A DNA stretch of 63,901 nucleotides, filler included, from Diploschistes diacapsis (Eukaryota): the NCBI GenBank assembly GCA_023645945.1. It is 11 parts of 11 records of this genome, joined end to end, with 100 filler letters (N's around TTAATTAATTAA, not from the genome) between each part and the next. Parts side by side here need not be neighbours in the genome. Positions count along the whole stretch, not along the records: positions 34,857 to 58,297 come from JALAIB010000264.1; 10 more parts are not named here. One strand, written 5' to 3'. A program made the translations under genes and the position numbers. The notes beneath the pieces are model-generated. The model searched no databases, had not been told where the DNA came from, and saw nothing but the letters and a program-made list of their open reading frames with translations. Numbering within the stretch: the first letter of the stretch is position 1; every line of letters starts with the position of its first letter. Below are positions 1-63,901 of the stretch, in pieces.

Positions 1-563
1 CTTTATTTCTATTGTATAACACTTTTTTAATCTTGAATTAATTCGATTTAGATTTAGTCTTTTTATATAATTCTTTACTAAATACGACCGAACTGCGAAA
101 GGTTAATAAAAAATTTAAACAGGCGTTACGAGCCGTTTTAAAACTAATTAATTCGATTCGACGTTATTCGAATCGAATAATTCGTATACTTAAATCGATG
201 TATACTGAGTTCATAACGTTTCGTAAAAAAAACCGAAAATAAAAAACGTTTCTTAATAATCGTAAAAAACGTAAATTAAATAAACGAATCGAATTAAAAG
301 ATCGTTTTATGTTTAATACAGACGAAGTTCTTAAAATAACAGCTCGGGTTGAATCAAATCGAACAGTTTCGAAACGATCTATAACGCGCAAAAAACGTCG
401 TCGTATTTCTGAAATCGAGAAAGATAAAAAAAAATAGATTCGATTTAGATCGATTAGATTCTAATTACGACGAATAAATTATATCTAAAAACCGTAGAAT
501 GTTGGCGGTAGTAATTTGAGGTAGCTTACTTCTGGGGGTGGCCCGGTTCCCCGTTAAACACGT
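1..563 (+). mobile_element. RIP-degraded Fot1/pogo-type DNA transposon, 3' part and right TIR
   Basis: AT-rich. It is the reverse complement of 26241-26820, differing mostly by transitions. Ends ...GGGGGTGGCC..CCCCGTTAAACACGT followed by TA (564-565), typical of pogo/Fot1 ends. Confidence 0.8.
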
Positions 564-1021
564 TATAAATGACTAACAAACTTAAGTATATCGAATATAA
601 GGCCATTCCGCCACACCAACATCCTACGCCGCACGCTAAAATAAATAACCGCAAATATTTCGGTTAGAATAACTGCACCCCCCAGTAACCCGTTGTTGAA
701 CTAAACCACTACGCCAAAAGATGCGCACCTCTTAGCAAGCAGCAGTTCATGTTTATATTCCGACACCCGTCAAACACCTTTCTTGCTTACGCTCAAAGAC
801 ATTTCTCGGCCAGACTTATGGACCACCACGGATCTTCTGGCTGCAGCCTTAGAGCTGGCATCTGTCCCCGCTAAATTAATTCTACATTCCTCCCAGGGAA
901 GGCAAGAACTCTAGATTCGATAGCTATCTCAGAAGTGTTGGAGCCTGCCCACACTACTTGCTCTGAGCTACTGCCAACCGAGTGGCAAAGAGCTTCTAAC
1001 TTTTGAATAACTTTGTGGAAC

Positions 1022-1438
1022 ATGTCCTGGTTTTCCATCCTACCCTCGCACCTCGCTACTGTCGAGATCTGGCTTGTCCGCCTCTTCCTATTACTTGCTT
1101 TCCTAACTATCGGCCCATGGCTGCTATTCATTCTCTACGATTTCCTTCTGTACCTTGTCCGAACCCTACTTTTCGAAGTACCTTACTATGGCGGCCGAGC
1201 GCAAGGGGCCCCAAGACCTCGACCACCTAGTTTGAGCGAGCGGCCGGATGGACGACCCAGAAGAGTTAGCCTTGTAGCTACGGAGAGCACTTTGGGAAGG
1301 AGCTCAGAAAAGAGCCCTGCCAGGATGCAGAGTCCAGAATCTCGGGATGCAGTTGAAAAAAAGAGAACAGCAACCAGGGCTACAAGCATTGATGGAGAGG
1401 TTGACAGAAGTGAAACTCGGAAAAGAAACACCGAATAA
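1022..1438 (+). CDS. Small fungal membrane protein (N-terminal hydrophobic helices, basic/disordered tail)
   Basis: ATG at 1022 (MSWFSILPSHL), hydrophobic stretch WLVRLFLLLAFLTIGPWLLFILYDFLLYLVR, then GGRAQGAPRPRPPSL. Resembles a conserved Pezizomycotina hypothetical protein. Confidence 0.7.
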   Translation: MSWFSILPSHLATVEIWLVRLFLLLAFLTIGPWLLFILYDFLLYLVRTLLFEVPYYGGRAQGAPRPRPPSLSERPDGRPRRVSLVATESTLGRSSEKSPARMQSPESRDAVEKKRTATRATSIDGEVDRSETRKRNTE

Positions 1439-2222
1439 ATCTCATGCTGGACAAGTAGTTCAGCAAAGTAGTGAGATGAATATGGCGCCTAGTAGGCAAG
1501 ATAGGGCATAAGATGTTGCATTTCAAGGCTCGCCTATCATTGTCCGCGACATTGCAATGACTACTGGAAGTCCATCTGACCATGGCAACTCGGAGATTTC
1601 TGCATGGCCCTTTAACCCAAATAGCTGACTTTACTGGAGTACTCGTATGTGACCCTTAGTGCCCTATAGCCGAAAAGTTCTGGAGGTACTCACTTTCTTT
1701 GCAGCGGACTCATGTTCAGAAACATGCAAAGAAGTTCTGCATAGTGCCTGGAAATCACTCAGCAGAGCTCCAACATGTGGAGAAGGCTTGGAACGGTGTG
1801 AGATCGTCGGAAGTATAGCAAAACGCCTTGGGGACGACGAGTGTATTCCAACGGCTGTATAATAACATACTACTAAACCAGTCTCTGAGTAGGACCCCTC
1901 AGTATCAGTACTTTAAAGGAATTAATATATCTTCTTGTGTGGCATTTGCTTTTTTCTTGTGATGTGGGATGCTTCGTAGTTAATGCAAGGAACTACATAC
2001 GTACAACTAATTGCAGCTGCAACAGGCCATATAGTATAGATTCCTAATACCCAAGTTTTGCCACGTTGTATGCACGTCGATGATTAATGGGTATGCAGGT
2101 CAGACCGGTCTTTGTATAAAATTGGGCAGCTGCAAGAGATGCAATCGTCTCTCCAAACTGTACTCTTGGGTTATAACCCAGGAGTGCCCCTTCACTAGTA
2201 ACATAAGCCTCTGCCATCTCTA

Positions 2223-4304
2223 ATGGCATCTCCAGAAGCAGACGAAAAGGCTCCCAGAATCGAGATCGTGGCAGAAGGCGATAGGTCTGTTCCTCCAGAT
2301 CTCCGATTTGTCCACTTCAACGATGTTTATCACATTGAAGCTGGATCGAGGAATCCTGTGGGAGGAATTGCCCGCTTCCAAAGCTTGCACTCGTACTACC
2401 GAGCAAGTAAGAACTTCGAGGATCAAGTAGGACTCATCACCCTATTCTCGGGTGATGCCTTCAATCCGAGCCTAGAGAGCACTGTAACCAAAGGTGAGCC
2501 ATTCCAAGTTCAAAGAAAACAATCAGAGCACTTCTGAAGATGCAGGCGGGTGCAGGCGGGCATATGGTTCCCTTCCTGAACAATCTCGCTGTATCTGCTT
2601 GTTGTATCGGGGTAAGATGGGGAGCGCCTCTCCTATATCTCTGTTTCCCCAATATCCGCGCCAGTTGACTGACTTGTCCCACAGAATCACGATCTTGACT
2701 TCGGTGTTCCCCAATTTCAGCACCTCTCCTCCCAATGCACCTTCCCCTGGCTCCTCGCCAACGTCTTCGAGCCTTCCGGAAGCATTCTCGGTGACTGCCA
2801 GCCCACTACCCTGCTCACCTCCTCCACGGGCCTCAAGATCGGCCTCATCGGCATCGCGGAAGAAGAATGGCTCTCAACCGTCAACGCCCTGCCTCCAAAC
2901 CTCACCTTCGTCTCCGCCTCTGCCACCGTGAATAAACACTCCCCCCTCCTCCGGGCCCAAGGCGCCGACATGATCATCGCCCTCTGCCACCAGCGCGAGG
3001 TAAACGACAACCGCCTGGCGGCCGAATCCGACGATCTCGATCTCATCCTGGGCGGGCACGACCATCAATACCGCCACAGCAAGATCGCCGGCACGCACGT
3101 TCTCTGTTCCGGCACAGACTTCAAGCAGCTCTCCTACCTCGAAGCCCGACGCCACTCCCCCGGAAACGGTCACCAGGGATGGATTTTCAGCATCACGCGG
3201 CGCGACATCACATCCGCCGTCCCCGAAGACGCCCCCAGCGTCTCCCTCGTCAGCCACCTCTCCGCCGGCCTCTCCGCCAAGCTCTCCAAGCCCATCGGCT
3301 TCACCGCCGCCCCGCTAGACGCACGCTTCACGACCGTGCGCGCGGCCGAGAGCAACCTGGGCAACTTCGTCGCGGACGTGCTGCGCAACTACTACGGCGG
3401 CGACTGCGCGCTGATCGTCGGCGGCACCTTCCGCGGCGACCAGGTGTACCCGCCGGGCGTGCTGCGGCTGCGCGACATCATGGACTGCTTTCCCTTCGAG
3501 GACCCGACGGTGGTGCTGCGCGCATCCGGCGCGCAGCTCCGCGCCGCACTCGAGAACTCCGTCAGCACGTGGCCCGCGCTCGAGGGCCGCTTCCCGCAGG
3601 TCTCCGGGCTGAGCTTCAGCTTCGACCCTGCGAAGACGCCGCGCGTGCAGGAGGTGCTTGTGGGTGGGGAACCATTGCGGGAGGAGGGGCGGGAGTACAG
3701 GCTCGTGACGCGGCACTATACGGCGCAGGGCGGCGATGGGTTCAGCAGCCTCAAGGCGCGGAGCGAGAACGAGTTCCTGGTCAATGAGGAGAACGGGCAG
3801 CTGATTAGCCAGTTGCTGCGGCAGTATTTTATGAGTCTGCGTGTGCTGGGCAGGTGGAAGCGGTGGAGCGAGCAGCTGGGGCATCATTGGGGGGAGGTGC
3901 AGGACGGGATGCATACGAGTCATCCTGTTAGGGGCCCGGTGGAGGCGTGGAGGGGGGCCACGACGGTGAAGGGGAGTTCGGCAGGGCATGGTGGAGGGAA
4001 GAAAAAGGAAGGAAAAGAGAGGGAGGGCGAGGGCGAGTGGGAAGGTGGTGACGTGCATCATCCAGGCCTCAGCGACTCTGAGGACGACGAGGCGCACGTG
4101 CTTACCGTGTCGCCCACCACCGATCAAAAGGAGAGGGAGCTGGACATGATGCGCAGGGTTACGCGCAAATGGTGGCGGCTGGCTGGTATCACGGGGCATC
4201 CGGGGCTATGCGAAGAGGTCGGGGAGGAGTTCGGCGTGTATTGGACGAAAGGCGTGTGTCCGCGAGTCGAGGGAAGGATCAAGATCATTGGGGTCACGGA
4301 ATGA
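2223..4304 (+). CDS. 5'-nucleotidase (metallophosphoesterase plus 5'-nucleotidase C-terminal domain), 2 introns
   Basis: Motifs HFNDVYH, FSGDAFNPS, G|NHDLDFG, LILGGHDH, ESNLGNFVAD, FPFED, GRFPQVSG. Introns about 2494-2555 and 2612-2684. Confidence 0.92.
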
Positions 4305-4704
4305 GTGAGGTGGTCGTTGTTTAAGAAGTTCAATTGCAAGTAGCTGGGATATAGCTATATAGCTAGGTAGGCGAGCCCCTACTTGATCAGGACGGTTACA
4401 TACGTCGCTTGCGGCCATTCTGGCCATGTGGCTGGCTACTACGGCAGAGCAATACACTTCATTCACCGCTTCTTCCCGCCACCCTCAACACTCAAGTCCA
4501 GCGACCACAGCGACTCCCACGCTTTCAACTTCTGCGGTGAGTGCAGCCGACTCTCTGTGGATGGGGAGGGCGCGGCTTTGATGGGGGACCTTGGTCGAGA
4601 AGAAGTAGCCCTCAAGTTTCCTCGTGCATCTACTGCGCCCTGCAGTATCGTCAGCGACTTTCGCTCTTCGGAAGCTCATTGCCTTGTCCAATCTCAAGAA
4701 AAAG

Positions 4705-7700
4705 CTATGGATCTAGGAGCTGGTCTTTGCGTACTTCTGCAGGAACGACGGCCGGTGTCGGCGATGGCTTCGGCAACACGGCACCATCGTCTGCCGGACC
4801 GGTAGGGGCAGCGGCTGGCTCGGGTGCTGTCACTGCTGGAGGGGGAGCAGTAGCACCCTCAAATGTTCCGGTCGCTAGAGCAGGGCTCCCCGCTACGCCC
4901 AACAAGCTTTTCTTCGAGTTTGCGCTGCTGCGCCGACTGTCGAGACTCTTGGTCAAGGTCCGCGTCGCGGCACCGGTATCCAGGTTCTTTTTGCGCTCGA
5001 TACTCCCGGCTGCGTCGACATGGGCGCTTGCCACGGTTGTTCTCGCGGGGCCCAGTGCGATGGGTGGGCCGAGGTTCTCCTCTGCGGCGTCGAGGTAGTA
5101 CCATCGCAAGCCGTCCGAGAGGCCGAATGGGTTGTCGTCGTCCATTGACGCTCCGTCGTCCGAAGCTGCGGTAATCTTGTGTACGCCTTTGCTGAGGTCG
5201 ACGACGCGGTCTTCGACCTTCGAGATGCGCGCGAGAAGCCAGTCGCGAGAGTTGAGATGGTGGAAGTCCTGCTCCCTCAGGAAGTAGTGGGGAGCGCCGA
5301 CGTTGAAGGCTGCCCACGATCTCCGAGGGGCTTGATTGCGGGTAGGTAGGAACAAAGCCAGGTCGCCTTCTTTGAAGGTGCGGAACGCTATCTTATGCTG
5401 AGCCTCGAATTGTGCGGTTCGAAATTTGTCGCGGTAAGACTTCGCTTCACGCTGCCACTTTCGAACTATGTGTTCTGTATCTTTGACACGTTTGACAACA
5501 GCCTCGCTGAAAGCGTTCAAATCGAACGCTTTGCTTTCGTGTATAAATGTTTCAAAGTCCTGATGTTCTCGTCTAGGATCTTCGGCGGACGCCCAGTGTA
5601 GATAATCCGGCGCTTTCTCGCTCGAAAAGCTTGGAACAAGTCCGGATAAGCTCCGATTCATTGTTTGACTAGCCATGGCTTGCAATTGTTCGCCATTGGT
5701 GCTGTTAGCAGAGCTAGAACGTAGTATCCTCTGCACAACCATCATATCGTCTTGTCGAGAAACAGCATAGCCGATATGCTCCAACAGTCTAGTTAGCCTA
5801 TCCGTCAATAGGTAGAGCTGCAGGGAGACCTCTCCAGCTCTTCGAGCCCGGTCATGCAAGCGGATCCGGACCGAATCATTCGATGACTGTAGAGACTCAA
5901 TCTTCCTGAGCCTCTTCCCCAATTCAGTGTCAGATTCGTTGCTAGCTGCTTTGAGTGAAGCAAGCTGAGTGCTCAGGCCTTCAACTTTTCTCTCTTCCTC
6001 CATGAGCCTAACTTTGAGACTCTCTGAACCATTTTCACTATTATTGACTTCAGTTCTGAGGGTCGAGAGTGCTTTCCGTTCTCGCTCAAGCTCTTCCGTA
6101 AGTGCAGAACAGCGTGCCTTGTCAGCTAATGCTTCTTCACGGATGACAAAAGCTTTATCTTCTTCTTGTACAAGCTGTTTACGTAGGCTGGAGATCTCTT
6201 GCTTTTGCCTCTTCACTCGGGCATCCATAGCTTCATTGTCCGCCTGAACATTTTCCAGAGCAACTCGAATTTCGTGTTGATGGTCTGCAGCTTTCTGAGC
6301 CAACACTTCCAAGTCTAGAACGAGATTGTCAAATTCGTGTGAGCAAGCAGCATCTGGATCTAAAGCCGAATGAGCAGAGAATAACGCTCGTTGTTGCTCG
6401 GATTGGATTTCATCTCGCCTCCGAATGTCGTTCTTTAACTCTAAGATGACGGCCTGCAAGCTGGAAGCTTCTGCAACTTTCTCCGCAATGTCTGACTCTA
6501 GAATTTCAAGCCTATCACTCTGATTCTCCTTGACTGTCTGTAGGCTACCAATTTCATCCTCAGCCTTTCTAGCGATTTCACGCGCCTCTTTACGAATCTT
6601 TTCAATTTCAGCTTCACGTACTTTCGCTCGTTCATCGAACACAGCCCGGGCATTATCGTGGCTCCCTAGAATGCGATCGAAATCCTCTTCCATTTCTTCA
6701 ATGCGGTCCTTTAGCTTACGGTTTTCGTCATTTAAAAGCCTCCTTTCGGCATCAAATTCATGCTGCTGCGCTTCGAAGTTGTCCATAAGGTCTTTCTTCA
6801 TTAACGTTGCTTCTTCTACTTGCGCTTTCAGCTCATCCTGCTCTGTACCTTTACGTAGTGCAGCCTCTTCGAACCTTGCTTTCTTCTTCCGTTCGTTCAC
6901 CAGGTCAGCCTCAAGCTGAACGATCCGTTGCGCAAGATGAGCATCCTCATAGCCATCGGCAAGAGGGATCCGATAAGAAGCTAAGGATGAACGCCGAGAG
7001 CTAAGGTCGTTGCTTTTAGGTGATGTCGCATAATTCACGCCAACTAATGGTCCCTTTCGCTCCAGAGCTGGCGAAGGCTGATTGACTTGCAAACCAGGAG
7101 TAGGTTGCGAACCAGGAAAGGGTCGATACATTTGACTGGAGCGGTGAAGAAGATCTTCAAGTTTACGCACTCTGCTTTCGGAGCTCTTCAAGCGATCTTC
7201 AAGCTTGGATTTTTCACTCTGCAAAGCTTGAATAAGCTCATCATCGCCTCGGAGCAAGAGCGAATTGCGCCCAAAAACGGAGTCCGTAATTGTACCTTTG
7301 CGGAAGGCGTTTGATCTCTTGGCCTGTTGTTTTGATGGTGCGTCAAGAGATTTCATCCACTCAGCTAATTCCTGTAACAAAGCTTCAAAGCTTTTTGCCT
7401 GTTCCAAATCATTTACCAGCTGCGAGATATCATCTCGAGCCAAATTCGGCCAGCTTTGCTCCTGCCCTTGCACATTGACTTCAATGCCTCTAGCTTTACT
7501 GGTAAGGGCATCTTCATGCAAGAAACCACTTACGCTCTTTAACCACTTCTTTCTTTTCCGCTCCTCGTCGTCTTTGTACACTGCCATTTCTTCTGCCAAC
7601 GTTGAAGAATCGCTCATCATCTTTTGAGTCCACTCTTGTCGACGTACAACTTCCACCAGCAAGGATGCATAAATGTAAGGCATTTGGGACACATGATTGA

Positions 7701-8988
7701 GAACATCTAACGCATCGCCTTCTTCTGGACTTATGTCCATTCCGCGGACAAGAGACTGTACGGATGCCAGAGTCGACTCTACAGAAGCAATCCGTTGCAT
7801 AAAATTGAGTGCTGTTCCTTCGATAGCATTCCTGCGCTCTACTGTCTTCTTAAGGAAGTCACCAACGTCTATAGCAATTTCAGATAAAGAAGGTAAGAAC
7901 TTCCGTGTATGGAGTAATGCAGTTTTTGAGACAGAAGCTACCGTTCGTGAATTGTTTGGCAATGTGAGGGTGTTTTCGTAGTCGGAACTGATCTGCCGTA
8001 CAGTTCCTTCAAGCTCTTCCGCTAAATTGCTGATAACTTGGGAGTCGTCGTCGCCCACAATTTGGAATCGGGATTCAATTTCGTTGGAGATAGCGTTGCC
8101 GTCGTGGACTACATCCTCGTATGAAGACTGAAGCTCTTCAAGCCGTGATCTCAAACCCTCGACAGCCTCATTGGACATCCTCTTAGCTGATTCCACTTCT
8201 GTTGAATCGACGAGACTTGCCAAGGTGGCATTTCTATTAGAGGTCTGGTTGCGCTTAGTTGTCAGATCTGCTCCAACGAATAAACGCCCCAGCGACTCAT
8301 GAACCTTGATTTCGTTGAACTTTGTAAGCAACCTGTCGCAGTCTGTCAATAACTTCTCCTGATCCTGTAGAACATCTTTTGTCCAGCGCTGCGCTTCGTC
8401 ATATTTCTGATGCAGTGCTCCAACGTGCTGCTTTGCGTTTTCTGCTGCAATTGCAGTTCCCTTATGAATTACCCTTATTTCAGCCCGGCACTCATGAATT
8501 TGCTGTATCATGGAGTCACTATCTTGCGACAGCTGTAGTGCCCAGGCCCGGCGCTCCTTGAACAGTTTCTGCCACGATGGCAGGCTAGCCTCGTCGGTGA
8601 GGACATCTGGAGGATCGCTGGGGACGAAAAGTGACGGAACGGCTCTTGTGGGCTTCCGGAGTGCCTTTGAAGTATTTTCTGGTGCGAGAAGCTCGCGATC
8701 ATAGACAAAGATTTCTTTCTACTGAACGTCAGGCGGGTTCAGCCGCATAACTACCTCGGCGTACCTCTGTGAGCAGGTTTTGTAATTTGACTGGCTTTCC
8801 CTTTCCAGTCATCAGGATCTGCGTCGAGCTCTGGATGCTGCTGTTGCGTGCGATCCATGATTTAAGACCATCAAGTCTAGCTGGCGTAAGCTTTGGCAGC
8901 TACTGAAGATCAAAGGAACTTACGTGGTAAGGGTTCTTGCATCGACGTGGAGCTGGGCGCCGGTGTGAGCAAATAGGATATGAAGCAT
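4705..8988 (-). CDS. ATG11: Autophagy-related protein 11 (selective autophagy scaffold), 2 introns near 5' end
   Basis: ATG at 8988 (MLHILFAHTG), long coiled coil, C-terminal IAFRTFKEGDLALFLPTRNQ..WAAFNVGAPHYFL and DNPFGLSDGLRWY motifs. Confidence 0.95.
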
Positions 8989-9908
8989 TTTCAGCCTCTT
9001 GCACTCCTTCACCTCTGCACTTCCTCAGACAGTTGTGCGTGTCTGAACTCACAACGGAGTAGCAGCGAGTCGGAGCTTATCTGAGCTTATGACACCACCA
9101 GGCACAAGACCACTCATTGACTCTATTTCATAACCCGAGAACTAAAGTCGGCAAGATGTTTTCGGACCGTAATAAAAAATTCTGCAGATTACTCCGTCGA
9201 ATTTTGCCCTTTTGACCGCCCGTCTGATGCGGCTTAGCGCCAGCCGCCGCTTTGTGCTCTATAAGACACCAAAAAAAGCTCATGATATAGAGCATCGCTG
9301 AGGTTACTATTAGGACCGGAACCATAGTGTCCATAAGCAGGCTAGATCGTCCATTACTGGATGGGTTGATTGGGGTTACGCCTAGGCAAATGTTCGGAGG
9401 TAGCGGAGCTAGTTGGTGTCAGCAGGAAGCAAACAAAAGCGACTACACCTTTATGCATACCTCGTATGATATACAGAACCTTTTGGCTCGTTTCCAGGAC
9501 ATGGATCGAAAGAGCAGAACAAGGGTGACACACAGCAAGCGAAAGGAGTATCTTTTATTAAAAGATTAACCTAAGCCTTGGATTTTGCCGGGTTTACATT
9601 AGTCAACGGTCGAAATGGATAATTACAGGTTTGATTCATCTCCTGAACTGTTGTCTCGTCTTGTTTTCTTGCTTGGAAAAGAATGCAGAATACGCAGGAA
9701 CCACGTGGCATGTCTGAGATTTCAGACGATAGTATGGGCCTTTCCATCTAAAAAAAACTCTTTGTCCAACTTCAGAAAATGCTTGCAAACGGTATAACAG
9801 CCTTTGTGACATGTAACCAGCAGCAAAGGCGTACAAAAAGCCCACTACACCCGTTGCATGCCAGCAGCTCCATAAGAGCACTCCATTCTCCTATATATTT
9901 CGATCATC

Positions 9909-11808
9909 ATGGGTTCTAGTCAGGTGAAACCGAGCATCAAAAACTCGCGGCGGCAAGCTCAAGGTAAAACGCTTTATACCCTTGGCCCAATTCGCCTAAT
10001 TATTGACAGGAGAACGGCCGCGAGGCACTAAACAAAAACCACAACCTATTCGCAGGAGCGCACGTCTGGCGAAAAAGCACCAACATATTGAAGCAAAGCA
10101 TCCTTTGCCAGCTCCGCTTACAACCAACCCTCTTGACCCAAAGGTACTTTGACATCGTGATGGTCAACTTTCTTCTCAAGCTGACTAGTCGAAGGCGTCG
10201 GATTCTTCATCACCGTTTGATTCTGAAACTGCCGGTCTAATTTGTCCATCTCACGAGTCAGAGGCAAACCGAAAGCCTAAGCAAGAGCAAAAACGGTCGC
10301 AAGAAGTGGAAGCTTCTCTGAATTCCTCAGGGAAGCGACCTCGGGCAGAAACTCCCATCACCGGAAGTAGTCATAGAGTTAAAACCTGGCTTCAGAAAGG
10401 GAGTTATCCCAAGCATTATTTCGAGTCAGGTAGTAAGACTTGGGAAGATATCAAAGCCGACACCTTCGCGACAAGACTTGACGCCGACAGAATGCAGCAT
10501 CTTGGAAGAAAGAAGTCCGCTGCTACTCTTAGCTCGCTTCGCCGCCAAGCAGCAGAAGCAAACATGGTGCCGACCGAAACGGTTGAAGATAAGAGCTTGG
10601 TTTACAGAAGCCCAGGCTACGAGAGGGAACTTAACCTCAGTGGAAGCTATCTAGTCGATGCCCCAGAGGGCATTACCGACGATAGCAAACTCCTTTGTCA
10701 GACTCTGTTGACTAACGCGCAAACGGTTCCTCAGGACACACTTTTCCGCGATGATTTGTTCAGCAAAACCTGCACCAAAATATCGCAACGAAATGAAGCT
10801 AGGATCGTTGAGGATATTTCGCCTTTGATTGCCCCGTCCCCCGAAACCCTTGCCACCTACGGCGCTATGGGATTGGATCATCTCATTTTTAATATCGATG
10901 AGCGCTGGGGAGAGTCCATTCCTCTTACCCGAACCCGTCCTCAGCCGGATCGTTGCGTGGGATTCAGCGACTCTACGTTTAATTTGCTTCAGCTTCGAAA
11001 ACTAAGGCAATGTATTGGACATTTCGTCCCAATCGAGTACCTTTCACCTCTCTTGGCAACATGGAGGATGTACTTCCCATTCTTCGCCTGTGAAGCGAAG
11101 AGTGCGAGTGAAGACATTCATGTCGCCAACAAACAGAATGCACATAGCATGAGTATGGCTGTGCGAGGCATCGTGGAGCTCTTCAAGGAGGTTAAACGCG
11201 AGGACGAGCTTCATCGGAAAACCCTTGCGTTCTCTATCTCACATAACGCCAGTCAGGTCAGGATCTGTGGCCATTACCCAATAATTCAGAAAGGTGCTAC
11301 TACCTTTCATTGTCATCTTATTCACAGTTTCGATTTCACTGCCCAGACCGGCAAAGATAAATGGACGGCCTATCAATTCACGAAGAACGTCTATTTCGAA
11401 TTCATGCCGAAACTTCAAACTCTGATCTGCTCCGCCATCGACCAAATAGTACTTAAAAATGATTCTCGAGGCTCAAACCTGCCTCCTCCAATTCTTCTTG
11501 GCGAATCATTGGTTACTGGCACGGACAAAGAACCTGGACAGCCTAATACACTGGATATGCTGGCCAGCGCCACTGCGTCGCAGAATCCGCCCGGCTCCAA
11601 GAGAAAGAGGTTAACGCTGAAGGAGCAACTGGAAGAGCAGCGAAAGGAAAACGAGGAGCTGAGGCTGATTATCACTTCTAGAAACGACTCGCAGATCGCG
11701 ACACTGTTGCGGCAGCAACTTCAGGACTCGAAGGAGCAGATGCGACAGCAACAAGAACAAATCAAGCAGTTGATGGATACTTTGCAAACAAAGGTTAGCG
11801 CCGGTTAG
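9909..11808 (+). CDS. Fungal PD-(D/E)xK nuclease-like protein (DUF7924-like) with C-terminal coiled coil; probably 2 introns in the 5' part
   Basis: ORF 10306-11808 has RNEARIVEDISPLIAPS, PQPDRCVGF, MYFPFFACEAK, QNAHSMSMAVRGIVELF, LAFSISH. Probable ATG at 9909 with GT..AG introns before 10200; the start is less certain. Confidence 0.75.
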
Positions 11809-12613
11809 TGCAACGTCATACAAGCAGGGGTGTTTCGAAAGCATTTTTGACGGGGTTTTTATGATGGGTTTTTTGAAGGTCTTCAATCTCTTTTACTATG
11901 AATATGATTGATTGGTCAGCTATGCTGAAGTTAATCCCAATGTTTTGTACCCAAGTATTTGCCGTCAAACTCCCACTTTGGAAGAAACCAAACCAAGCAT
12001 ATACAAAGCATTGATATCCGCAGCCAGCGTAGTCGAATAATACTGAAGACGACTGCTGGCGAATATTCTTCACTCCAGGCTTAGCAACCTACTTTTGGCA
12101 CCCGACGGCTCGGCTCGGGCAGACAAGGTTTCAACTCAAGTTACTAGGTGGTATTGTAATACGGGGTAATGGTTAGGTGGGGGAGGGGGGAGGAACACCG
12201 CGTGGTTTAGATGCTTGTTTCATTTAGGGCTTGTTTAAAAGTAGGGGAGTTTTATAATTGATAAATGCGGGCGCGAAGCTTGTCCTCTCAAATCACTCAT
12301 TCTCCAAGCATTGATCCTTCCTGATGGTTTGAATATTTATATAACCAGCGTCTTTAAAACATCGTGTGTCGGCCTAGGTGGCCCCTTCCTAGTTCCTAAG
12401 GGAAGCTAAAAAGGTAAAATTAACATAACTAATTAATATTATTATGATGGAGCTATACTAGGCCGAAGGGACAGTGCTGTGGAAAGAAAGCATGTGACAA
12501 AATACGCGTACTTCCAAAACGAATCTAGATGGTTTGCAGAGCATCCAGCCCTGAAAGCTAGCTGGTTCCAGGAATTCGGTTACGGACATATTTAAAACTT
12601 TCTCAGCGGTGAA

Positions 12614-13415
12614 ATGGCAGAGGGGCTCGGCAATGGGGATATGGCTCCGCTAAAGGAAAGCGAGGTGGACGATGCTTTCGTGGACATTGCTAAAGACCTG
12701 CGCACAAATACTGTAAATTTCACGCCAAAGGAAACCGAGATCCTAGACTACTATGATGAGCTCCAAGAACTACGGCTGGAAAATGCTCTCATGGAGGCAC
12801 AAATCTCACAGGCCAAGGGTATATTGGGAACATCCTTGTTCTTGGGACGCAATTCTAATCTACGTAGCGCCCACGTCAGACCTTCCGACTGAAGAAGCAG
12901 AAGCCCGCCTGAAGGAAGCCGAGAAGGAGAGCCTCGATGCTCGTGCCGCGTACTTGCTGAAAGAAAACATTGTCAAGAACGTCGTGCAAGCGGGACCCCT
13001 ACTCAAATCAATCCATGCCGGCGGCAAAGCCAGCCCTATGGAGAGGAACCTCCACCCACTCATCGACCAGCGCGACATCCTCTCGATTGCGCAAACTAAC
13101 CTCTCTGCTCGCCATCAGGCGGCGACCAACTCTCTCACCTCTACACGTGCAGAGAACATACGCGCTCTGCGCCGGAACCAGGAGCTCGCCACCACCTTAC
13201 TTAAGCTAGTCGAAGAAGTCAAAGATGCGGGCTCGGAAAGCATAGGTGATCCGGATTTCCAACAGGAGCTTGAAGAGCTGAAGGCTGAGACAAGGAGGGA
13301 GAAGAAACAGTATCGGATCGTGAAGGGAGTGGTTAGCGCGATTGTGGCGGGGAGCGGTTATGATTGGTCGCAAGATGAGGAGTTGATGGGGTTGGTTTTG
13401 GACGAGGAAGACTGA
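12614..13415 (+). CDS. Centromere protein H (CENP-H/Fta3)-like kinetochore protein, 1 intron
   Basis: Exon 1 ILDYYDELQELRLE, intron about 12819-12867, C-terminal IVKGVVSAIVAGSGYDWSQDEELMGLVLD. Confidence 0.8.
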
Positions 13416-13764
13416 AGAACTCGATCGCACGACGATGTACTCCATTAGACCCAGAATTCGATGGTGAGATTTGCAAATGAGCTCAAAGGTGAAGGGTTTT
13501 CTTTGTGAATTCCATCCCTGTCCGCAATGGGGCTGTCTACCACCCAATCGGGGATAATTAAAAAACTGCTTCGAAATAGGCGAGGCCACTCAAATCCAAG
13601 CGTGATGTTAGAGGAGTCGCAAGGGGGAGATTCGTGTCAGGCTCTTGACCAGCTCCTTAATCTTCTAAGGAGTGCATAAAGGTCCTTCAATCCTTTATAG
13701 TCAATATAAGTCGACCTCGGGGACGCTTTAGCGATCCATCAGCCACCGAAGCTGAGCTTTCTGA

Positions 13765-15209
13765 TCACTGCTCGGTTCCCAAGATCATCTTCTCTCGTTC
13801 CGGCCTCCTCTTGATAAGGCCCTTCTTACTATGCTTCCTCTCATTCTCTATCCTTCTCTTGATGGCCGCTAGCTCCTCATTCTTGATCTCACCCGCTTTT
13901 TTGACCTGCTTAGGTATATGCCTGTGCCGCTTGATCCTACGTATCTCCGGCATATGCTGGTACCGTTCTACGAGCGCAGCATCGTATTCGAGCTTTTGCA
14001 TCTGTCGCGCGGACTTCACCCCTGTTCTCTGTGACGCTTGGGCGCGCCATAGCCGAATGTTGCCGTCATCAGAACCAGACAGCACATAGTTGGAATCCGG
14101 CGTGAATCTAGCTGCAAAGACACGCTGCATGCGCTTTGTGTGATAGACGTCCCTAGAATGACCGCTTGCCCTAGACCAGAGACGGACTGAGCGGTCGTAG
14201 GAAGCCGTGACCAGCTCCTCACCAGTAGGAGAGAACTCGACATCCATAACGGCGGCGACGTGGTCCTTGAGGATGTTGAGCGCTCGGTTCATCTTCCGCA
14301 TGTCAAAAATGTAGACGTTGTGGTCTTCGTTAGCCACTGCGAAGTTAAAAGCTTCCATCGGATTCCAGGCGATCGTATTTGAAGCGAGAGAGAGCGTGGT
14401 TTTGGTAAGGGGCGAGGAGGTTCGTAGGTCATAGAGGACGATGGAGCGGTCGGTCGCAGTAGAAGCGAGGATAGAGGTTTCCACCTGGTTGAACGACACG
14501 CTAGATATAGTATCGACGGAGGTAGGCCAGTGGAGGGTCTGTAGTGGGGCGTTTGAAGGGCGGTTCAGGTCGTATATGGAAACCACACTGGAAGAGACCG
14601 CAAAATTTGGTAACGATCGGTGGTGGGATATGCTGGTGAAAGGAGTTTGTCCCAGATAGGTTGCTGTCGGAGCACACTTCGGCGAAGAAGTACAAGGCTC
14701 CCAGAGCTTGACGGTCCTAGATATCGTCAGAAATAGGAATCGTATGGTACGGATCGTACCTCTTACTTGTCACTGGAACATGATAGTAGTCTCTTGTCCA
14801 GAGTCCAGCAGAGCAAGTTGCCCCTCACAATATTTTCATGCGCTTTCGTCTGCCAAACCTCTTCTCGGCTTGGAAGGTCCCATACTTTGATTACTCCATC
14901 TCCGCTTCCACTTGCAAAGCGCTCTAGGGACTCCGGATCCTTTGCAATGGTGTAAACTCCCTCAACATGACCTCTGCCAAGTTGCGCAACGAACGGCGCA
15001 GCGAACATGCGTTCTAGCTTGACCGCATTTAGTGCCCTTGTGTACTCCCGAGCCCGCTCGAATGGGTGCAACGCAGGATCTAGATTTCGGGGCTGTCTGG
15101 AGCCTGTAGAACCTGGAGCCTGTGCAGAACCTGCGCTACGGCAGAGAGCTTTGACTTTCTAAATGTTATTTAGTCGATGACCCAGAAGTAAGGTGTGTGT
15201 ACTGACCAT
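13765..15209 (-). CDS. SOF1: U3 snoRNP WD40 protein Sof1/DCAF13
   Basis: ATG at 15209 directly followed by an intron; PRNLDPALHPFERAREYTRALNAVKLERMFA, WD repeats, YHTKRMQRVF, HMPEIRRIKRHRH. Second intron near 14710-14766. Confidence 0.95.
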
Positions 15210-15880
15210 GATCGTTATGCTGTGGTGTCCATCATCGGCAGGATTATTCAAATAAGTTGTGCGTCAGGACAATTTGTGGGCTTTTCGTCACCGGGGATTA
15301 ATGATTAAATCCACAACCCAAAAATTATACAACGGCCAATCATGATCTGGTTTACTTTAACAGCTGCAACTTACATTTACAATGTAGTAGAGTCTACATC
15401 AATGTGCTTTGAAAGATCATTCATCAGGGTTTTATGGAAAAGTCGGGTGTATCTATACCACTCTCCCCTGGAAGACGCTGCTTGATATGTCTTCCAAAGT
15501 GGGATACGGATATACTATCACCCCATCAGTCTACTATCTTAATCGTGCTTCAAGCAGCGGTCCAGAAACCGTGCTTAGCATCACTGGCTATGTTTTGTGT
15601 ATCACTTAGCTGTTGCTACTACTGATGAGATCCACAGTCAGCATGGCCTTACGACCGTCAAGGGAGGCCTTAATCTATCTTGTCTAGGATATATAGTCTG
15701 AGGTTCTGCGCTGACATTACTCTGTCTTCATACAACTCTAATAAATCGAACTGCTGAAAGTATAATTGTAACTAATCTTTCGCCTGTTTCTTTACCTGTT
15801 CCCAATCCTCCTTAGTGTTTGATTTCGTTGTGTTTCTATAGTCCAATGCTTCTGCTCTTTGATTCGCACTGCTTCACAGT

Positions 15881-17635
15881 ATGGCAAAATCCAGATCATC
15901 AGAGGTCCACGACTTCGTTGTCGTTGGCAGTGGACCCGCCGGCTCAGTTGTGGCGTCACGCTTGGCCCGAAGTCAGAAAGCACCAAAGTTTCTGCTCTTC
16001 GAAGCGCGTGGAGCTAAGGTCGACGAGAAAGCTATCATGAGTGCTGATCGCTACTCAACCTTTGTCTCTTACTGTGACGATAACTGGGGGTATCAGACGG
16101 CACCTCAAGCGGAACTAAATGGCCGCAAACTAGATTGTTCTCGAAGAAGAGAACCAGGAGGCTCTTCCCGGATCAACTTTGCAGCCTACACCATCGGTCC
16201 GAAGGGGTGATTATGATCACTGGGTAGACATTGTTATGGAAGAGTTCTTCAATTGGCGAATTTCACGGCGCCGATATAACGAGATTGAAGCGTTTGATAT
16301 GGAGGTCAGCCAGGAGCATAAAGATTGTATCCAGCCCGTCACCGAGCATGGTACTCAGGGGCCACTGAAGCTTTCCTATCCAGAGGTCTTGGAGAGAGGA
16401 GTAACGAAAATCAATGCTGCTATGATCCAGTGCGGTGTCAATAGAAACCATGATGTGAACTCTGGCGATCCGATAGGACTTGGAATCATTACAGCCACGG
16501 GCTCCAAAGGGACACGATCAACAGCTCTGTGCTACTTAGAGCACCCTTCGTCCAACCTGACCATCACAGCAGACTCGCCTGTGAGTCAAATCGTCTTCCA
16601 TGGGAAAGGAGCAGTTAGCGTAAGGTTGGGCTAACTGACCTGTGAGTAACTCATACATTAAGCATGGCCATGTAGCATAGAATATGCAGCATATCTGCGG
16701 TGCAACACCGAGCTTCGAAAGAAGTCATAACCTCCGCTGGAGCCTTGGATACGCTGAAAATGCTTCTGTTGTCAGGCTTTAGTGCACAGGACGAACTTGC
16801 TAAGCACAGCATCAAATGCGTGCGTGACCTGCAGGGAGTCGGCAAGAATCTGCGGGATCACTTGTTTTCCCCTTTGGTTCTGCAGCTCGGCGACGACCGG
16901 CCCACTCTCACCGATTCCGGATTCCTGACATCCGCTCAAGCCCAATTCGCCAAGGACGGCACTGAACCTCTCGCAATCCTGTAAAACATCCTACAGATGG
17001 CCTGGTTCCGACCCTCTGACGCCCTGGCGCAAAGCGAAGCGTGCAAGAGTCTCCCTCCAGAAGAACAGCAACACCTGGTGCACTCCACCAGACCCACCTG
17101 GGAGATCTGCAGCTACGCATCCCCGCTCCACCCCGCCGCTTCGCCCGACAAACCCCTACCTCTCATTCCTCATCATCGGCATGCTTCCCCAATCCTGGGG
17201 TACCATCTCTTAAGCATCATCCAACCGCGCTGTGCCGCCGGTCTGCGTTCCAAAACTCTTCTCCACCAGCTCGACCACCGCAACACCAGGGAAGCCGCGC
17301 GCATAGGATACAAGATCCTCACGTCTCCGCTAATTGCGGAGGACACGGAAGTTACGACGGGCGTACCGGAGAGTATGAGCGACGAGCACATCATGGAGTA
17401 TGCCAGGCACTTTACGGGAACGACGTGGCATATGTCGTGCACGGCGAAGATGGGTGGGGATGAGGACGCCGAGACGGTGGTGGACACCCGTTTGCGGGTC
17501 AGGCGCCTGGAGGGATTGGGAGCCGTGGATCTGAGCACGACGCCGTTTATATTAAATTGCCATACGGTGGCGGTTGCTTAGCAGGTGGGCGAGATGGGTG
17601 CTGAGAGGCTGATTGAAGAGTATGGGCTTACTTGA
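15881..17635 (+). pseudogene. GMC oxidoreductase (glucose/choline dehydrogenase family) pseudogene
   Basis: DFVVVGSGPAG FAD motif, GVGKNLRDH, TWHMSCTAKMG, VVDTRLRV. Frameshift near 16205, in-frame stops at 16982-16984 and 17579-17581, further shifts near 17160-17270. Confidence 0.85.
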
Positions 17636-18282
17636 AGGGCGAGCGGGGTGACTGTGCTGACCGTCTGTCCTTGCTGTTAACAAATTGTACTTGATATGTT
17701 TGATATCTTGACTTAACATCATACCGGTACTAGCTCGCATAACATGGCTGTCAACAGGCGGGCGATATTAACGGAATTTTGTAATTGGAATACCACTCCT
17801 ATCGGTTTAGTTAGTACCTGAACAAGAGCTCGAAGACAATATCAGATCAGCTTTATAAGAAATTCGAAAATTCAGGGAGAGCTTCATGTATCTCAGATTT
17901 GTTACGTAGTTAGTATGAAAAGTGGAAGAGAAATTGTCAGCACTTTGATTGACTTGTGACTGATATTAGCATGGAGCTCCTTGCAGTGTGCTGAACATGA
18001 CCTGTGCCGAGCACTTGTTTGTGAATGATAGTGAGTTTCAGCCAGTGACTATCTAGCGTAGATAGGTAGAGTCAATACATGTCTCATTATGTCATTCCAA
18101 TTTATCGACAGTTCTTTCATTTCCATTAACCGTTTCAATTCAATTCGTGAAGCTGTGTATATCGACTTTGTGAAACCTGATTATTATCTGATCTTCGGTT
18201 GAGCTCCCGCCCACTACCCATCAAATTTGACATCCCCAATCTGTCACTCTCATTGAAGCCATATTACCGTCTCGTCCATTAC

Positions 18283-19122
18283 CTATTTCTCGCTCGGGGT
18301 CCCTGGAGCACCCGCATCCACCTGCGTTCCCCACCCATTCCCCGACGTCCTCAGATCCCGCGACGATCGCTTCGACGCACAAAGCCAGAATGTAGTAGCC
18401 GCAACAGCCATCACAAGCAGTGGTATTCCAAGCCCAAGCCCTATTCCCAGGCCCAGGATAGCCGAGTGTGGCAGGACGTTCGAATTTGCTGCATCCGCGT
18501 AACCCTGGGCATAGGCGGACGACGCAGCCCTCACGACCGCAGAAGATAGCTTGCTGGGGGACCCCACAGATACGCCCATGGTGGCGCTCGAGCCTGGCGT
18601 AGATGCCCCTATTGCGGTCGGGGTGATCAATGATAAGGCGGCAGACGAGCTACTGGGAACGATCTCGAAGTCGACACTATCGATGGCAACCCCCACATCG
18701 TCGCAATTTTCGTCAAGGCCGGAAAGCTCCAAGTGGAAGGAGTAGCCAAAGGTGAGGTTCTGGTTGACCGTAGCGGTGTACCCGCCAGGGTCGGGGGAGA
18801 TTTTGTCTACCATGATCCGTCAGTTGTCAACGGGCTCTACTTTTTCTTTGCGCTTTTGAGGAGGGAGGGGAGGAGAGGGCTGCTTACGCATTAGGACGGT
18901 CCCATTGGTGTAGTTGTTGGGGTGCACATAGTTATTCCATAGCACGAGGGTTACGCAGTCATAATCTGAGCTCCATTGTGCGTCGAGCTGGCCATTGTTG
19001 TCATAAACCAGCAAATCTGGCGTCGTGGTTGAGCCCGCTGCAGGGGGCTGAATAAAGGACTGAGCACCTATAAGTTGTAGGAGGAGAAAAGATAACATCA
19101 TGATCAGCGCCGTAGGATCCAT
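18283..19122 (-). CDS. Single-pass membrane protein with signal peptide and Ser/Thr-rich linker (Mid2-like layout), 1 intron
   Basis: Signal peptide MMLSFLLLQLIGAQS, intron GTAAGC...CTGAC...TAG about 18887-18807, TM segment AILGLGIGLGLGIPLLVMAVAATTFWL. Confidence 0.7.
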
Positions 19123-20039
19123 TAGCCTTCGTTGCGTTGAAGCTTTGGATTGAACCTGCTGTCATAGAGCTTGACATGACAAAGGAAACATCGACGGATA
19201 AGGTAGGGGTGTTATCACATAGAGACAAAAGTGTAGCTTGGGCTCTTCATATAGCCACACTTGAGTAAAGAACCTACGCGTGTCTGTTACTTTTAAAAAA
19301 TGCATGATGATCAAGCACATACTCAACTTACTTTTGATGGCGGCCCCTACCTGCATGTGATGCTTCCAGACTATATAGCCTTGCGGAACAAGATCACCGC
19401 ATTGGCAAGCTAGGCTATGACTTGTGCAGATCGTACGTACGCGTACGACTTGCGTACGACTTTCTCGCTCTGAATCGAACATTTAGCGAAAATGGGAAAG
19501 CCTTAGACGTCTATGTATTCCCAATCACAGGCATGTAGGGGAATCCTCAAAGCTCTTGTGGTATATATCCATATCCCCAGACTTCGCTGGTCGCTTTGCT
19601 TTACGTGTTGCGCTTTCCTGACTGCTGCTTTCTTGTGCTTTCCATGCGACTTGGTTGAGGGATTGTTATATTCGAGTCTTCAGTAGACGGTCATAGAGGC
19701 TTCCAGACATATTGGGAGGTTTTAGTAGTTAATAAGCTTCAATTTTATTTCTCTTTTCAAATCTGACAGCAGACGGGCGGTGGCTCGATGTGTAGTAATA
19801 CCTATTAGCTGCTGAAAGATTTCAGTGGTTAGTCTAGCTTTAAGTGTGCTTTACATAGTAACACTACGGTACCTACTTCTGGTGGTCTCCCATATAGTAT
19901 TCAATTTTATAACTACTTTCAAAGACAAAAGATCAGATACTTCGGACTACTGCTCATGTAACAGTGGCCCTCGTCGGAGCTCAGAAAGGCAACTTCCCTT
20001 TCTAATTGCTTTACTGTTTCGTAAGGAAGATCATACGAG

Positions 20040-21367
20040 ATGGCGCCAAACCCAGAGCACGCCAAAGCACTCGAAGAGGCCAGAGAACTGGCTAAAACAC
20101 AGCCATCGAAGTCAGAAGCTCTGTATAAGCAAATATTATCAGATGGACCGGGTACGGGAGAGGCAGCCTTGAGGGACTACGAGACTGCTCTTATGGGTCT
20201 CGGCGAGCTATACAGAGATCAAAAGAAAGCGAATGAGCTGGCAGAACTTGTCCGAACAAGTCGGTCAACTCTGTCTTCCTTTGCGAAGGCGAAAACTGCG
20301 AAATTAGGTGGGTTTGCCGGATCTCTGGCTCTCATAGACCGTGCTGAACATGTTTGCTAGTTCGTCAGCTTCTCGACCTCTTTTCCTCGATACCGAATAC
20401 CACCAACATCCAGATATCTGTCACAAAGTCATGTATAGAATGGGCCGTATCCGAACGGCGGTCTTTCTTGCGGCAAAATTTGGAGACTCGGCTCGTTAGC
20501 TTGTACATGGCACAACTGCAGTATTACGAGGCATTGAAGCTCATCAACGGTCTATTGAGGGAACTGAAGCGACTTGATGATAAGCTTGTACTTGTTGAGG
20601 TACAACTTCTTGAGTCGCGAGTCTATCACGCACTCGGCAATCAGCCCAAAGCAAAAGCTGCCCTGACTTCTGCAAGAACATCCGCTGCTTCAGTGTACAC
20701 TCCGCCTCTTTTACAAGCTGGACTCGACATGCAGTCGGGCATGTTGCATGCGGAAGATTCCGATTTCAACACTGCCTTCTCTTACTTTATTGAGGCGCTG
20801 GAGGGATACCATTCACAAGATTCATCGGCGCTTGCGGCATCGACACTGCAATATATGCTGTTGTGCAAGATCATGCTTAATCTTTCGGATGATGTCAACA
20901 ACCTCCTGACCTCGAAACAGGCACAGAAATACTCCGGAAAGAACCTCGAAGCTATGAAGGCTGTTGCTAGAGCGCACTCAAACCGGTCGCTGGAGGAGTA
21001 CGAACGGGCACTTTCAGACTATCGGTACGAGCTGGGCTCAGATACATTCGTCCGCAACCACCTGAGGAAACTCTACGACAACCTCCTCGAAGCCAATCTC
21101 ACCAAGGTCATCGAACCGTTCTCACGCGTTGAGATCTCGCATATTGCCAAGCTCGTTGGTCTGGACCAGAATCAGATCGAAAAGAAGCTATCGCAGATGA
21201 TACTGGACAAGGTCATTGTCGGGGTCCTGGATCAAGGTGCAGGCTGTTTGATCGTGTACGACGAAGCGGAGCGGGACCAGGGGTATGACGCAGCGCTGGA
21301 GACGATAGAGAAGCTTAGCAATGTGGTGGACGTGCTGTATACTAATCAAGCTTCCATGCTGGAGTAG
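20040..21367 (+). CDS. RPN6: 26S proteasome lid subunit Rpn6 (PCI domain)
   Basis: SSFAKAKTAKL|VRQLLD, ERRSFLRQNLETRL, KLSQMILDK. Intron 20308-20360. Confidence 0.96.
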
Positions 21368-22229
21368 GCTTTGGATTGCACGTTTGCTTCAGCGGGATAG
21401 CGTGACGACTGAAGCTTGATGGAAACGTCCAGCGTCCTGTGTTGATCTTTTTGTTCCTCGATTCCTGCTAAAGATCAACATCTGGTGACATATGCCTCGT
21501 AATGATGCCTTTCTCTCTGAGAAGATCTGCGCCTCACTGCCGCAGTCACTCGAGTATGGCCAATCAAAACCATGCGAATATATCAAGGGAGTGGCTGTGA
21601 ACGTTGAGTCCATGTCCAATCGATTGCTCAGGAAGTACGTGCTGCCGAAACGCTTCGGGTAAGAATTCGGGTACCCGGATAACCGCGGTTCATTGGCTCC
21701 GAGTCGACGCTCCCCCGACTGACTTCCTCGATAGAAAGCCATGGCGTTCGAGGGGCTTCGCTCCAACGATGGCAGAAAACGTGTTCCTGCTCGAGAGGTC
21801 TACCTGTAGTGCGGTTTCGTGGACCTCGCGCATCATATGCATCTGCCTGCGTCTCGAACCCCCTGGATTGGCCATCGTGAAGAAGCCGCATTCAGTGCCC
21901 CGCAACCGGAATCGCGACTTTATCGATAGCGTGCCACTGCCCCTGTCCTGCGCTTTGAGTCTAATAGACTTTCTTCCCATCAGGCCATCCTGCATGCGAG
22001 CGAACCCACTCGAGCAACGCGACTGACAACAGTGGTGGAAAACAAAACTTGGTCTGCTCCTCGAACAAGCATTCTTGTGTGCGCAACAGGAGTCTCCCTG
22101 GTCGACTCCCCCAACAGTCCGTGAAAACTCCCGAATAGGGTGCTGGCTCGTGCGACTAAAGGCCGCTCTTCTGCGCGAACAGCGCATCTCAAAGCCCTCT
22201 AGATATATGATCATGCGCAGTCCACACTC

Positions 22230-23510
22230 ATGACCACCATCGCTGCTTCTACGCACGATCTTTCCGGCCCCATGGTCTCACAGCCCTACTCGGAGCGAGC
22301 GGTTGCGGTGCGGAGGCCCTCCTCGGTCACCTCACGAAGCTCCGCAACAAGGCGACACCGGACCAATCGATCGCACCATGGAGGCTCAAATTACCTACCG
22401 CAGAATGAGTTTCCGAACTTTGCGCATACAGGAGACGTGGAGATCATCATAGCCGTCGATGGACAGGAGAAGAGATATATGCTGCACAGGTTGATACTGG
22501 CGCAATGCTCGGGCTTCTTCGAGGCGTCGACCAGCGAACAATGGTCGCGGGCCCAGGCCCAGGCGCAGATACATAGCCCCGAGAACGTGACTGGATCCAG
22601 CCTGTCGGTCATTAGCGAGTCCAGCGAAGGTAGCACGGTGGGCAGAAACCGTTCGGTCTTGCATTCGCCGCCGGGACAAAGGCCGATGTGGAGGTATGAG
22701 CTGGATACCGGGACTGAGAACGACAACAACGAGGATGAGGTTCCCATGCTGATTCAGAAAGTAAAGAGGTCCCTTAGCTTTTAACTTTTAAATCTGCCTC
22801 TGATTTCTTTCCACAGCCTTACCAACCCACCCTTTTCGGCGGCGACCCCTCTCCACGCCCGCCGCCTGTCCGCAACAAGCCACCCGCGCCAACAAACGGC
22901 TTCTTCCGCTCCATGGCCGCCATGCAATCCGCCATCCACCTCCCACACTCATCCTCCCACCCCGCCACCTCCAGCACCCACCCACTCCTCGACTCCGAAA
23001 TCATCCGCGACTACGACAACCTCTTCCGCATCTTCTACAACCACCCCCCCACCCTCGACGCCATCAACATAACCTCCGCCTACATCCAATGCAAAACCCT
23101 CCTCACCCTCGCCGACCAATATGACGCCCTCGAAGTCGTCGGCCCGCGCATAGACCACCACCTCCTGCAGTTCCAATCCCGCCTCTGGAAACAGATAGCC
23201 AAATACCCCCCCTCCTACCTCAAACTCGGCTACCTCGCCCGCTCCCGCTCCATCTTCGCCGAAGCCCTCATCCACGTCATCGGCCAGTGGCCCGCCGGCG
23301 CCCCGCAGCTGCGGTCCTGCCCGGATGCCATCCTCGACCTGATAGACGACAAGGTCGCCGACCTCGACGACCTGAAGGCCCGCGTCGAAGGCCGCCTATT
23401 CCGCCTGACCCTCACGAGCCCCCGCTCCGGCGAGCGCGTCGCACCCACGACGTCCGGCTACTCGGACTGGCTCGTCGTCAGCCTCTTCCGGCATTGGCTC
23501 GCCGAAAATC
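22230..23510 (+). CDS. Conserved fungal BTB/POZ-like protein, truncated by the contig end
   Basis: QNEFPNFAHTGDVEIII..YMLHRLILAQCSGFFEAS, then DYDNLFRIFYN..LADQYDAL. Intron about 22761-22816; reading frame runs into the N spacer. Confidence 0.8.
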
Positions 23511-23610
23511 NNNNNNNNNNNNNNNNNNNNNNNNNNNNNNNNNNNNNNNNNNNNTTAATTAATTAANNNNNNNNNNNNNNNNNNNNNNNNNNNNNNNNNN
23601 NNNNNNNNNN
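23511..23610. other. Artificial contig spacer (first of ten)
   Basis: N44-TTAATTAATTAA-N44. Also starts at 25390, 27268, 29144, 31016, 32888, 34757, 58298, 60167 and 62035. Confidence 0.98.
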
Positions 23611-25017
23611 CCTAGAAATACTATCTTAAAAATTAATAAAAGCTTATACGAACTAAAATAAACAATAAAAAACTAACACGAGAATTACGGTAATACAATC
23701 CTAAACCTAAGATTCAAAAAATACGACGCTAATCCTTGTATCTTTATCTTATAAGGTTGAAAGCTACTGGTTGATCTATACGTCGACGATATTATCGTGA
23801 TAATACTTAAATTACGAGACGTGAACTGGTTTAAGAAAACCCTCGTTAAACGTTATAAGATCAAGGATTTAAAAGAAATTAAAAAGATCTTAAGAATGAG
23901 AGTTTAACGATAGCGTTAGGGAATAATTTAGCTGAACCTTGATTAAGAAGTTTATGTTAAGAAGATGCTCGATCGGTTCAAGATGGTAACGGATACGCAC
24001 AAAAATTAAAAGATCTTACTTAATAGATACAGCGGTATTAAATAAAGCGACTCGCCTGAATTAACGAATAAGATTTAATATTAAGAAATAATTAATAGCA
24101 TTATATATATAACAGTCTATACTAAACTAAATATTGCCTTCGCAATTAAAAAGCTTAATTAATACATAAGTAACCCTTATTTTTATTATTTATATGCACT
24201 TAAGGGACTACTTCGTTATATTCGAAAGACTAAAGATACGAAGATTCAGTTCTTAACTGAACCTGAACCTAAACTTTTGAAATTACGAGGATATTCTGAT
24301 ACAGATTACGGGGGAGATAAAACAGACCGAAAGTTTACGTATAGACACATCTTTTAATTATATAATGGCCCAATATCATAAATAAATAAGAAATAAAGTT
24401 TAGTTTCTACCTCGATAACTAAAATTGAATATATTAGATTATCATATGCCGCAAAGTAGGGCGTATGATACGCATAGTTTTTAAGAGATATTAAATATTT
24501 AGAGCTTATAAAACCATCTTTATTACTATTAAACTATTAAAAGATAATATTAATTCTTTAAATTTAATAAAGCACGCGAAAATCAACGATAGATCAAAAT
24601 ATATCGATATTATTTATTATTATATACGGGATTTAGTTAAACGAGGCCGTATTAATGTTGTTTATATATTTATAGATAAAATAATTGCCGACGGATTAAC
24701 GAAACCATTAAATTACGTTAAACACGACATGTTCGTTAAAAAACTTGGATTAATATAGAGGGTATTCAGCTAAACCAGATAAACATGCCGATGGTTCCGC
24801 CCGTAGGGGAGTATTAAGCAGGCAGGTAGAATATATGGCTGGGAAGTTCAGCTAAACCTCAGGTTCAGGTTCAGTTCGGCTGAACCTATTGGGGTTCCTG
24901 CTAATCATAATCGGGAGTAGTGCAAGTCTATAGGGCTTAGTGGATCCTATTGGTATAAGAGTTTGCATGTAGACTATTCCTTCTAGTTAGATCTCTAGAT
25001 ATCTAGACTTCAATACA
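23611..25017 (+). mobile_element. Ty1/Copia retrotransposon relic: RT, RNase H, PPT and 3' LTR (about 24812-25017)
   Basis: Degenerate translation gives KSLYELK, LYVDDI, GYSDTDY, KYIDIIYYYIRD, IADGLTKP, with many TAA stops from RIP. Purine tract AGGGGAG precedes the LTR, which ends ..CAATACA. Confidence 0.88.
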
Positions 25018-25389
25018 TGCGTTGCCCAAAAACACGGATACTTCCACGGACACTGCATTATAATAAAAGCACGGACACGGACACTACGGCTGAAAATTTC
25101 AAAACACGGATACTGCCACGGCCGTGTCAGTGACACGGACACGGATAGTGTCAGTATCAGTGTTTTGAAATTTTCAGCCGTAGTATCCGTGTCCGTGCTT
25201 TCACTACAATTCAATATCCGTGGAAGTGTCCGTGTTTTAAAATTTTTAATCGTAATATCCGTGTCCGTGCTTTTATTATAATATAATATCCGTAGAAATA
25301 TCCGTGTTTTAAAATTTTTAATTATAATATTCGTGTTAATAAATTTATTACCGTGTTCGTGCATTCACCGAAACACTTTTAAATAATAT
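25018..25389 (-). mobile_element. Fragment of the CACGGACAC-repeat element family (same as 27453-28044)
   Basis: Many CACGGACAC/GTGTCCGTG units; shares the CACGGCCGTGTCAGTGACACGGACAC block with the reverse complement of 27990-28030. Confidence 0.7.
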
Positions 25390-26240
25390 NNNNNNNNNNN
25401 NNNNNNNNNNNNNNNNNNNNNNNNNNNNNNNNNTTAATTAATTAANNNNNNNNNNNNNNNNNNNNNNNNNNNNNNNNNNNNNNNNNNNNAAACAATCCCG
25501 TAACTGTTACAACCCGTAAGTGACGTCGCGAGCTCTTACCGGATATCGATATTATCTAAATAACGCGTAACGTAGATCGTTAAACGACACGATACGTTCG
25601 AAAGAAAGCTTTCGTATATAAGAAAAATAATAAGACTTTTTATTATCCCGAAATTATATATAAAAATAACGATGAATATCGGGATTAATTTATTAAAATT
25701 TTAGAAAATCGAAAAATAATAGAACGATATGAAATTAAATTATTTAATTATTATTTCTTACGTTCATTTTTCACGGTTAATAAACGAAATAAAAGATATA
25801 ATAAAAAAACGTATTTAGCGATAACGTACAAAATAAAAATAAAATTTTAAGATTAAAATCACGTTAAAAATTTTAAACGAATAAATCATAAAAGCCGATA
25901 ATTTAAAAAAGTTTTTAAACTCGTTATTTATCTTGTTTTTTAGTAGGAAAAAGGCCGTAAATTATGAATCTTTTCGAAACTAACGATAAACGAAATAATG
26001 GATAGGATACTTTGGCGTTTTATAGAAGAAACGGGTATATAATAGCTGAAAATAGCCTATAAAAAATAAAAAGTTTATAATACGATAATTAAAGTTTAAA
26101 AAGAGATCGCCGATATAATTTAAAACGATTATTATTATAAGAAAAATATCTTATAAGATCGTGATTCGGAATATATTGATTTCTTACGTTTATTTTTCAC
26201 GACGTATAATTAATAATATATATTTTTAAATCGTTGCGTA

Positions 26241-27190
26241 ACGTGTTTCACGGGGATTCCGGCCACCCCCAGATTCCGGCTATCTCAAATCACTACCGCT
26301 AACATTTTACGGTTTTTAAATACAACCTATTCGTCGCAATCAAAATCTAATCGATCTAAATCGAATCTATCTTTCTCCTCTTTATCCTTCTCGATTTTAG
26401 AAACGCGACGACGTTTTTTACGCGTTATAAATCGTTTCGAAATTATCTAACTCGATTTAACTCGAACTATTATTTTAAGAATTTCGTCTGTGCTAAACAT
26501 AAAACGACCTTTTAATTTAATTCGTTTATCTAATTTACGTTTTTTACGATTATTAAGAAACGTTTTTTATTCTCGGTTTTCTTTACGAAACGTTATAAAC
26601 TTAATATACGTCGATTCAAACATACGGGTTACTCGACTCGAATAACGTCGAATCGAACTAATCAATTTTAAAACGGCTCGCAACGCCTAATTAAACTCTT
26701 TATTAACCTTTCGCAGTTCGGTCGCATTTAATAAAAAATTATATAACAAGAATAAATCTAAATCTAATTAATTCGTGGTTGAAAAAGGGCTATAAAATAG
26801 AAATAAAAGGGTCCGATAAATCGAATAAAGCTTATTAAACACGATTATAAAACTAATAAATCATAATCCAACATTTATAAAATCTATTTAAGCGTTTCGA
26901 TTTATAACAGCTCGATTCCGAGCTATTAAAAATAATTCGATCCATTCCGAACGTACTATACGCGATCTATTTAGTCGAGTAATATAATCCGTTTTTTACG
27001 CCAACGCGCTTTTCAACGGCGAAAACACTACGACATCGAATAATTAAAGAAAATAAAAATTATACGAAAATAATATCATTAAATCGATTCGATTAAATAT
27101 ATAAAAACGAATAATATTAACGGTAATATAATTATTATAATCGTTTATAATTAATAAACGACGCGTTTCGAATCGATTCGGTTTAATTAA
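26241..27190 (-). mobile_element. RIP-degraded Fot1/pogo DDE transposon, second copy with TIR
   Basis: TA|ACGTGTTTCACGGGG end at 26239-26255. Minus strand near 27000-27060 reads FL*LFDVVVFSPLKSALA, a RIP-damaged version of the DDE_1 motif LQPLDVGVFSPLK. Inner boundary approximate. Confidence 0.85.
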
Positions 27191-27452
27191 AGGCTTAATA
27201 AATTATTAATATCCGTATCTATCTATTATCTATCCTTTATTATTAATATTAAATAACCAGTTTCGAGNNNNNNNNNNNNNNNNNNNNNNNNNNNNNNNNN
27301 NNNNNNNNNNNTTAATTAATTAANNNNNNNNNNNNNNNNNNNNNNNNNNNNNNNNNNNNNNNNNNNNATTTAAGATATATAAGATCTGATTCGTTAATTT
27401 TTATGTTTTTTGCGATTTTTAATCGAAGTCTATAGTCGTGATATGTTGGAAT

Positions 27453-28044
27453 TAGGCTGGCCGTTTCGTGCCACGGTCACTGACACGGACACTGCAGCAA
27501 AAATTTTCAAAACACGGACACTGACACGGACACGACAGCTAAAATTTTAAAACACGGACACTGACACGGACACTACACTGCAGTAAAAGCACGGACACGG
27601 ACACTACAATTAAAAATTTTAAAATACTGACACTGACACGGATATTGCATTTCCGTGAATCCACCGAAATACTGCGGTGAATCCACCGAAATACTACAAT
27701 AAAATTTTTTTAAAAAAATAAAAGCGTGAGAAATAGGCGTGATAATTCCAGAATTATTAAAATTAAAAAAATAATTTAAAATGTTTCGGTAAATGCACGG
27801 ACACGGACACCGCAATAAAAAATTTTTCGACACGGACACTAACACGGATACTATATTATAATAAAAATACGGACACGAACACTGTAATTAAAAATTTTAA
27901 AACATTAATATTAACACAGACACTGCATTTCCGTAAATCCACGGACACGGACACCGCAGCTAAAAAATCTAAAACACGGACACTGACACTATCAGTGTCC
28001 GTGTCACTGACACGGCCGTGTCAGTGTCAGTGACGGCCAGCCTA
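27453..28044. mobile_element. MITE-like non-autonomous DNA element (hAT-like ends) with 12-bp TIRs
   Basis: TAGGCTGGCCGT at 27453 and ACGGCCAGCCTA ending at 28044; interior filled with GACACGGACAC subterminal repeats. No clear TSD. Confidence 0.7.
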
Positions 28045-29243
28045 TTTTATACCTTTATCGAAACGGGAATTGTTGTTATTTAGAACTGGATCATTCAGTT
28101 TAATATTTTTGAATGTTGGGATCGCCTTTTCATCCATAGAGGTCTCGTTTTTTATAATGACGTTGGTATTATTAAGGAAATAGGTTTATAGTAATTAATA
28201 TTTAAATGTAGAGGGAAGTGGACGATTCTTAATTTAGATTATGCTTTAAGCGTTCTTCTTATAGAACTGCTTATCGAAAGAATAAGCCTAGTTCTTTCTA
28301 TCTAGGATTGTTAAGGGCAATGGGTCCTTAGCCTGGCGATATATAAAGTCTTTAGGTAAGCAGTATTCGGTTCTTATTAATACTAAATTATATAACTGTT
28401 GGCTGGACGAATTATCGTATAACTTTTTTTACTGTATCGGTTCGAGAATTTTATTTTATTTATATTTTCCGGTAGTTGTTCGAGCGTTAATTGTGATAAA
28501 GTAAATATATCGTTAAAGATCTTTAATCTTTATATGACTAACACGTATATTTAATGGAGCCTTTTTTTTAAAGATATCAGGTTTTAGTTAATAGAATTGG
28601 TAAGTTTGGGTAAGAACGTTTAATCAATACCTAAAATAGTTAACCATAGATGCGGTAAGGTGGGCCCTATAATTAACGTAGAAAGAGACGGAAATCTTAC
28701 GAGCGCGGTATTAAACGCCCTTGTTGATCCATATCAATAAGGATAGCTAATACTGTCTATCCAAGGGGTTTAAACTTTAGAAACATGGAATGAAGTTTAT
28801 TAATCCGGATCAGCAAAAGTGGCTATCGTTACCTATTTAAGAAATTTAGACTCTAAAAACATAAAAAATGTACTTAATGATCCAGATCGGTAGGGTTACG
28901 TGTGGAAAACTACTTATAAAGGAATCCATGGAAGTTGATTAGACAGGATATTATTAACCGTTGGACGAGTTTAATGTTATAAGAAGCTGTTGTAGGAAAA
29001 TAAGAAAAGAATATATATTATAAATTTAAAAAAACAACGCTGAATAATAATAAATAACATACTTATTGTATACTGTTAGAAATTATATAAAAAATTTAAA
29101 ATCATAACTTCGCCCCAGTTTCGCTAATTCACTTACATAATATNNNNNNNNNNNNNNNNNNNNNNNNNNNNNNNNNNNNNNNNNNNNTTAATTAATTAAN
29201 NNNNNNNNNNNNNNNNNNNNNNNNNNNNNNNNNNNNNNNNNNN

Positions 29244-29413
29244 CGGACATTATAATTAAAAATTTTAAAAATATTAATACTAATACGGACATTATATTTC
29301 CGTAAATCCATGGACACGGATATCGCAGCTAAAAAATCTAAAACACGGACACTAACACTATCAGTGTCCGTGTCACTGACACGGCCGTGTCAGTGTCAGT
29401 AACGGCCAGCCTA
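29244..29413. mobile_element. Right end of a further copy of the same TIR element
   Basis: Near-identical to 27870-28044 and ends ACGGCCAGCCTA. Confidence 0.8.
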
Positions 29414-30155
29414 ACCTAAAGGTCCTCGAATATTTAATTTAATTTTAAAGATCGGATAATATATCTATATTTCCGCGAGTAATTGTGTCGTCGTTTTTTT
29501 ATATTCCGTTATATCTTTCGGAATATCGTTATTTTTCGAAATTTTATTTATTTTAATACTTATAGCTTTATCACGTTCTCGATTATGATTTCTTAATTAA
29601 CACGTTCTTTGATTAAGTCTCTAAACGAGGATCTTTTCCGTTCGGGTTCCTCGCGGGGGCCTTTCTTGGATCCTCCCGGTACTGATTCTTCGCTGGTATT
29701 AAATCTTTCGAAGGTTTCTAACGTTAATGATTGTTGTAACGCGGGATATCTTATGGATTGTTTTTTAATTAACGATTTATTTACTGAATTATATTCTTTA
29801 ATCGATAGTATCTCGATTAATTTTTTAAAAAACAAAAATATTATCGATTTTTTTTTCTTTTTTGATCCTTTTTATTAACGAGAGTTATTATTTATAATAA
29901 ATCGACGAATAATATTTTCGAGTTCCGGTTATTATGGACTTACTCGAATACTTATTTCGGTTAACGTTTTAAATTCTCGTCATAAATACAAAAATAAAGT
30001 AAGCTTTTCGAATATAAAACGCCAGCGCAGGAATGAAATATTATACTATCGGGGGCTGAGCTTGATCCGGAAGGATTACGTGTAGCTAGACATCTGTAGA
30101 TAAAAGATCTCGATTCGAAAAGCTAGAAAAAAAACTATTTAAATGGGAGGGTACA
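29414..30155 (-). mobile_element. Gypsy-type element: partial 5' LTR, priming site and gag-proximal region
   Basis: 30015-30150 matches the LTR family at 31453 and 32337; 29735-30010 is the reverse complement of 32603-32887. Confidence 0.75.
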
Positions 30156-30390
30156 TCACGAAAAGTTTTTGGCGGCGAAACACCGCGAAAATCCGCGAAG
30201 TTGGCGAAACTGGCGAAACCGGCGAGGTGGGCGACAGATAATGCGTTCAAGCGACTCGCCGTGTTTCGCCAAACATTTTGGCGAAACGTGGCGAAATCGG
30301 CGAAACCGGCGAAACCGGCGAAACTTAGCAAAACTGACAAAACTAACGAAACCGGCGAAACTGGCGAAATTTAACGAAACCGGCGAGGCC
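30156..30390. repeat. GC-rich array of (C)GGCGAAA motifs, probably the subterminal region of another DNA transposon interrupting the LTR
   Basis: Repeated GGCGAAAC/CCGGCGAAA units with a local inverted copy (TTTCGCC). Confidence 0.55.
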
Positions 30391-31115
30391 AATTATTTTA
30401 TACTTATATTTTATTTAATTATTACTCGTCTCGCACCTTTCATAAATATAATCATTTATTATTATAATACGCCTTTTTTATATTTATAATTATTAATCGA
30501 TACTATAAACGTAATATATAAAATCTATAATATAGACGAGATTTATAATATAAAAAAAAATTTATAATATAGAAGAAATTTATGATATAAAAGAGATTTA
30601 TAACGTAAAAGAGGTCTATAATAAACTAAAGAAACTATAATATAAAAAAAAATTAAATATAAATCTAAACGTAATATTAACGTAATAACCGGGCGTCTTT
30701 ATAATAATAACTATTATCTTTTTTATTTCTTCCGGGAACGTTTGCGATACAATAAATATCTTATTAATATTCTATTATAATATCGACGTCTTATATTATA
30801 AACAATAATACGTAACCTATTCTCGTTATATATTCCTCTCTTTTTTTTTATGATCTTTAAAATCTAATCTATCAACGTCGTAATCGTAGTATTTTTATTA
30901 TACGTAATCCGCATAATTAATCGATCGTCTTTTATTACTACTATAATAAACTTAATAAACGTCAGTTTATTAATATTAATACTATAAATCAACGAGAGTT
31001 CATACAGTATATAATNNNNNNNNNNNNNNNNNNNNNNNNNNNNNNNNNNNNNNNNNNNNTTAATTAATTAANNNNNNNNNNNNNNNNNNNNNNNNNNNNN
31101 NNNNNNNNNNNNNNN

Positions 31116-32300
31116 AACTTGTCCATTATAACCTAAATGCTGTTATCTAAAACACCTATTATTAGATCCTTAGATATTAATAGTTTGATTATAAAGTCTA
31201 TTATGATTATCTTTTATGGTTAATCTGGTTTCTCGATAGTTTAAAGAATCCCGTATCTTCTATACGTAGAATATTTGTTCTTTTAATATTTCTCGTATTA
31301 TTTAATAAAATTAATAATTTGTTGTTTCATTCCTTCGAAATGGCAGTTGCGTTGAATGGCTTTAATAGTAGTTATAATACCTTTATATCTATATTCCGGT
31401 GGATTATGATGTTATTATCTACAATTTTATATCTTTTTTATAAGAATGTGTATAAAACGCCAGCGCAGGAAAGGATGCTACTCTACCGGGGGCTGGGCCT
31501 GATCCGGAAGGATTAGGTGTAGCTTGGGCATCTGCAGGTAAAAGGTCTCGATTCGAAAAGCTGAAAAAGAAACTATCTAGATGGAAGAAAGGCACCGTTA
31601 AGTAATGTGGGTGTTAGACCTACCGGGGTTCGGGGACTACCCATCTATACAGCCACCCCCTGACCCTGCCGTGGCTTGGCAAGCACCTGGGCACTAACCC
31701 TGCCGTGGCTTGGCAAGCCCAGCTTGGCAGGCCCCTGGGCTGGGCTGTCTCAGTGTAGCTTCCGTCGTGTTACTAAATATTATTCTTATTGATCTTTTAG
31801 GATATTTATAACTGCTATAAATTCTCGAAAATCTGTCGTGAATGATCCGTCATTATTGATCTTTAATAGTTTAGTTTAACGTAGTTTTTTTATTATATAA
31901 TCTGGCCACTTATTTAACGCGTTAGCTCGTTCGTTTGTTTTATTTACGATCTTTTTAATCGTAAAACGGTATCGTCCGAGAATCTTTAATCAACGAAACT
32001 ATTTCGGGTTAAGTTTCTTTATTATCGTAAACTTTAGTAAATTTATATAATCTATATAGATTTCGATTTTCTTTACTTCGTGAATATAAATATACTATTC
32101 GTTTAAAGTAACGATTATGGCGAGTAGTTTTTAATCGCTTATATCGTAATTAATTTTTATTAATGATATCTTTCTCGAATAACAGGTTATCAGCCGTTAC
32201 TTATTATTATTTATTCGAAAGGATCCGAATAGAATATTATTAGTCTCGAGTAATATATTTAAATTAAAAAACCCGAAGAACGAGGAAAACGATCGAATAT
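31116..32300 (-). mobile_element. Ty3/Gypsy pol relic (RNase H to integrase region)
   Basis: Minus strand reads INYDISD*KLLAII...IYIDYINL...KLNPK*FR*L...NERANALNKWPDY, a RIP-damaged NYxIxDKELLAI...TDHKNL...ADALSRRPDY. Confidence 0.85.
31453..31752 (-). mobile_element. Solo LTR (300 bp) with 5-bp TSD, inserted in the Gypsy pol
   Basis: Flanked by GTGTA at 31448-31452 and 31753-31757. It is the reverse complement of LTR 32337-32602 plus an internal duplication of about 34 bp. Confidence 0.9.
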
Positions 32301-32336
32301 CGTAAGTCTATTATAGATTAATTAAAGCGCTACCGA

Positions 32337-32887
32337 TGAGACAGCCCAGCCCAAGGGCCTGCTAAGCTGGGCTTGCCAAGACACGGCAGGGTCAGGAGGT
32401 GGCTGTATAGATGGGTAGTCCCCGAACCCCGGTAGGCCTAACACCCACATTACTTAACGGTGCTTTCTTCCTATTTAGATAATTTCTTTTTCAGCTTTTC
32501 GAATCGAGATCTTTTACCTATAAATACCTAAACTACGTTTATTCTTTCCGGATCAGGCCCAGCCTTCAGTAAAGTAACGTCCTTTCTTACGCTGGTGTTT
32601 CATATTCGAAAAACTCACTTTACCTTCGCACTCGTGACGAGAGTTTAAAACGTTAATCGAACCAAATATTCGAGTGAATCTACGATAACCGGAATTCGAA
32701 AATACTACCCGCCGATCTATTATAAACAATGGCCCCCGCTGATAAAAAAGATTAAAAGAGAAAAAAAAAATCGATAATATTTCCGTCTTTTAAAGAATTA
32801 ATCGAGATACCATCGATTAAAAAATACGATTTAATAAATAAATCGTTAGTTAAGAAACAATCTATAAAATATCCCGCGTTACAATAG
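32337..32887 (+). mobile_element. 5' LTR (32337-32602, TG...CA) and start of the internal region of a Gypsy-type element
   Basis: TGAGAC...TTTCA ends, followed by ATTCGAAAAACT, which is nearly complementary to the LTR-internal AGCTTTTCGAAT. Confidence 0.85.
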
Positions 32888-33368
32888 NNNNNNNNNNNNN
32901 NNNNNNNNNNNNNNNNNNNNNNNNNNNNNNNTTAATTAATTAANNNNNNNNNNNNNNNNNNNNNNNNNNNNNNNNNNNNNNNNNNNNCTGCTTAACGATT
33001 TAGTTTCTTTAATTAACACTCCCGATATTCCTTACAGATTTATTTAATATTAACGTATATTTTATTTCATTAATATCGCTAAACTATCATCTTTTACGTA
33101 ATGTTATAGTTTCTATAACCAGATTAGATGTACATTTCTTTTAAAATGTATATCCTTTTATCGAAATTATCAATCATTCTTCTTACTGCCTATAAATGGC
33201 AACCGCGTCTAAAAAGTTCCTTATATTAGATCAGATACTGGGTAGTTTGGCGTTTCAAATTTCTAAATTCGGCATTAAACATTCCTGATAATTTCTATAA
33301 TATAATCAAATATTCTGCTATCTTTTAATATTTATTAGAATACTAAGAATCTAGATTTAAAATCATAG

Positions 33369-34275
33369 TATAAACACAAGGCGCGCTGTCTAGGGAGACT
33401 TCCCTTGCTGTAGTAGGTAGGTAATCGTAGGTGGTGTAATAGGTGAATGTAGTGTGATCTCGTAGTCAACAGCATACCCAGGTAGGACATTTGTGAGGTG
33501 TAGGATGCATTCCTTGTCTAGAGCTACCTAGCAGGCCTCTTTAAATGGAGCTGCCCTTCGGGGACTACCCCACTAAGTCTTATAGCTTACTTTTCTGTTT
33601 ATATACGACCCCCCCCTCGACAGTTCGCTGCCCCATAACGAACTTTATATAGATCTTATTAACCGGAAATCTTTTTCCGGCTATCTATATCCTAATATAG
33701 TTTTGTATTTTTTAAACAATCGAAATATTTAGAAACCTATCATTTTTAATATTCCCTTCTCGACGTAATTATATTTTAAACGTAATAATATTTCTGAATC
33801 TATTCTTTTATATTTTATTCTCTTGAATACGGCAGGACAAAAAGGCGGTAATTATTTAAAGATATTTTTAACTTTTACCGTATTTATATTATCCGTAAAT
33901 ACTCTTTAAAAAATATTCTTATCTTCTATAATATTCTTACCATCCATTAATATTCTTTTAAACAAATATAATCAGCAGTATGTCCGTCCTTCTTATCTTT
34001 TTTTTATCTCCTTTCCCGTCTCGTTATTACTAATAAAAAGTCAATTACAGATAAATAAACAAAAAAGTAGATAAAGAAATTTATCACAAAATTAAGCAAG
34101 CTATAAAGCACAAGATAAGCATATTAACACATAAAAAAATAAGTACGTAAGCAAGAAAGTATTTAAAGGATAAACAAGAAAGCAAGCTTATTAAGAAACG
34201 AGCAGACAACCGAACAGCCATATAAATAAATAGATACTACTTTTTTCCTATTATCGGCCCCTAGGGTCTTATAAT
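33369..34275 (-). mobile_element. 3' LTR (33369-33603), PPT and 3' internal region of a further LTR family
   Basis: LTR ends TATAAAC...GTTTATA (RIP form of TGTAAAC...GTTTACA); adjacent CCCCCCCTC is a minus-strand PPT. Colinear with 58796-59705. Confidence 0.75.
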
Positions 34276-35624
34276 ACTAACTCTAACTTTTAAGCATATA
34301 ACCTTCAATCAAAATGGTTCCATCTTTTCATAAACTTTTTCTATATTTTTTTCTCTTTATTTATAGTTTAGATATTTATAGGCTTACTTTAAAAAATAGA
34401 TTACGAAGATTTCTAAGGATTTTGAAGAGCATTACCTAACAATACGCCAAAGGAAATACAACGTTTTTTAAACTTAAAGAAAAAATTTCTTTTCCGCCCT
34501 TTTAAAGACGAAATACGATTATTAAAAAATATAAAAATAAACGTTATTTCCGGACGAGAATCTAGACGTAAATAAAAAAAAGAACGAAAAAGAAGATCAA
34601 ATAAATAACCTTGATCTAAGCATAAAAAAGATAAAATCCAAAAAAAATAAAGAAGAAGAAAACGAAAAAGACCTTATAAGAAAATAAATACGGAATAAAA
34701 TTAAGGATTAAATACTGAAAGTAAGCCTATAAATATCTAAACTATAAATAAAGAGANNNNNNNNNNNNNNNNNNNNNNNNNNNNNNNNNNNNNNNNNNNN
34801 TTAATTAATTAANNNNNNNNNNNNNNNNNNNNNNNNNNNNNNNNNNNNNNNNNNNNATATGGGATCTAAAAGGCTTTAATACTTTTATAAAATAAATATA
34901 TGTAATTTTATTTTTAAAGCATACCTACCTTCGCCCTTATTATATAAAAATAATCTTTATGGTTATAACCTCAGGTACTCTTTCGTGTGTATTTTAAGGA
35001 AGTAATCGCAATATCTATAAGCATTCTGATAAAAGAAATTCGATTGCCGTAGAGAAATAATTTCAGAAAACGTCCCGTGCTTAAAATGTAACCATGCCCC
35101 TTTTATAGCTTTCTTTCACGCTTTTGGTTATGTCTGTTTTTTAATGCAATCCCTTATCTCTGTAACGCACGTTACGATTCGCCCTTACGATGTACTTTGG
35201 GGATACGTTAGTATATATTAGTGCTTAGTCGAGTCAAGTTCAATTTGGCTATTTATCGAGGATGACGGATGAGGCACTTTCATCCCTGTGTTCCTTTTAG
35301 TGTCTTTATCGATCCTCTTTTTTTTCGAAAGGGTTGTAAGATCAGCCTTCAACGTGCTCTTCAGTATGTATCGAGGTAAGTCTTAATTATGAGCGGGGGA
35401 TTTGCCAGGACCTTGAACGAATGCGTCGTTGAACTATTTTTTGACTTCTTTAGCTGCTGTGCGTGTCTTGGTAGGTTGCGGCTCTTATAGCATCGAAACG
35501 TGTTTTGAGGGTTTTTACTTTTACAAGAATAGGGAATTTTTACTCTTATTCCGTTTTGTTCTTTGCTGAGTTTTTTCTGGTACTATTTTTCTAATACTTT
35601 ATATTTTAATTCTATCATTTTATT

Positions 35625-37119
35625 ATGAAACCTCAAATCACTTTCGTTATAGCCGCGGTGGCTTAAACCGCTGCGGCTTTCCCGCATATGGCCATCAACG
35701 ATCTAGCAAAACGAGCATTGTTTCATGGCAGAGCTGGAGCTCCGGCATCTGGCGTCCCTATTCCGGATCCTGCATAAGTCGCAGGAATCTTTGATCCTAC
35801 CCTGCAATACGTGAGTACGACAGGTGAGCACGCTTTTATGCCCCCTGGTGAAGGGGACCAGAGGGGACCGTGCCCGGGATTGTAAGGTTCAATTACTTGA
35901 TATCAAGCTCATGCTCAACGTTGATGAATAGGAATGCTGCAGCAAACCATGGGTATATCCCCCACAACGGCGTCGGAACAATCCAGGTAGGTTGAGGACA
36001 AAGAGCAACCATACTCAAATCCTGAATCTGAATGTAGGACTTCATTAACGGAACCTACACGGCATTCGGAATGGGACTAGATCTGGGTGGATTTCTTGCA
36101 GTATACGGTTCGTAACCCTCTTTCCAACCCCCAAGACCATCATCCTATATTCTAACACCATGTAGGCGCCATCGAGGATGGCGATCTCACAAGCTGGTCC
36201 ATCGGCGGTCCACCAGGGATCCTCGGTCTCGGCGGCAACGGACTGATTGGCTCGCACAACAAGTACGAGTCGGACGTTTCCCCGACTCGGCCCAACCTCT
36301 ACGAATACGGCAACAACTACGAGGTCGAGATGTCGCAGTGGCAGGCGCTCTACGCCAAACAATCTTCCCTCTCCAACGACGAATCCAACTACAACCTCGC
36401 CGTCCTCCAAGAATTCCGCGCCGAGCGCTTCAACCAGTCCATCGCCAACAACCCCAACTTCTTCAACGGGCCCTTCAGCGGCGTGACCGTGCAGCCCGCG
36501 GCCTACACCTTCATCTACCGCTTCATGGCCAACAAGTCCGCCGAGCACCCGGACGGCGTGCTGACCCAGGACGTGCTCAAGTCCTTCTTCGGCATCACCG
36601 AGAACGCCGACGGGAGCTTTAGCGGCGGCCTAGGCTGCGAGCGCATCCCCGATAACTGGTACAAGCGCGCGATCGGCGACGAGTACACCATCCCCTTCTA
36701 TGCTTTGGATCTGAACTACGAGGCGCTGCAGTACCCGCAATTCTTGAGCGTGGGCGGCAACACGGGCACCACGAACAGCTTTACGGGCGTGGACATTACG
36801 GATCTCACGGGGGGCGTCTTCAACGCGCAGACGCTGCTGCAGGGGAATAACCTATTCTGTCTGGGGTACCAGTTCGCGCAGGCGGGGTTGACGGATCAGT
36901 TGGAGGCGCTGGGCGGGACGCTGACGGAGCTTATTGGCACCATCAGCCCGCAGGCGGCGGAGGCTATCAGCAATTTGGGCTGTCCGGTAAGTCTATGCGA
37001 GGGGGCATTGATGATGGTGCAAAGGCTGACGTGATTTGCTACAGCAATTGAACGATATCGATACGTCGATGCTCAACCAGTTGCCGGGGTACACGAAGGG
37101 CGGTAGCATTTTGAGGTGA
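35625..37119 (+). pseudogene. Heme-thiolate peroxidase / unspecific peroxygenase (long type), with two premature TAA codons in exon 1
   Basis: Signal peptide from ATG 35625, GDQRGPCPGL|NAAANHGYIPHNG (PCP heme-ligand motif), SHNKYESDVS, YRFMANKS. In-frame TAA at 35664-35666 and 35775-35777; 4 introns. Confidence 0.88.
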
Positions 37120-37664
37120 TGGGGCCTGGGGCGAGGCATGTAGGAGGCTTTGACGCCTTGTGGACTGCGAGCTCTGATTCGTAATATGTTGAAGTTTTTC
37201 TTGTAGATAATATGGAAAACTTAGTGACGCTTGTAAAGTTGTTTGAAGTCCACCATTCATACTCGGCTCGTAAGACAGTCACGTGAGCAAAGATAGAAGC
37301 CGCTATGAACCTTTTTTGTCACGCTGTTTACCCTCGATGCCTGAGCTCTTCCGGGTCTCGCTATTCCTGCCATGAAGAACGTAGGCGATGAGACTTAGGT
37401 GACAAGTGCTTTGCATCTTTCTCGACGAGGCTCCGGGAATATAAGCATCCTTGCTCGCTCGCCGGAGTGGGCGATCAATAGCACAGCCTTGCCGATGTCT
37501 CATCTCTACCTCAACAATTCGCTTCACTTGACGTCTCACGGTAAGTTCTCAACAGGACCAAAAGTCTCAGAACGCCTCGACGCTATCAACTTTTCCCTTG
37601 ATTGTGAGCACCATCACCCCATTCAGTGGAAGAACAAGAAGTCGTCGCATAGCGCTGTCCTGCT

Positions 37665-40600
37665 ATGTCGTCGCTGTGGAGCTCAAGGATTCAAACGACA
37701 AAAGCCACCAATGGATGCCGAGACAATGAGGCGCCAGAAGATGCCAGTATCGGCAACATTCTAGCGATGGCGTACCAATCGTTGGTGCAAATTGAAAACA
37801 GTCTCCTGTTCGCCGACAAGTTTCTCGGAGCAGGGTCTGTGTTCCAAGTCAATCGCGAAATCTACAAAGAGACACATCATTCGCCACTGAGCTACTACGT
37901 AGCGGTCAAATACATGCGACTGGAACAGCGCCCGGAGACCCGTCGCCAAATTCTCACTGCGCTGACCAGGGAGTTGAAGGTGATCACACATTCGGTGCTT
38001 CGGAGCCATCCTCACATCTGCTCGGCCCTGGCGTTCGGTTTCACCAATCCTAATCTCGGACAGCCAAGGCCGTTTCTTGTGATGCCATATGCTGAATTTG
38101 GCACCCTGTCCGAAGTTCTTCAAGCTGTACGAATGCACAGGCAGATATCAATCCTTGAGCAACGGGACTTGGCGTTAGACGTCGCGTTGGGTCTCCAAGC
38201 ACTGCACGAGTCTGGATTCATTCATGGCGATGTGAAAACCAACAACGTTTTGGTATCTAGCCGCTCTTATCCCCTAGGGTACGATAGCGGAAATGATGGT
38301 ATTCCGTGGATCGCTAAAGTGGCAGATTTTGGTTCGTCTTTGAGTCGAGAAGATGCTGAAGGTCACGCTTTTCACTACACCGGGACCGCGCTCTATAACG
38401 CGCCTGAGATCGAAAATGGCGAGGTACTCCGTGACAGAGTCTTCGAAGCATACAAGAAGGCTGACACGTACTCTTTCGGGCTCCTCCTCTGGGAAATTCT
38501 AGAATCAGGGTCTTTCTATCTCGACACGATCAAGGAATATGACGCATTAATCGCGCAAAAACGATATAGAGAGTTCTTGCAGAAGACTCATGATAGGTCT
38601 GGAAATGCAATGTTTAAAATAGCTTTAACCTCCCTTCAGGATGCGAGAGATGAGATCACCGATCAAAAATGTTGGGACAAAATAGTAAGGACCTTGGAAT
38701 CATGTCTGAACAGGGAAGGCCGTTTCCGAAAAGACATGAAAAGGGTCGCCGAGGAGCTTCAAGGAAGCATAGTGTACGCTGTTTGTTTTTCTTTGATGTG
38801 ATTGTGCTGATTCAAGGCTCGCAGATCCGACAGATCTCCGGTTGTCTATTCTTTGCCTAAATTAACGAGCCAGCCAGTCACGAAGCCTACTATGGTCGGA
38901 CCCTTACCGCAGAATAGACCTTATCCTATCATGACCCCCGGACTGTGGCAGCTACAACCATTCCGCTCAACAGAAGTTCACCCAACGGGCACGACCTTCC
39001 GTCCCATACCAAGAGATGCAGTTATGAAAGACAGACTTCTCATTCCGTATCGAAGACTAGACTCGCGCGACCTTGAGACGCCGCAATCTCGCGAGTGTAA
39101 TGGGCTCAGCCTTCAACACGTGTGTCACTCCATCTGCCAATCTGAAGTGCTGCCGTTGTGTTAACGCTATACTAGGCGATTCTGTCCCCGCTCCCACCTC
39201 GGGAGATTCAAGAACGCCTGGTTGAACAGTGGGAGACGCAGGTACACAATGGTCAGGACTCTAAAGTCATTTCGCAAGCTTGCTTGGAATTGAGTATATG
39301 CCATTACTTCGGCTTTGGATGCGAACCAGATCGACTTGCATCCCTCCAATTTCTACGGCAAGCCTCTTTTGGAAGCACTACCGCGAAAGCAATCGTCGGC
39401 CGTATCTCCGCCGCCTTTCTCAAAACCAAAGATGGCGGAATCGATAATGAGAGACCGTATAATGATGGAAAGGACGCAGCTTATTTCAGCCAGCGTCTCC
39501 TCTCTACGAATTCTACCATAATAATGCGTCCCACTTTGCAAGCAAAGCCTCGACTTTCTTTGAGACCTGGCCATTACCCAGATAGTTCGAGAGTCGAGCT
39601 CGTGATTCGGCTAATCCGTCAAGAACTGGACTGTCGACAAGATATGAGAGGTAGTGTGGACATCAACCGCCTCGAGCAACTGTGGGCAAGTCATATTCGG
39701 AAGGAATCAACTCCATTGGAAAGCCTATCTCAACTAGACATCTCAGCATCTCTGACAGAGTCATGCAGATTGGGACTCTTTGAGACTGCCAAAGCCTTAG
39801 CAGCCATGTGTCTGCAGTTCATAGGCAGGTTCGGGAATCCCAACCCTCTACATTGGTTGATAATGTTCCCACCGGATCAGGCCCAATACATTGCAGAGCT
39901 ACTTGTGCTCGGAATAAAGGGTAAAAAGCCCTACGGGATCTGCTTCCATTGTCTTAATTCTCGGATTTCGTCTATTACCTTTCTACCTGAGCACTGTATG
40001 GAACTCATTGGAACCCCACTTCATTGGGCTGTTCGTGGCCGAAACCTCGCTCTCGTAAGAAAGCTCTTAGATTTAGGCGCTGACATGGCAGTGAGATATG
40101 CACCACATGTTCCAATTCTGGGGGAGCCGCCAAGCATCGGTCGTGCAGCTTATAGTCCGCTGGATCTTGCCCTCGAATTTCATCTACACGAAATTGCTGA
40201 ATTATTACTGGACCATAGCCGACTTCAAGGTGCAGGAAACGAGCTCGAGATAGCTCCCTCTATCATGGCCCATACTGCAACGCCCTTCTCCCGCTTCATT
40301 ATCCACGGGCCATATTATCGTATTGCTCTACGGAAGACTATAGAGGTTCTGTCTCGTAGAGGCTACAATATCAACAGATCAGACTACTTCGGAGATCAGC
40401 CACTCCTTGTCTCGCTGAGAAATGCCGCTCATGAGGAATACATTACTGAAGAACTCCTCAAGGCTAATGCATACCTCAGTGAAAGCTTGCCAGGAAACGA
40501 CAATCTGGCAATCCTTGTAGTTCTCAGCGCAGGGACAGATCATCCATCAAGAGCATTTAAACTCCAACAAATTCTCCATCTCGTTGAGGATCTTAACGCT

Positions 40601-41569
40601 TGTAACGACAAAGGATACAATGCGCTCCATTACTGCGCTTTCACTAGCAATGCCTCAATGGCAAAAGTCCTCCTTTCATCAGGTCAGGTCGATATCAGTG
40701 CCAAGAGCTCAAATAAATATCAAAGTACGCCACTCATCATAGCTGCTGAATATGGCGGAGTCGCAATTTTGAACATACTGCTCGAGGTAGGGGCAGACCC
40801 AGATTCTTCCAACGCTCGTGGTGAGACCGGCCTGGAGTGCGCGATCCGCAATCGACAGTATGAGACTGCCTCCTTGCTGATTGAGCACGGTGCTTGCCTT
40901 TGTTTCCGTTCTCGGAATTCCGTTCCTCAAGACACAGTTCTACATGCGGCGTGTGTTGGTCCTAGCAATCGACCTCCGCTTGTAAGACGCTTGCTCATGG
41001 GTCACGCCAAGCTTCGGGAACATGACGTTCTTCACCAGACCATTGATAAACGTTATGGATTCGGGGCGAAGACTCCACTTCATCAAGCCATCATGTTTGC
41101 TGATCTCGACTCCGCCAAAGCACTCTTGGAGTACGGAGCGGATGGGAACTATTGGACGCATCCTCCGGAACTTGATGCCTCAAACCGGATTACCAAGATT
41201 CTCCACAAACAAACGGCCTTTGACTTTCTCAACCGTCTTCTATCAAGGGCGAAGACCAAGGGACTTTATGGCGAACAGATTCAAGCGGCTCGCCAGGGAC
41301 AATTGCAAAATTCGAGATTGATCATGAATGGCAAATACTTTGATCAATCACAGGAGAGACTCGAATGGGAGAAATTCGATGGCGTGCCACAATTCAACAT
41401 TCGACTGGAAGAGATACAATCTCAGCAACAAGGTCAAGCTGGAGTGCGTAGCTTCATTGCCCGTCTTGAAGAGATAAGGCGGATCATGGTGACACGAGGA
41501 TGCGAAGAGACGGACCCAGAAACTCTGCGGCTTCCATTTCTACTAAAGCAGTCGAAAGAAAGTGAATAG
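37665..41569 (+). CDS. Protein kinase - SEL1-like repeat - ankyrin repeat protein, 2 introns
   Basis: LGAGSVF, YVAVKY, HGDVKTNN, ADFG, YNAPE, DTYSFGLLLWE; LELSICHYFGFGCEPD (SEL1-like); TPLHWAV, NALHYCA, TPLIIAA, TPLHQAI (ankyrin). Introns about 38774-38824 and 39120-39175. Confidence 0.9.
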
Positions 41570-41710
41570 GAGTCCGTCTCGATTAATTTTAAACCTCAGG
41601 CGAGAGACTGTCTAACGCCTTTTGCGCTGCAACGATTTGCGGCCGTGGGTTTTGCTTTAGTTATCGACGCCTGAAGGTTGTACCGCCCTTCCGATGGATC
41701 AACCTCTTAT

Positions 41711-42911
41711 TCACGAGGGCAGATTTCCTACGAAGACGACCATGACCGCACAATAAGCCGCCGTCGCCGAGAATATTTCAAAATTTCGTGATTCCGTCAT
41801 GCAAAGGGCTGCGGAGAAAGTCGTGGTGAAAACCGCTATCGCCCAGATTCTGGAGAGCATCATGTCCATAGTGTACAGAACAGTAATAGGCACAATCAAC
41901 GTCAGAATGGCAAGGACTGCGGTCAGAAATCTTGAAACGGCGGATACCCGTTGAGCCGAAAATTGGACAATGTGTTGGTCAGTCGACTTTTCGCGGTCCT
42001 TCTACAGACTAGTCAGCTAAGCTGTGTCTGCGGGCTCGAACGAACAGAGCGCGTACTGCGACACCAAAAATCTGCTGCGCGTCAGATCACCTTCATGTTC
42101 TTGGGTGTGTATAATCTTTACCCAACTGAATCCGTGCTCATGCAGTCTGACGGCACATTTCTCCAGGAACCAGTCTAATCCAGCGTGATCGGCCGGACCT
42201 TGCGGAGCGCTCAAATCCTCCCAGTCCTGGAAAGCTACCGATTCCTGGGGCGTCAGGGGTTTGTTACCTTCGAGCCAGCGGCAGATACTCAGTATCTGCG
42301 ACTCGCGTGGCTTTCGCCGTTCGACGTGGCGGTAATACTCGTTCAGCAGTTTATCTTCGATCCAGATAAGCTACGGCGAACTTCTTGGAACGAGTTTCAT
42401 CAATACCGTAAGCTAATAGTTTGCAGCTGATGTTTGATAGGAGGTCTTGGCGATGCGTATTTCTATCCTGCCGTCGCGAGTGGAGGAAGAAAGAGGTACA
42501 CTCGTTTCGGTCCAGATCGTCAAGCTGTTCCTGCAACTCAAGAATCTCATCTTGCTTGTGCAGTAAGACCCGCGTATGCAAACGGCTGAATTGTTTGAAT
42601 ACGCAGAGGCTGCGGTCGCTGCTCAACAAAGCTGCTAAGCGGGGATAGCCTGGGCGATAGTTTTCGACTATGAACGTCGCTATCAGGAGACATGGCACTT
42701 TCGAGATCAAGAAGAGGATGGCAAGACATACTGATGCCACTCTTATGCTTGAAGTAGGGTTTGCTACGGGATGGGTTTGCTGTCTGAGAGACTATGTTCC
42801 CAAACGGTGAGCTACATTCTGCTGAGAGATGCGGAACTGACCTCTGGCTCGTTTAATGAAGTTTGGGACATTGCCGCTCGGGTCTTGACTGCTTCTGTAG
42901 CTACTTGCCAT
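41711..42911 (-). CDS. DUF6594-like fungal protein with C-terminal transmembrane helices, about 4 introns
   Basis: ENYRPGYPRLAALLSSD..FKQFSRLHTRVLLHKQDEILELQEQLDDLD; C-terminal LTLIVPITVLY..FTTTFSAALC..EIFSATAAYCAVMVVFVGN. Probable ATG at 42911 with GTCAGT and GTATGT introns; the start is less certain. Confidence 0.85.
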
Positions 42912-43204
42912 TTTCAGTCTGCCTGGTAGATTCAGTATGGAACAGGACACGAAGTCTTCGGGGCCAGCAGTATGTGCGACTACATGTAAATGCAGGCGCG
43001 GCGTAGCTACGGCAATGTATCATGCACCAAGTTTGAGAGGCTAGCCGTTTGGGACTTTCTAGACCTCAAGATGCAATGTCAGGCAGGCATTCTGGGCATT
43101 AATGCAGCCTCGCAGTCTTTCTTCACAATCCTCCGTTCACGACCTTCCAACCGGAGCCTGTCTCTCTCAGTCTTCTCGGGCACAAAGCGTTGTGGTAAGA
43201 TGTA

Positions 43205-43589
43205 TCATGACGTGGGTACCACCAAAGAATCCTCCCGTACAAGACCATTGTATTGCGCCCCAGTGACCTGCCACTTCAGTCTGTATGAAGTCCCTTCGAT
43301 TGCGACCACGACCAGCGGTCCTTCTGGTGGTGCCTGATTGCTCGTGGCAACGTAAACCACCTCGTTGACAGAATATAGGGGAGCGCTCGGAAACTGATGT
43401 CTATCTCGTCAGAACCGTTTCAAAGGCATTGGCGGCTGTACCTGAGCTTTGCTCGCATATTCCCTGACGTGGGCTTTCCCGTCTGGAGGCGTATCCGGCA
43501 AGACCGTGGGCTGGATGTCAGCTTTAGACAAGGCATTCGTGTATTCATGTGTCGAAGAGAGGTACCTTTCTGTCGTTCAGATCGGCCAT
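43205..43589 (-). CDS. 93-aa three-exon microprotein with predicted SH3/Tudor-like beta-barrel (not in the ORF track)
   Basis: Exons 43589-43566, 43510-43442 and 43393-43205; introns of 55 and 48 nt with GTAC donors, CTGAC branch sites and CAG acceptors. Product: MADLNDRKPTVLPDTPPDGKAHVREYASKAQFPSAPLYSVNEVVYVATSNQAPPEGPLVVVAIEGTSYRLKWQVTGAQYNGLVREDSLVVPTS. Confidence 0.78.
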
Positions 43590-43821
43590 CCTCTTCGCAG
43601 CTCAAATCTCCGAGGACCTATGGATATATCGAGCTTTCCTGAGAAGGCGCTTGAGAGGATCAGGCCGAGAATCTGGAGACTCATGCAAGGCTTAGGGCCC
43701 CCCTTGCCTATTGATCTGTTGCGGGGTGCGCAGCCTTGCGCAATGTACTGATCCTTGAACCGCCTTGGCTTCGTCACTTTCGCTGGGAGAGGATGTATGG
43801 AAACGCAATGTATACTGAAGC

Positions 43822-46101
43822 ATGGAATCGCAGGTTATAAGCACATTTACTCAGCACAGCGCTGCCTTTTTCAAAGACCGATCAGACTACGATAGTGTCA
43901 CTGTCCTGCTGCTCTATTGGCGTGACGGGGACCTAGAAGTCGACGAGGAGCTCAAGGCAGTACGGAAATTATTCGGTGCATCGTTGAACTTTGTCGTTGC
44001 CTCGTACCCAATCCCGGGCGATGGAACTCAACAGGCAAGGCTCTACAGGCAGATCGCCAGCGTCGTCGAAGAATCAGCTTTGCAGCCGAGGAGTCTCTTG
44101 ATTCTGTACTATACGGGCCATTGCAGGGAGACAGAAGGTAAAGCTGAGTGGGCTGCGTGTGTGCTTTTCTGCCCCAAGATCGAATAGCCTGCTCTAATTG
44201 CTGAATTAGGAGAAGACGAGGCGGCTCAACACTAATATGGTCGGATATACAACGATGTTGCTTTGGCGCAATCGGTGATGTTCTGCTGATACTCGATTGC
44301 TGTCATGCTACCCTGTTCGCTAAAGGTCGTAAGGATTGCGGCAGGTTTGAGATACTCGCGGCATGCGCCAAAGGACTTGAATCCCCTTTGCCTGGACTTG
44401 GATCCTTTACCTGGGCTCTCTTGAAAGCTTTGTCGGAGGAGCGTCTAAGAGATGGAATTGCAGTACGAAAACTGAGAGGCTTAATCGAAGATTACTCAAG
44501 AGGTGCATCCCGGACCTCTGTGACAATGAATCCGTCACTGATGCTGTTTGATAGAGACACCGTTCTGGGACTCTTTTGGCAGCGATAGTGTTGCGACTAT
44601 CATCATCAAGCGCCTTAAGCCGTCTTCACATGTGGGCTTCGCCAAAAAGCCCGCAGGATATGTATTCTTCCGAGCATCACTGGTAGATGATTTGGATGGG
44701 CTTCAGATATCGGACTGGCTCAAGACCAATGCTCCGGAAAACGTATCAGCTATACACATTGAAGCTGTTGTCTCGAAAGCCCGCCGGCTACAGCGCAATC
44801 TTGACCATGGCGCTTTCGCTCCAACCTCTATCCTACGAAAGCTCTCGACAACAGCACAATCAGAAATATTGAGAGAATTGCAGTCTCTCGACACGGTTAT
44901 GGCGAACTCTAGGCAGGCCGCATCGGATACCAAAAAACGTGACAATAGTAGGGCAGATAAGGATGTTTTCGAGGCTATGCAGAGCACCATAGATGAAGTC
45001 AGCAATCTGATTGAAACACCAATTCTTCTTGATCTGAGCGAAGAAAATATAGACCGTGCAGTTAAGGATGACGATGCTGTTCCTCAAGATATAATAGAAA
45101 ATATCTCGCTTCGCAACCAGATCATGGCTTCAGACGAAGACCCCAGAACTTCATACGAAATACCTCGTCAAGATATCGAGTTCGAGGACAACTTGAATCG
45201 GTTCAATTATGGCCGGATTGGCGAACAGAATGTACTCCTGGAATTCTTCGGGTACGAGACGGACCAGAACGGAGATCTCTTCCCGGAAACGGTTCAGCAG
45301 CTTAATCTAATGGCAGCGCGTTTGTGCCACAGCAAGCGCCTAAGCTTTCACATCCTTCCATGCCTCGGTTATGTCGAAGACAAAGTCGAGTGTCGATTCG
45401 GACTCGTCTACCAGCTTCCGCCCTTGCTGAGCGCAGCACGCTTATGGGTAATTTCGTTGCACTCACTGTTCACTACCATCCACCGGGTATCTCTCAGCCA
45501 GCGCATGAAGACGGCCTACGCAATCATTACAGCCTTGGAGAATTTCCATCGCATAGGTTGGATCCACAAGGCCATCCGCAGCGACAACGTCTGCTTTCTC
45601 GTCAAAGACAACAGCTTGGAAGCCGTTGACAACAGGAAAGGCGACGGCGGCGACGTCGACTTCTCCTCCCCGTGGCTGATCGGGTTCGAGTACGCCCGCG
45701 CCGGCGCCGCCGGCAGCAAGCTCGAGGAGGACTATTCCGAGGTGCGGAACCTCTACCGGCACCCGGACCGCTGGGGCCGGCCCGCGGCCAAGCACACGCG
45801 CGCGCACGACATCTACTCTTTGGGGGTCGTGCTCATGGAGATTGGCTTCTGGAAGGCCATCGACCAGGTCGTCGCTCCGCCCAAGCCTGGCCAGCGCCGC
45901 GTCGCGGCGGCGTTCAGGGAGAGTTTGATGCGCAGGCTGGAGCGCGCCCTTCCGCACCAGACCGGTGACGTGTTCGTGGCGGCGGTCAAGGCTTGCTTCG
46001 ATTACGAGGGGGAGGTGGTTGGTAAGAGCGAGTTCGAGATGCAGCAGATCTTGCAGAGGACGGTGCTTGCGCAGGTGAAGAAGATTGTGAACAAAGTGTA
46101 G
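43822..46101 (+). CDS. Caspase-fold (clan CD) protease fused to a C-terminal pseudokinase domain, 2 introns
   Basis: VTVLLLYW, LLILYYTGH (His at 44119), DVLLILDCCHA (Cys at 44298), EILAAC, SFTWAL; C-terminal WIHKAIRSDNV, LIGFEYAR, LYRHP, DIYSLGVVLMEIGFW. Introns about 44157-44209 and 44503-44554. Confidence 0.88.
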
Positions 46102-46650
46102 ATGCTAAAAAGAGATGAAGAAAAGGCAACATGGCAAGCTCTCGTTGAGAGAAAGGGAGGACACGACTCGAATTTTATTTGCTCTAAAGTGTATTCTATG
46201 AACTGCCTTCCCACAAGAGAAGTTCACCGCAAGGCTATATAGAAGCCGGTACCCAAAGTAGGAATTACTTAGTGAGATGTGTTTACAAACAAGGCTCTTG
46301 ACAGATCTTAGGTTCATTATTTGTAGGGTCCATGGTATTTCGATGTAAAGACTGTAGAGTTTGAAAGTATTAATGCAAACATTGACGTCTTGTACTACTC
46401 TACTACTCAAGTTGTCAGTAATGACTTGAAGTGATGCTGTGAAACTTGCGGCGGACGCGCTAGCTCGCCATGGCACATGGCTGCCTGCCTGCAAGGAGGG
46501 ATAGACGCACCCGTTGACTCATACTCTATAGTAGTATGTGCGGGGAGCAGGAAACATGTAGAGATCGTGCAAGTGACATATGCATCAGGTACAAACTGGA
46601 AATTCATTAGAGAAAATAGAACTTCGTAGATTGGTGATGCAAGATGTTGG

Positions 46651-47853
46651 ATGTTGTGCCCTATGGTATGTGGTATGTTATGTTCAACTGTTAGCAGACC
46701 AAGACCCGAGAATTGCGCTAATAATTGGGCCATTCTTTGCAGGCTTCAAAGCCTGGCCAAAAACTTTCTTCATGTACCATACCTTCTTCACCATGCACTT
46801 CCGATTGACGAGTCCCTTGTAATGCACCTTCAGCGGTCACTCTCACTGTGTACCCAGCCATACTGCGCACAATCACTTTTTGCTGTCCATGATGGCTTCA
46901 TTCGCCGTTCGCTTTGCCGTTCGCTTGCGCCACTCCAGAGACGCAAATCACACCTTTGCGTCCAGGTCGATCAGCCAAGGGATCCCATAAAGAGTGATGT
47001 TAAGCGTTTCGAGCCGTTGCAGTATGATTTCAATAAGAAAGCCAAATACTGCATGATCGAACTGGAGATTAAAAAGGAGGGAAAAGTCAAAGAACGTGTT
47101 ACTTGTAGCGTCGCCGAGGCGCTCGTGGAATACATAAAACCTGGGCTACTCCTTTCGCCTGCCCTGGCGATTGAAGACCCTATGAAGTTTCTCGAGGAGC
47201 ACTTCACCAAGATCCTAACAGAGCCAGAGAAACAACAAGACAAGGGAGATAGCGACGGGCGTTACAATGCTGCAATCCCACTCTATGTCTTGGAAGACAT
47301 TACTCCTACCCCAGGCCAGCTGCGAGCGAAACGAAAGACGGAAACCAAGGTCGTTTGGACCTCTGTCGACCAGCCTCTTCGCATACAGTCCATGATGAGC
47401 AGCGCCTTCAAGGCTCTCCTGCTCGGCGGCCGCTCTATTTTCACGCTGCAGTCTAGGTTGGTAGTCGAACGGAAGGCAAGCATGACTCTTCGACGTGCGC
47501 AACGTACGCACACTCAAATGACCTCCAACCCGAGCAAAGCCTCACCTGTCTATTCAGATTCACCAAGAGCATATCGATGCAACATGCAAGAGCCCAGTGC
47601 TGAGACGCGCTCGATGGTCGAATGGAATTGCACGTACATGCCGCATGTGTGGCCGAATGTGTTGATGAGGAGTATGCCAGAAGATACCAAAATGGCACCC
47701 AAAATTGCGTTACAGCCGCACAGCAACAATGTACAGGTAAAGTGGACGTTCGTACGGCATCTTGAAAAACGTAAAGCGCTCAGCTCATCCTCGCGGAGTG
47801 CTGAGGTTGATAAGCCTCTATCAAGGGCAATGCAGGACTTTATGAATAGGTGA
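46651..47853 (+). other. 400-codon ORF of unknown status; only the central part looks protein-like
   Basis: Long open frame with a charged central segment (DVKRFEPLQYDFNKKAKYCMIELEIKKE) and no recognised motif. Confidence 0.3.
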
Positions 47854-49339
47854 TCAGATACTCTGCCATGCCAGGTGCACGTTCAAGATCGGTTCTGCTT
47901 ACTATCGCTCATGGTAGAAGATGCTTCCTACACTTGGAGGCATCCTCAACCACCTCGGCCCGGCCAGAGTGCTTTGCAGAGGTACTCCAAGCAGTTAAAG
48001 CTGTGAGTTGCAACTGCGCTCAGACGCTCGCCAGCGTGTCCTGTGTAATGAGATCAAAGAACGTTAGCATCAACCGTACCACATGACAAACCATAGGTCC
48101 CCTCAACTCTATATGCGAGGTTTCTTCGCGAAAAGAACGCAGTACTATCCCTACCTGAGATGCGCGCACTTTAAGACACTACGAAGGTCATATCACCTTC
48201 AACCAGATGACAGCCCTTACGGTAGATTGTCTACTGCAAACGTCGAGTTATTACAATCACTCACAGCTACGTCTACGCTGGAATGGCTGTCGCCAATTCT
48301 TTCTAGTTGTGGAAAGGAAGAAAAGTAGCTGTGGGAAAGGGGGTTGGGCATTTTCCTGACCAAGGCCATAAGCAGCGATCGCTAGGAATGTCTTTCAAAT
48401 GATTGACTAGACAGCCTCACTTGTACTCGGCACTCGAGGACTGAACAGAAGTGAGAATATTATCGTACGTTTGGGAGCACCTGCAGCGTTTGGTTTGAGG
48501 AAGGAAGATGCAATGGGATAGTGGCAATGAGCCGAAGGGACGCCAGGGAGGTTTTGCAAGGGACGAGATATTATACGAAGGTGTAGATGAGCTTGAAGAT
48601 AGGGGTGTGCAGTGGAAGCTTGCTGATAGACCTGCGAACAGGTGTCGACGGTCAGGGCTCACGCTTTACAAATGCATCAAATTGCTACTTGGAGGTCTGC
48701 TATGGCCCTTGTGAAGTTTCTTATTGTGCAACAAAGTTTTGAAGAACTAGGGAAGCATACAGAAGATGCAGAAGGGTTTCAATGATTCATAGCCTATTAC
48801 GGAATATAGTAGGCACAGAGTCTCTGCAAGCCGTCCGATGAGTGCTGGAGTCGGAGTCGGTGGTGGTGGTGGTGGTGGTGGTTTTCCGTGAGTTTTACTT
48901 TGTCCATGTAATTGCCAATGTCACGAGTGGTGGCGACCCACATCGCGGCTGATGGTGATCTTTAGCCTCAAATTACACCATCTCAGGCTTCAAGTCTCTC
49001 AATTTCGATATCATTCATTGGACTCTCGGGCCTTTCGACTTTGTCTCTTCCCCAATCAACGTGCAACTCTCGATAATGGCGTTACAGCCGCCTTGCAAAG
49101 CATCCCCAGAATGCCATGTGGACCGCTCCATGGACCTGGCCAAGTTCCGCGTGCGAATGGCGTGCTTGTCTTTTGATGTATTGCCGTCCAGAACGTCTTA
49201 TTACGCAGGTATGTGATAATGGGGTACGCTGCTCATTTATTTTGTTGTATGGTGCAGTGTGTTGCTTTCATTTCTAGTATCTTAGACCGGTGCTTCAGGC
49301 ATCTGTATCAATCGAACTTTGTTTCAATTGAGATAGATA

Positions 49340-50958
49340 ATGGTTCATGGTGCTGAGAATGCCAACATGGTGGACAAGGAGAAGCTTGATGCGAGCACGG
49401 ACTCTCCGGGATCTCCAATTGAACGGCCTGCCTTCTCCCGCGATGAGGAGAAAGCTCTCGTGCGCAAACTCGACCTGCGCCTTCTTCCGCCCATGACACT
49501 GCTGTATCTCCTCTCTTTCCTCGATCGCTCTAACGTTGCCAATGCCCGGATTGAAGGTCTGGCAACGGACCTGCGCATGAGCGGAGACCAATACCTGACC
49601 GGTCTGACGCTGTACTTCATCGGCTATGTGCTCTTCGAGATCCCTTGCAACATCGTCCTGAAGAAGACGTCGCCAAAGGCATGGCTGCCTACGCTGACTC
49701 TCGTGTGGGGAGTAGTGGCTACGCTCACGGGAGTAACCCAAAACCTAGGAGGCTTTTACGCTGCAAGGTTCTTCCTCGGGGCAGCTGAGAGTGGTCTGTT
49801 CCCAGGAATTGTCTTCTTTCTTTCGATGTGGTCGGTACTCCTACCGTATCTTTTGGCCCCAAACAACTAACGTTTGGTAGGTACACCAGGCCGGAGCAGC
49901 ACTTCCGCGTCGCGCTTCTTCAGCGTTGCTTCGCTAGCAGGAGCATTTGGTGGGATTTTGGCCTATGTGAGCGTTTTTGTTGCTTTGTACACTTACGAAA
50001 CGCTCTTACAACGCAGGGAATCTCATTCATGAAAGGTGTCGGTGGCCTCGCCGGCTGGCGCTGGATCTTCATCCTCGAGGGCCTCCTTACCGTCCTCGTG
50101 TCCTGCGCCGCCTACGTCTTCGTCCCCAATTACCCCCTCACAGCACGTTTCCTCAGCGTCTCGGAGCGCAGGCAAGTCTTCCAACGCCTCGCCACTGGCG
50201 ATTCCGCACGCTCCGAAGCCTTTAGCTGGGCCGGCGTGCTCGCCGCCCTCAAAGACCCCAAGTGCTGGCTCTATGGGCTCACCTTCCACAGCCTCTCCCT
50301 ACCACTCTACACCCTCTCGCTGTTCCTACCCACCATCATCGCACAGCTCGGCTTTTCCGCCGCACAAGCTCAACTCCTCACCATCCCACCCTACGCCATC
50401 GCAACGGCCTTCACAATCACCGCGGCCGTGGTCTCAGAGCGCACCAAGATGCGCGCCCCCTTCATCCTCGGCCCCGCCCTCCTCGCAATAGCAGGGTACA
50501 TCCTCCTCCTCTCCATCCCATCCACGGTCTCACCGGGCGCCGCCTATGTGGGCACTATTCTCGCCGCAGCGGGCATCTACCCGGCCTGCGCAATCGCCCT
50601 GTCCTGGCCCGCGAACAACGTCTCGGGGCAGACGAAACGGGCCACGGCGTGCGCGATGCAGATCAGTATCGGCAACCTCGGAGCCGTGATCGGGACGCAG
50701 CTGTACAGGACGGAGTATGCGCCGAGGTTCTTCGTGGGGCATGGGGTGGCGTGCGGGTATATGGTTGGAAACCTGATGGCTGCTGGGGTGCTGTGGGCGG
50801 TGCTGGCGAGGGCGAACCGAGAGAAGGAGAGGGCGTTGCGGGAACGAGGCGCTGGGCTTCGGATAGGTGGTGGGGATGTTGTGCGGGGTGAGGGGACGGA
50901 GACGGAAGGCAAGGGCTTGAGTGGGGACGAGGATCCGGTGTGGAAGTTCCAGACTTGA
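49340..50958 (+). CDS. MFS transporter (anion:cation symporter, Tna1/Dal5-like) with an apparent frameshift near 49915
   Basis: KLDLRLLP, LDRSNVANA, RFFLGAAESG, GWRWIFILEG, GQTKRA. Exon 2 lacks 2 nt relative to the expected ALFFSVASLAGAFGG frame. Confidence 0.88.
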
Positions 50959-51661
50959 TTGGATGGTAGGGAATCATCCACATAGTCAATTCTCCATTTT
51001 CTATAGTAGTCTGCTGAAGAGGGGAACAAGATGTCTACGTGTATTAGAAACACCCGAGATCCGGCACTGCCGAGCTGGATACAGCGCCGCGGAAACGGTT
51101 TCCCCATTTGCGAACAAGACCTGCTAGGGTGGATGGATGAGGTAAAGTATATGTGGCCTAGGTTAATCGAGTTACGTATCCCAACTCATGTAGAGCAGGA
51201 GACAAAGAGCCAACAAAGCTTAGAGTATGATCTATCCATGTCAAGAGGTGATGGCTGATATATATGTATGTAGTAGATCGGCACAACCCGGTGCAAAGCC
51301 CCCGCACCTCCCCCAAAACGCCCGCTTTATTTGCCAAAGTGACCGCGCCCGGTGCTCCAGCATGCCCGTTTCTATCGAGCAGGCATTCTTTTCCCTTCCC
51401 CTTCCCTATCAAGTTACTGACACTGGAGATTCCTCCATCTGTCTTTGTGCCAAAAGGACATTTCTGCTGAAATTCGTCAAAAAAGCAGTACGTGCTGCAT
51501 CATTACACAATCGTGCCGGCAACAAGCTCGCTACTCTTATCTCAGAAGATTCGGGAAACCGACTTGGATGGCACCCACTCTAGCAACACCGTTACACCTG
51601 CCTGGCACAAAGTCAATTTCAATCTGATGGTTGTACGAATTTCGCTGGATGCTTCACCATC

Positions 51662-52445
51662 ATGCCGTATGAAGAGCCCACCAATATCTTCAGATTCTCT
51701 GCCCAAGCCCGCTGCAATGGCTGCCAGGAGCATGACCTGAAATGCTTTTCGGACGAGGACGACGAGAAGTGCTTGTCCTGCGCAGCTGCGGACCGCGAGT
51801 GCAGATATGCCAGGCTCATCACGATCAACGGCCCTAGAGAGCTTAAGAAGTTTCACGCAGTGTGCAGAGACGCGATGTTAGTGGGTGATCCATTAACTTC
51901 GCATACTTTCGATCAGCAGCCCCTTTCGGAAGGGCTTGAGCCTCTGTCGAGACTTGCCGGCATTCTCGCAATGCCACCGGCCATGCAAGACCTGCGCAGA
52001 CGTGGTGCCTGCGACAGTTGTAGAAAGTCAAAATCCAAGGTAATTCGCTGGATTGAGTGAGCGGCCAAGGTACTGACGACGACTTGCCTAGTGTTCTCTG
52101 GACCATCCTCTGCCGACCATGGAGTATTCAAAGATCTCGCGGCCTGTCGGTGCTAACAATGATGCATCATCGCCCGGCTCCATAGCTTCGGAAAAACCTC
52201 GAACTCGTCACTCCTGCAGCGAGTGTGACGCAACGTTCTCGCGGTCTTTTGCTCTTAAGCGGCACATGCAAAGACACGCTGGCAGCAAGTTCAGCTGCCC
52301 CATCATTGACTGCGGTTTCTTTTCTCATCGGAAAGATGGTCTGAATCAGCACATCATGAACAAACACCGTCCATTAGACACGCCCCGACAGGACAGGTCC
52401 TCATTGGCCTCAGTCGAGCGAATAGAGAACCAACTATTAGGGTGA
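51662..52445 (+). CDS. Putative transcription factor with Zn2Cys6-like cluster(s) and two C2H2 fingers, 1 intron
   Basis: CNGCQEHDLKC..CLSCAAADREC; ACDSCRKSKSK|C (intron about 52040-52091); CSECDATFSRSFALKRHMQRH and CPIIDCGFFSHRKDGLNQHIMNKH. Confidence 0.7.
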
Positions 52446-54990
52446 AATGGGATTACCACCAGCTGAGATTGTAACTTGGAGCCATTTTCTGGCCTTGAAG
52501 GATCGAACCGGAGTGTCTGAGATCGTGGGTATCTTATGTGACGAACGCCCGAAAGTTGTGCTATCAAGTTTTCGTTTGCTCCGAGCGAACTATTTTCCGA
52601 GGGACTTTCAGGTCCTTAAAGGATGCGTTTACAAACAACGCAAGTCTCTTCCCCCTAAGACTTTCCCCGCTGAAGCCGGGTACTGCGTCTCCTGGCCCTG
52701 GTCCTCTGCGCTGCATTTGCGACACCCTCTACCAGGTCTGGCAGCACGCATAGGACGACATCATAGCATGCGCGAGGGCCCCTGAGAGCTATGATCACAG
52801 GTGCTGCGACGTGTCCGCCTCCGACAAACGTAATTCGCAGGCCTCTATGAGAGGCTTCTTCAATTATGTGGATGGGCTAGAGGCGGTCTGTAACGTGTCC
52901 GGGACGAAGAGCAGCCGCTGCCGGGCCAGCTCAATGGGTAGAAACCAAAGGGTCTGCTGTTGCGGTGGGAAAGAGACGTTGGGCTATGATATTTCATATA
53001 TCGTGCTCTGCTGAGGAGCAGCGATGGGGGTTCGAGCATGGTAGCACCATGCTCGATTTCGTGGACTCAGCAGCGGAGGGATAGATTACCGAGAGTGTCC
53101 AAGAGATGTGGGGGGTATTTGGTTGCCAATGGAAGAGACAACACATAATTGGTGCTGTAGTTTTCGGCGGAATTCTCTGCACGGGAGAATGTCTACAATA
53201 CCATACTACATGCCGTCTGACTGCTCTTTGTAGGTTGCACGAGGCCTTCCTGCCTCGGTCTACCATGATTACATTCCTCTTCAAGCCACCCACCCCCGAG
53301 ATATCCCCCCCAATCACCATTGACGCATGATGAATAAACCGGTCCAAGCTCCATCAGAAAGACATTATCGATCCCAAAATCATTTTGTAAAGCACGGGAA
53401 AGGGAGGCCAAAAAAAAGTCAATATTGCAGCACAGTTGCTCTCGCTATATTCAAAAGGCAGCCAGCCGGCTAGCGATTCGAACTGTGGGATTGCCCCACA
53501 AAATATATATACAAATTTACAGAAATGAAAAAGTTATGGGCATCCTCGAGCGCTTAGAGAAGGTAGCGATATGAAGGTAACCCATGGATCGATCTCGACG
53601 CAGGGGGCGACACGGGAACTGCTGCCATCAGGATGACGGATCCGGGTCATGGATTCCAATGTGGTGAATCCTGGATTTGGCATTTAGGATTGATTATAGG
53701 GGAGGGGGGGAATTATATTCTCTGCTCTACACGGACTTGGCGAGCGGAGAGTAAGATCCGAAAGGACTGGGCTAGGGCTTACGTCACAGCACTTGAAACT
53801 TCCAGCTGGAATCCCACAACAACTATGCTCTTGGGAATATTTAACACATTTTTCCCTGCTTCTGTGCACGTTCGTCAATAACCCGCGAGCTCGGAATGAA
53901 AAGACCATCAGATCAGCTCGTAGTTTCATGGATATACGATATACTATATACTGCGGTAAGGCGGTAAGGCGGTAAGGCGCCAAGGCACGTGATTATAAAT
54001 ATTAGGTTCCATCTTGGCAGCCCACGTGATCCGGTTTTGATGAGTTTTTGTAATGACTGACCCGTCCATAATACTCTGATAACATATCATAAAACTTTTT
54101 CAGTGCTGCAGCAGCAGCAGCAACTGCAGCATATTTCTAACAAGCTTTCGAAGCTGATCTTTAGATCCCACAGACAATCTTCTGAATCTTTTGAACATCC
54201 ATCATGGCCCAAATCAAGCACCCATTGAAGGAGGTTCCGTATACTCAACACATAATCAAACAACATGATATCCCATCGGGCCCGAGAAGCGATAATATTA
54301 ACGGTATAATTATCGGCTGAGATTACTATCGGAAAAAAGAATTTGTAGTTTTGTTTCGGTTCCGGAAAAGCTAGCTGACCAACAATGGACACGGCAATCA
54401 TTCGAGCAACTTCGAGCAACATCACCCAGCCACTCACCAGCTCTGCTCTTTGCGGCTGATGAACCATCAGTTTGCTCGCCTTGGCTCCGAGTCCAGTCAT
54501 ATGCGGCCCTTGGAGAGAATGCGGCGGGATGCCAAACTTCCTTCTGCGGAGGACGCGATGGAGGAGCCTTTGCTTTGCTTTGGATCCTTTACATTCCGGC
54601 CAGGCTTACCTCCTACACCTGCAAGCCGGTAGGGTATGACTTTTAAGATTATGCTTGCATGCATACATCTCCCGACCCATTCCTTTCCTGCACTCTTCTT
54701 GTTCTCTTTCTGTCGTCTGGGGGAGTATGCTTCCTGCTAGTTTGGCGGAAGCTGCTGCTTCCAAGCTCTTTCTTGACATCTAACCATTTTCATCTGTGTC
54801 CGTAGAGCCGTTGTTCCTTATTATGTCGTGGGCCCATGTCTGTGGATGGCCTCGTTCGATATTAGCAGGCAGGAAGAAAGCAGAGGAGTCATGGCGGCCA
54901 AGCGGTAAGATAACACCGGAATCCGCAACGCACCGTTGGACTGACAATAAAGAACCGACGAGGCAGACTTCATACAACACATCGCCGGGC

Positions 54991-56667
54991 ATGGCTTATA
55001 GGCCGTCGCTACAAAGGTCGCAGACCGATGCTCATCAAAGCTATCCAGCCCTGCCTCCTACCCCGAGCTCGTTCCACAAGGAGTGGCCAGGATCTCGACA
55101 ATCGCTTGAACGTCCTTCGAGCAAAGGTAGCTTCATGACGACCACATCGTACAAAAGTCGAAATCCTGCCATGCAGTTCCGTCGTCCCACTATAAGTGGG
55201 CCGAGCGACTTTCGCAAGCTTGAGGGAGCTATGGAAGGCACGGCAAGCTCGGGCCTACGGAACACTGAAACGGCGACGCCTATTAAAAAGCCTGATGCTA
55301 TCGTAGCACCGCCGTTCTATCCGTTGGAATCGCAGATACATACGGATGGTGCTTGTTCAAGCCCGATGCCCACATTTTCTCGCCCACCTTCCGGGATGCC
55401 TGGCCTGCCTCCTAGAAGCTCGTCGCTTCCTCAGGTCAACCTTCGCCGAAAGCCCGTATCAATACCGTTGCCAGTCCGGCCCTCTACCCAACACGAAGCT
55501 CAAAAGAAGCTTGTCTCGCCTGTGGTGGAAGAAGGGGTTCGCAAGCTACGTTCAGCCCCGATGTCCAAGCTCGAGGCAGAGATCTACGATCTTGAAGATG
55601 CATCCGAGACCAGCGAGGAGTCGGAGGAAGATGACGAACCAGATTCGCCTGCCGAGGAGGAACCCGTGGAGAAAGAGGCAGTTATGCGTACGCAATCGTT
55701 TTATGCACACAAGGGAGCACCCCTTTTGCCTTTGACCTTGGATGAATTACCGCTTTTGCCTGCGGAAGCCTTCTCGGCTCTCCCGCCCTCTCCTCAAGCA
55801 CCTTTACAAGTTTCACAGCAACAGCATCTCGGTCGTTTCCCACCTTCGAGTGTTGAAATCCAGGAGCAGGAATACGTTCCACAGCGACGTCGTTCGCTTA
55901 TCACTACGCCCCCGCTCTCGCCCACGGCTTCGAAATCAGCGCAGATGCCAAGCCTCAACGCTTCCCCTGTAGAACTGGGGGCTAAAGAAGACGTTCTCCG
56001 CGTCTACGCGCAGCGCAATGCCATGCAGGCACGCATTGGAAACGGGCAGATGCGACTCCCTAAATCACATTCCAAAGGTCGACGCTCCCCTGCGCCCAAA
56101 TCGCCCATCTCTCCCAATTTCGACAGCCGCCCTCGCCCGAACTCGGCAGCCAAGACATTCATCACGGCTACTGAATCCAAGCACAACTCCTCGACCTCCC
56201 TGGCTTCCATCGCATCCGAGACTTCTCTTTCCAGCTTCAACAGCGGCACACCTACGAACGAGGGCACCACCGGAGCTCAGAGTATGGGATTCGAAATCCT
56301 CAAACCAGTCGCCATGAAACGCACATCGACTCAGTCTGTGAACGCGCCAGTACCGGCCTTTACGCTAGTTGATGCCCTTCCTACGCCAGTTCCACGGGCT
56401 CTCGTCCGTCCATCGCTGACTTCGTCCTGTTCGACCGAGTACTTTACCGGTTCCGTGCAGACACCACGACCTACGGTGAAGAGAAGCAAGACCATAAGCG
56501 AAGGCCCAACCCTGTCCCCGCAGTTAGATCAGCTCGGACCGATGGGCTGGGGCCAAGTCGTCAAGGCCAACCCACGACTAATAACGGTTCGGCAAAAACA
56601 TCCGGGAAAGAGCGAGAAGGAGGAATGGGGGAAAGGGCTCGGTGCTGAATGGGGCGTTGTTTACTAA
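54991..56667 (+). CDS. Pro/Ser-rich, largely disordered hypothetical protein
   Basis: Uninterrupted ORF from ATG 54991 with an acidic patch and RRPTISGPSDFR. Confidence 0.7.
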   Translation: MAYRPSLQRSQTDAHQSYPALPPTPSSFHKEWPGSRQSLERPSSKGSFMTTTSYKSRNPAMQFRRPTISGPSDFRKLEGAMEGTASSGLRNTETATPIKKPDAIVAPPFYPLESQIHTDGACSSPMPTFSRPPSGMPGLPPRSSSLPQVNLRRKPVSIPLPVRPSTQHEAQKKLVSPVVEEGVRKLRSAPMSKLEAEIYDLEDASETSEESEEDDEPDSPAEEEPVEKEAVMRTQSFYAHKGAPLLPLTLDELPLLPAEAFSALPPSPQAPLQVSQQQHLGRFPPSSVEIQEQEYVPQRRRSLITTPPLSPTASKSAQMPSLNASPVELGAKEDVLRVYAQRNAMQARIGNGQMRLPKSHSKGRRSPAPKSPISPNFDSRPRPNSAAKTFITATESKHNSSTSLASIASETSLSSFNSGTPTNEGTTGAQSMGFEILKPVAMKRTSTQSVNAPVPAFTLVDALPTPVPRALVRPSLTSSCSTEYFTGSVQTPRPTVKRSKTISEGPTLSPQLDQLGPMGWGQVVKANPRLITVRQKHPGKSEKEEWGKGLGAEWGVVY

Positions 56668-57550
56668 AGCGGCCCGACGGGGGAAATATTAAGGGTTTTC
56701 ATTTCTCTGTACCTTTTTCTTGTTGAATACCCACTGTAGCGCATTCAGGTTCGACATTGCATTAAAACGACTATCTATATAACATAGGAACGAGAGAGAT
56801 TTCTAGCAACGGCGCTCGGTATGCGCGCTTTCTGGTCAAGCCAGTTATGGTGAAGGGACTGGGTTGCGGATACCGGACACGGCGCCATAACCGATTCGTC
56901 CTTGAGCAGATCCGCTATGACCGTTCTTTCGCTCTACTTTAATAACACTGGGGTAGGATTTATAGGATGGGGGGAAACAGCTGTTTTGGAGGTCGGCATC
57001 ACAGTCGTGGACGCTTCGAGGATTCATTTGCCACTACAAGAGGAATGGCACACGGGGGGATCAATAGGTAGATGGTCAGGATCGTTGAGACAGTCTCAAC
57101 AGAAGTAAAGAGCAGTCCCATAGGACTGACTCTTGATGCCAATCGCACATGGCTCCGGATCTTTGCACTCCAACATTCGCCGTAAGCATGAGGTATCTGA
57201 CCTTCTTAATAGAAATACTGCCAATTATTCGCATTTCGGGAAAGCTCCCCTTTCCCATCAACTGTTTCCATTATCGTGGTATCACACGTCCACCCACAAC
57301 CCTTGGTGTTACCCGGATGGTTGTAATCAGCTGCCCTGACGCATTCTGCAAACGACCGCCTGCTAAAGCTGCTAGACTTGCCGTTGCGTCAGCTTTTCCC
57401 CTGTATCAAGTTTTCCCAGTGTGGTTGAGTCGAGAAAGAAGCGAAGCGGACGGGGGCTCAGAATTGTATTCACCCCGAACTGTACATAACCAAAGGATTA
57501 TTAACTTATCTATTCGTGCTAATCTGTTCTCGAAAGACATAAAGACACAT

Positions 57551-57579
57551 AGTAGTAGTAGTAGTAGTAGTAGTAGTAG
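57551..57579. repeat. (AGT)n microsatellite
   Basis: Run of AGT units read directly. Confidence 0.9.
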
Positions 57580-58795
57580 ATCCGCTATTCCTACCCAAAC
57601 CCCATTCTCGAGTGGAATGGGCTAGCCCTACTCCATGCTCTGTGACGTCCACGTCTCCACGTGCACGGTGGCGACTTAACCCCGCCCGATTTCATTTCAA
57701 CTGCCCTCTTCATCCCCCAAGCTGCAGCATCCACAAATCACACGAGCAACTCAATGAAATGTTTTATAGCACATGAGATAAGGCTCTCTCTTCCAACTCA
57801 ACCGGAGGGCCCCTTGAAGGTAGGCTCGGACAAGTGGCACCTCCCTGCACATGGGACTGACAAAGATCCCGTCAACAGCCCGGCTCAGCTAGAAAAAAGG
57901 TTGGGGGAGTGTCAGAATTGCGCTTCCCTCTCTTCCTATAGAGGGCAATCTAATTTGAACTGTTCGCGGTTGCGGGTAAGGGAAGAAGCGCTTGTAAGCG
58001 CATCATTACAGTATTATTCGGGTTCTCCGATATCGAGACTACTCCTTCTCGGGCTGTTGAGTCGGTCGGGAGAGATTCACACCTGCAACCCCTAACCCAG
58101 GGTCGCGACGTCGAAATACCTTAGGAGCCCCCCCCCTTCAAGTCCTTCAGTCCCTCCGTGCCCGGGGCAGGCCTTCCAGTCCACAGCCAGTTTGACATCC
58201 TTCACCGACACCAACCGAACCCAATCCCAGCCCAGCCGACCAACCTCGGTCAAACCAATCCAAGCATGGCCCCCTCGCCGCCCCCCTCCTCCTCTTCNNN
58301 NNNNNNNNNNNNNNNNNNNNNNNNNNNNNNNNNNNNNNNNNTTAATTAATTAANNNNNNNNNNNNNNNNNNNNNNNNNNNNNNNNNNNNNNNNNNNNAGA
58401 GGAGTGCAAGCAGGAGAAGAAGGTAGAGCAGTTACAGGTCTTAAATTGTTCTCTAGAAAGAAAGCTTTCTAATAATAGAAATAACGAATATAGATTAATC
58501 TCGAGCAATAATTTAAGATATTTATAAAAGTAAACACGTCTTAAACTTATAAAAACCATAGCGACGTTCTTATATAATTAACAGCTCTTTTAACAGAATA
58601 GATAAGTAAATAAATAGAATTACCGTTCTTTCTTTTTATTTACGACTAGGTAAAATAATCTTTAAAACTTTCTATTCATTACGTGACCCGTGTCACCCTG
58701 ATTGGACTATATATAAGGAATAGCTGGGAAGTGCCCGACTAGCTGTTGCGTGCCAAGTACTGCCGAACAGTACCTTGGATCGTAACATCTTATAG

Positions 58796-59705
58796 TATAA
58801 ACACAAGGCGCGCTGTCTAGGGAGACTTCCCTTGCTGTAGTAGGTAGGTAGTCGTAGGTGGTGTAGTAGGGGAATGTAGTGTGATTTCGTTGTCAATAGC
58901 ATACCTAGGTAGGACATTTGTGAGGTGTAGGATGCCTTGCTTGTCTAGAACTACCTAGCAGGCCTCCTTAAATGGAGCTGCCCTGTAGGGCCACTCCTAT
59001 TAAGTCTACGGCCTACTTTTATGTTTATATATGATTCCCCCTCTCGATAATTCGCTGCCCTATAACGAACTCTATATAGATCTTATTAACAAAAAACTTC
59101 CATCCGGCTATCTATATCTTAATATAATCTTATACCTTCCAGACAACCGAAATACTTAGAAGTTTATTATCCTTAATATTCTCTCCTTAACGTAACTATA
59201 CTTCTAAACGTAATAATACTCCTAAACCTATTCTTCTATATCCCACTCTCTCGAATCACGGTAGGACAGAAAAGCGGTAATTATCCAAAAATATTCCCAA
59301 CTTTTACCGTATTTCTACTATTCGTAAATACCTTTCTAAAGATATTCCTATTTTTTATAATATTTATACCATCCGTCAATATTCTTTTAGACAGGTACAA
59401 CCAGCAACACGTCCGCCTCTCTCATTTCTTTCCCTTTTCCTCTCCCGTCTCGTCACCATCAGCAAGGAGTCAACTACAAATAAACAAGTAGAAGAGCAGG
59501 TAAAGAAATTTATCACAAAATCAAGCAAGCAATAAAGCACAAGGCAAGCAAGTTAACACATAAAAAAGCAAACACGTAAGTAAGAAAGCACCTAATAGAC
59601 AGATAGGAAAGCAAGTTTACCAAAAAGTTAATAGACAACCGAACCGCTATATAAATAAATAGATTTTATTTTATTATAGTTATAGGCCCCTAGGGTCTTC
59701 TAATA
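58796..59705 (-). mobile_element. Second copy of the 3' LTR (58796-59029) and internal region of the 33369 family
   Basis: Colinear with 33369-34275, differing mostly by C/T and G/A changes. Confidence 0.8.
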
Positions 59706-60389
59706 CCCATTTTTTTTATCATGCTACCCACTCATTCCCGTTCCCTTCCTCCTTTTTTTCCCTAGATTCCACCTTTTTTAAACTGAGATCCAGATTATCT
59801 TCTTCTTCTTCATCCTCTTCCTCCTCTTCTTTCTCCTCCTCTTCGTCCGGAGGAGGCGCAAACCTCCTTATTTCCCAGTAATTTATTCCTTCCTTTATCA
59901 ATATCCCAAAAAAGCTCTTTTTAATAGAATTATATAGCTCCTATTCGGCTGATTTAATAATAAAGAAATGCTATTTTAGCGCTAAGGTTACCTTCTCGAT
60001 CCATTCTCGGAAGTAAATATTTTTAATTTCTAGCCTGAAAATCTTTATTTATTTTTTTATAATTAAAGGATCCGTCCATTTTCTTTTTTTTATTAAAACG
60101 TCCGAGATTGCCTCAAGCCCGGTAACCTAAATTACCGCTTTAAAGAAGTACGGTACGCTTTTATACNNNNNNNNNNNNNNNNNNNNNNNNNNNNNNNNNN
60201 NNNNNNNNNNTTAATTAATTAANNNNNNNNNNNNNNNNNNNNNNNNNNNNNNNNNNNNNNNNNNNNGTTATAACTCGTACGAATCGAGAAGGGTGTCCGC
60301 TGGCTATAAATATCCGCTCGCTATACATATACGTTATATAATCTCGTAATTTATCGTATTAAATTTATTCGATTCGATCTAACTCGTCT

Positions 60390-61670
60390 TGGAACATCCT
60401 GAACGTTTGTGGGTTCAAGGGTTGAACCCTGGTAGGGCGGGTAGGGCTGGCACCCAGACTATTTATTTGTGCCCTGCTCCCATCTAAATAGTTCCTTCTT
60501 CTTTACCTTTTCGAATCTGAACCATTCAGCCTACAGATTGCAGCTACACGTGATCCTTCCAGATTAGGCACAGCCCCTGGTTGTGTAGTATTCCTGTAAG
60601 GGCGTTCTACATTCGAAAAGGTCCTTCAGGGCTACCTGCTCGGCTCAGGACCTGAAATATTCAGTTTATATCACCTACCTACCTACCTACCTACCTACCT
60701 ACCTACCTACGAGAAAGAATCTAGACCTAATCTTATCTGATACTACCTACGCGAGCTGGCGCGTTTTTGAAGATGAAAGGTCTACGACACCTAAAAGCGA
60801 CGAAAAACCTTTTACGAACAAGCAAAAGATCGACGAATCAGAATCCTCGATCTAATTAGTATTCAGCTATGGCTATAACTAAAATGCTAAATCTAATCTT
60901 ATCTATCGCGATAAGATACTACCTAAGCGAATAACCTAATAATAATAAATCTACGACACACCCACTTAAAGCGACGAAAAGCTCCTATTAAGAATTTACG
61001 ACAAGCAGATCGACGAATCAGAAGCCACGATCTAATCAATTACGATAAAAAAACTTGAAATACCATACAAGTTTTTGAACCAGTCGAACCTTCACTTCAT
61101 CAACAAACAAACCTTCATTTCGCCACCTTTCGAAAGCGGTTTCTGCTGTCACGCCTACTGCTGCTACTACTGCTTTTCGCCCTGGGAGTTGCCTGTTTTT
61201 AGTATTATTGGTCTAATAGCACCCATTTACGACGCCGAAACTTGAGAGGAATAAGGTCGGGCACGTATCTACGTATAGTACGGGTTGAAGAAAATAGAGG
61301 GAAAAAAGACTGAACTAGGCCGAAAAGAGTATTAAGGTATGGGAAGACTAGGAGCAGATATCTGAACTAGGAAAAAAAAAATAAAAGTTTTGTTTTATTT
61401 TTGTTTTGTTTTATTGCTAAGAGACAGCAACAATTTAGAAAGAGGGATAGTAGAACATCCTGAACGTTTATGGGTTCAAGGGTTGAACCCTGGTAAGGCG
61501 GGTAGGGCTGGCACCCAGACTATTTATTTGTGCCCTGCTCCCATCTAGATAGTTCCTTCTTCTTTACCTTTTCGAATCTGAACCATTCAGCCTACAGAGT
61601 GCAGCTACACGTGATCCTTCCAGATTAGGCACAGCCCCTGGTTGTGTAGTATTCCTGTAGGGGCGTTCTA
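60390..61670 (+). mobile_element. Complete non-autonomous LTR element (TRIM-like), 1281 bp, two 220-bp LTRs
   Basis: LTRs at 60390-60609 and 61451-61670; TSD CGTCT at 60385-60389 and 61671-61675; PPT AGAAAGAGGGATAG before the 3' LTR; no internal ORF; (CCTA)n at about 60674-60710. Confidence 0.92.
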
Positions 61671-62579
61671 CGTCTAAATAATAATAATTTCAAGAAATCG
61701 TTTACGAAATCGCGATACCTAATTTTTACTGATAAATTAAAATTCGCGATTATGACTTCTAAATTCGAATCGAATCGAATTCTTTCGCGTCGAATTTCTT
61801 CGGTTATTTCTATTATTAACGTAGGCGATGTAGGAAAGTTAATTTATATAAGACGTGTAATCCATCATATTAATATCTTTTCTTTTAAATTTAAAAGAAT
61901 TTGAATCGTTTCGTGGTTAATAGAACGAGATTCAGTTCTATCGAATCGATCTATAATGGTCGACCGAGATATTTTAAATACGCGGGTAGTTTCTCGAATA
62001 TTAATATATTATTATAATTTTAGAGCTTATAAACNNNNNNNNNNNNNNNNNNNNNNNNNNNNNNNNNNNNNNNNNNNNTTAATTAATTAANNNNNNNNNN
62101 NNNNNNNNNNNNNNNNNNNNNNNNNNNNNNNNNNTAGTTTAGTATGGCAAGGGGGATGGATGAGAAGAGTGGTGGGGAGAGAGGGTCAGGAGAGCGGAGA
62201 GGGCAGAGTGGGAAGGTAGGGTGGAAGCGGGAGGCGACGAAAGAGGAGGAGGGAAGGAGGGCCAGGAAGGAAGGAAAGAAGAAGGGCAAAGAAGTACGGG
62301 CTGGGGGGTTGCAAGAGTTTCGAAGAAAACGGAAAGGATGGAAAAGATGGAAAAGGGAAAAGAGAAGAGGTAATAACGACATCGTGGACGATAGAGGCGG
62401 CGTGGAACTTCCCTCTACTCGCTTGTTTGGTATCCGAGAGTCTCGACATCTGGAGAGGCGTTCTCTGTAGGATGATGGCTCAGAGGTGCGGGCACGGTAC
62501 GGTACATATTTGAAGGCCAAGGCTCTTCCCCAACACAACTAGGTTTGCGCGCCTTGGATGCAACCCTCCACTTCCCCTT

Positions 62580-63901
62580 TCAAATCCATTCCTTTTCACC
62601 ACCTTTCCCCTCGCTAGCGATAAGAAACTTATGCCCGTAACAAAGCAACTCCGTCCCCGTACTCATAATATCCCGCACCCTCACCGCCGGCGCGAGCCCG
62701 CCCATCTCCAGGCGATCGTCCAGCGACGCTTCGATGGCTGAGCCGCCCGCCGCTGGGCCGGCGTAGTCGAGGAGGTGCTCTGCCGGCGCCATGCGCTGCC
62801 ACGTCCACCAGAGGCGGTCGACGTTTGTGTGATGAAGGATGAAGATTGGGTCTGGGGGGGGTGCAAGCTGGGAGAGAGAGGTAGGGAGGGTAAGTGAGGG
62901 GTAGGTGAAGAGGGAAGGGGAAATGGAGGGAGGGGAGAGAGAGGGGGTAAAAAGGTAGTGGGGCATGAGAAGGGAAATAAGGGAAGCGAGTGAGCGAGTA
63001 TAACAGAACTGTTGTATTGAAAGGCATGTAGAAATGGGTTGGAAAGGGAAGTAAGGGCAGGAAAGGGAGAATGGAGGAAGGTTGATATGGGGATGGAGAT
63101 CGGTGGGATAGGAGAAGAGAGAGATAGAGAGGTTGGGTGCGGGAAGAATGGGGGAGCGATGACACAACACCAAATAAGAACGACAGGCAGCAAGCTGTGG
63201 AGATGGCGCAGGGGCAAAGAAATCCCACAAAGCCACCATTCGTCGCCGTCAGCCTCAGAAAGTCACCTCGAATCCCATACGGAATCCCCAGATGCGGGCC
63301 CTCCAGCCCGAACCAAAACTCAGCATAGCTCCCACTCGCCGTCACCCTATCCACAGCCTCCGGCCTGACATGCCCCGCCGTCACATCCTCATACGCCCTC
63401 GACTCAGCCTCTACAAACCCGCGCGACAGGCATTGCGGCGCATACTCCCTGCCCACATACGGCAGCACCAGGCCCGCAAACGCGCCGTCTGTCACACAGT
63501 GCCCCTCGTTTACCATGACATTGCCCCCCGTGGCCTCGGGGTCGCCGTCCGTGCCGAAGCCGGAGGTCGGTGACGCGGAAAAGACGGGGGAAGCGCCGAG
63601 GTCGGCCCAGTCGAGCGTCCAGTCCCAGTATGGCAGGTGGCCGGCGCAGGCGCAGCGGGAGCGCAGGGCAGTTTCGTAGGCGTGCAGGAAGTAGCGGTGC
63701 CAGGAGAGGAAGGCGGTGGAGCCGGCGTGGGCGTGGACGTAGGGGAAGTCGTGGTAGAGCGATTGGTTGTGGCTGAGGGCTGAGGAGAGCTGCGAGGGGA
63801 GAGCAGGAGGCAGTGGATGGCGGAGATTTAGGCGGTCTGTTGGGTAAGGCTGAGGTTGCGCCATTCGTGGCGGGTGGGGGGCCGAAGAACAGGAGGTGGG
63901 G
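62580..63901 (-). pseudogene. Tyrosinase-family (type-3 copper) pseudogene, 5' end at the window edge
   Basis: RHEWRNLS, FLSWHRYFLHAYE, LPYWDW, DPIFILHHTNVDRLWWTWQ. TAA at 63830-63828 where Tyr is expected, a frameshift just after HCL, and a 385-nt intron at 63236-62852. Confidence 0.8.

What the first reader, a model, noticed from the sequence alone, without database searches (positions are those of the whole stretch)
37665..46101. Four-gene kinase-ankyrin / DUF6594 membrane protein / SH3-like microprotein / caspase-pseudokinase cluster: candidate fungal immune or cell-death system
Seen: four tightly packed genes on one contig. The kinase-SEL1-ANK gene (+) converges on the DUF6594-like gene (-) with a gap of about 140 bp. 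The 93-aa microprotein gene (-) lies about 290 bp upstream of that, and sits head-to-head, 232 bp apart, with the caspase-fold/pseudokinase gene (+). All four have intact reading frames. Established: fungal gasdermins are clustered with activating proteases (Podospora het-Q1/het-Q2), ankyrin repeats act as fungal NLR sensors, and animal necroptosis combines a kinase, a pseudokinase and a caspase. Inference: the repeat-sensor kinase phosphorylates the pseudokinase, which releases the protease to cleave the microprotein or the membrane protein as effector. I know of no description of this combination.
Basis: partly seen in the sequence, partly recalled or inferred. Interest (0 to 1): 0.9.

Follow-up and report, generated by a model that had tools for sequence, protein, structure and literature searches.

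The report
Conserved fungal kinase–protease four-gene cassette
Four neighbouring fungal genes (a kinase with ankyrin repeats, a membrane protein, a tiny barrel protein, and a protease fused to a dead kinase) stay together as one unit in distantly related fungi, so they most likely form an undescribed working system, probably a switchable cell-death or defence device.

Summary
All four genes have intact spliced frames at the stated spacings.

- **Same block elsewhere.** The block, in the same order and orientation, recurs in four further distinct metagenome cassettes at only 28-50% protein identity. Each is flanked by different housekeeping genes. A fifth has three of the genes and a sixth is a collapsed remnant.
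- **Co-inheritance.** Trees of gene 1 and gene 4 agree. All four genes have dN/dS below 1 between two 93%-identical cassettes that sit in unrelated contexts.

Parts:
- G1: an active TKL-type kinase with ankyrin repeats. The Sel1 call is sub-threshold.
- G2: DUF6594, a helical hairpin plus three membrane helices.
- G3: a Tudor/SH3-like barrel microprotein.
- G4: a metacaspase-like domain with His/Cys kept, fused to a kinase-like domain lacking all three catalytic residues. It is sister to fungal HeLo-pseudokinase proteins.

Function is inferred, not shown: a kinase-to-pseudokinase switch releasing a protease onto G3/G2. No paper found in seven searches describes it. The G4 structure and the complex prediction could not be run.

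The parts
37320..46459 (.). Extent of the cassette as a unit (about 9.1 kb).
   Evidence: In run X2 one 9536-nt contig covers exactly 37320-46459 with 61 other letters. Its left end runs on unlike the window, and window 35000-37320 has no cover there. The L002/L004 cassette of 9.2 kb has matching limits. No terminal repeats were found.
37665..41569 (+). G1: kinase, variable linker, one Sel1-like motif, ankyrin array. 1265 aa; exons 37665-38773, 38825-39119, 39176-41569.
   Evidence: Splice sites and frames. Pfam kinase 2.2e-26 and Ank_2 3.9e-32. Sel1 only E 0.0079. Orthologues of about 1100-1260 aa have the same architecture.
37827..38408 (+). G1 catalytic motifs: GAGSVFQV (aa 55-62), VAVK (79-82), HGDVKTNN (187-194), DFG (221-223), APE (246-248).
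   Evidence: The same motifs are kept in L001, L002, L004, L012, P0150, P0158, P0162 and P0252. P0156 lacks an exact DFG, and L006 is truncated.
41711..42911 (-). G2: DUF6594 membrane protein, 303 aa. Exons 42911-42842, 42667-42407, 42354-42065, 42001-41711.
   Evidence: Pfam PF20237 on both halves. Junctions were set by alignment to the loci. Hydrophobic segments start at about aa 225 and aa 280. The model of relative P0087 shows a helical hairpin plus three C-terminal helices.
43205..43589 (-). G3: 93-aa protein. Exons 43589-43566, 43510-43442, 43393-43205. The last exon is the Tudor/SH3-like barrel.
   Evidence: Read directly. The domain is conserved in six cassettes, with 15 invariant columns of 63. 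It has 83 relatives among 1.84 billion representatives. AF2 pLDDT is above 90 and the domain matches Tudor folds.
43822..46101 (+). G4: metacaspase-like domain, conserved middle domain, pseudokinase. 724 aa; exons 43822-44156, 44210-44502, 44555-46101.
   Evidence: Introns were placed by alignment to P0006 and others. There are no internal stops.
44107..44309 (+). Putative catalytic dyad of the caspase-like domain: His in YYTGHC (aa 96-101) and Cys in LDCCHA (aa 140-145).
   Evidence: His and Cys are kept in every sequence that covers them. Exons 1 and 2 are 40% and 42% identical to P0017 (E 9e-25 and 3e-25). That region of P0017 hits Peptidase_C14 at 1.2e-07.
45232..45699 (+). Pseudokinase core with degenerate motifs: VLLEFF in place of VAIK (no Lys), WIHKAIRSDN in place of HRDLKPxN (no Asp), GFE in place of DFG.

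Best explanation
The region is a conserved four-gene cassette of about 9 kb in Pezizomycotina. It is inherited and relocated as one unit, and is therefore one functional system. That much is shown.

The mechanism below is inferred from the parts.
1. G1 is an active TKL-type kinase. Its C-terminal ankyrin array acts as the sensing or regulatory part.
2. G4 is a metacaspase-like cysteine protease held in check by its own C-terminal MLKL-type dead kinase domain.
3. G1 engages or phosphorylates that pseudokinase, as RIPK3 does with MLKL, and this frees the protease.
4. The protease then acts on the tandem G3-G2 pair. G3 is a small protein built of an acidic tail, a basic [FY]R.[KR]V-type motif and a Tudor/SH3-like barrel. 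G2 is a DUF6594 membrane protein with a cytosolic helical hairpin and three transmembrane helices.
5. The most likely cut is in G3 at its basic motif. This would change the state of the membrane protein, which is the output.
6. The likely biological role is regulated cell death or defence.
For: **Unit shown by synteny**
- Of 15 loci fetched with the G4 pseudokinase alone, four distinct cassettes (L001, L002, L003=L004=L005, L012) carry G1(+), G2(-), G3(-), G4(+) in window order at 28-50% protein identity. L008=L009=L010 carries G2-G3-G4.
- Flanks are unrelated housekeeping genes in every locus.
- L002 and L004 are 93% identical in DNA over exactly the cassette and unrelated outside it.

**Named genomes**
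- Amniculicola: G4 is KAF2001715 and G3-G2 is KAF2001716.
- Biscogniauxia: G1 is KAI1495536 and G4 is KAI1495539.
- Glonium: G3 is OCL01653 and G4 is OCL01655.
- Alternaria: G4 is KAH8634153 and G1 is KAH8634157.
- Further pairs share contig lengths.

**Co-inheritance and constraint**
- G1 and G4 trees of the same 10 cassettes share all well-supported groups. Per-gene identity matrices agree.
- dN/dS between L002 and L004 is 0.22-0.29 (G1), 0.11-0.45 (G2), 0.71 (G3 domain, 13 changes) and 0.30-0.38 (G4), with no stops.

**Parts**
- G1 catalytic motifs are kept. Its nearest solved kinases are LRRK2, MerTK, RIPK1 (3e-10) and MLKL (7e-10).
- The G4 His/Cys dyad is kept. Peptidase_C14 is hit by 3 of 9 N-terminal sequences, best 1.6e-08.
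- The G4 kinase-like domain lacks the beta3 Lys, the HRD Asp and the DFG Asp.
- The G4 group (24 rows) is one well-supported group (100/99) within a family whose other members are often HeLo-fused (16 rows).
- The G4 profile hits IRAK4 and MLKL weakly (E 0.0015-0.0063).
- The G3 barrel matches PHF1 Tudor at Z 7.5, rmsd 1.9 over 54 residues. The basic motif occurs in 18 of 33 small family members.
- Three gene models fuse G3 to DUF6594.
Against: - No functional data of any kind exist. No RNA run holds the locus, and no binding, cleavage or toxicity test was made.
- The caspase-like fold of G4 was not modelled, because the job was not accepted.
- The window's own G4 exons give no direct Pfam hit. 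The N-terminal profile finds no solved caspase by sequence.
- The L008 group lacks G1 within 7 kb upstream and 10 kb downstream, so the kinase is not obligatory in cis.
- The window's G3 lacks the acidic tail of most relatives.
- AF2 gives pTM 0.36 for the fused G3-DUF6594 model, so there is no confident packing of the barrel on G2.
- The fusions may be annotation artefacts. In the window no in-frame fusion is possible with the sites I read.
- DUF6594 shows no likeness to HeLo (hhalign probability 0.1%) or to any known pore former.
- No shared promoter word was found.
Confidence: 0.45

Rival explanations
1. The cassette is a real functional unit, but it is a non-lethal signalling or regulated-proteolysis module at a membrane, for example a stress, developmental or symbiosis-related switch. 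The membrane protein and the barrel protein would be regulators or scaffolds rather than executioners.
For: - All four genes are under purifying selection.
- DUF6594 shows no resemblance to known pore formers or HeLo.
- There is no gasdermin, NLR or HeLo gene in the cassette.
- Tudor-type barrels are usually binding modules (fold match only).
- Many carriers are lichen-forming fungi (names).
Against: - The distribution is patchy and cuts across classes, and the cassette changes genomic place.
- One cassette is an island in AT-rich desert and one is a collapsed copy.
- The two Diploschistes-like isolates give pN/pS of about 0.85 in G1.
- The closest relatives of the pseudokinase carry the HeLo cell-death domain.
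Confidence: 0.25
2. The cassette is a selfish or allorecognition element. It could be a toxin-antidote or spore-killer-type driver, or a heterokaryon-incompatibility locus. Its parts would poison and rescue, which would explain its mobility and presence/absence variation.
For: - The same cassette at 93% DNA identity sits in two unrelated contexts.
- In run X2 the cassette contig has a different left neighbour and a lower depth figure than its right neighbours (the tool warns that depth is not a copy number).
- One cassette lies in AT-rich, RIP-like surroundings, and there is a decayed copy.
- The trees are incongruent with taxonomy.
- Amino-acid variation in G1 between isolates is high: 28 nonsynonymous against 10 synonymous changes.
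Against: - No terminal repeats or transposase are associated with the edges.
- Most cassettes lie among ordinary housekeeping genes at normal GC content.
- No similarity to known drivers was seen in Pfam scans. Known spore-killer families were not searched specifically.
- dN/dS is well below 1 between L002 and L004.
Confidence: 0.2
3. The adjacency is a chance meeting of four expanded fungal families in an accessory region, with no shared function.
For: Ankyrin, kinase and DUF6594 families are large in Pezizomycotina (my own knowledge). The window's cassette borders an AT-rich block.
Against: - The same order and orientation occur in at least four further distinct cassettes and several named genomes, with no flank synteny.
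- The G1 and G4 trees are congruent.
Confidence: 0.02

Closest known systems
RIPK3-MLKL necroptosis module of animals, and fungal or plant 'MLKL-like' HeLo/HELL-pseudokinase proteins
   Same: - An active TKL-type kinase is paired with a protein whose C-terminal kinase-like domain has lost its catalytic residues.
- G4 reads GFE in place of DFG. That MLKL also reads GFE is recalled, not tested here.
- The G4 pseudokinase belongs to the DUF7580 family, whose other members are often fused to the HeLo domain PF14479.
- MLKL and IRAK4 are among the few solved sequences hit by its profile.
- RIPK1 and MLKL are among the best hits of the G1 kinase.
   Different: - The N-terminal executioner is a metacaspase-like protease, not a four-helix bundle or HeLo.
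- G4 also lacks the beta3 lysine.
- A RHIM or amyloid motif was not looked for.
- The kinase carries ankyrin repeats.
- Two further genes (G2, G3) belong to the unit.
- Phosphorylation is not shown.
Fungal gasdermin/protease clusters (het-Q1/het-Q2 type; PMC8851545, passages read; PMC12881547, passages read)
   Same: - A protease gene with sensor or regulatory domains is clustered with a putative membrane-acting effector gene.
- About 17-20% of those proteases are caspase-like (CHAT).
[quoted passage not shown]
   Different: - No gasdermin is present. G2 is DUF6594 with transmembrane helices and G3 is a Tudor-like barrel.
- The protease domain is Peptidase_C14-like rather than CHAT or S8.
- The repeats sit on a separate active kinase.
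- There are four genes.
RIPK4/ANKK1-type kinase-ankyrin proteins of animals (recalled architecture)
   Same: An N-terminal TKL-type kinase followed by ankyrin repeats, as in G1.
   Different: No orthology is shown. G1 has a variable linker and a Sel1-like motif, and it is encoded in a cassette. The likeness is in architecture only.
Royal-family barrels (Tudor, chromo-barrel, PWWP) and retroviral integrase C-terminal SH3-like domains
   Same: Fold of the G3 domain:
- PHF1 Tudor: Z 7.5, rmsd 1.9 over 54 of 55 residues.
- PHF20 Tudor: TM 0.79 by target.
- MRG15 chromo-barrel: Z 7.4.
- RSV integrase: Z 6.7.
There are also weak Pfam Integrase_p58_C hits in 2 of 6 members (E 0.024).
   Different: - There is no sequence relation.
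- Only one aromatic residue beyond the first Phe is invariant, so a methyl-lysine cage is doubtful (inference).
- G3 is a free-standing protein of 80-130 aa with an acidic tail.

Membership tests
Active eukaryotic protein kinase (G1) | Gly-rich loop, beta3 Lys (VAIK), HRD-type catalytic loop with Asp and Asn, DFG, APE | tested here: met
   GAGSVFQV, VAVK, HGDVKTNN, DFG and APE are present. They are kept in 9 of 11 sequences examined: P0156 lacks an exact DFG and L006 is truncated. Pfam PK_Tyr_Ser-Thr scores 93.1 bits against a cut-off of 23.1.
Ankyrin repeat proteins (G1 C-part) | Repeats passing Pfam Ank models | tested here: met
   Ank_2 scores 111.1 bits and Ank 95.4 bits, both above the cut-offs.
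Sel1 repeat proteins (G1 middle) | Sel1 repeats passing Pfam PF08238 | tested here: not met
   One stretch scores E 0.0079 and 17.2 bits against a cut-off of 30.7. The four orthologues scanned show none.
DUF6594 (PF20237) (G2) | Match to the whole Pfam model | tested here: met
   Window exons hit profile positions 1-86 (67.4 bits) and 158-238 (72.9 bits). Relative P0087 hits positions 1-238 at 3.4e-57.
Peptidase C14 (caspase/metacaspase) (G4 N-part) | Sequence match to PF00656 | tested here: inconclusive
   The window exons give no hit. Homologue P0017 scores 32.2 bits against a cut-off of 21.4, while P0016 and P0019 score only E 0.032 and 0.01. Of 9 N-terminal sequences, 3 hit the family. The window exons are 40-42% identical to the matched region of P0017.
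Peptidase C14 (caspase/metacaspase) (G4 N-part) | Catalytic His and Cys in the expected order and motifs (xxGHG ... DxCxxG-like) | tested here: met
   YYTGHC and LDCCHA are present in the window. His and the DCC motif are kept in all aligned sequences that cover them.
Peptidase C14 (caspase/metacaspase) (G4 N-part) | Caspase-hemoglobinase fold | not tested
   The structure job for alignment A4 was not accepted. The profile of the N-part finds no solved caspase by sequence.
MLKL family (G4) | C-terminal kinase-like domain without catalytic residues | tested here: met
   VLLEFF has no Lys, HKA stands for HRD, and GFE stands for DFG. Pfam DUF7580 scores 25.4 bits (cut-off 27) and Pkinase scores E 0.0033 on the window exon. 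The profile hits MLKL weakly, at E 0.0022-0.0063.
MLKL family (G4) | N-terminal four-helix bundle / HeLo executioner domain | tested here: not met
   The N-part is caspase-like. HeLo PF14479 occurs only in relatives outside the G4 group. G4 is therefore not a member, though it may work like one.
Gasdermin/protease cluster (het-Q1/het-Q2 type) | A gasdermin gene next to the protease gene | tested here: not met
   No gasdermin family hit appears on any ORF of the cassette or of the loci.
Tudor / SH3-like barrel (G3) | Five-stranded small barrel fold | tested here: met
   The test used the model of relative P0087, residues 31-95, pLDDT 90-97. Matches: PHF1 Tudor Z 7.5, rmsd 1.9, 54 aligned; PHF20 Tudor TM 0.79 by target. 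Foldseek E-values are weak (0.016-0.2).
Tudor / SH3-like barrel (G3) | Aromatic cage for methylated Lys/Arg | not tested
   Only the invariant columns were read. No structural comparison of the pocket was made.
HeLo / HELL membrane-targeting domain (G2) | Profile similarity to HeLo-bearing proteins | tested here: inconclusive
   hhalign of A7 against 14 HeLo-pseudokinase proteins gives probability 0.1%. The wide fold search gives only generic helical hairpins at Z of about 9.

The most novel reading that the evidence does not exclude
This is a third kind of fungal regulated-cell-death pathway, beside NLR/amyloid-HeLo and protease-gasdermin. A RIPK-like ankyrin kinase flips an MLKL-type pseudokinase switch. 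The switch releases a metacaspase-like protease rather than a pore-forming bundle. The protease then processes a Tudor-like pro-protein that controls a DUF6594 membrane executioner. The whole pathway is packaged as a 9-kb cassette that has moved between genomic sites and possibly between fungal classes.
Probability: 0.3. Interest if true: 0.9.

Novelty: new variant of a known kind. Interest (0 to 1): 0.8.

Why it matters
Fungal cell-death and immune pathways are known from a handful of cluster types, and what activates them is an open question. This cassette offers several things:

- **A defined, testable system.** It has four genes, and its logic joins two animal pathways usually kept apart: kinase-to-pseudokinase signalling (necroptosis) and a caspase-family protease (apoptosis/pyroptosis).
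- **A first functional context for two orphan families.** These are DUF6594 and DUF7580, which gave 0 papers, together with a new Tudor-like microprotein family.
- **Evidence on how the MLKL-type switch evolved.** The pseudokinase appears to be a portable regulator that can be coupled to different executioners.
- **A case study in gene-cluster mobility.** The cassette's movement between genomic contexts bears on how gene clusters move in fungi, including lichen-forming fungi.

Tried and rejected
- **Whole genome of the window.** None is held.
- **RNA evidence.** No RNA holder is listed, so introns and co-expression are untested.
- **Complex prediction.** The job was G4 residues 1-330, G2 and G3 of Amniculicola, with G3 as partner.
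- **Structure prediction for G4 (A4).** Not accepted. Only the G3+G2 model ran.
- **Sequence searches of solved structures.** They found nothing useful for full-length P0006, the G4 N-part, G3 or G3+G2.
- **ESM Atlas.** G3 had no reliable neighbour, with a best score of 0.86. G2 matched only DUF6594 itself.
- **DUF6594 against HeLo-pseudokinase proteins.** No relation.
- **Wide fold search of the G3+G2 model.** Only generic helical hairpins, Z of about 9, below the tool's bar for helical folds.
- **Shared promoter words upstream of G4 in five cassettes.** Two 8-mers were found, against up to 2 in shuffles. Rejected, and my ATG positions in the loci were a few bases off.
- **Terminal repeats at cassette edges.** None.
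- **The ~1.87-kb period of N runs.** It is not a tandem repeat.
- **Earlier findings of the scan.** None by place, sequence or words.
- **Search with G2 exon b ('longer').** It returned only the window's own protein, so G2 orthologues in named genomes are known only through the fused models.
- **PADLOC.** G1 hits mad6 (4.6e-37) and PD-T4-6 kinases, as any eukaryote-like kinase might. G2 and G3 give nothing. This is a lead only.
- **WD40 and Ig-repeat giants among G3 profile hits.** Judged repeat noise.
- **AU test against one clade of lichen-fungus G4 sequences.** p = 4e-07. I give it little weight, because the group was named after seeing a tree and the taxon of three metagenome loci was assumed.

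Full report
**What is in the window.**

The window is fungal. A protein 100% identical to G2 exon b is named by its source 'MAG: hypothetical protein LQ340_002702 [Diploschistes diacapsis]'. That species is a lichen-forming Lecanoromycete of the Graphidaceae.

Four genes lie between 37665 and 46101, with spliced frames free of internal stops.
- **G1 (+, 1265 aa)** has two short introns, 38774-38824 and 39120-39175.
- **G2 (-, 303 aa)** has four exons, placed by alignment to relatives.
- **G3 (-, 93 aa)** has three exons, read directly from the sequence.
- **G4 (+, 724 aa)** has introns 44157-44209 and 44503-44554, fixed by alignment to full-length homologues such as P0006.

The window's flanks hold ordinary genes: a family-2 peroxidase on the left and an MFS transporter on the right. 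An AT-rich block lies at 24-36 kb.

**The four genes are one unit.**

I searched the metagenome contigs with an alignment of the G4 pseudokinase alone, keeping 10 kb on each side. This gave 15 loci. Local tblastn with the window's four proteins (E<=1e-3) gave the following.
- G1(+), G2(-), G3(-), G4(+) occur in window order and spacing in L001, L002, L003=L004=L005 and L012.
- L008=L009=L010 carry G2, G3 and G4 but not G1.
- L006=L007 is a collapsed copy in which G1 residues 1-195 run directly into G4 residues 281-724.
- L011 and L013-L015 are too short (1.3-2.4 kb) to judge.

Protein identity to the window is only 37-52% on the pieces compared. Even so, every tblastx hit over 45 bits at E<=1e-6 between window 35-56 kb and any locus falls inside 37692-46143.

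The flanks of the loci hold different housekeeping genes in each case.
- L001: GDE1-type phosphodiesterase.
- L002: Ofd1, an HLH factor and threonine aldolase.
- L012: a Cid1-type polymerase, Rtf2 and glucosidase II beta.
- L008: CorA, a Yap1-type factor and PfkB.

L002 and L004 are 93% identical in DNA over 2524-11710, which is exactly the cassette, and are unrelated outside it. In L004 the cassette is a 48% GC island between 20-22% GC stretches that hold no long ORF.

In a second public run (X2), one contig covers window 37320-46459 at about 99.3% identity and continues on the left into sequence unlike the window. That gives the same limits for the unit. I found no terminal repeats at the edges.

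**Named genomes.**

Database relatives tie the genes together in named species.
- In Amniculicola lignicola, G4 is KAF2001715.1 and a G3-DUF6594 model is KAF2001716.1.
- In Biscogniauxia marginata, G1 is KAI1495536.1 and G4 is KAI1495539.1.
- In Glonium stellatum, G3 is OCL01653.1 and G4 is OCL01655.1.
- In Alternaria alternata, G4 is KAH8634153.1 and G1 is KAH8634157.1.
- Thelotrema lepadinum, two JGI contigs and one ENA contig give pairs with equal contig lengths.

Biscogniauxia is a Sordariomycete. The class of the other genera is from my own knowledge.

**Co-inheritance and constraint.**
- Identity matrices for G2, G3 and G4 pieces give the same grouping: ((L002,L004),L001), (L012,L008), with the window apart.
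- Trees of the G1 ankyrin part and of G4 for the same ten cassettes share every well-supported group.
- Between L002 and L004, dN/dS on the aligned pieces is 0.22-0.29 for G1, 0.11-0.45 for G2, 0.71 for the G3 domain (13 changes only) and 0.30-0.38 for G4, with no stops.
- Between the window and run X2, G1 shows 28 nonsynonymous and 10 synonymous differences (pN/pS about 0.85). They are concentrated in the linker exon and in the last ankyrin repeats.

**The parts.**

*G1.* It keeps every catalytic kinase motif, here and in its relatives. Its best solved relatives are LRRK2, MerTK, RIPK1 and MLKL (E 3e-11 to 7e-10), which marks it as a TKL-type kinase. The ankyrin array is strong. The Sel1 label is not.

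*G4, N-part.* It has no direct Pfam hit. However, it is 40-42% identical (E about 1e-24) to the region of Trapelia protein P0017 that passes Peptidase_C14 (32.2 bits against a cut-off of 21.4). Three of nine N-terminal sequences hit that family. The His of YYTGHC and the Cys pair of LDCCHA are kept in all sequences that cover them. The motifs look like those of metacaspases; that comparison is recalled.

*G4, middle and C-part.* A strongly conserved middle region (KPAGY...WLKTNAP...KARRLQ) has no known family. In the C-terminal kinase-like domain the beta3 lysine is Glu/Asp, HRD reads HK[A/E/N/G], and DFG reads G[F/Y][E/D]. The domain belongs to DUF7580, and 16 of the 56 relatives found carry the HeLo cell-death domain. 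In a tree of 60 rows, the 24 G4-type sequences form one group (bootstrap 100, SH-aLRT 99) apart from all HeLo-fused ones. L004 and L008 were left out of that tree. G4 therefore looks like an MLKL-type protein whose executioner domain has been exchanged for a protease.

*G3.* It founds a small family. There are 83 hits at E<=1e-3 among 1.84 billion representatives, of which 33 are 75-160 aa long, with the domain at the C-end. Most of these members have an N-terminal acidic run (19 of 33) and a basic [FY]R.[KR]V-type motif (18 of 33) before the domain. The window's copy has a short N-part, with GKAHVREY at that place. An AlphaFold model of Amniculicola P0087 gives the domain pLDDT 90-97. It matches Tudor, chromo-barrel and PWWP folds (PHF1 Tudor Z 7.5, rmsd 1.9 over 54 residues; PHF20 Tudor TM 0.79 by target; Foldseek E 0.016-0.2).

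*G2.* It is DUF6594. In the same model it has a long helical hairpin (residues 100-184 of P0087) and three C-terminal helices with pLDDT 82-93, which match the hydrophobic segments of the window protein. No specific fold relative was found, and it shows no relation to HeLo.

*G3-G2 fusions.* Three gene models fuse G3 to DUF6594 (P0087, P0062, P0118). They may be real fusions or merged annotations. Either way they show the G3-then-G2 arrangement in three more genomes.

**How it probably works.**

Everything in this section is inference. The architecture suggests the following chain.
1. The ankyrin kinase is the input.
2. The pseudokinase is a switch.
3. The protease is the signal amplifier.
4. 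The barrel protein and the membrane protein are the target and the output.

The analogy is with RIPK3-MLKL for the first step and with protease-gasdermin clusters for the second. Several features fit a conflict-related role such as defence, allorecognition or drive better than a housekeeping one:
- the patchy spread across classes;
- the changes of genomic place;
- the decayed copy;
- the variable ankyrin end of G1;
- the HeLo-bearing relatives of the pseudokinase.

Against this, DUF6594 has no likeness to a known pore former, the L008 group has no G1, and no experiment or expression datum exists.

**Literature.**

'DUF6594' and 'DUF7580' occur in no paper of the library. Five further searches found no description of this gene set.

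I read passages only of two papers.
- PMC12881547 states that some HELL domains sit in proteins with kinase or pseudokinase domains. It also states that gasdermin-controlling proteases can be fused to kinase-like domains, and that such pathways come as two- or three-gene clusters.
- PMC8851545 describes the het-Q1/het-Q2 clusters. Its datasets S1 and S2 were not looked at, and they might list protease-kinase architectures related to G4.

**What could not be done.**
- The structure of G4 was not modelled, because the job was not accepted.
- There are no RNA data.
- There is no genome-wide census, because no fungal genome collection with context was at hand.

These gaps leave three things open: the fold of the G4 N-part, all protein contacts, and the exact exon junctions of G2.

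Noticed in passing
window 23511-34856 and 58298-62134: Pairs of 44-N runs, 12 bases apart, recur every ~1.87 kb inside AT-rich blocks (GC about 0.29-0.33). The stretches between them are not copies of each other, so the period belongs to the masking or scaffolding and not to a satellite.
   Followed up: partly
L006:9412-11445 (=L007): A collapsed cassette. The G1 kinase N-lobe (aa 1-195) is joined directly to G4 aa 281-724, and G2, G3 and the caspase-like part are deleted. A Tc3-type transposase HTH ORF lies about 5 kb upstream.
   Followed up: partly
L004:1-2534 and 11711-21676: The cassette is a 48% GC island between 20-22% GC stretches that hold no ORF of 110 aa or more. Its left edge shows C>T and G>A changes relative to L002, as RIP leakage would give.
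   Followed up: partly
L008:1-7168 and 11758-21314 (=L009, L010): This is a three-gene form of the cassette (G2, G3, G4) with no G1 nearby. The neighbours are CorA, a Yap1-type bZIP, PfkB and an ordinary kinase.
   Followed up: partly
window 37665-38771 (G1 kinase): It scores higher against the PADLOC model mad6, a kinase of a bacterial defence system (4.6e-37, 126 bits), than against Pfam Pkinase (85 bits).
   Followed up: no
window 46630-47853 (+): A 407-codon open frame without a Pfam hit lies just right of the cassette. In run X2 this stretch carries several small insertions and deletions, so it may not be coding.
   Followed up: no
proteins P0059, P0090, P0095, P0108 (hits of the G3 profile): Very large WD40 (one with an nSTAND1 NTPase) and Ig-repeat proteins match the G3 barrel profile in 5-16 short stretches each. 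This is probably beta-hairpin repeat noise.
   Followed up: partly
window 36156-37034 (+): The C-terminal part of a family-2 (heme-thiolate) peroxidase gene lies directly left of the cassette edge. This stretch is absent from the cassette contig of run X2.
   Followed up: no
L004, L008, L012: Three cassettes of different clades come from contigs with the same assembly prefix. They are either paralogous cassettes in one genome or several fungi in one metagenome; this was not resolved.
   Followed up: no

Follow-up and report, generated by a model that had tools for sequence, protein, structure and literature searches.

The locus and its genes

The window analysed here is a stretch of 63,901 nucleotides from Diploschistes diacapsis, and the genes that concern us follow one another closely within it (Table 1). 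A caspase-like gene that also encodes a kinase-like pseudokinase domain is transcribed divergently from the gene for a small protein, referred to here as the microprotein. The latter is followed on the same strand by a DUF6594 gene, and this in turn faces a convergent gene encoding a kinase with Sel1-like and ankyrin repeats.

Table 1. Features of the microprotein locus (positions along the window)
Feature	Position	Strand	Remarks
Kinase, Sel1-like and ankyrin gene	37653..41569	+	Start provisional; domains from Pfam; kept in loci L001-L008
DUF6594 (putative membrane protein) gene	41711..42911	-	PF20237; introns 42406-42355 and 42064-42002; candidate ATG at 42911
Microprotein exon 3	43205..43393	-	62 codons (43393-43208) and TGA stop (43207-43205); predicted SH3/Tudor-like beta-barrel domain
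Microprotein intron 2	43394..43441	-	48 nt; GTACAG donor, CTGAC branch point, CAG acceptor
Microprotein exon 2	43442..43510	-	23 codons; disordered tail; basic family motif in the form G-K-A-H-V-R-E-Y
Microprotein intron 1	43511..43565	-	55 nt; GTACCT donor, GCTGAC branch point, CAG acceptor
Microprotein exon 1	43566..43589	-	8 codons; ATG at 43589
Divergent intergenic region	43590..43821		232 bp between the microprotein and caspase-like genes; possible bidirectional promoter
Caspase-like (C14-type) and DUF7580 kinase-like pseudokinase gene	43822..46101	+	724-aa model; introns 44157-44209 and 44503-44554

Gene structure and splicing

The three-exon model of the microprotein gene put forward in an earlier note on this DNA could be rebuilt exactly, giving a joined coding sequence of 282 nt, or 93 codons, with no internal stops. 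The gene is missing from lists of open reading frames because exon 3 contains no methionine and because reading through either intron leads to a stop or a change of frame, the former being the case for intron 1. When a strict splice filter was applied (GTR donor, YAG acceptor, CTRAY branch point and introns of 40-90 nt), intron 1 was one of only three introns to pass in the 600-bp region. Under the same filter, dinucleotide shuffling of this region produced a three-exon coding sequence of at least 93 aa twice in 200 trials, and two of 84 further 600-bp tiles from the window contained one; with such rates the reconstruction by itself is unusual, not decisive. The decisive evidence is homology, and on these sequence grounds the gene is confirmed as real and its proposed splicing is supported.

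Other ways of reading the region were considered. A competing TAG acceptor at 43401 is out of frame and yet passes the strict filter, yielding a product of 108 aa; it was rejected because the C-terminal part of this product lies in a frame other than the one with homologues. Starting instead at the ATG at 43548, with a different intron 1, gives a similarity score of 204 compared with 203, so that the model is firmer for intron 2 and exon 3 than for the first exon and intron. The start of exon 1 resembles the N-termini of the family members P0024 and P0010. An antisense reading frame of 115 aa on the plus strand (42990-43337) was also rejected as unsupported, since homology and codon-level constraint both fall on the minus strand. 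A tblastn search of the window found no second copy of the spliced product.

In five related loci (L001, L003, L005, L008 and L009) the best spliced models contain all three exons, separated by two introns of 42-65 nt, and intron 2 is always found 0-2 codons ahead of the [FY]P motif. These models were picked by their similarity to family proteins, which biases them towards agreeing intron positions.

A conserved fungal protein family

A search of 1.84 billion representative sequences with the exon 3 peptide returned 25 matches at E<=1e-3, the best of them at 3.7e-13 with 59% identity. Twenty of the 25 are fungal proteins, either small or fused to DUF6594. The remainder (P0013, P0015, P0023, P0026 and P0027) are large bacterial-type repeat proteins with PKD, fn3, DUF11 or FGE-sulfatase domains, or with no clear domain, and were set aside as short chance or compositional matches, a judgement made on the unaligned proteins. 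A profile search gave 27 matches with E values down to 6.5e-34. All 16 of those that carry a name are described as hypothetical, uncharacterised or similar, and in 15 of the 16 a fungus is named; the fungi include Exserohilum, Curvularia, Alternaria, Lophiotrema, Fusarium and lichen fungi. Further family members were found in Amniculicola, Glonium, Lasiodiplodia, Hypomontagnella and one species of Xylariaceae.

There was no Pfam match to exon 3 at E<=1, and none to Tudor, chromo, PWWP or MBT domains among ten family members at E<=0.1, where the small proteins bearing the barrel gave only sub-threshold matches to TRAM_2, LPD15 and Integrase_p58_C. Searching the PDB sequences with the family profile produced nothing meaningful (YfiO, E 0.99). 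With exon 3 as the query, a word search of the protein collection gave no candidate among products of 34-109 aa, while the product of the neighbouring gene is present. By sequence, then, the microprotein belongs to an uncharacterised family that has no Pfam entry and is distributed among Dothideomycetes, Sordariomycetes and lichen-forming Lecanoromycetes.

The window sequence is similar to the family over the whole barrel, including the invariant residues V13, P23, G25, P26 and Y37 (exon 3 numbering). Its tail also bears a variant of the motif G-x-[FY]-[RK]-x-[RK]-V-x-x-Y that marks the family, after which, beyond the intron, comes [FY]P.[AP]P.LY. The homologue alignments run without gaps over the junction of exons 2 and 3, and conserved motifs span it. 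Of the two motifs that the earlier note had expected to be conserved, EGP proved to be an instance of the P.GP motif found in all 47 family sequences, but AHV is limited to the closest relatives; the element of the tail that is conserved is a basic motif of the [FY][RK]x[RK]V..Y type. The Asp-Gly pair to which that note had drawn attention in the tail did not hold up as a conserved site: among 19 regular-expression matches to the motif, the residue before the glycine is proline in 11 and aspartate in the window alone.

The form of the motif in the window, G-K-A-H-V-R-E-Y, is common to P0005 and P0043. An N-terminal GRT-like motif occurs in 24 of 31 family tails and an acidic stretch of Ser, Asp and Glu in 20 of 31, and both are missing from the window and from its closest relatives, P0004, P0005 and P0043. 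This is a subclade difference and no bar to family membership. The protein ends 3-8 residues past the last strand in 41 of 47 family sequences, among them five of the six spliced models (the window, L001, L005, L008 and L009, not L003).

Comparison of exon 3 between loci L001 and L005 revealed differences at 36.7 of 45.2 synonymous sites as against 19.3 of 140.8 non-synonymous sites. For L001 and L003 the dN/dS ratio is 0.15, and for the close pair L005 and L008 it is 0.71, a value that comes from 13 changes only. Microprotein identity between the window and the lineages of the related loci is 37-44%. At the codon level, synonymous sites are saturated between the lichen-type lineages and the microprotein has been preserved, as is the mark of selective constraint.

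Predicted fold of the microprotein

The SH3/Tudor-like pattern recognised in the earlier note was borne out by structure prediction. AlphaFold2 models the C-terminal 62 residues with confidence (pLDDT 86, pTM 0.68) as a five-stranded SH3/Tudor-like small beta-barrel, with predicted strands at residues 12-15, 24-33, 36-41 and 47-53 and a short last strand, and Foldseek and VIA-align agree on a small barrel. The N-terminal tail is short and disordered. The best Foldseek matches are to Tudor, PWWP and integrase C-terminal domains (TM 0.6-0.69), and VIA-align gives Z scores of 7.1-5.7 against R67 DHFR, the MRG15 chromo barrel, PWWP, KOW and Tudor domains; a Z of about 7 is, according to the tool, typical of a common arrangement. 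In the ESM Atlas, exon 3 matched only unnamed viral clusters and the R67 DHFR cluster (0.88, within a range of 0.88-0.91). As these matches tie, what is shared is the general small-barrel fold, and neither a domain family nor a ligand can be named from them.

Of the known domains, those of the Royal family (Tudor, chromo-barrel and PWWP) resemble the microprotein in their SH3-like barrel, which in the microprotein is predicted to have five strands and about 55-60 residues. The LBR Tudor (2dig, 2l8d), PHF20 Tudor 2 (3p8d) and MRG15 chromo barrel (2f5k) structures align with it over 54-58 residues at TM 0.6-0.69 and Z 6.8-7.1. However, sequence identity is 10-20% with no Pfam profile match, and Royal-family domains are modules of chromatin proteins whereas the microprotein stands alone with a disordered tail. 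The only invariant aromatic positions of the family are Y14 and Y37, with Y7 nearly invariant; at position 27 most members have Tyr or Phe and the window has Leu. With so few invariant aromatics, a conserved cage for methyl-lysine or methyl-arginine is not evident from the sequence positions. Equal structural scores (Z 7.1-6.5) were obtained for R67 dihydrofolate reductase (1vie), the Spt5/NusG KOW domain and the retroviral integrase C-terminal domain, which have no sequence relationship to the microprotein.

The neighbouring genes

The caspase and metacaspase fold is characterised by a catalytic His and Cys in a set order and context, and in the caspase-like neighbour both motifs are present in that order and context. 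The His motif YY[AT]GH was found in five of six caspase-like sequences (that of L003 ends early) and the Cys-Cys motif LDCC in all six. Profile evidence for the fold is uneven. The two exon pieces from the window gave no Pfam match; among five full-length orthologues PF00656 (cut-off 21.4) scored 32.2 bits in P0065, gave weak matches in P0064 (E 0.032) and P0067 (E 0.01), and found no match in P0054 or P0058. A PDB profile search with the caspase-like domain returned Metacaspase-4 as its sole match, at E 0.63, a PDB sequence search with the Cys half of the domain found nothing meaningful, and a search with P0065 gave only kinase matches (E about 0.8), none of them meaningful. The pseudokinase domain has HKA and GFE where HRD and DFG motifs are expected, and its distant paralogues combine a HeLo domain (PF14479) with DUF7580. 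By contrast, the kinase of the Sel1 and ankyrin gene looks active from its sequence.

On the other side of the microprotein gene, the same-strand DUF6594 neighbour is equally conserved and had been overlooked in the earlier note. Its orthologue P0004 is predicted to form a helical hairpin followed by hydrophobic C-terminal helices (AlphaFold2 pTM 0.36, the helical part being of low confidence), and these predicted helices suggest a role in the membrane. DUF6594 also has a conserved R-P-G-Y-P peptide near its N-terminus. The ESM Atlas contained nothing for DUF6594 beyond its own family. A complex prediction for the P0004 barrel (residues 1-87) with its DUF6594 part (88-270), run without an alignment, scored 0.01 and gave no verdict. 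The modelled first intron at the 5' end of this gene is untrustworthy, as no reference covers that part.

A conserved block of four genes

The arrangement seen in the window recurs in related metagenome loci. The C14-type and kinase-like gene lies divergently upstream of the microprotein gene in all ten loci, in keeping with the pairing that the earlier note had pointed out, and because this pairing is always kept a functional link between the two genes is plausible. DUF6594 lies downstream on the same strand in each of the nine loci with enough flank, the convergent ankyrin gene is present in 8 of 8 and its kinase domain in 7 of 7. The 46630 reading frame of the window and its peroxidase and MFS genes were not found in the related loci. 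These loci were retrieved with an alignment of the lichen subgroup (A3) and are biased towards that subgroup; moreover, L001-L008 come from one series of records and represent, by sequence, two lichen-type lineages, and L009 is identical in sequence to L010, so that the ten loci amount to about four independent comparisons.

The distance between the two divergent start codons, 232 bp in the window, is 216 bp in L001, 214 in L003, 284 in L005, 286 in L008 and 356 in L009, and this gap may serve as a bidirectional promoter. In Glonium stellatum the locus tags of the microprotein and caspase-like genes follow each other directly (443880 and 443881), within a single contig of 18,270 bp. The proteins of the neighbouring block genes are most like those of Pleosporales, and the microprotein gene is from an ascomycete fungus. 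Across the classes of Pezizomycotina, the orthologues in the block are only 28-55% identical. Filamentous fungi do not usually preserve gene order and orientation at such divergence, an indication that the four genes form a functional unit.

Discussion

Taken together, the results are best explained by a separately terminated gene of three exons whose product, a small-barrel protein, would act as an adaptor or regulatory subunit of a four-gene module, a reading to which we give a probability of roughly three in four. A shared promoter would drive expression of the microprotein together with that of the protease-pseudokinase, the barrel may bind a short linear motif in a partner from the module, and the conserved basic and acidic tail could be a regulatory element that is phosphorylated or cleaved. 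The analysis establishes how the gene is built, that it is conserved and under selective constraint, its predicted fold and its conserved neighbourhood; co-regulation, physical interaction and any part in regulated cell death are what we infer.

One might doubt that there is a gene here at all and take the reading frame for a chance one within a 5' UTR or divergent promoter. From stop to stop, the frame that holds exon 3 has 67 codons and is but one of 123 frames of at least 30 aa in 5.5 kb, and the product has neither a Pfam family nor a word-sharing counterpart of 34-109 aa in the protein collection. Against the E values of its homologues and their profile, the saturation of synonymous change with the protein kept, the conserved introns and the confident fold, such an origin is highly improbable and is refuted as far as sequence evidence goes. 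A more serious question is whether the three exons are in fact the 5' exons of the DUF6594 gene, the barrel being the N-terminal domain of a fusion protein, either as its sole form or as an isoform. The barrel is joined to DUF6594 in four public models, P0004 (KAF2001716.1, Amniculicola lignicola), P0036 (Teloschistes), P0029 (Pseudevernia) and P0047 (Xanthomendoza), and P0004 shares 60% identity with the window over 58 residues. The two genes adjoin on one strand in all nine informative loci, and in the window, L001 and L005 alike an in-frame ATG is lacking from the first DUF6594 exon that is strongly conserved, so that an upstream exon is required. A candidate for this exon exists, however, with an ATG at 42911 and a phase-1 GTCAGT donor, and its FIKRAR resembles the FIQRQAR of a reading frame at the matching place in L005 and L008. 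Fusion would also need an intron of about 0.4-0.85 kb, compared with 41-65 nt for every other modelled intron of the block. The public models that carry the fusion have the same barrel but bypass the conserved stop and reach DUF6594 over a long gap; the C-terminal Val-Val codons supply GT dinucleotides that a gene caller may take as donors. A stop lying within an intron would drift, yet that of the microprotein is held in place (41 of 47 sequences). The fused models are most likely mergers of two adjacent genes, and we consider it quite unlikely that the three exons belong to DUF6594.

The earlier note had linked the tail with the caspase-like neighbour, and the microprotein might be a direct substrate or inhibitor of that protease, with cleavage in the N-terminal tail. 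Arg and Lys are the residues after which C14 enzymes of the metacaspase type cut, and the tail has conserved basic positions ([FY][RK]x[RK]V), besides the GRT-like motif in 24 of 31 tails. Conservation of the divergent pairing with its short shared gap is in agreement with such a relationship, as are the accounts of fungal cell-death executioners that are activated by clustered proteases (PMC8851545, PMC12881547). Opposing this, Asp-Gly is found in one of 19 motif matches, the tail in the window has neither the GRT-like motif nor the acidic stretch, and DUF6594 is equally plausible as a substrate. That the microprotein is a direct substrate or inhibitor is an unlikely explanation, and we favour its role as an adaptor or regulatory subunit.

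By analogy, and on our reading, the block resembles fungal cell-death clusters and is a module that has gone undescribed. It is comparable to the clusters of the HET-Q1 gasdermin with a HET-Q2 S8 or CHAT protease, and to the MLKL-like proteins that combine HeLo or HELL with a pseudokinase, in that its caspase-like protease is fused to a kinase-like domain and is encoded alongside a membrane protein in a conserved cluster of few genes; as in the fungal protease clusters, the protease is fused to a regulatory domain and has a putative membrane partner, DUF6594. The block differs in that it has no gasdermin or HeLo domain, its membrane protein being the orphan family DUF6594, and on the microprotein side of the protease gene (microprotein and DUF6594) Pfam found no gasdermin gene. 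Its protease domain is C14-like rather than CHAT or S8, it has in addition the active-looking kinase-ankyrin gene and the microprotein, and it is not known to have a cell-death phenotype. A possible, if doubtful, extension is that the block is a fungal regulated-cell-death or immune-type module, organised in the manner of necroptosis or pyroptosis, in which signals pass from the kinase to the pseudokinase-protease and on to DUF6594 or the microprotein, the latter being a guard, inhibitor or adaptor. The active kinase that carries ankyrin and Sel1 repeats would sense a signal and act on the pseudokinase domain of the protease, which would then process DUF6594 or the microprotein; the microprotein might restrain either the executioner or the protease, and cleavage or phosphorylation of its tail would lift this restraint.

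Small spliced genes whose longest exon lacks a methionine routinely escape notice, and the one described here marks a block of four genes kept between fungi whose orthologues are 28-55% identical. It unites a caspase-like protease with an MLKL-type pseudokinase, an active-looking kinase with ankyrin repeats, an orphan DUF6594 protein and a barrel protein. The terms DUF6594 and DUF7580 were not found in the literature searched, and the fungal cell-death reviews that we consulted mention neither Tudor domains nor this combination of genes. A block that served cell death or stress signalling would be a compact system of four genes, open to genetic tests, and would offer a first way into the function of two domains whose roles are still unknown. 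Should it prove to be a module for regulated cell death, the block would be an ancient selectable unit comparable to the defence operons of bacteria.

Gene model and homologues

The 93-codon microprotein gene is previously uncharacterised and apparently unannotated in the Diploschistes diacapsis genome. It encodes a conserved, constrained small barrel protein within a four-gene block, head to head with a caspase-like/pseudokinase gene. Its three exons are as described in the earlier note and join into a coding sequence of 282 nt; ORF listings miss it because exon 3 lacks a methionine and neither intron is readable in frame. When splice sites were filtered strictly, requiring a GTR donor, a YAG acceptor with a CTRAY branch point close to it and an intron length of 40-90 nt, only three candidate introns were left in the 600-bp region: the two proposed in the note and a TAG variant of intron 2. 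Of 200 dinucleotide shuffles, 2 yielded a three-exon coding sequence of at least 93 aa by chance, as did 2 of 84 further 600-bp tiles from the window, so the reconstruction is unusual, yet unconvincing by itself.

It is homology, which the earlier note had proposed to look for, that settles the locus as a gene. The exon-3 peptide had no match in a word-index search or in Pfam. Exhaustive HMMER searching of 1.84 billion representatives yielded 25 matches with E<=1e-3, led by one at 3.7e-13 and 59% identity. Five are large bacterial-type repeat proteins and were set aside; the other 20 are proteins of 58-153 aa or, in one case, 349 aa. In the small proteins the match takes up the last 55-60 residues, in the large one the N-terminal part. 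A family profile search returned 27 proteins (E down to 6.5e-34), and all 16 that are named are labelled hypothetical, uncharacterised or similar. Named sources in the family include Exserohilum, Curvularia, Alternaria, Lophiotrema, Fusarium albosuccineum, several lichen fungi, Amniculicola, Glonium, Fusarium sarcochroum, Lasiodiplodia, Hypomontagnella and a Xylariaceae species. These genera belong to the Dothideomycetes, Sordariomycetes and Lecanoromycetes, so the family extends across three classes.

A scripted alignment shows the spliced product running collinear with its relatives across the junction of exons 2 and 3, where G-K-A-H-V-R-E-Y...Q/F-P-S-A-P (slash at the junction) aligns with G-K-A-H-V-D-E-Y...E-F-P-A-A-P of the family member P0005; other relatives have the general form G-x-[FY]-[RK]-x-[RK]-V-x-x-Y...[FY]P.[AP]P. 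Use of the TAG acceptor at 43401, which the earlier note had regarded as fatal to the model, would shift the frame and lose all of this homology, so the CAG at 43394 is the productive acceptor. Relative to P0005, a public Alternaria alternata model (P0043, 113 aa) has a 16-residue insert exactly at the position of intron 2, which looks like an intron of about 48 nt, in frame and free of stops, annotated as coding.

Ten related metagenome loci (L001-L010) were retrieved with a lichen-subgroup profile, and all ATG and two-intron models were enumerated in five distinct ones (L001, L003, L005, L008, L009). In each, the best model splits the gene into three exons; its two introns are 42-65 nt long and have CTRAY-type branch points, intron 2 lying 0-2 codons upstream of the [FY]P motif. 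Ranking the models by similarity to family proteins partly builds in this agreement. The window's exon 1 is less secure, a rival start at ATG 43548 scoring 204 in the similarity ranking against 203 for the start at 43589. The latter start is at the first ATG; it comes with the better branch point, and the N-termini of the family members P0024 and P0010 are similar to it. An antisense, ATG-started frame of 115 codons (42990-43337, plus strand) overlaps exon 3 and the downstream spacer and is without homology or other support.

Features of the microprotein gene and its block, with the metagenome loci (of those with enough flank) that retain each neighbour
Feature	Position	Strand	Description	Loci
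Microprotein exon 1	from ATG 43589	minus	8 codons, ends AAG/GTACCT	
Microprotein intron 1		minus	55 nt; GTACCT donor, GCTGAC branch point, CAG acceptor	
Microprotein exon 2		minus	23 codons	
Microprotein intron 2		minus	48 nt; GTACAG...CTGAC...CAG	
Microprotein exon 3	43393-43205	minus	62 codons; TGA stop 43207-43205	
C14-like + pseudokinase gene	43822-46101	plus	724 aa, two introns; divergent upstream	10/10
DUF6594 gene	starts ~290 bp downstream of microprotein	minus	same strand, downstream	9/9
Kinase + Sel1-like + ankyrin repeats gene	37653-41569	plus	convergent with DUF6594	ankyrin gene 8/8; kinase domain 7/7
Candidate DUF6594 exon 1	ATG 42911 to donor 42842	minus	phase-1 GTCAGT donor	
Candidate DUF6594 intron	acceptor at 42669	minus	174 nt; phase-1 CATAG acceptor, CTGAT upstream	

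Constraint and predicted fold

Five exon-3 residues (V13, P23, G25, P26 and Y37) are invariant in 20 sequences, and P.GP is present in 47 of 47 family sequences. Between the two lichen-type lineages, represented by L001 and L005, exon 3 has 36.7 synonymous differences over 45.2 sites, which is saturated, and 19.3 non-synonymous differences over 140.8. The dN/dS ratio is 0.15 for L001 and L003, and 0.71 for the closest pair, L005 and L008, with only 13 changes.

AlphaFold2 with a 20-sequence alignment (mean pLDDT 86, pTM 0.68) predicted strands at 12-15, 24-33, 36-41 and 47-53, then a short turn and a last strand. Foldseek against the PDB matched the Tudor domains of LBR, PHF20, TDRD3 and SMN, PWWP domains and retroviral integrase C-terminal domains (E 0.035-0.15, TM 0.6-0.69). 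A structure search independent of Foldseek gave Z 7.1 for R67 DHFR, the MRG15 chromo barrel and a PWWP domain, and 6.5-7.0 for KOW, Tudor and a designed SH3-like barrel; these matches tie, and the tool itself warns that Z near 7 is a common value. The SH3/Tudor-like pattern read from the sequence is thus upheld by the model as a general fold: the C-terminal part can safely be described as a predicted SH3-like small beta-barrel of the Tudor/chromo-barrel/KOW class, no family or ligand being claimed. With just two invariant aromatic positions, the barrel shows no evident cage for methyl-lysine or methyl-arginine.

The conserved four-gene block

The window is that of an ascomycete fungus, its long frames including ATG11, CENP-H, Sof1, RPN6, a GMC oxidoreductase and a tyrosinase, with AT-rich blocks (~30% GC) at 24-36 kb and 58-62 kb. 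These blocks (23511-34856 and 58298-62134; ~29-38% GC, RIP-like) contain ten pairs of 44-base N runs spaced 1.87-1.88 kb apart, which look like regular masking of a repeated unit and not assembly gaps.

The conserved neighbourhood is the most informative result on the microprotein gene. By tblastn, block order and orientation are identical in the loci as far as the DNA reaches, and three window genes flanking the block (46630 ORF, peroxidase, MFS) have no match in them. The divergent ATG-to-ATG gap, 232 bp in the window, is 214-356 bp throughout. The ten loci are not independent: L005, L006 and L007 give identical tblastn rows, as do L009 and L010 over their common stretch, the barrels of L001 and L003 agree at 95%, and L002 and L004 appear close to L001 by tblastn coordinates and identities. 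About three outside lineages can be told apart by microprotein identity, each 37-44% identical to the window; identity is 68-76% between the two lichen-type groups and 45-48% between these and L009. Named genomes give independent support for the pairing with the C14-kinase gene. In Glonium stellatum the two have consecutive locus tags on a single 18,270-bp contig, in Amniculicola lignicola each is on a scaffold of the same size (516,955 bp), and P0009 and P0052 are each on a contig of 179,424 bp. The link to the caspase-like gene that the earlier note had drawn from position is retained.

The C14-like gene has conserved YY[AT]GH and LDCC motifs in its N-terminal 210 residues and weak Pfam matches to DUF7580 and Pkinase in its C-terminal part. 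The orthologue P0065 passes the Peptidase_C14 cut-off (32.2 vs 21.4 bits); of the others, two match weakly and two not at all. Active kinases carry HRD and DFG motifs. The DUF7580 domain is pseudokinase-like because HKA and GFE replace these, and more distant paralogues of it carry HeLo (PF14479), an MLKL-like architecture. In one public model (P0050) the second intron of the caspase-like gene seems to be read through. The name 'MOSC domain-containing protein' is given to two pseudokinase-gene orthologues, P0063 and P0066 (Lasiodiplodia theobromae, Neofusicoccum parvum); MOSC domains are matched by Pfam in P0063 (859 aa), suggesting that its gene model is a merged one or that the neighbouring gene differs in Botryosphaeriales. 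The Sel1-ankyrin kinase, conserved at the same position in L001-L008, has intact-looking VAVK, HGD..N, DFG and APE motifs and by these looks active. An active kinase adjoining a pseudokinase-effector recalls the RIPK3/MLKL pairing.

A separate gene or part of DUF6594

Four public models (P0004, P0029, P0036, P0047) join the barrel to DUF6594, and the first well-conserved DUF6594 exon is without an ATG in several lineages, as would be expected if the microprotein exons were 5' exons of a fused gene. This is unlikely, as the position of the microprotein stop is conserved: 41 of 47 sequences end 3-8 residues past the last strand, the six exceptions being the four fused models, P0037 and L003. A fused form would also require a 0.4-0.85 kb intron, when every other intron modelled in the block is 41-65 nt long, and a candidate separate start exon for DUF6594 exists at ATG 42911. 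A read-through or alternative isoform joining the two is possible. FIKRAR in the candidate first exon resembles FIQRQAR in L005 and L008. In L003 (L003:6193-6228) the microprotein stop is lost and the frame extended by ten codons, a tail found only there among the five spliced locus models and the window.

Possible role

The N-terminal tail was surveyed in 31 family sequences with tails of at least 20 residues. A regular expression for the basic motif matched 19 of 31, and missed further variants such as F-K-Y-R-S-R-V. The residue preceding Gly is Pro in 11 of the 19 and Asp in the window only, so the Asp-Gly protease site suggested in the earlier note is not a family feature. A GRT-like N-terminal motif occurs in 24 of 31 tails and an acidic stretch in 20 of 31, the window and its nearest relatives having neither. 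The tail may still hold a basic site for cleavage or phosphorylation. The microprotein may be co-expressed with the C14-pseudokinase gene from their common divergent gap and act as a small adaptor or regulatory subunit of the four-gene module, in which the barrel would bind a linear motif and the tail would carry regulatory sites.

According to the accessible text of two papers (PMC12881547, PMC8851545), fungal cell-death clusters of two or three genes include S8 or CHAT proteases, commonly carrying repeats or kinase-like domains as fusions, that activate a clustered membrane-acting protein; there are also MLKL-like fusions of HeLo-like domains with pseudokinases. The four-gene block resembles the clusters so described; it contains neither a gasdermin nor a HeLo domain. 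The orphan family DUF6594 is predicted as a helical hairpin with low-confidence hydrophobic C-terminal helices. No paper with the terms DUF6594 or DUF7580 was found in the literature searched, and no title or abstract opening in a broader search describes the block. In their accessible text, the term 'Tudor' is absent from a 2025 review (PMC12881547), and 'C14', 'metacaspase', 'kinase-like' and 'small proteins' from a 2023 fungal cell-death review. The microprotein gene marks a conserved, apparently undescribed four-gene module.

Follow-up and report, generated by a model that had tools for sequence, protein, structure and literature searches.

A predicted caspase-fold domain fused to an MLKL-type pseudokinase in the fungus Diploschistes diacapsis, and a candidate partner kinase nearby

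The gene at positions 43822-46101 (+) of the window (the whole 63,901-nt stretch of Diploschistes diacapsis DNA that was analysed) encodes a protein of three parts: a caspase-fold domain with a metacaspase-style His...Asp-Cys-Cys arrangement, a helical linker, and a DUF7580 pseudokinase of the MLKL type. We favor reading it as a kinase-triggered protease switch, with a probability of roughly 0.55. The architecture, taken with a kinase gene nearby, suggests a cell-death or immune switch in which a protease stands in the place of a pore-former.

Results

Gene model

The target gene has three exons (Table 1) that encode 724 aa in a CDS of 2175 nt with a single terminal stop. The basis for its introns is homology and splice signals only; the start codon and both splice junctions agree with those of the annotated homologues P0009 and P0013. 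Removal of intron 1 yields ...GKAEWAARRRGGSTL..., collinear with both homologues, and removal of intron 2 yields ...EDYSRETPFWDS..., which matches ...DDHTRETPFWAP... in P0009. A TGA lies in frame immediately 5' of the ATG, and no single ORF joins exon 1 to exon 2. The original prediction had placed YYTGH and ILDCCHA motifs in this gene, with the Cys in a second exon outside the ORF, and all of the motif positions were verified in the sequence: YYTGH is residues 96-100 (His100 codon 44119-44121, exon 1), and LDCCHA is residues 140-145 of exon 2 (Cys142 at 44298-44300, Cys143 at 44301-44303).

Table 1. Positions of features of the target gene and of its candidate partner gene, counted along the window.
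Feature	Position	Strand	Description
Exon 1	43822..44156	+	residues 1-111 and two bases of codon 112; first half of caspase-like domain, including YYTGH
Intron 1	44157..44209	+	53 nt; donor GTGTGT, branch-like CTAAT, acceptor TTAG
Exon 2	44210..44502	+	second half of caspase-like domain, including LDCCHA
Intron 2	44503..44554	+	52 nt; donor GTGCAT, branch-like CACTGAT, acceptor ATAG
Exon 3	44555..46101	+	last strand of caspase-like domain, helical linker, pseudokinase; stop TAG 46099-46101
Caspase-like domain (clan CD, C14-like)	43882..44622, both introns included	+	residues ~21-232; from AF2, Foldseek and VIA-align
Helical linker	44692..45126	+	residues ~256-400 (helices 46-190 of the exon-3 model)
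Pseudokinase (DUF7580/MLKL type)	45136..46098	+	residues ~404-724; activation-loop Ser597 at 45715-45717
Kinase-ankyrin gene	37665..41569	+	~1267 aa; non-RD kinase and ankyrin repeats; candidate partner kinase

The N-terminal domain

The structure of this domain was modelled on residues 1-292 of homologue P0009 rather than on the target protein itself, to whose pieces it is 51% (exon 1) and 72% (exon 2) identical. The AF2 model (pLDDT 78.5, pTM 0.73, core blocks at pLDDT 81-95) has 328 Foldseek matches in the PDB at E<=1e-3; those listed are all clan-CD peptidases or caspase-fold proteins, the best being GSU0716, TbMCA2, MALT1, Yca1, caspase-7 and CED-3. VIA-align superimposes it on AtMC4 (Arabidopsis metacaspase 4, 6w8r) with Z 18.4 over 192 residues (rmsd 2.7 A), and its residues 13-232 on caspases 3, 6, 7, 8 and 9 and on MALT1 at Z 17.3-18.1; 445 chains reach a Z of at least 8. 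According to the model, then, the N-terminal domain is a caspase-hemoglobinase fold with a central six-stranded sheet, and the fold first proposed from the sequence is borne out by both structure comparisons with the PDB. By sequence and by strand position, the intact His-Cys dyad claimed with it holds as well: strands 91-98 and 135-141 of the P0009 model (strands 3 and 4) precede His100 and Cys142-Cys143 respectively, and the His and the Cys-Cys are kept in 13/13 full-length homologues of the target protein.

In its fold (Z 17-18) and in the placement of His and Cys after strands 3 and 4, the domain is like the metacaspases (Yca1/Mca1, TbMCA2, AtMC4) and the paracaspase MALT1. Its Asp-x-Cys-His resembles the metacaspase DSCHSG, and TbMCA2 also has Cys-Cys. 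It differs in sequence, with an identity of only 8-15% (11-12% to Yca1 in the structural alignment) and no significant profile match, and in layout, since it is compact (~210 aa), starts at about residue 21 and has no prodomain, unlike the type I metacaspase Mca1/Yca1. In that comparison the target alone is fused to a pseudokinase. The clan-CD motif has the catalytic His followed directly by Gly; in the target protein and its clade, as opposed to the metacaspases, the His is followed by Cys.

The wider caspase-like family, recognized by the signature YYxGH(G/A/C)...LDCC, numbers 5072 cluster representatives at E<=1e-3. Across 162 domain hits in 151 sequences, once gaps are set aside, 151/157 cells at the His position hold His, and the two Cys positions hold Cys in 149/156 and 151/156. 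Pfam recognizes the family in part. Peptidase_C14 (PF00656) has no match at E<=1 to the target exon pieces, each scanned separately, while homologue P0020 passes it (32.2 bits against a threshold of 21.4), P0019 and P0022 fall under the threshold, and P0009 and P0013 are without a match; among 65 other family members scanned, 28 match C14 or Raptor_N. CHAT (PF12770) was found in none of the Pfam scans of the target pieces, the homologues and the 65 family members, which leaves room for a distant kinship. When sequence profiles of the N-terminal domain were searched against the PDB, no solved caspase was found and no match to Yca1. One profile (A2) had a coiled-coil protein as its sole match (E 0.095), judged spurious; another (A6) aligned YYgGHg to HYSGHG of AtMC4 at an E of 1.2, which is not significant.

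These results bear on whether the domain cuts anything. Raptor_N is a caspase-like domain that is not known to act as a protease, and because relatives of the target match it, the His/Cys dyad alone does not prove protease activity. The domain could instead serve as a scaffold or for interactions, with no proteolysis, which is the role assumed for the caspase-like domain of Raptor, and the whole protein would then be a signalling adaptor: Raptor_N matches 10 of the 65 family members, no solved protease is matched significantly by sequence, and Cys rather than Gly follows the His in the target's clade. We consider this unlikely, given that ~96% of the 162 domain hits retain the His and the pair of Cys, that the Asp ahead of the Cys-Cys is present in 154/157, that 22/65 members match Peptidase_C14 at E<=1e-4, that His-Gly predominates in the wider family (residue after the His, n=157: G 104, A 28, C 21, S 4), and that active caspases and metacaspases share its fold (Z 17-18). 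A putative protease is the reading kept here.

The linker and the pseudokinase

Exon 3 was modelled as a 514-aa chain (pLDDT 86.9, pTM 0.87), in which the linker has pLDDT mostly 83-96. The linker is confined to the caspase-linked clade; HeLo-linked relatives align over the kinase part of the query alone. That part had been called a degenerate kinase from three motifs, and the description stands: NVLLEF is residues 435-440 (45229-45246), HKA replaces HRD at residues 547-549 (45565-45573), GFE replaces DFG at residues 586-588 (45682-45690), the losses are family-wide, and structure comparison nevertheless recovers a complete kinase fold (Z 21-23). At the VAIK-lysine position, in the register first proposed, the target has E/D in place of Lys, as do 70/75 pseudokinase relatives. 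The position of Ser597, in the activation loop, is Ser or Thr in 73/74. Read from the sequence, the His, the Cys-Cys, the HK-x, the GFE and the lost lysine of the target protein are evidently not chance motifs.

An atypical active kinase with relocated catalytic residues would also show the complete fold, and two further features of the 75 relatives could be taken that way: conservation extends to the His, Asn and Arg in HK-x-I-R-S-x-N and in GFEYAR, and in an alternative register, two residues past the usual position, 18 of them have a Lys. The target itself has Phe at that shifted position and Ala at the catalytic base. In the relatives the catalytic-base position (the Asp of HRD) is variable (G29, E14, S14, A10, D2) and the metal-binding Asp of DFG is Gly in 71/75, so that an active enzyme is very improbable, and the domain is treated below as a pseudokinase.

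MLKL is the best solved relative of this pseudokinase by sequence profile (E 2.7e-5 in a PDB search, with 4 of the best 5 matches being MLKL), and the search aligns its GFE to the GFE of mouse MLKL, in agreement with the likeness originally proposed. As the nearest structure MLKL was rejected: it ranks 43 in Foldseek and falls outside the best 50 rows of VIA-align. The predicted structure resembles TK/TKL kinases in general, and is no nearer to MLKL than to BRAF or MerTK. Pfam DUF7580 (PF24476) scores 25.5 bits (E 1.3e-5) on target exon 3, against a threshold of 27 bits; P0004, whose ORF is identical to that of exon 3, is labelled PF24476, and many relatives pass the threshold.

MLKL-like proteins, in which a HeLo domain or four-helix bundle precedes a pseudokinase, occur in animals, plants and fungi. 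The vertebrate and plant MLKL proteins share with the target a C-terminal pseudokinase with GFE for DFG and no catalytic Asp, and an N-terminal executioner domain (putative in the target) joined to it through helices, but the N-terminus is a four-helix bundle in MLKL and a caspase fold in the target.

Partners of the pseudokinase and of the caspase-like domain

The pseudokinase is found behind three N-terminal partners: HeLo, caspase-like domain and active kinase. HeLo (PF14479) is carried by 16/57 of its homologue matches and shown by 24/66 DUF7580 metagenome loci, which confirms that this kinase-like type occurs C-terminal to HeLo domains, and the survey of partners agrees with the proposal that it is a swappable module. 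In the other direction, the same pseudokinase is carried by 55 of the best 150 representatives of the caspase-like family, other members of which carry HeLo, HET, NACHT, TPR, ANK, VWA or a Tle1-like lipase. Homeodomain-rhodanese modules are also combined with this family. A purpose-built HeLo HMM gave no signal in the 64-kb window.

The fungal HeLo/HELL-pseudokinases (PF14479 with PF24476) share with the target the motifs HK-x, GFE-Y-A/S-R and YRHP-x-R; in the target, the caspase-like domain and the clade-specific linker replace the pore-forming HeLo. Two residues past the beta-3 Glu, HeLo-linked members mostly have a Lys, and most of the caspase-linked clade has Phe or Tyr. At the HeLo-pseudokinase loci the partner kinase belongs to the same subfamily as the target's candidate partner, and lies head-to-head.

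Pairing with a kinase gene

In metagenome loci, DUF7580 genes are often found head-to-head with an active-looking, mostly non-RD kinase gene, an observation that is new here. Of the 38 DUF7580 loci whose upstream sequence spans 2 kb or more, 18 have a divergent kinase no more than 1.6 kb upstream, compared with 0/33 downstream (Fisher p 1e-6); these statistics come from purpose-built HMMs on metagenome contigs, with thresholds set after the data were seen. Leaving out three near-identical loci gives 15/35 upstream against 0/30 downstream (p 1.6e-5), and dropping a fourth near-identical pair (L038/L039) would give 15/34. All nine adjacent kinase ORFs scanned match Pfam Pkinase (66-93 bits), and the adjacent kinases look active, mostly with HGD, that is, non-RD. 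These results show that the head-to-head pairing of DUF7580 genes with kinases is not random, and that the kinases concerned, active-looking and mostly non-RD, belong to a single subfamily.

The target gene has such a kinase nearby. The kinase-ankyrin gene (exons 37665-38771, 38817-39119 and 39176-41569, introns of 45 and 56 nt) has the motifs VAVK, HGDVKTNN and DFG of an active-looking kinase, and apart from it and the target the window has no kinase ORF. On an HMM built from 14 kinases adjoining DUF7580 genes, with the target's neighbour left out, it scores 196.5 bits, and 20 control kinases score 40-98; by this profile it is a member of the DUF7580-adjacent subfamily. Two homologues point to the same association elsewhere: P0215 (55% identical to the ankyrin part) and P0006 (56% identical to the pseudokinase part) each lie on one contig 14,974 nt long, and, judged only from this equal size, appear to share it.

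The pseudokinase could nevertheless work independently of this kinase and trigger the protease directly, whether by sensing a ligand, by sensing an effector or by serving as a decoy, with the closeness of the genes coincidental. The kinase-ankyrin and target genes are not head-to-head but on the same strand, 2.2 kb apart with a DUF6594 gene between them; at L063, the second caspase-linked locus, the 8 kb upstream contain no kinase; and an adjacent kinase is missing from 20 of the 38 DUF7580 loci whose upstream sequence is long enough. Coincidence fits poorly with the subfamily score of the neighbour, about which the controls are not close, with the apparent shared contig of P0215 and P0006, with the recurrence of the arrangement at an independent caspase-pseudokinase locus (L009), whose neighbour is likewise a kinase with ankyrin repeats, and with the single kinase match in the remaining flank of ~414 kb. 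A kinase-independent pseudokinase therefore seems improbable to us, and the kinase-ankyrin gene is retained as the candidate partner.

Other neighbours add little. A scan of 8 large ORFs around the target recognized no gasdermin-like gene; small or multi-exon genes could escape such a scan. The downstream ORF 46633-47853 has no Pfam match and no usable match in the ESM Atlas (low recognition of 1294), and may not be a gene.

Discussion

The function suggested for the target protein, by analogy, is a RIPK3/MLKL-like phospho-switch that would release a putative protease. MLKL is activated when RIPK3 phosphorylates a pseudokinase loop, according to the review PMC12881547. The putative counterparts in the target are a conserved activation-loop Ser/Thr and a candidate kinase gene nearby, and the candidate kinase differs from the MLKL system in bearing ankyrin repeats. 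In the mechanism that we propose, the kinase-ankyrin protein would be both sensor and activator, and would phosphorylate the activation loop of the pseudokinase, with Ser597 as the candidate site. Phosphorylation would flip the pseudokinase switch, as RIPK3 does on MLKL, and the switch would release or oligomerise the caspase-like domain, over which we infer the pseudokinase to have control. The putative protease would then cut its substrates, probably after basic residues, in regulated cell death or an immune response.

Proteases in multidomain, immune-type architectures are also seen in the fungal HET-Q2-like proteins (S8 or CHAT, gasdermin-controlling). The review PMC12881547 describes these as sometimes fused to "predicted kinase-like domains", and in Table S6 of PMC8851545, so far as accessible, "PKinase" occurs 8 times, in at least two rows as the N-terminal clan beside Peptidase_S8. 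The target differs in having a C14-like domain, with no CHAT or S8 Pfam match, and a pseudokinase that is C-terminal; "Peptidase_C14" and "caspase" have 0 occurrences in the accessible part of the PMC8851545 supplements. "Caspase" likewise has 0 occurrences in PMC9815663, and "kinase" has 0 in PMC11138114. In the literature searched, which takes in few subscription journals, no paper was found that treats DUF7580 by name, and none that describes a C14-like/pseudokinase fusion in fungi, fungal kinase-pseudokinase gene pairs, or an upstream kinase for fungal MLKL-like proteins.

A broader proposal can be put forward tentatively, and with less confidence than the reading of the single gene: a two-gene, necrosome-like module found across the Pezizomycotina, in which a non-RD kinase, often with an ankyrin sensor, phosphorylates the Ser/Thr of the pseudokinase loop and so unleashes the fused executioner, either HeLo or caspase-like. 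If this is true, one kinase-to-pseudokinase logic would serve both necroptosis-like and caspase-like fungal death, and that logic would be older than the animal RIPK3-MLKL pair.

A large caspase-like family of fungi, so far without a name, emerges from the analysis, and in the target gene the known MLKL-type pseudokinase is joined to a different putative executioner, a predicted caspase-fold protease. If the pairing with the kinase is functional, it would provide a testable fungal counterpart of RIPK3 acting on MLKL, and would connect signalling by kinases with caspase-like proteolysis in the immunity or allorecognition of fungi.

Gene model and surroundings

The gene for the caspase-like/pseudokinase protein is split over three open frames, and no one ORF connects them. 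The exon joints were set by two homologues, P0009 of Amniculicola lignicola (717 aa) and P0013 of Alternaria alternata (725 aa), which read ...GKAVWTAMRRGGPTL... and ...DDHTRETPFW... across them; both introns are predicted from this homology together with splice signals. Splicing gives a CDS of 2175 nt and 724 aa with one stop, at the end, and an in-frame TGA lies immediately 5' of the ATG. The five motifs named in the original prediction are all found in the spliced model (see table). AT-rich blocks, which look like degraded repeat (RIP-type) isochores, flank a gene island at 36-58 kb with GC of about 0.5. Downstream of the target, a further open frame has no Pfam match and low ESM Atlas recognition (1294), and may not be a real gene.

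Features of the window, and two metagenome ORFs discussed in the text
Feature	Position	Strand	Remarks
AT-rich block	24001-36000		GC 0.29-0.33
Peroxidase family 2 ORF	36156-37034	+	PF01328; AT-rich block edge, directly upstream of kinase-ankyrin gene
Kinase-ankyrin gene	37665-41569	+	~1267 aa; upstream of target
DUF6594 gene	42017-42791	-	Pfam 67.4 bits; between kinase-ankyrin gene and target, divergent from target
Target gene	43822-46101	+
Exon 1	43822-44156	+	homologue-fixed joint
Intron 1 (predicted)	44157-44209	+	53 nt, GTGTGT...TTAG
Exon 2	44210-44502	+	homologue-fixed joints
Intron 2 (predicted)	44503-44554	+	52 nt, GTGCAT...ATAG
Exon 3	44555-46101	+	homologue-fixed joint
YYTGH	residues 96-100	+	spliced model
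LDCCHA	residues 140-145	+	spliced model, exon 2
NVLLEF	residues 435-440	+	spliced model
HKA	residues 547-549	+	spliced model
GFE	residues 586-588	+	spliced model
Ser597	45715-45717	+	activation loop
Open frame	46630-47853	+	407 codons
AT-rich block	58001-62000		GC 0.37-0.38
Kinase-pseudokinase ORF	L020:8816-11002	+	metagenome contig
Kinase-pseudokinase ORF	L047:20-2878	+	metagenome contig

A caspase-like domain with many partners

The case for a caspase fold in the N-terminal domain is weak from sequence alone and strong from predicted structure. Pfam C14 had no match in the target exon pieces scanned, and two profile searches of PDB sequences returned no significant caspase; the homologue P0020 passes Peptidase_C14 (Pfam, 32.2 bits, cutoff 21.4). 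As a structural stand-in we used residues 1-292 of P0009, 51% identical to the target over exon 1 and 72% over exon 2. Its AlphaFold2 model (pLDDT 78.5, core blocks 81-95; pTM 0.73) has 328 Foldseek matches in the PDB at E≤1e-3, the best including GSU0716, T. brucei metacaspase 2, MALT1, Yca1, caspase-7, CED-3 and legumain, and bears out the fold originally proposed. VIA-align places Arabidopsis metacaspase 4 at Z 18.4 (192 residues, 2.7 A) and caspases 3/6/7/8/9 and MALT1 at Z 17.3-18.1, with 445 chains reaching Z≥8. In this model strand 91-98 leads to His100 and strand 135-141 to Cys142-Cys143, residues that, by strand order, occupy the canonical places of the catalytic pair.

With a profile of the domain, 5072 cluster representatives are detected at E≤1e-3; tightening the cutoff to 1e-10 leaves 2448, and to 1e-30, 354. 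Position counts (162 domain hits from 151 sequences) give the family signature YYxGH(G/A/C)...LDCC: the catalytic His fills 151/157 non-gap cells and is followed by G (104), A (28), C (21) or S (4), while the Asp preceding the Cys-Cys is kept in 154/157, the first Cys in 149/156 and the second in 151/156. The target's own clade has His-Cys. T. brucei metacaspase 2 also carries Cys-Cys, the second Cys being catalytic, and in Arg/Lys-specific metacaspases the preceding Asp lines the S1 pocket.

A DUF7580-type pseudokinase occurs in 55 of the 150 best representatives (HMM made for this analysis). Among the 95 without it, the 65 of at least 440 aa were scanned with Pfam; 28 matched Peptidase_C14 or Raptor_N. 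Partner domains were homeodomain and/or rhodanese (seven members), ankyrin repeats (three), HET, TPR, VWA and Tle1-like lipase (two each), and HeLo, NACHT/NPHP3_N, PHD and GRAB (one each). HET, HeLo, NACHT, TPR, ANK and lipase are modules commonly found in fungal proteins of incompatibility and immunity. The HeLo (N-terminal), HET, NACHT, Tle1-like lipase and homeodomain-rhodanese combinations are seen in P0126 (518 aa), P0196, P0200, P0210, P0194, P0206 and P0128/P0155/P0164/P0168/P0173/P0204; the homeodomain-rhodanese architecture is recurrent.

An MLKL-type pseudokinase

The model of exon 3 by itself (P0003, 514 aa; pLDDT 86.9, pTM 0.87) shows helices at residues 46-190 and then a kinase fold at 195-514. 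VIA-align of residues ~194-514 gives Z 21-23 to MerTK, BRAF/CRAF, EGFR, SYK and CTR1, and full-length MLKL ranks 43rd in Foldseek. By structure the domain is a TK/TKL-like kinase fold of no finer class. By sequence profile, MLKL is the closest protein of solved structure (4m68 at E 2.7e-5, with MLKL making up four of the five best hits), and its GFE aligns with that of this family. Against Pfam DUF7580 the target reaches 25.5 bits, slightly below the cutoff of 27.

Motif losses across 75 relatives agree with the degenerate kinase described in the original prediction. The proposed VAIK-Lys position, the E of NVLLEF, is E in 63 and D in 7 (an alternative register two residues on has F 26, K 18 and Y 10, with F in the target); the HRD-Asp position is G 29, E 14, S 14, A 10 and D 2 (Ala in the target); and the DFG-Asp position is Gly in 71. 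These motifs recur in HeLo-linked relatives (63 sequences). Ser597 in the activation loop is a candidate phospho-acceptor; of 74 relatives, 39 have Thr and 34 have Ser at this position.

That this kinase type lies C-terminal to HeLo domains, as the original prediction states, was found both in precomputed labels (PF14479 on 16 of 57 matches to exon 3) and in metagenome contigs. Scanning these with a 12-row alignment gave 80 loci, 66 of them with a DUF7580-type ORF of at least 100 bits (HMM made here). The N-terminal partner was HeLo in 24 of the 66 (23 by an HMM made here, L018 by Pfam), the caspase-like domain in two (L009, L063) and an active-looking kinase in the same ORF in two (L020, L047); the other loci had no assigned partner. 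L020 and L047, with HRDLKPAN or HHDLRPKN and DFG ahead of the C-terminal pseudokinase, are kinase-pseudokinase tandems, a third kind of N-terminal partner.

Pairing with an active-looking kinase

In 19 loci an opposite-strand kinase ORF lies at most 1.6 kb upstream of the DUF7580 gene. Counting only loci with at least 2 kb of flank on the side concerned, kinases were found upstream in 18/38 and downstream in 0/33 (Fisher p 1e-6), or 15/35 and 0/30 without the near-identical loci L031, L037 and L058 (p 1.6e-5). L038 and L039 form a further near-duplicate pair; counting it once would bring the upstream ratio to 15/34. The remaining flank, ~414 kb, holds a single kinase match. Head-to-head pairs (L001, L005, L006, L009, L015, L016, L018, L021, L028, L029/L031, L036/L037, L042, L043, L046, L053, L058/L059) combine a gene for a pseudokinase, HeLo-linked in most cases, with one for an active-looking, mostly non-RD kinase (HGD/HAD/HSD/HVD, chiefly HGD). 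All nine neighbour kinases scanned match Pfam Pkinase (66-93 bits), and VAxK, H-x-D-x-K-x-x-N and DF(G/S) are kept. The L037 neighbour continues into ankyrin repeats, and caspase-linked L009 has a kinase-ankyrin neighbour, head-to-head, 486 bp away.

The window's own kinase-ankyrin gene, with VAVK, HGDVKTNN, DFG and two introns (45 and 56 nt), is collinear with P0217 of A. alternata (1256 aa) and reaches 196.5 bits with an HMM made from 14 partner kinases other than itself, against 40-98 bits for 20 control kinases. Besides the target it is the only kinase ORF in the 64-kb window. It and the target do not stand head-to-head: 2.2 kb separate them, with the DUF6594 gene in between. P0215 of Thelotrema lepadinum (55% identical to the window's ankyrin part) and P0006 (56% to exon 3) are each recorded with one contig of 14,974 nt, and A. 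alternata P0218 and P0013 both with 2,492,942 nt; these equal sizes are suggestive of linkage between kinase-ankyrin and pseudokinase homologues but do not prove it.

Discussion

In MLKL, phosphorylation of the pseudokinase loop by RIPK3 releases a four-helix bundle, according to the review PMC12881547, where HELL-pseudokinase proteins are called "reminiscent of MLKL" and a figure legend allows that gasdermin-controlling proteases may carry fused "predicted kinase-like domains". The main text of PMC8851545 contains "kinase" 0 times; its Supplementary Table S6 has "PKinase" 8 times, two rows placing it as an N-terminal clan next to Peptidase_S8, and its supplements contain "Peptidase_C14" and "caspase" 0 times. 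In the literature searched, mostly outside subscription journals, we found neither the C14-like/pseudokinase family nor fungal kinase-pseudokinase gene pairs described.

The analysis establishes two folds, a dead MLKL/DUF7580-type kinase, the modular use of executioners N-terminal to it, and an oriented gene pairing of kinase with pseudokinase. By analogy with MLKL, the kinase-ankyrin protein would sense a cue and phosphorylate the pseudokinase loop at Ser597; the switched pseudokinase would then free or cluster the caspase-like domain, which would cleave its targets. The likeness to MLKL lies in the switch-type pseudokinase and the difference in the executioner, here a putative protease. The original observation is confirmed, and its reading as an MLKL-like switch with a predicted protease executioner is supported as far as computation goes. 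The domains that accompany the two families suggest regulated cell death or immunity as the setting. The kinase-pseudokinase gene pairing is the most interesting and most testable by-product.
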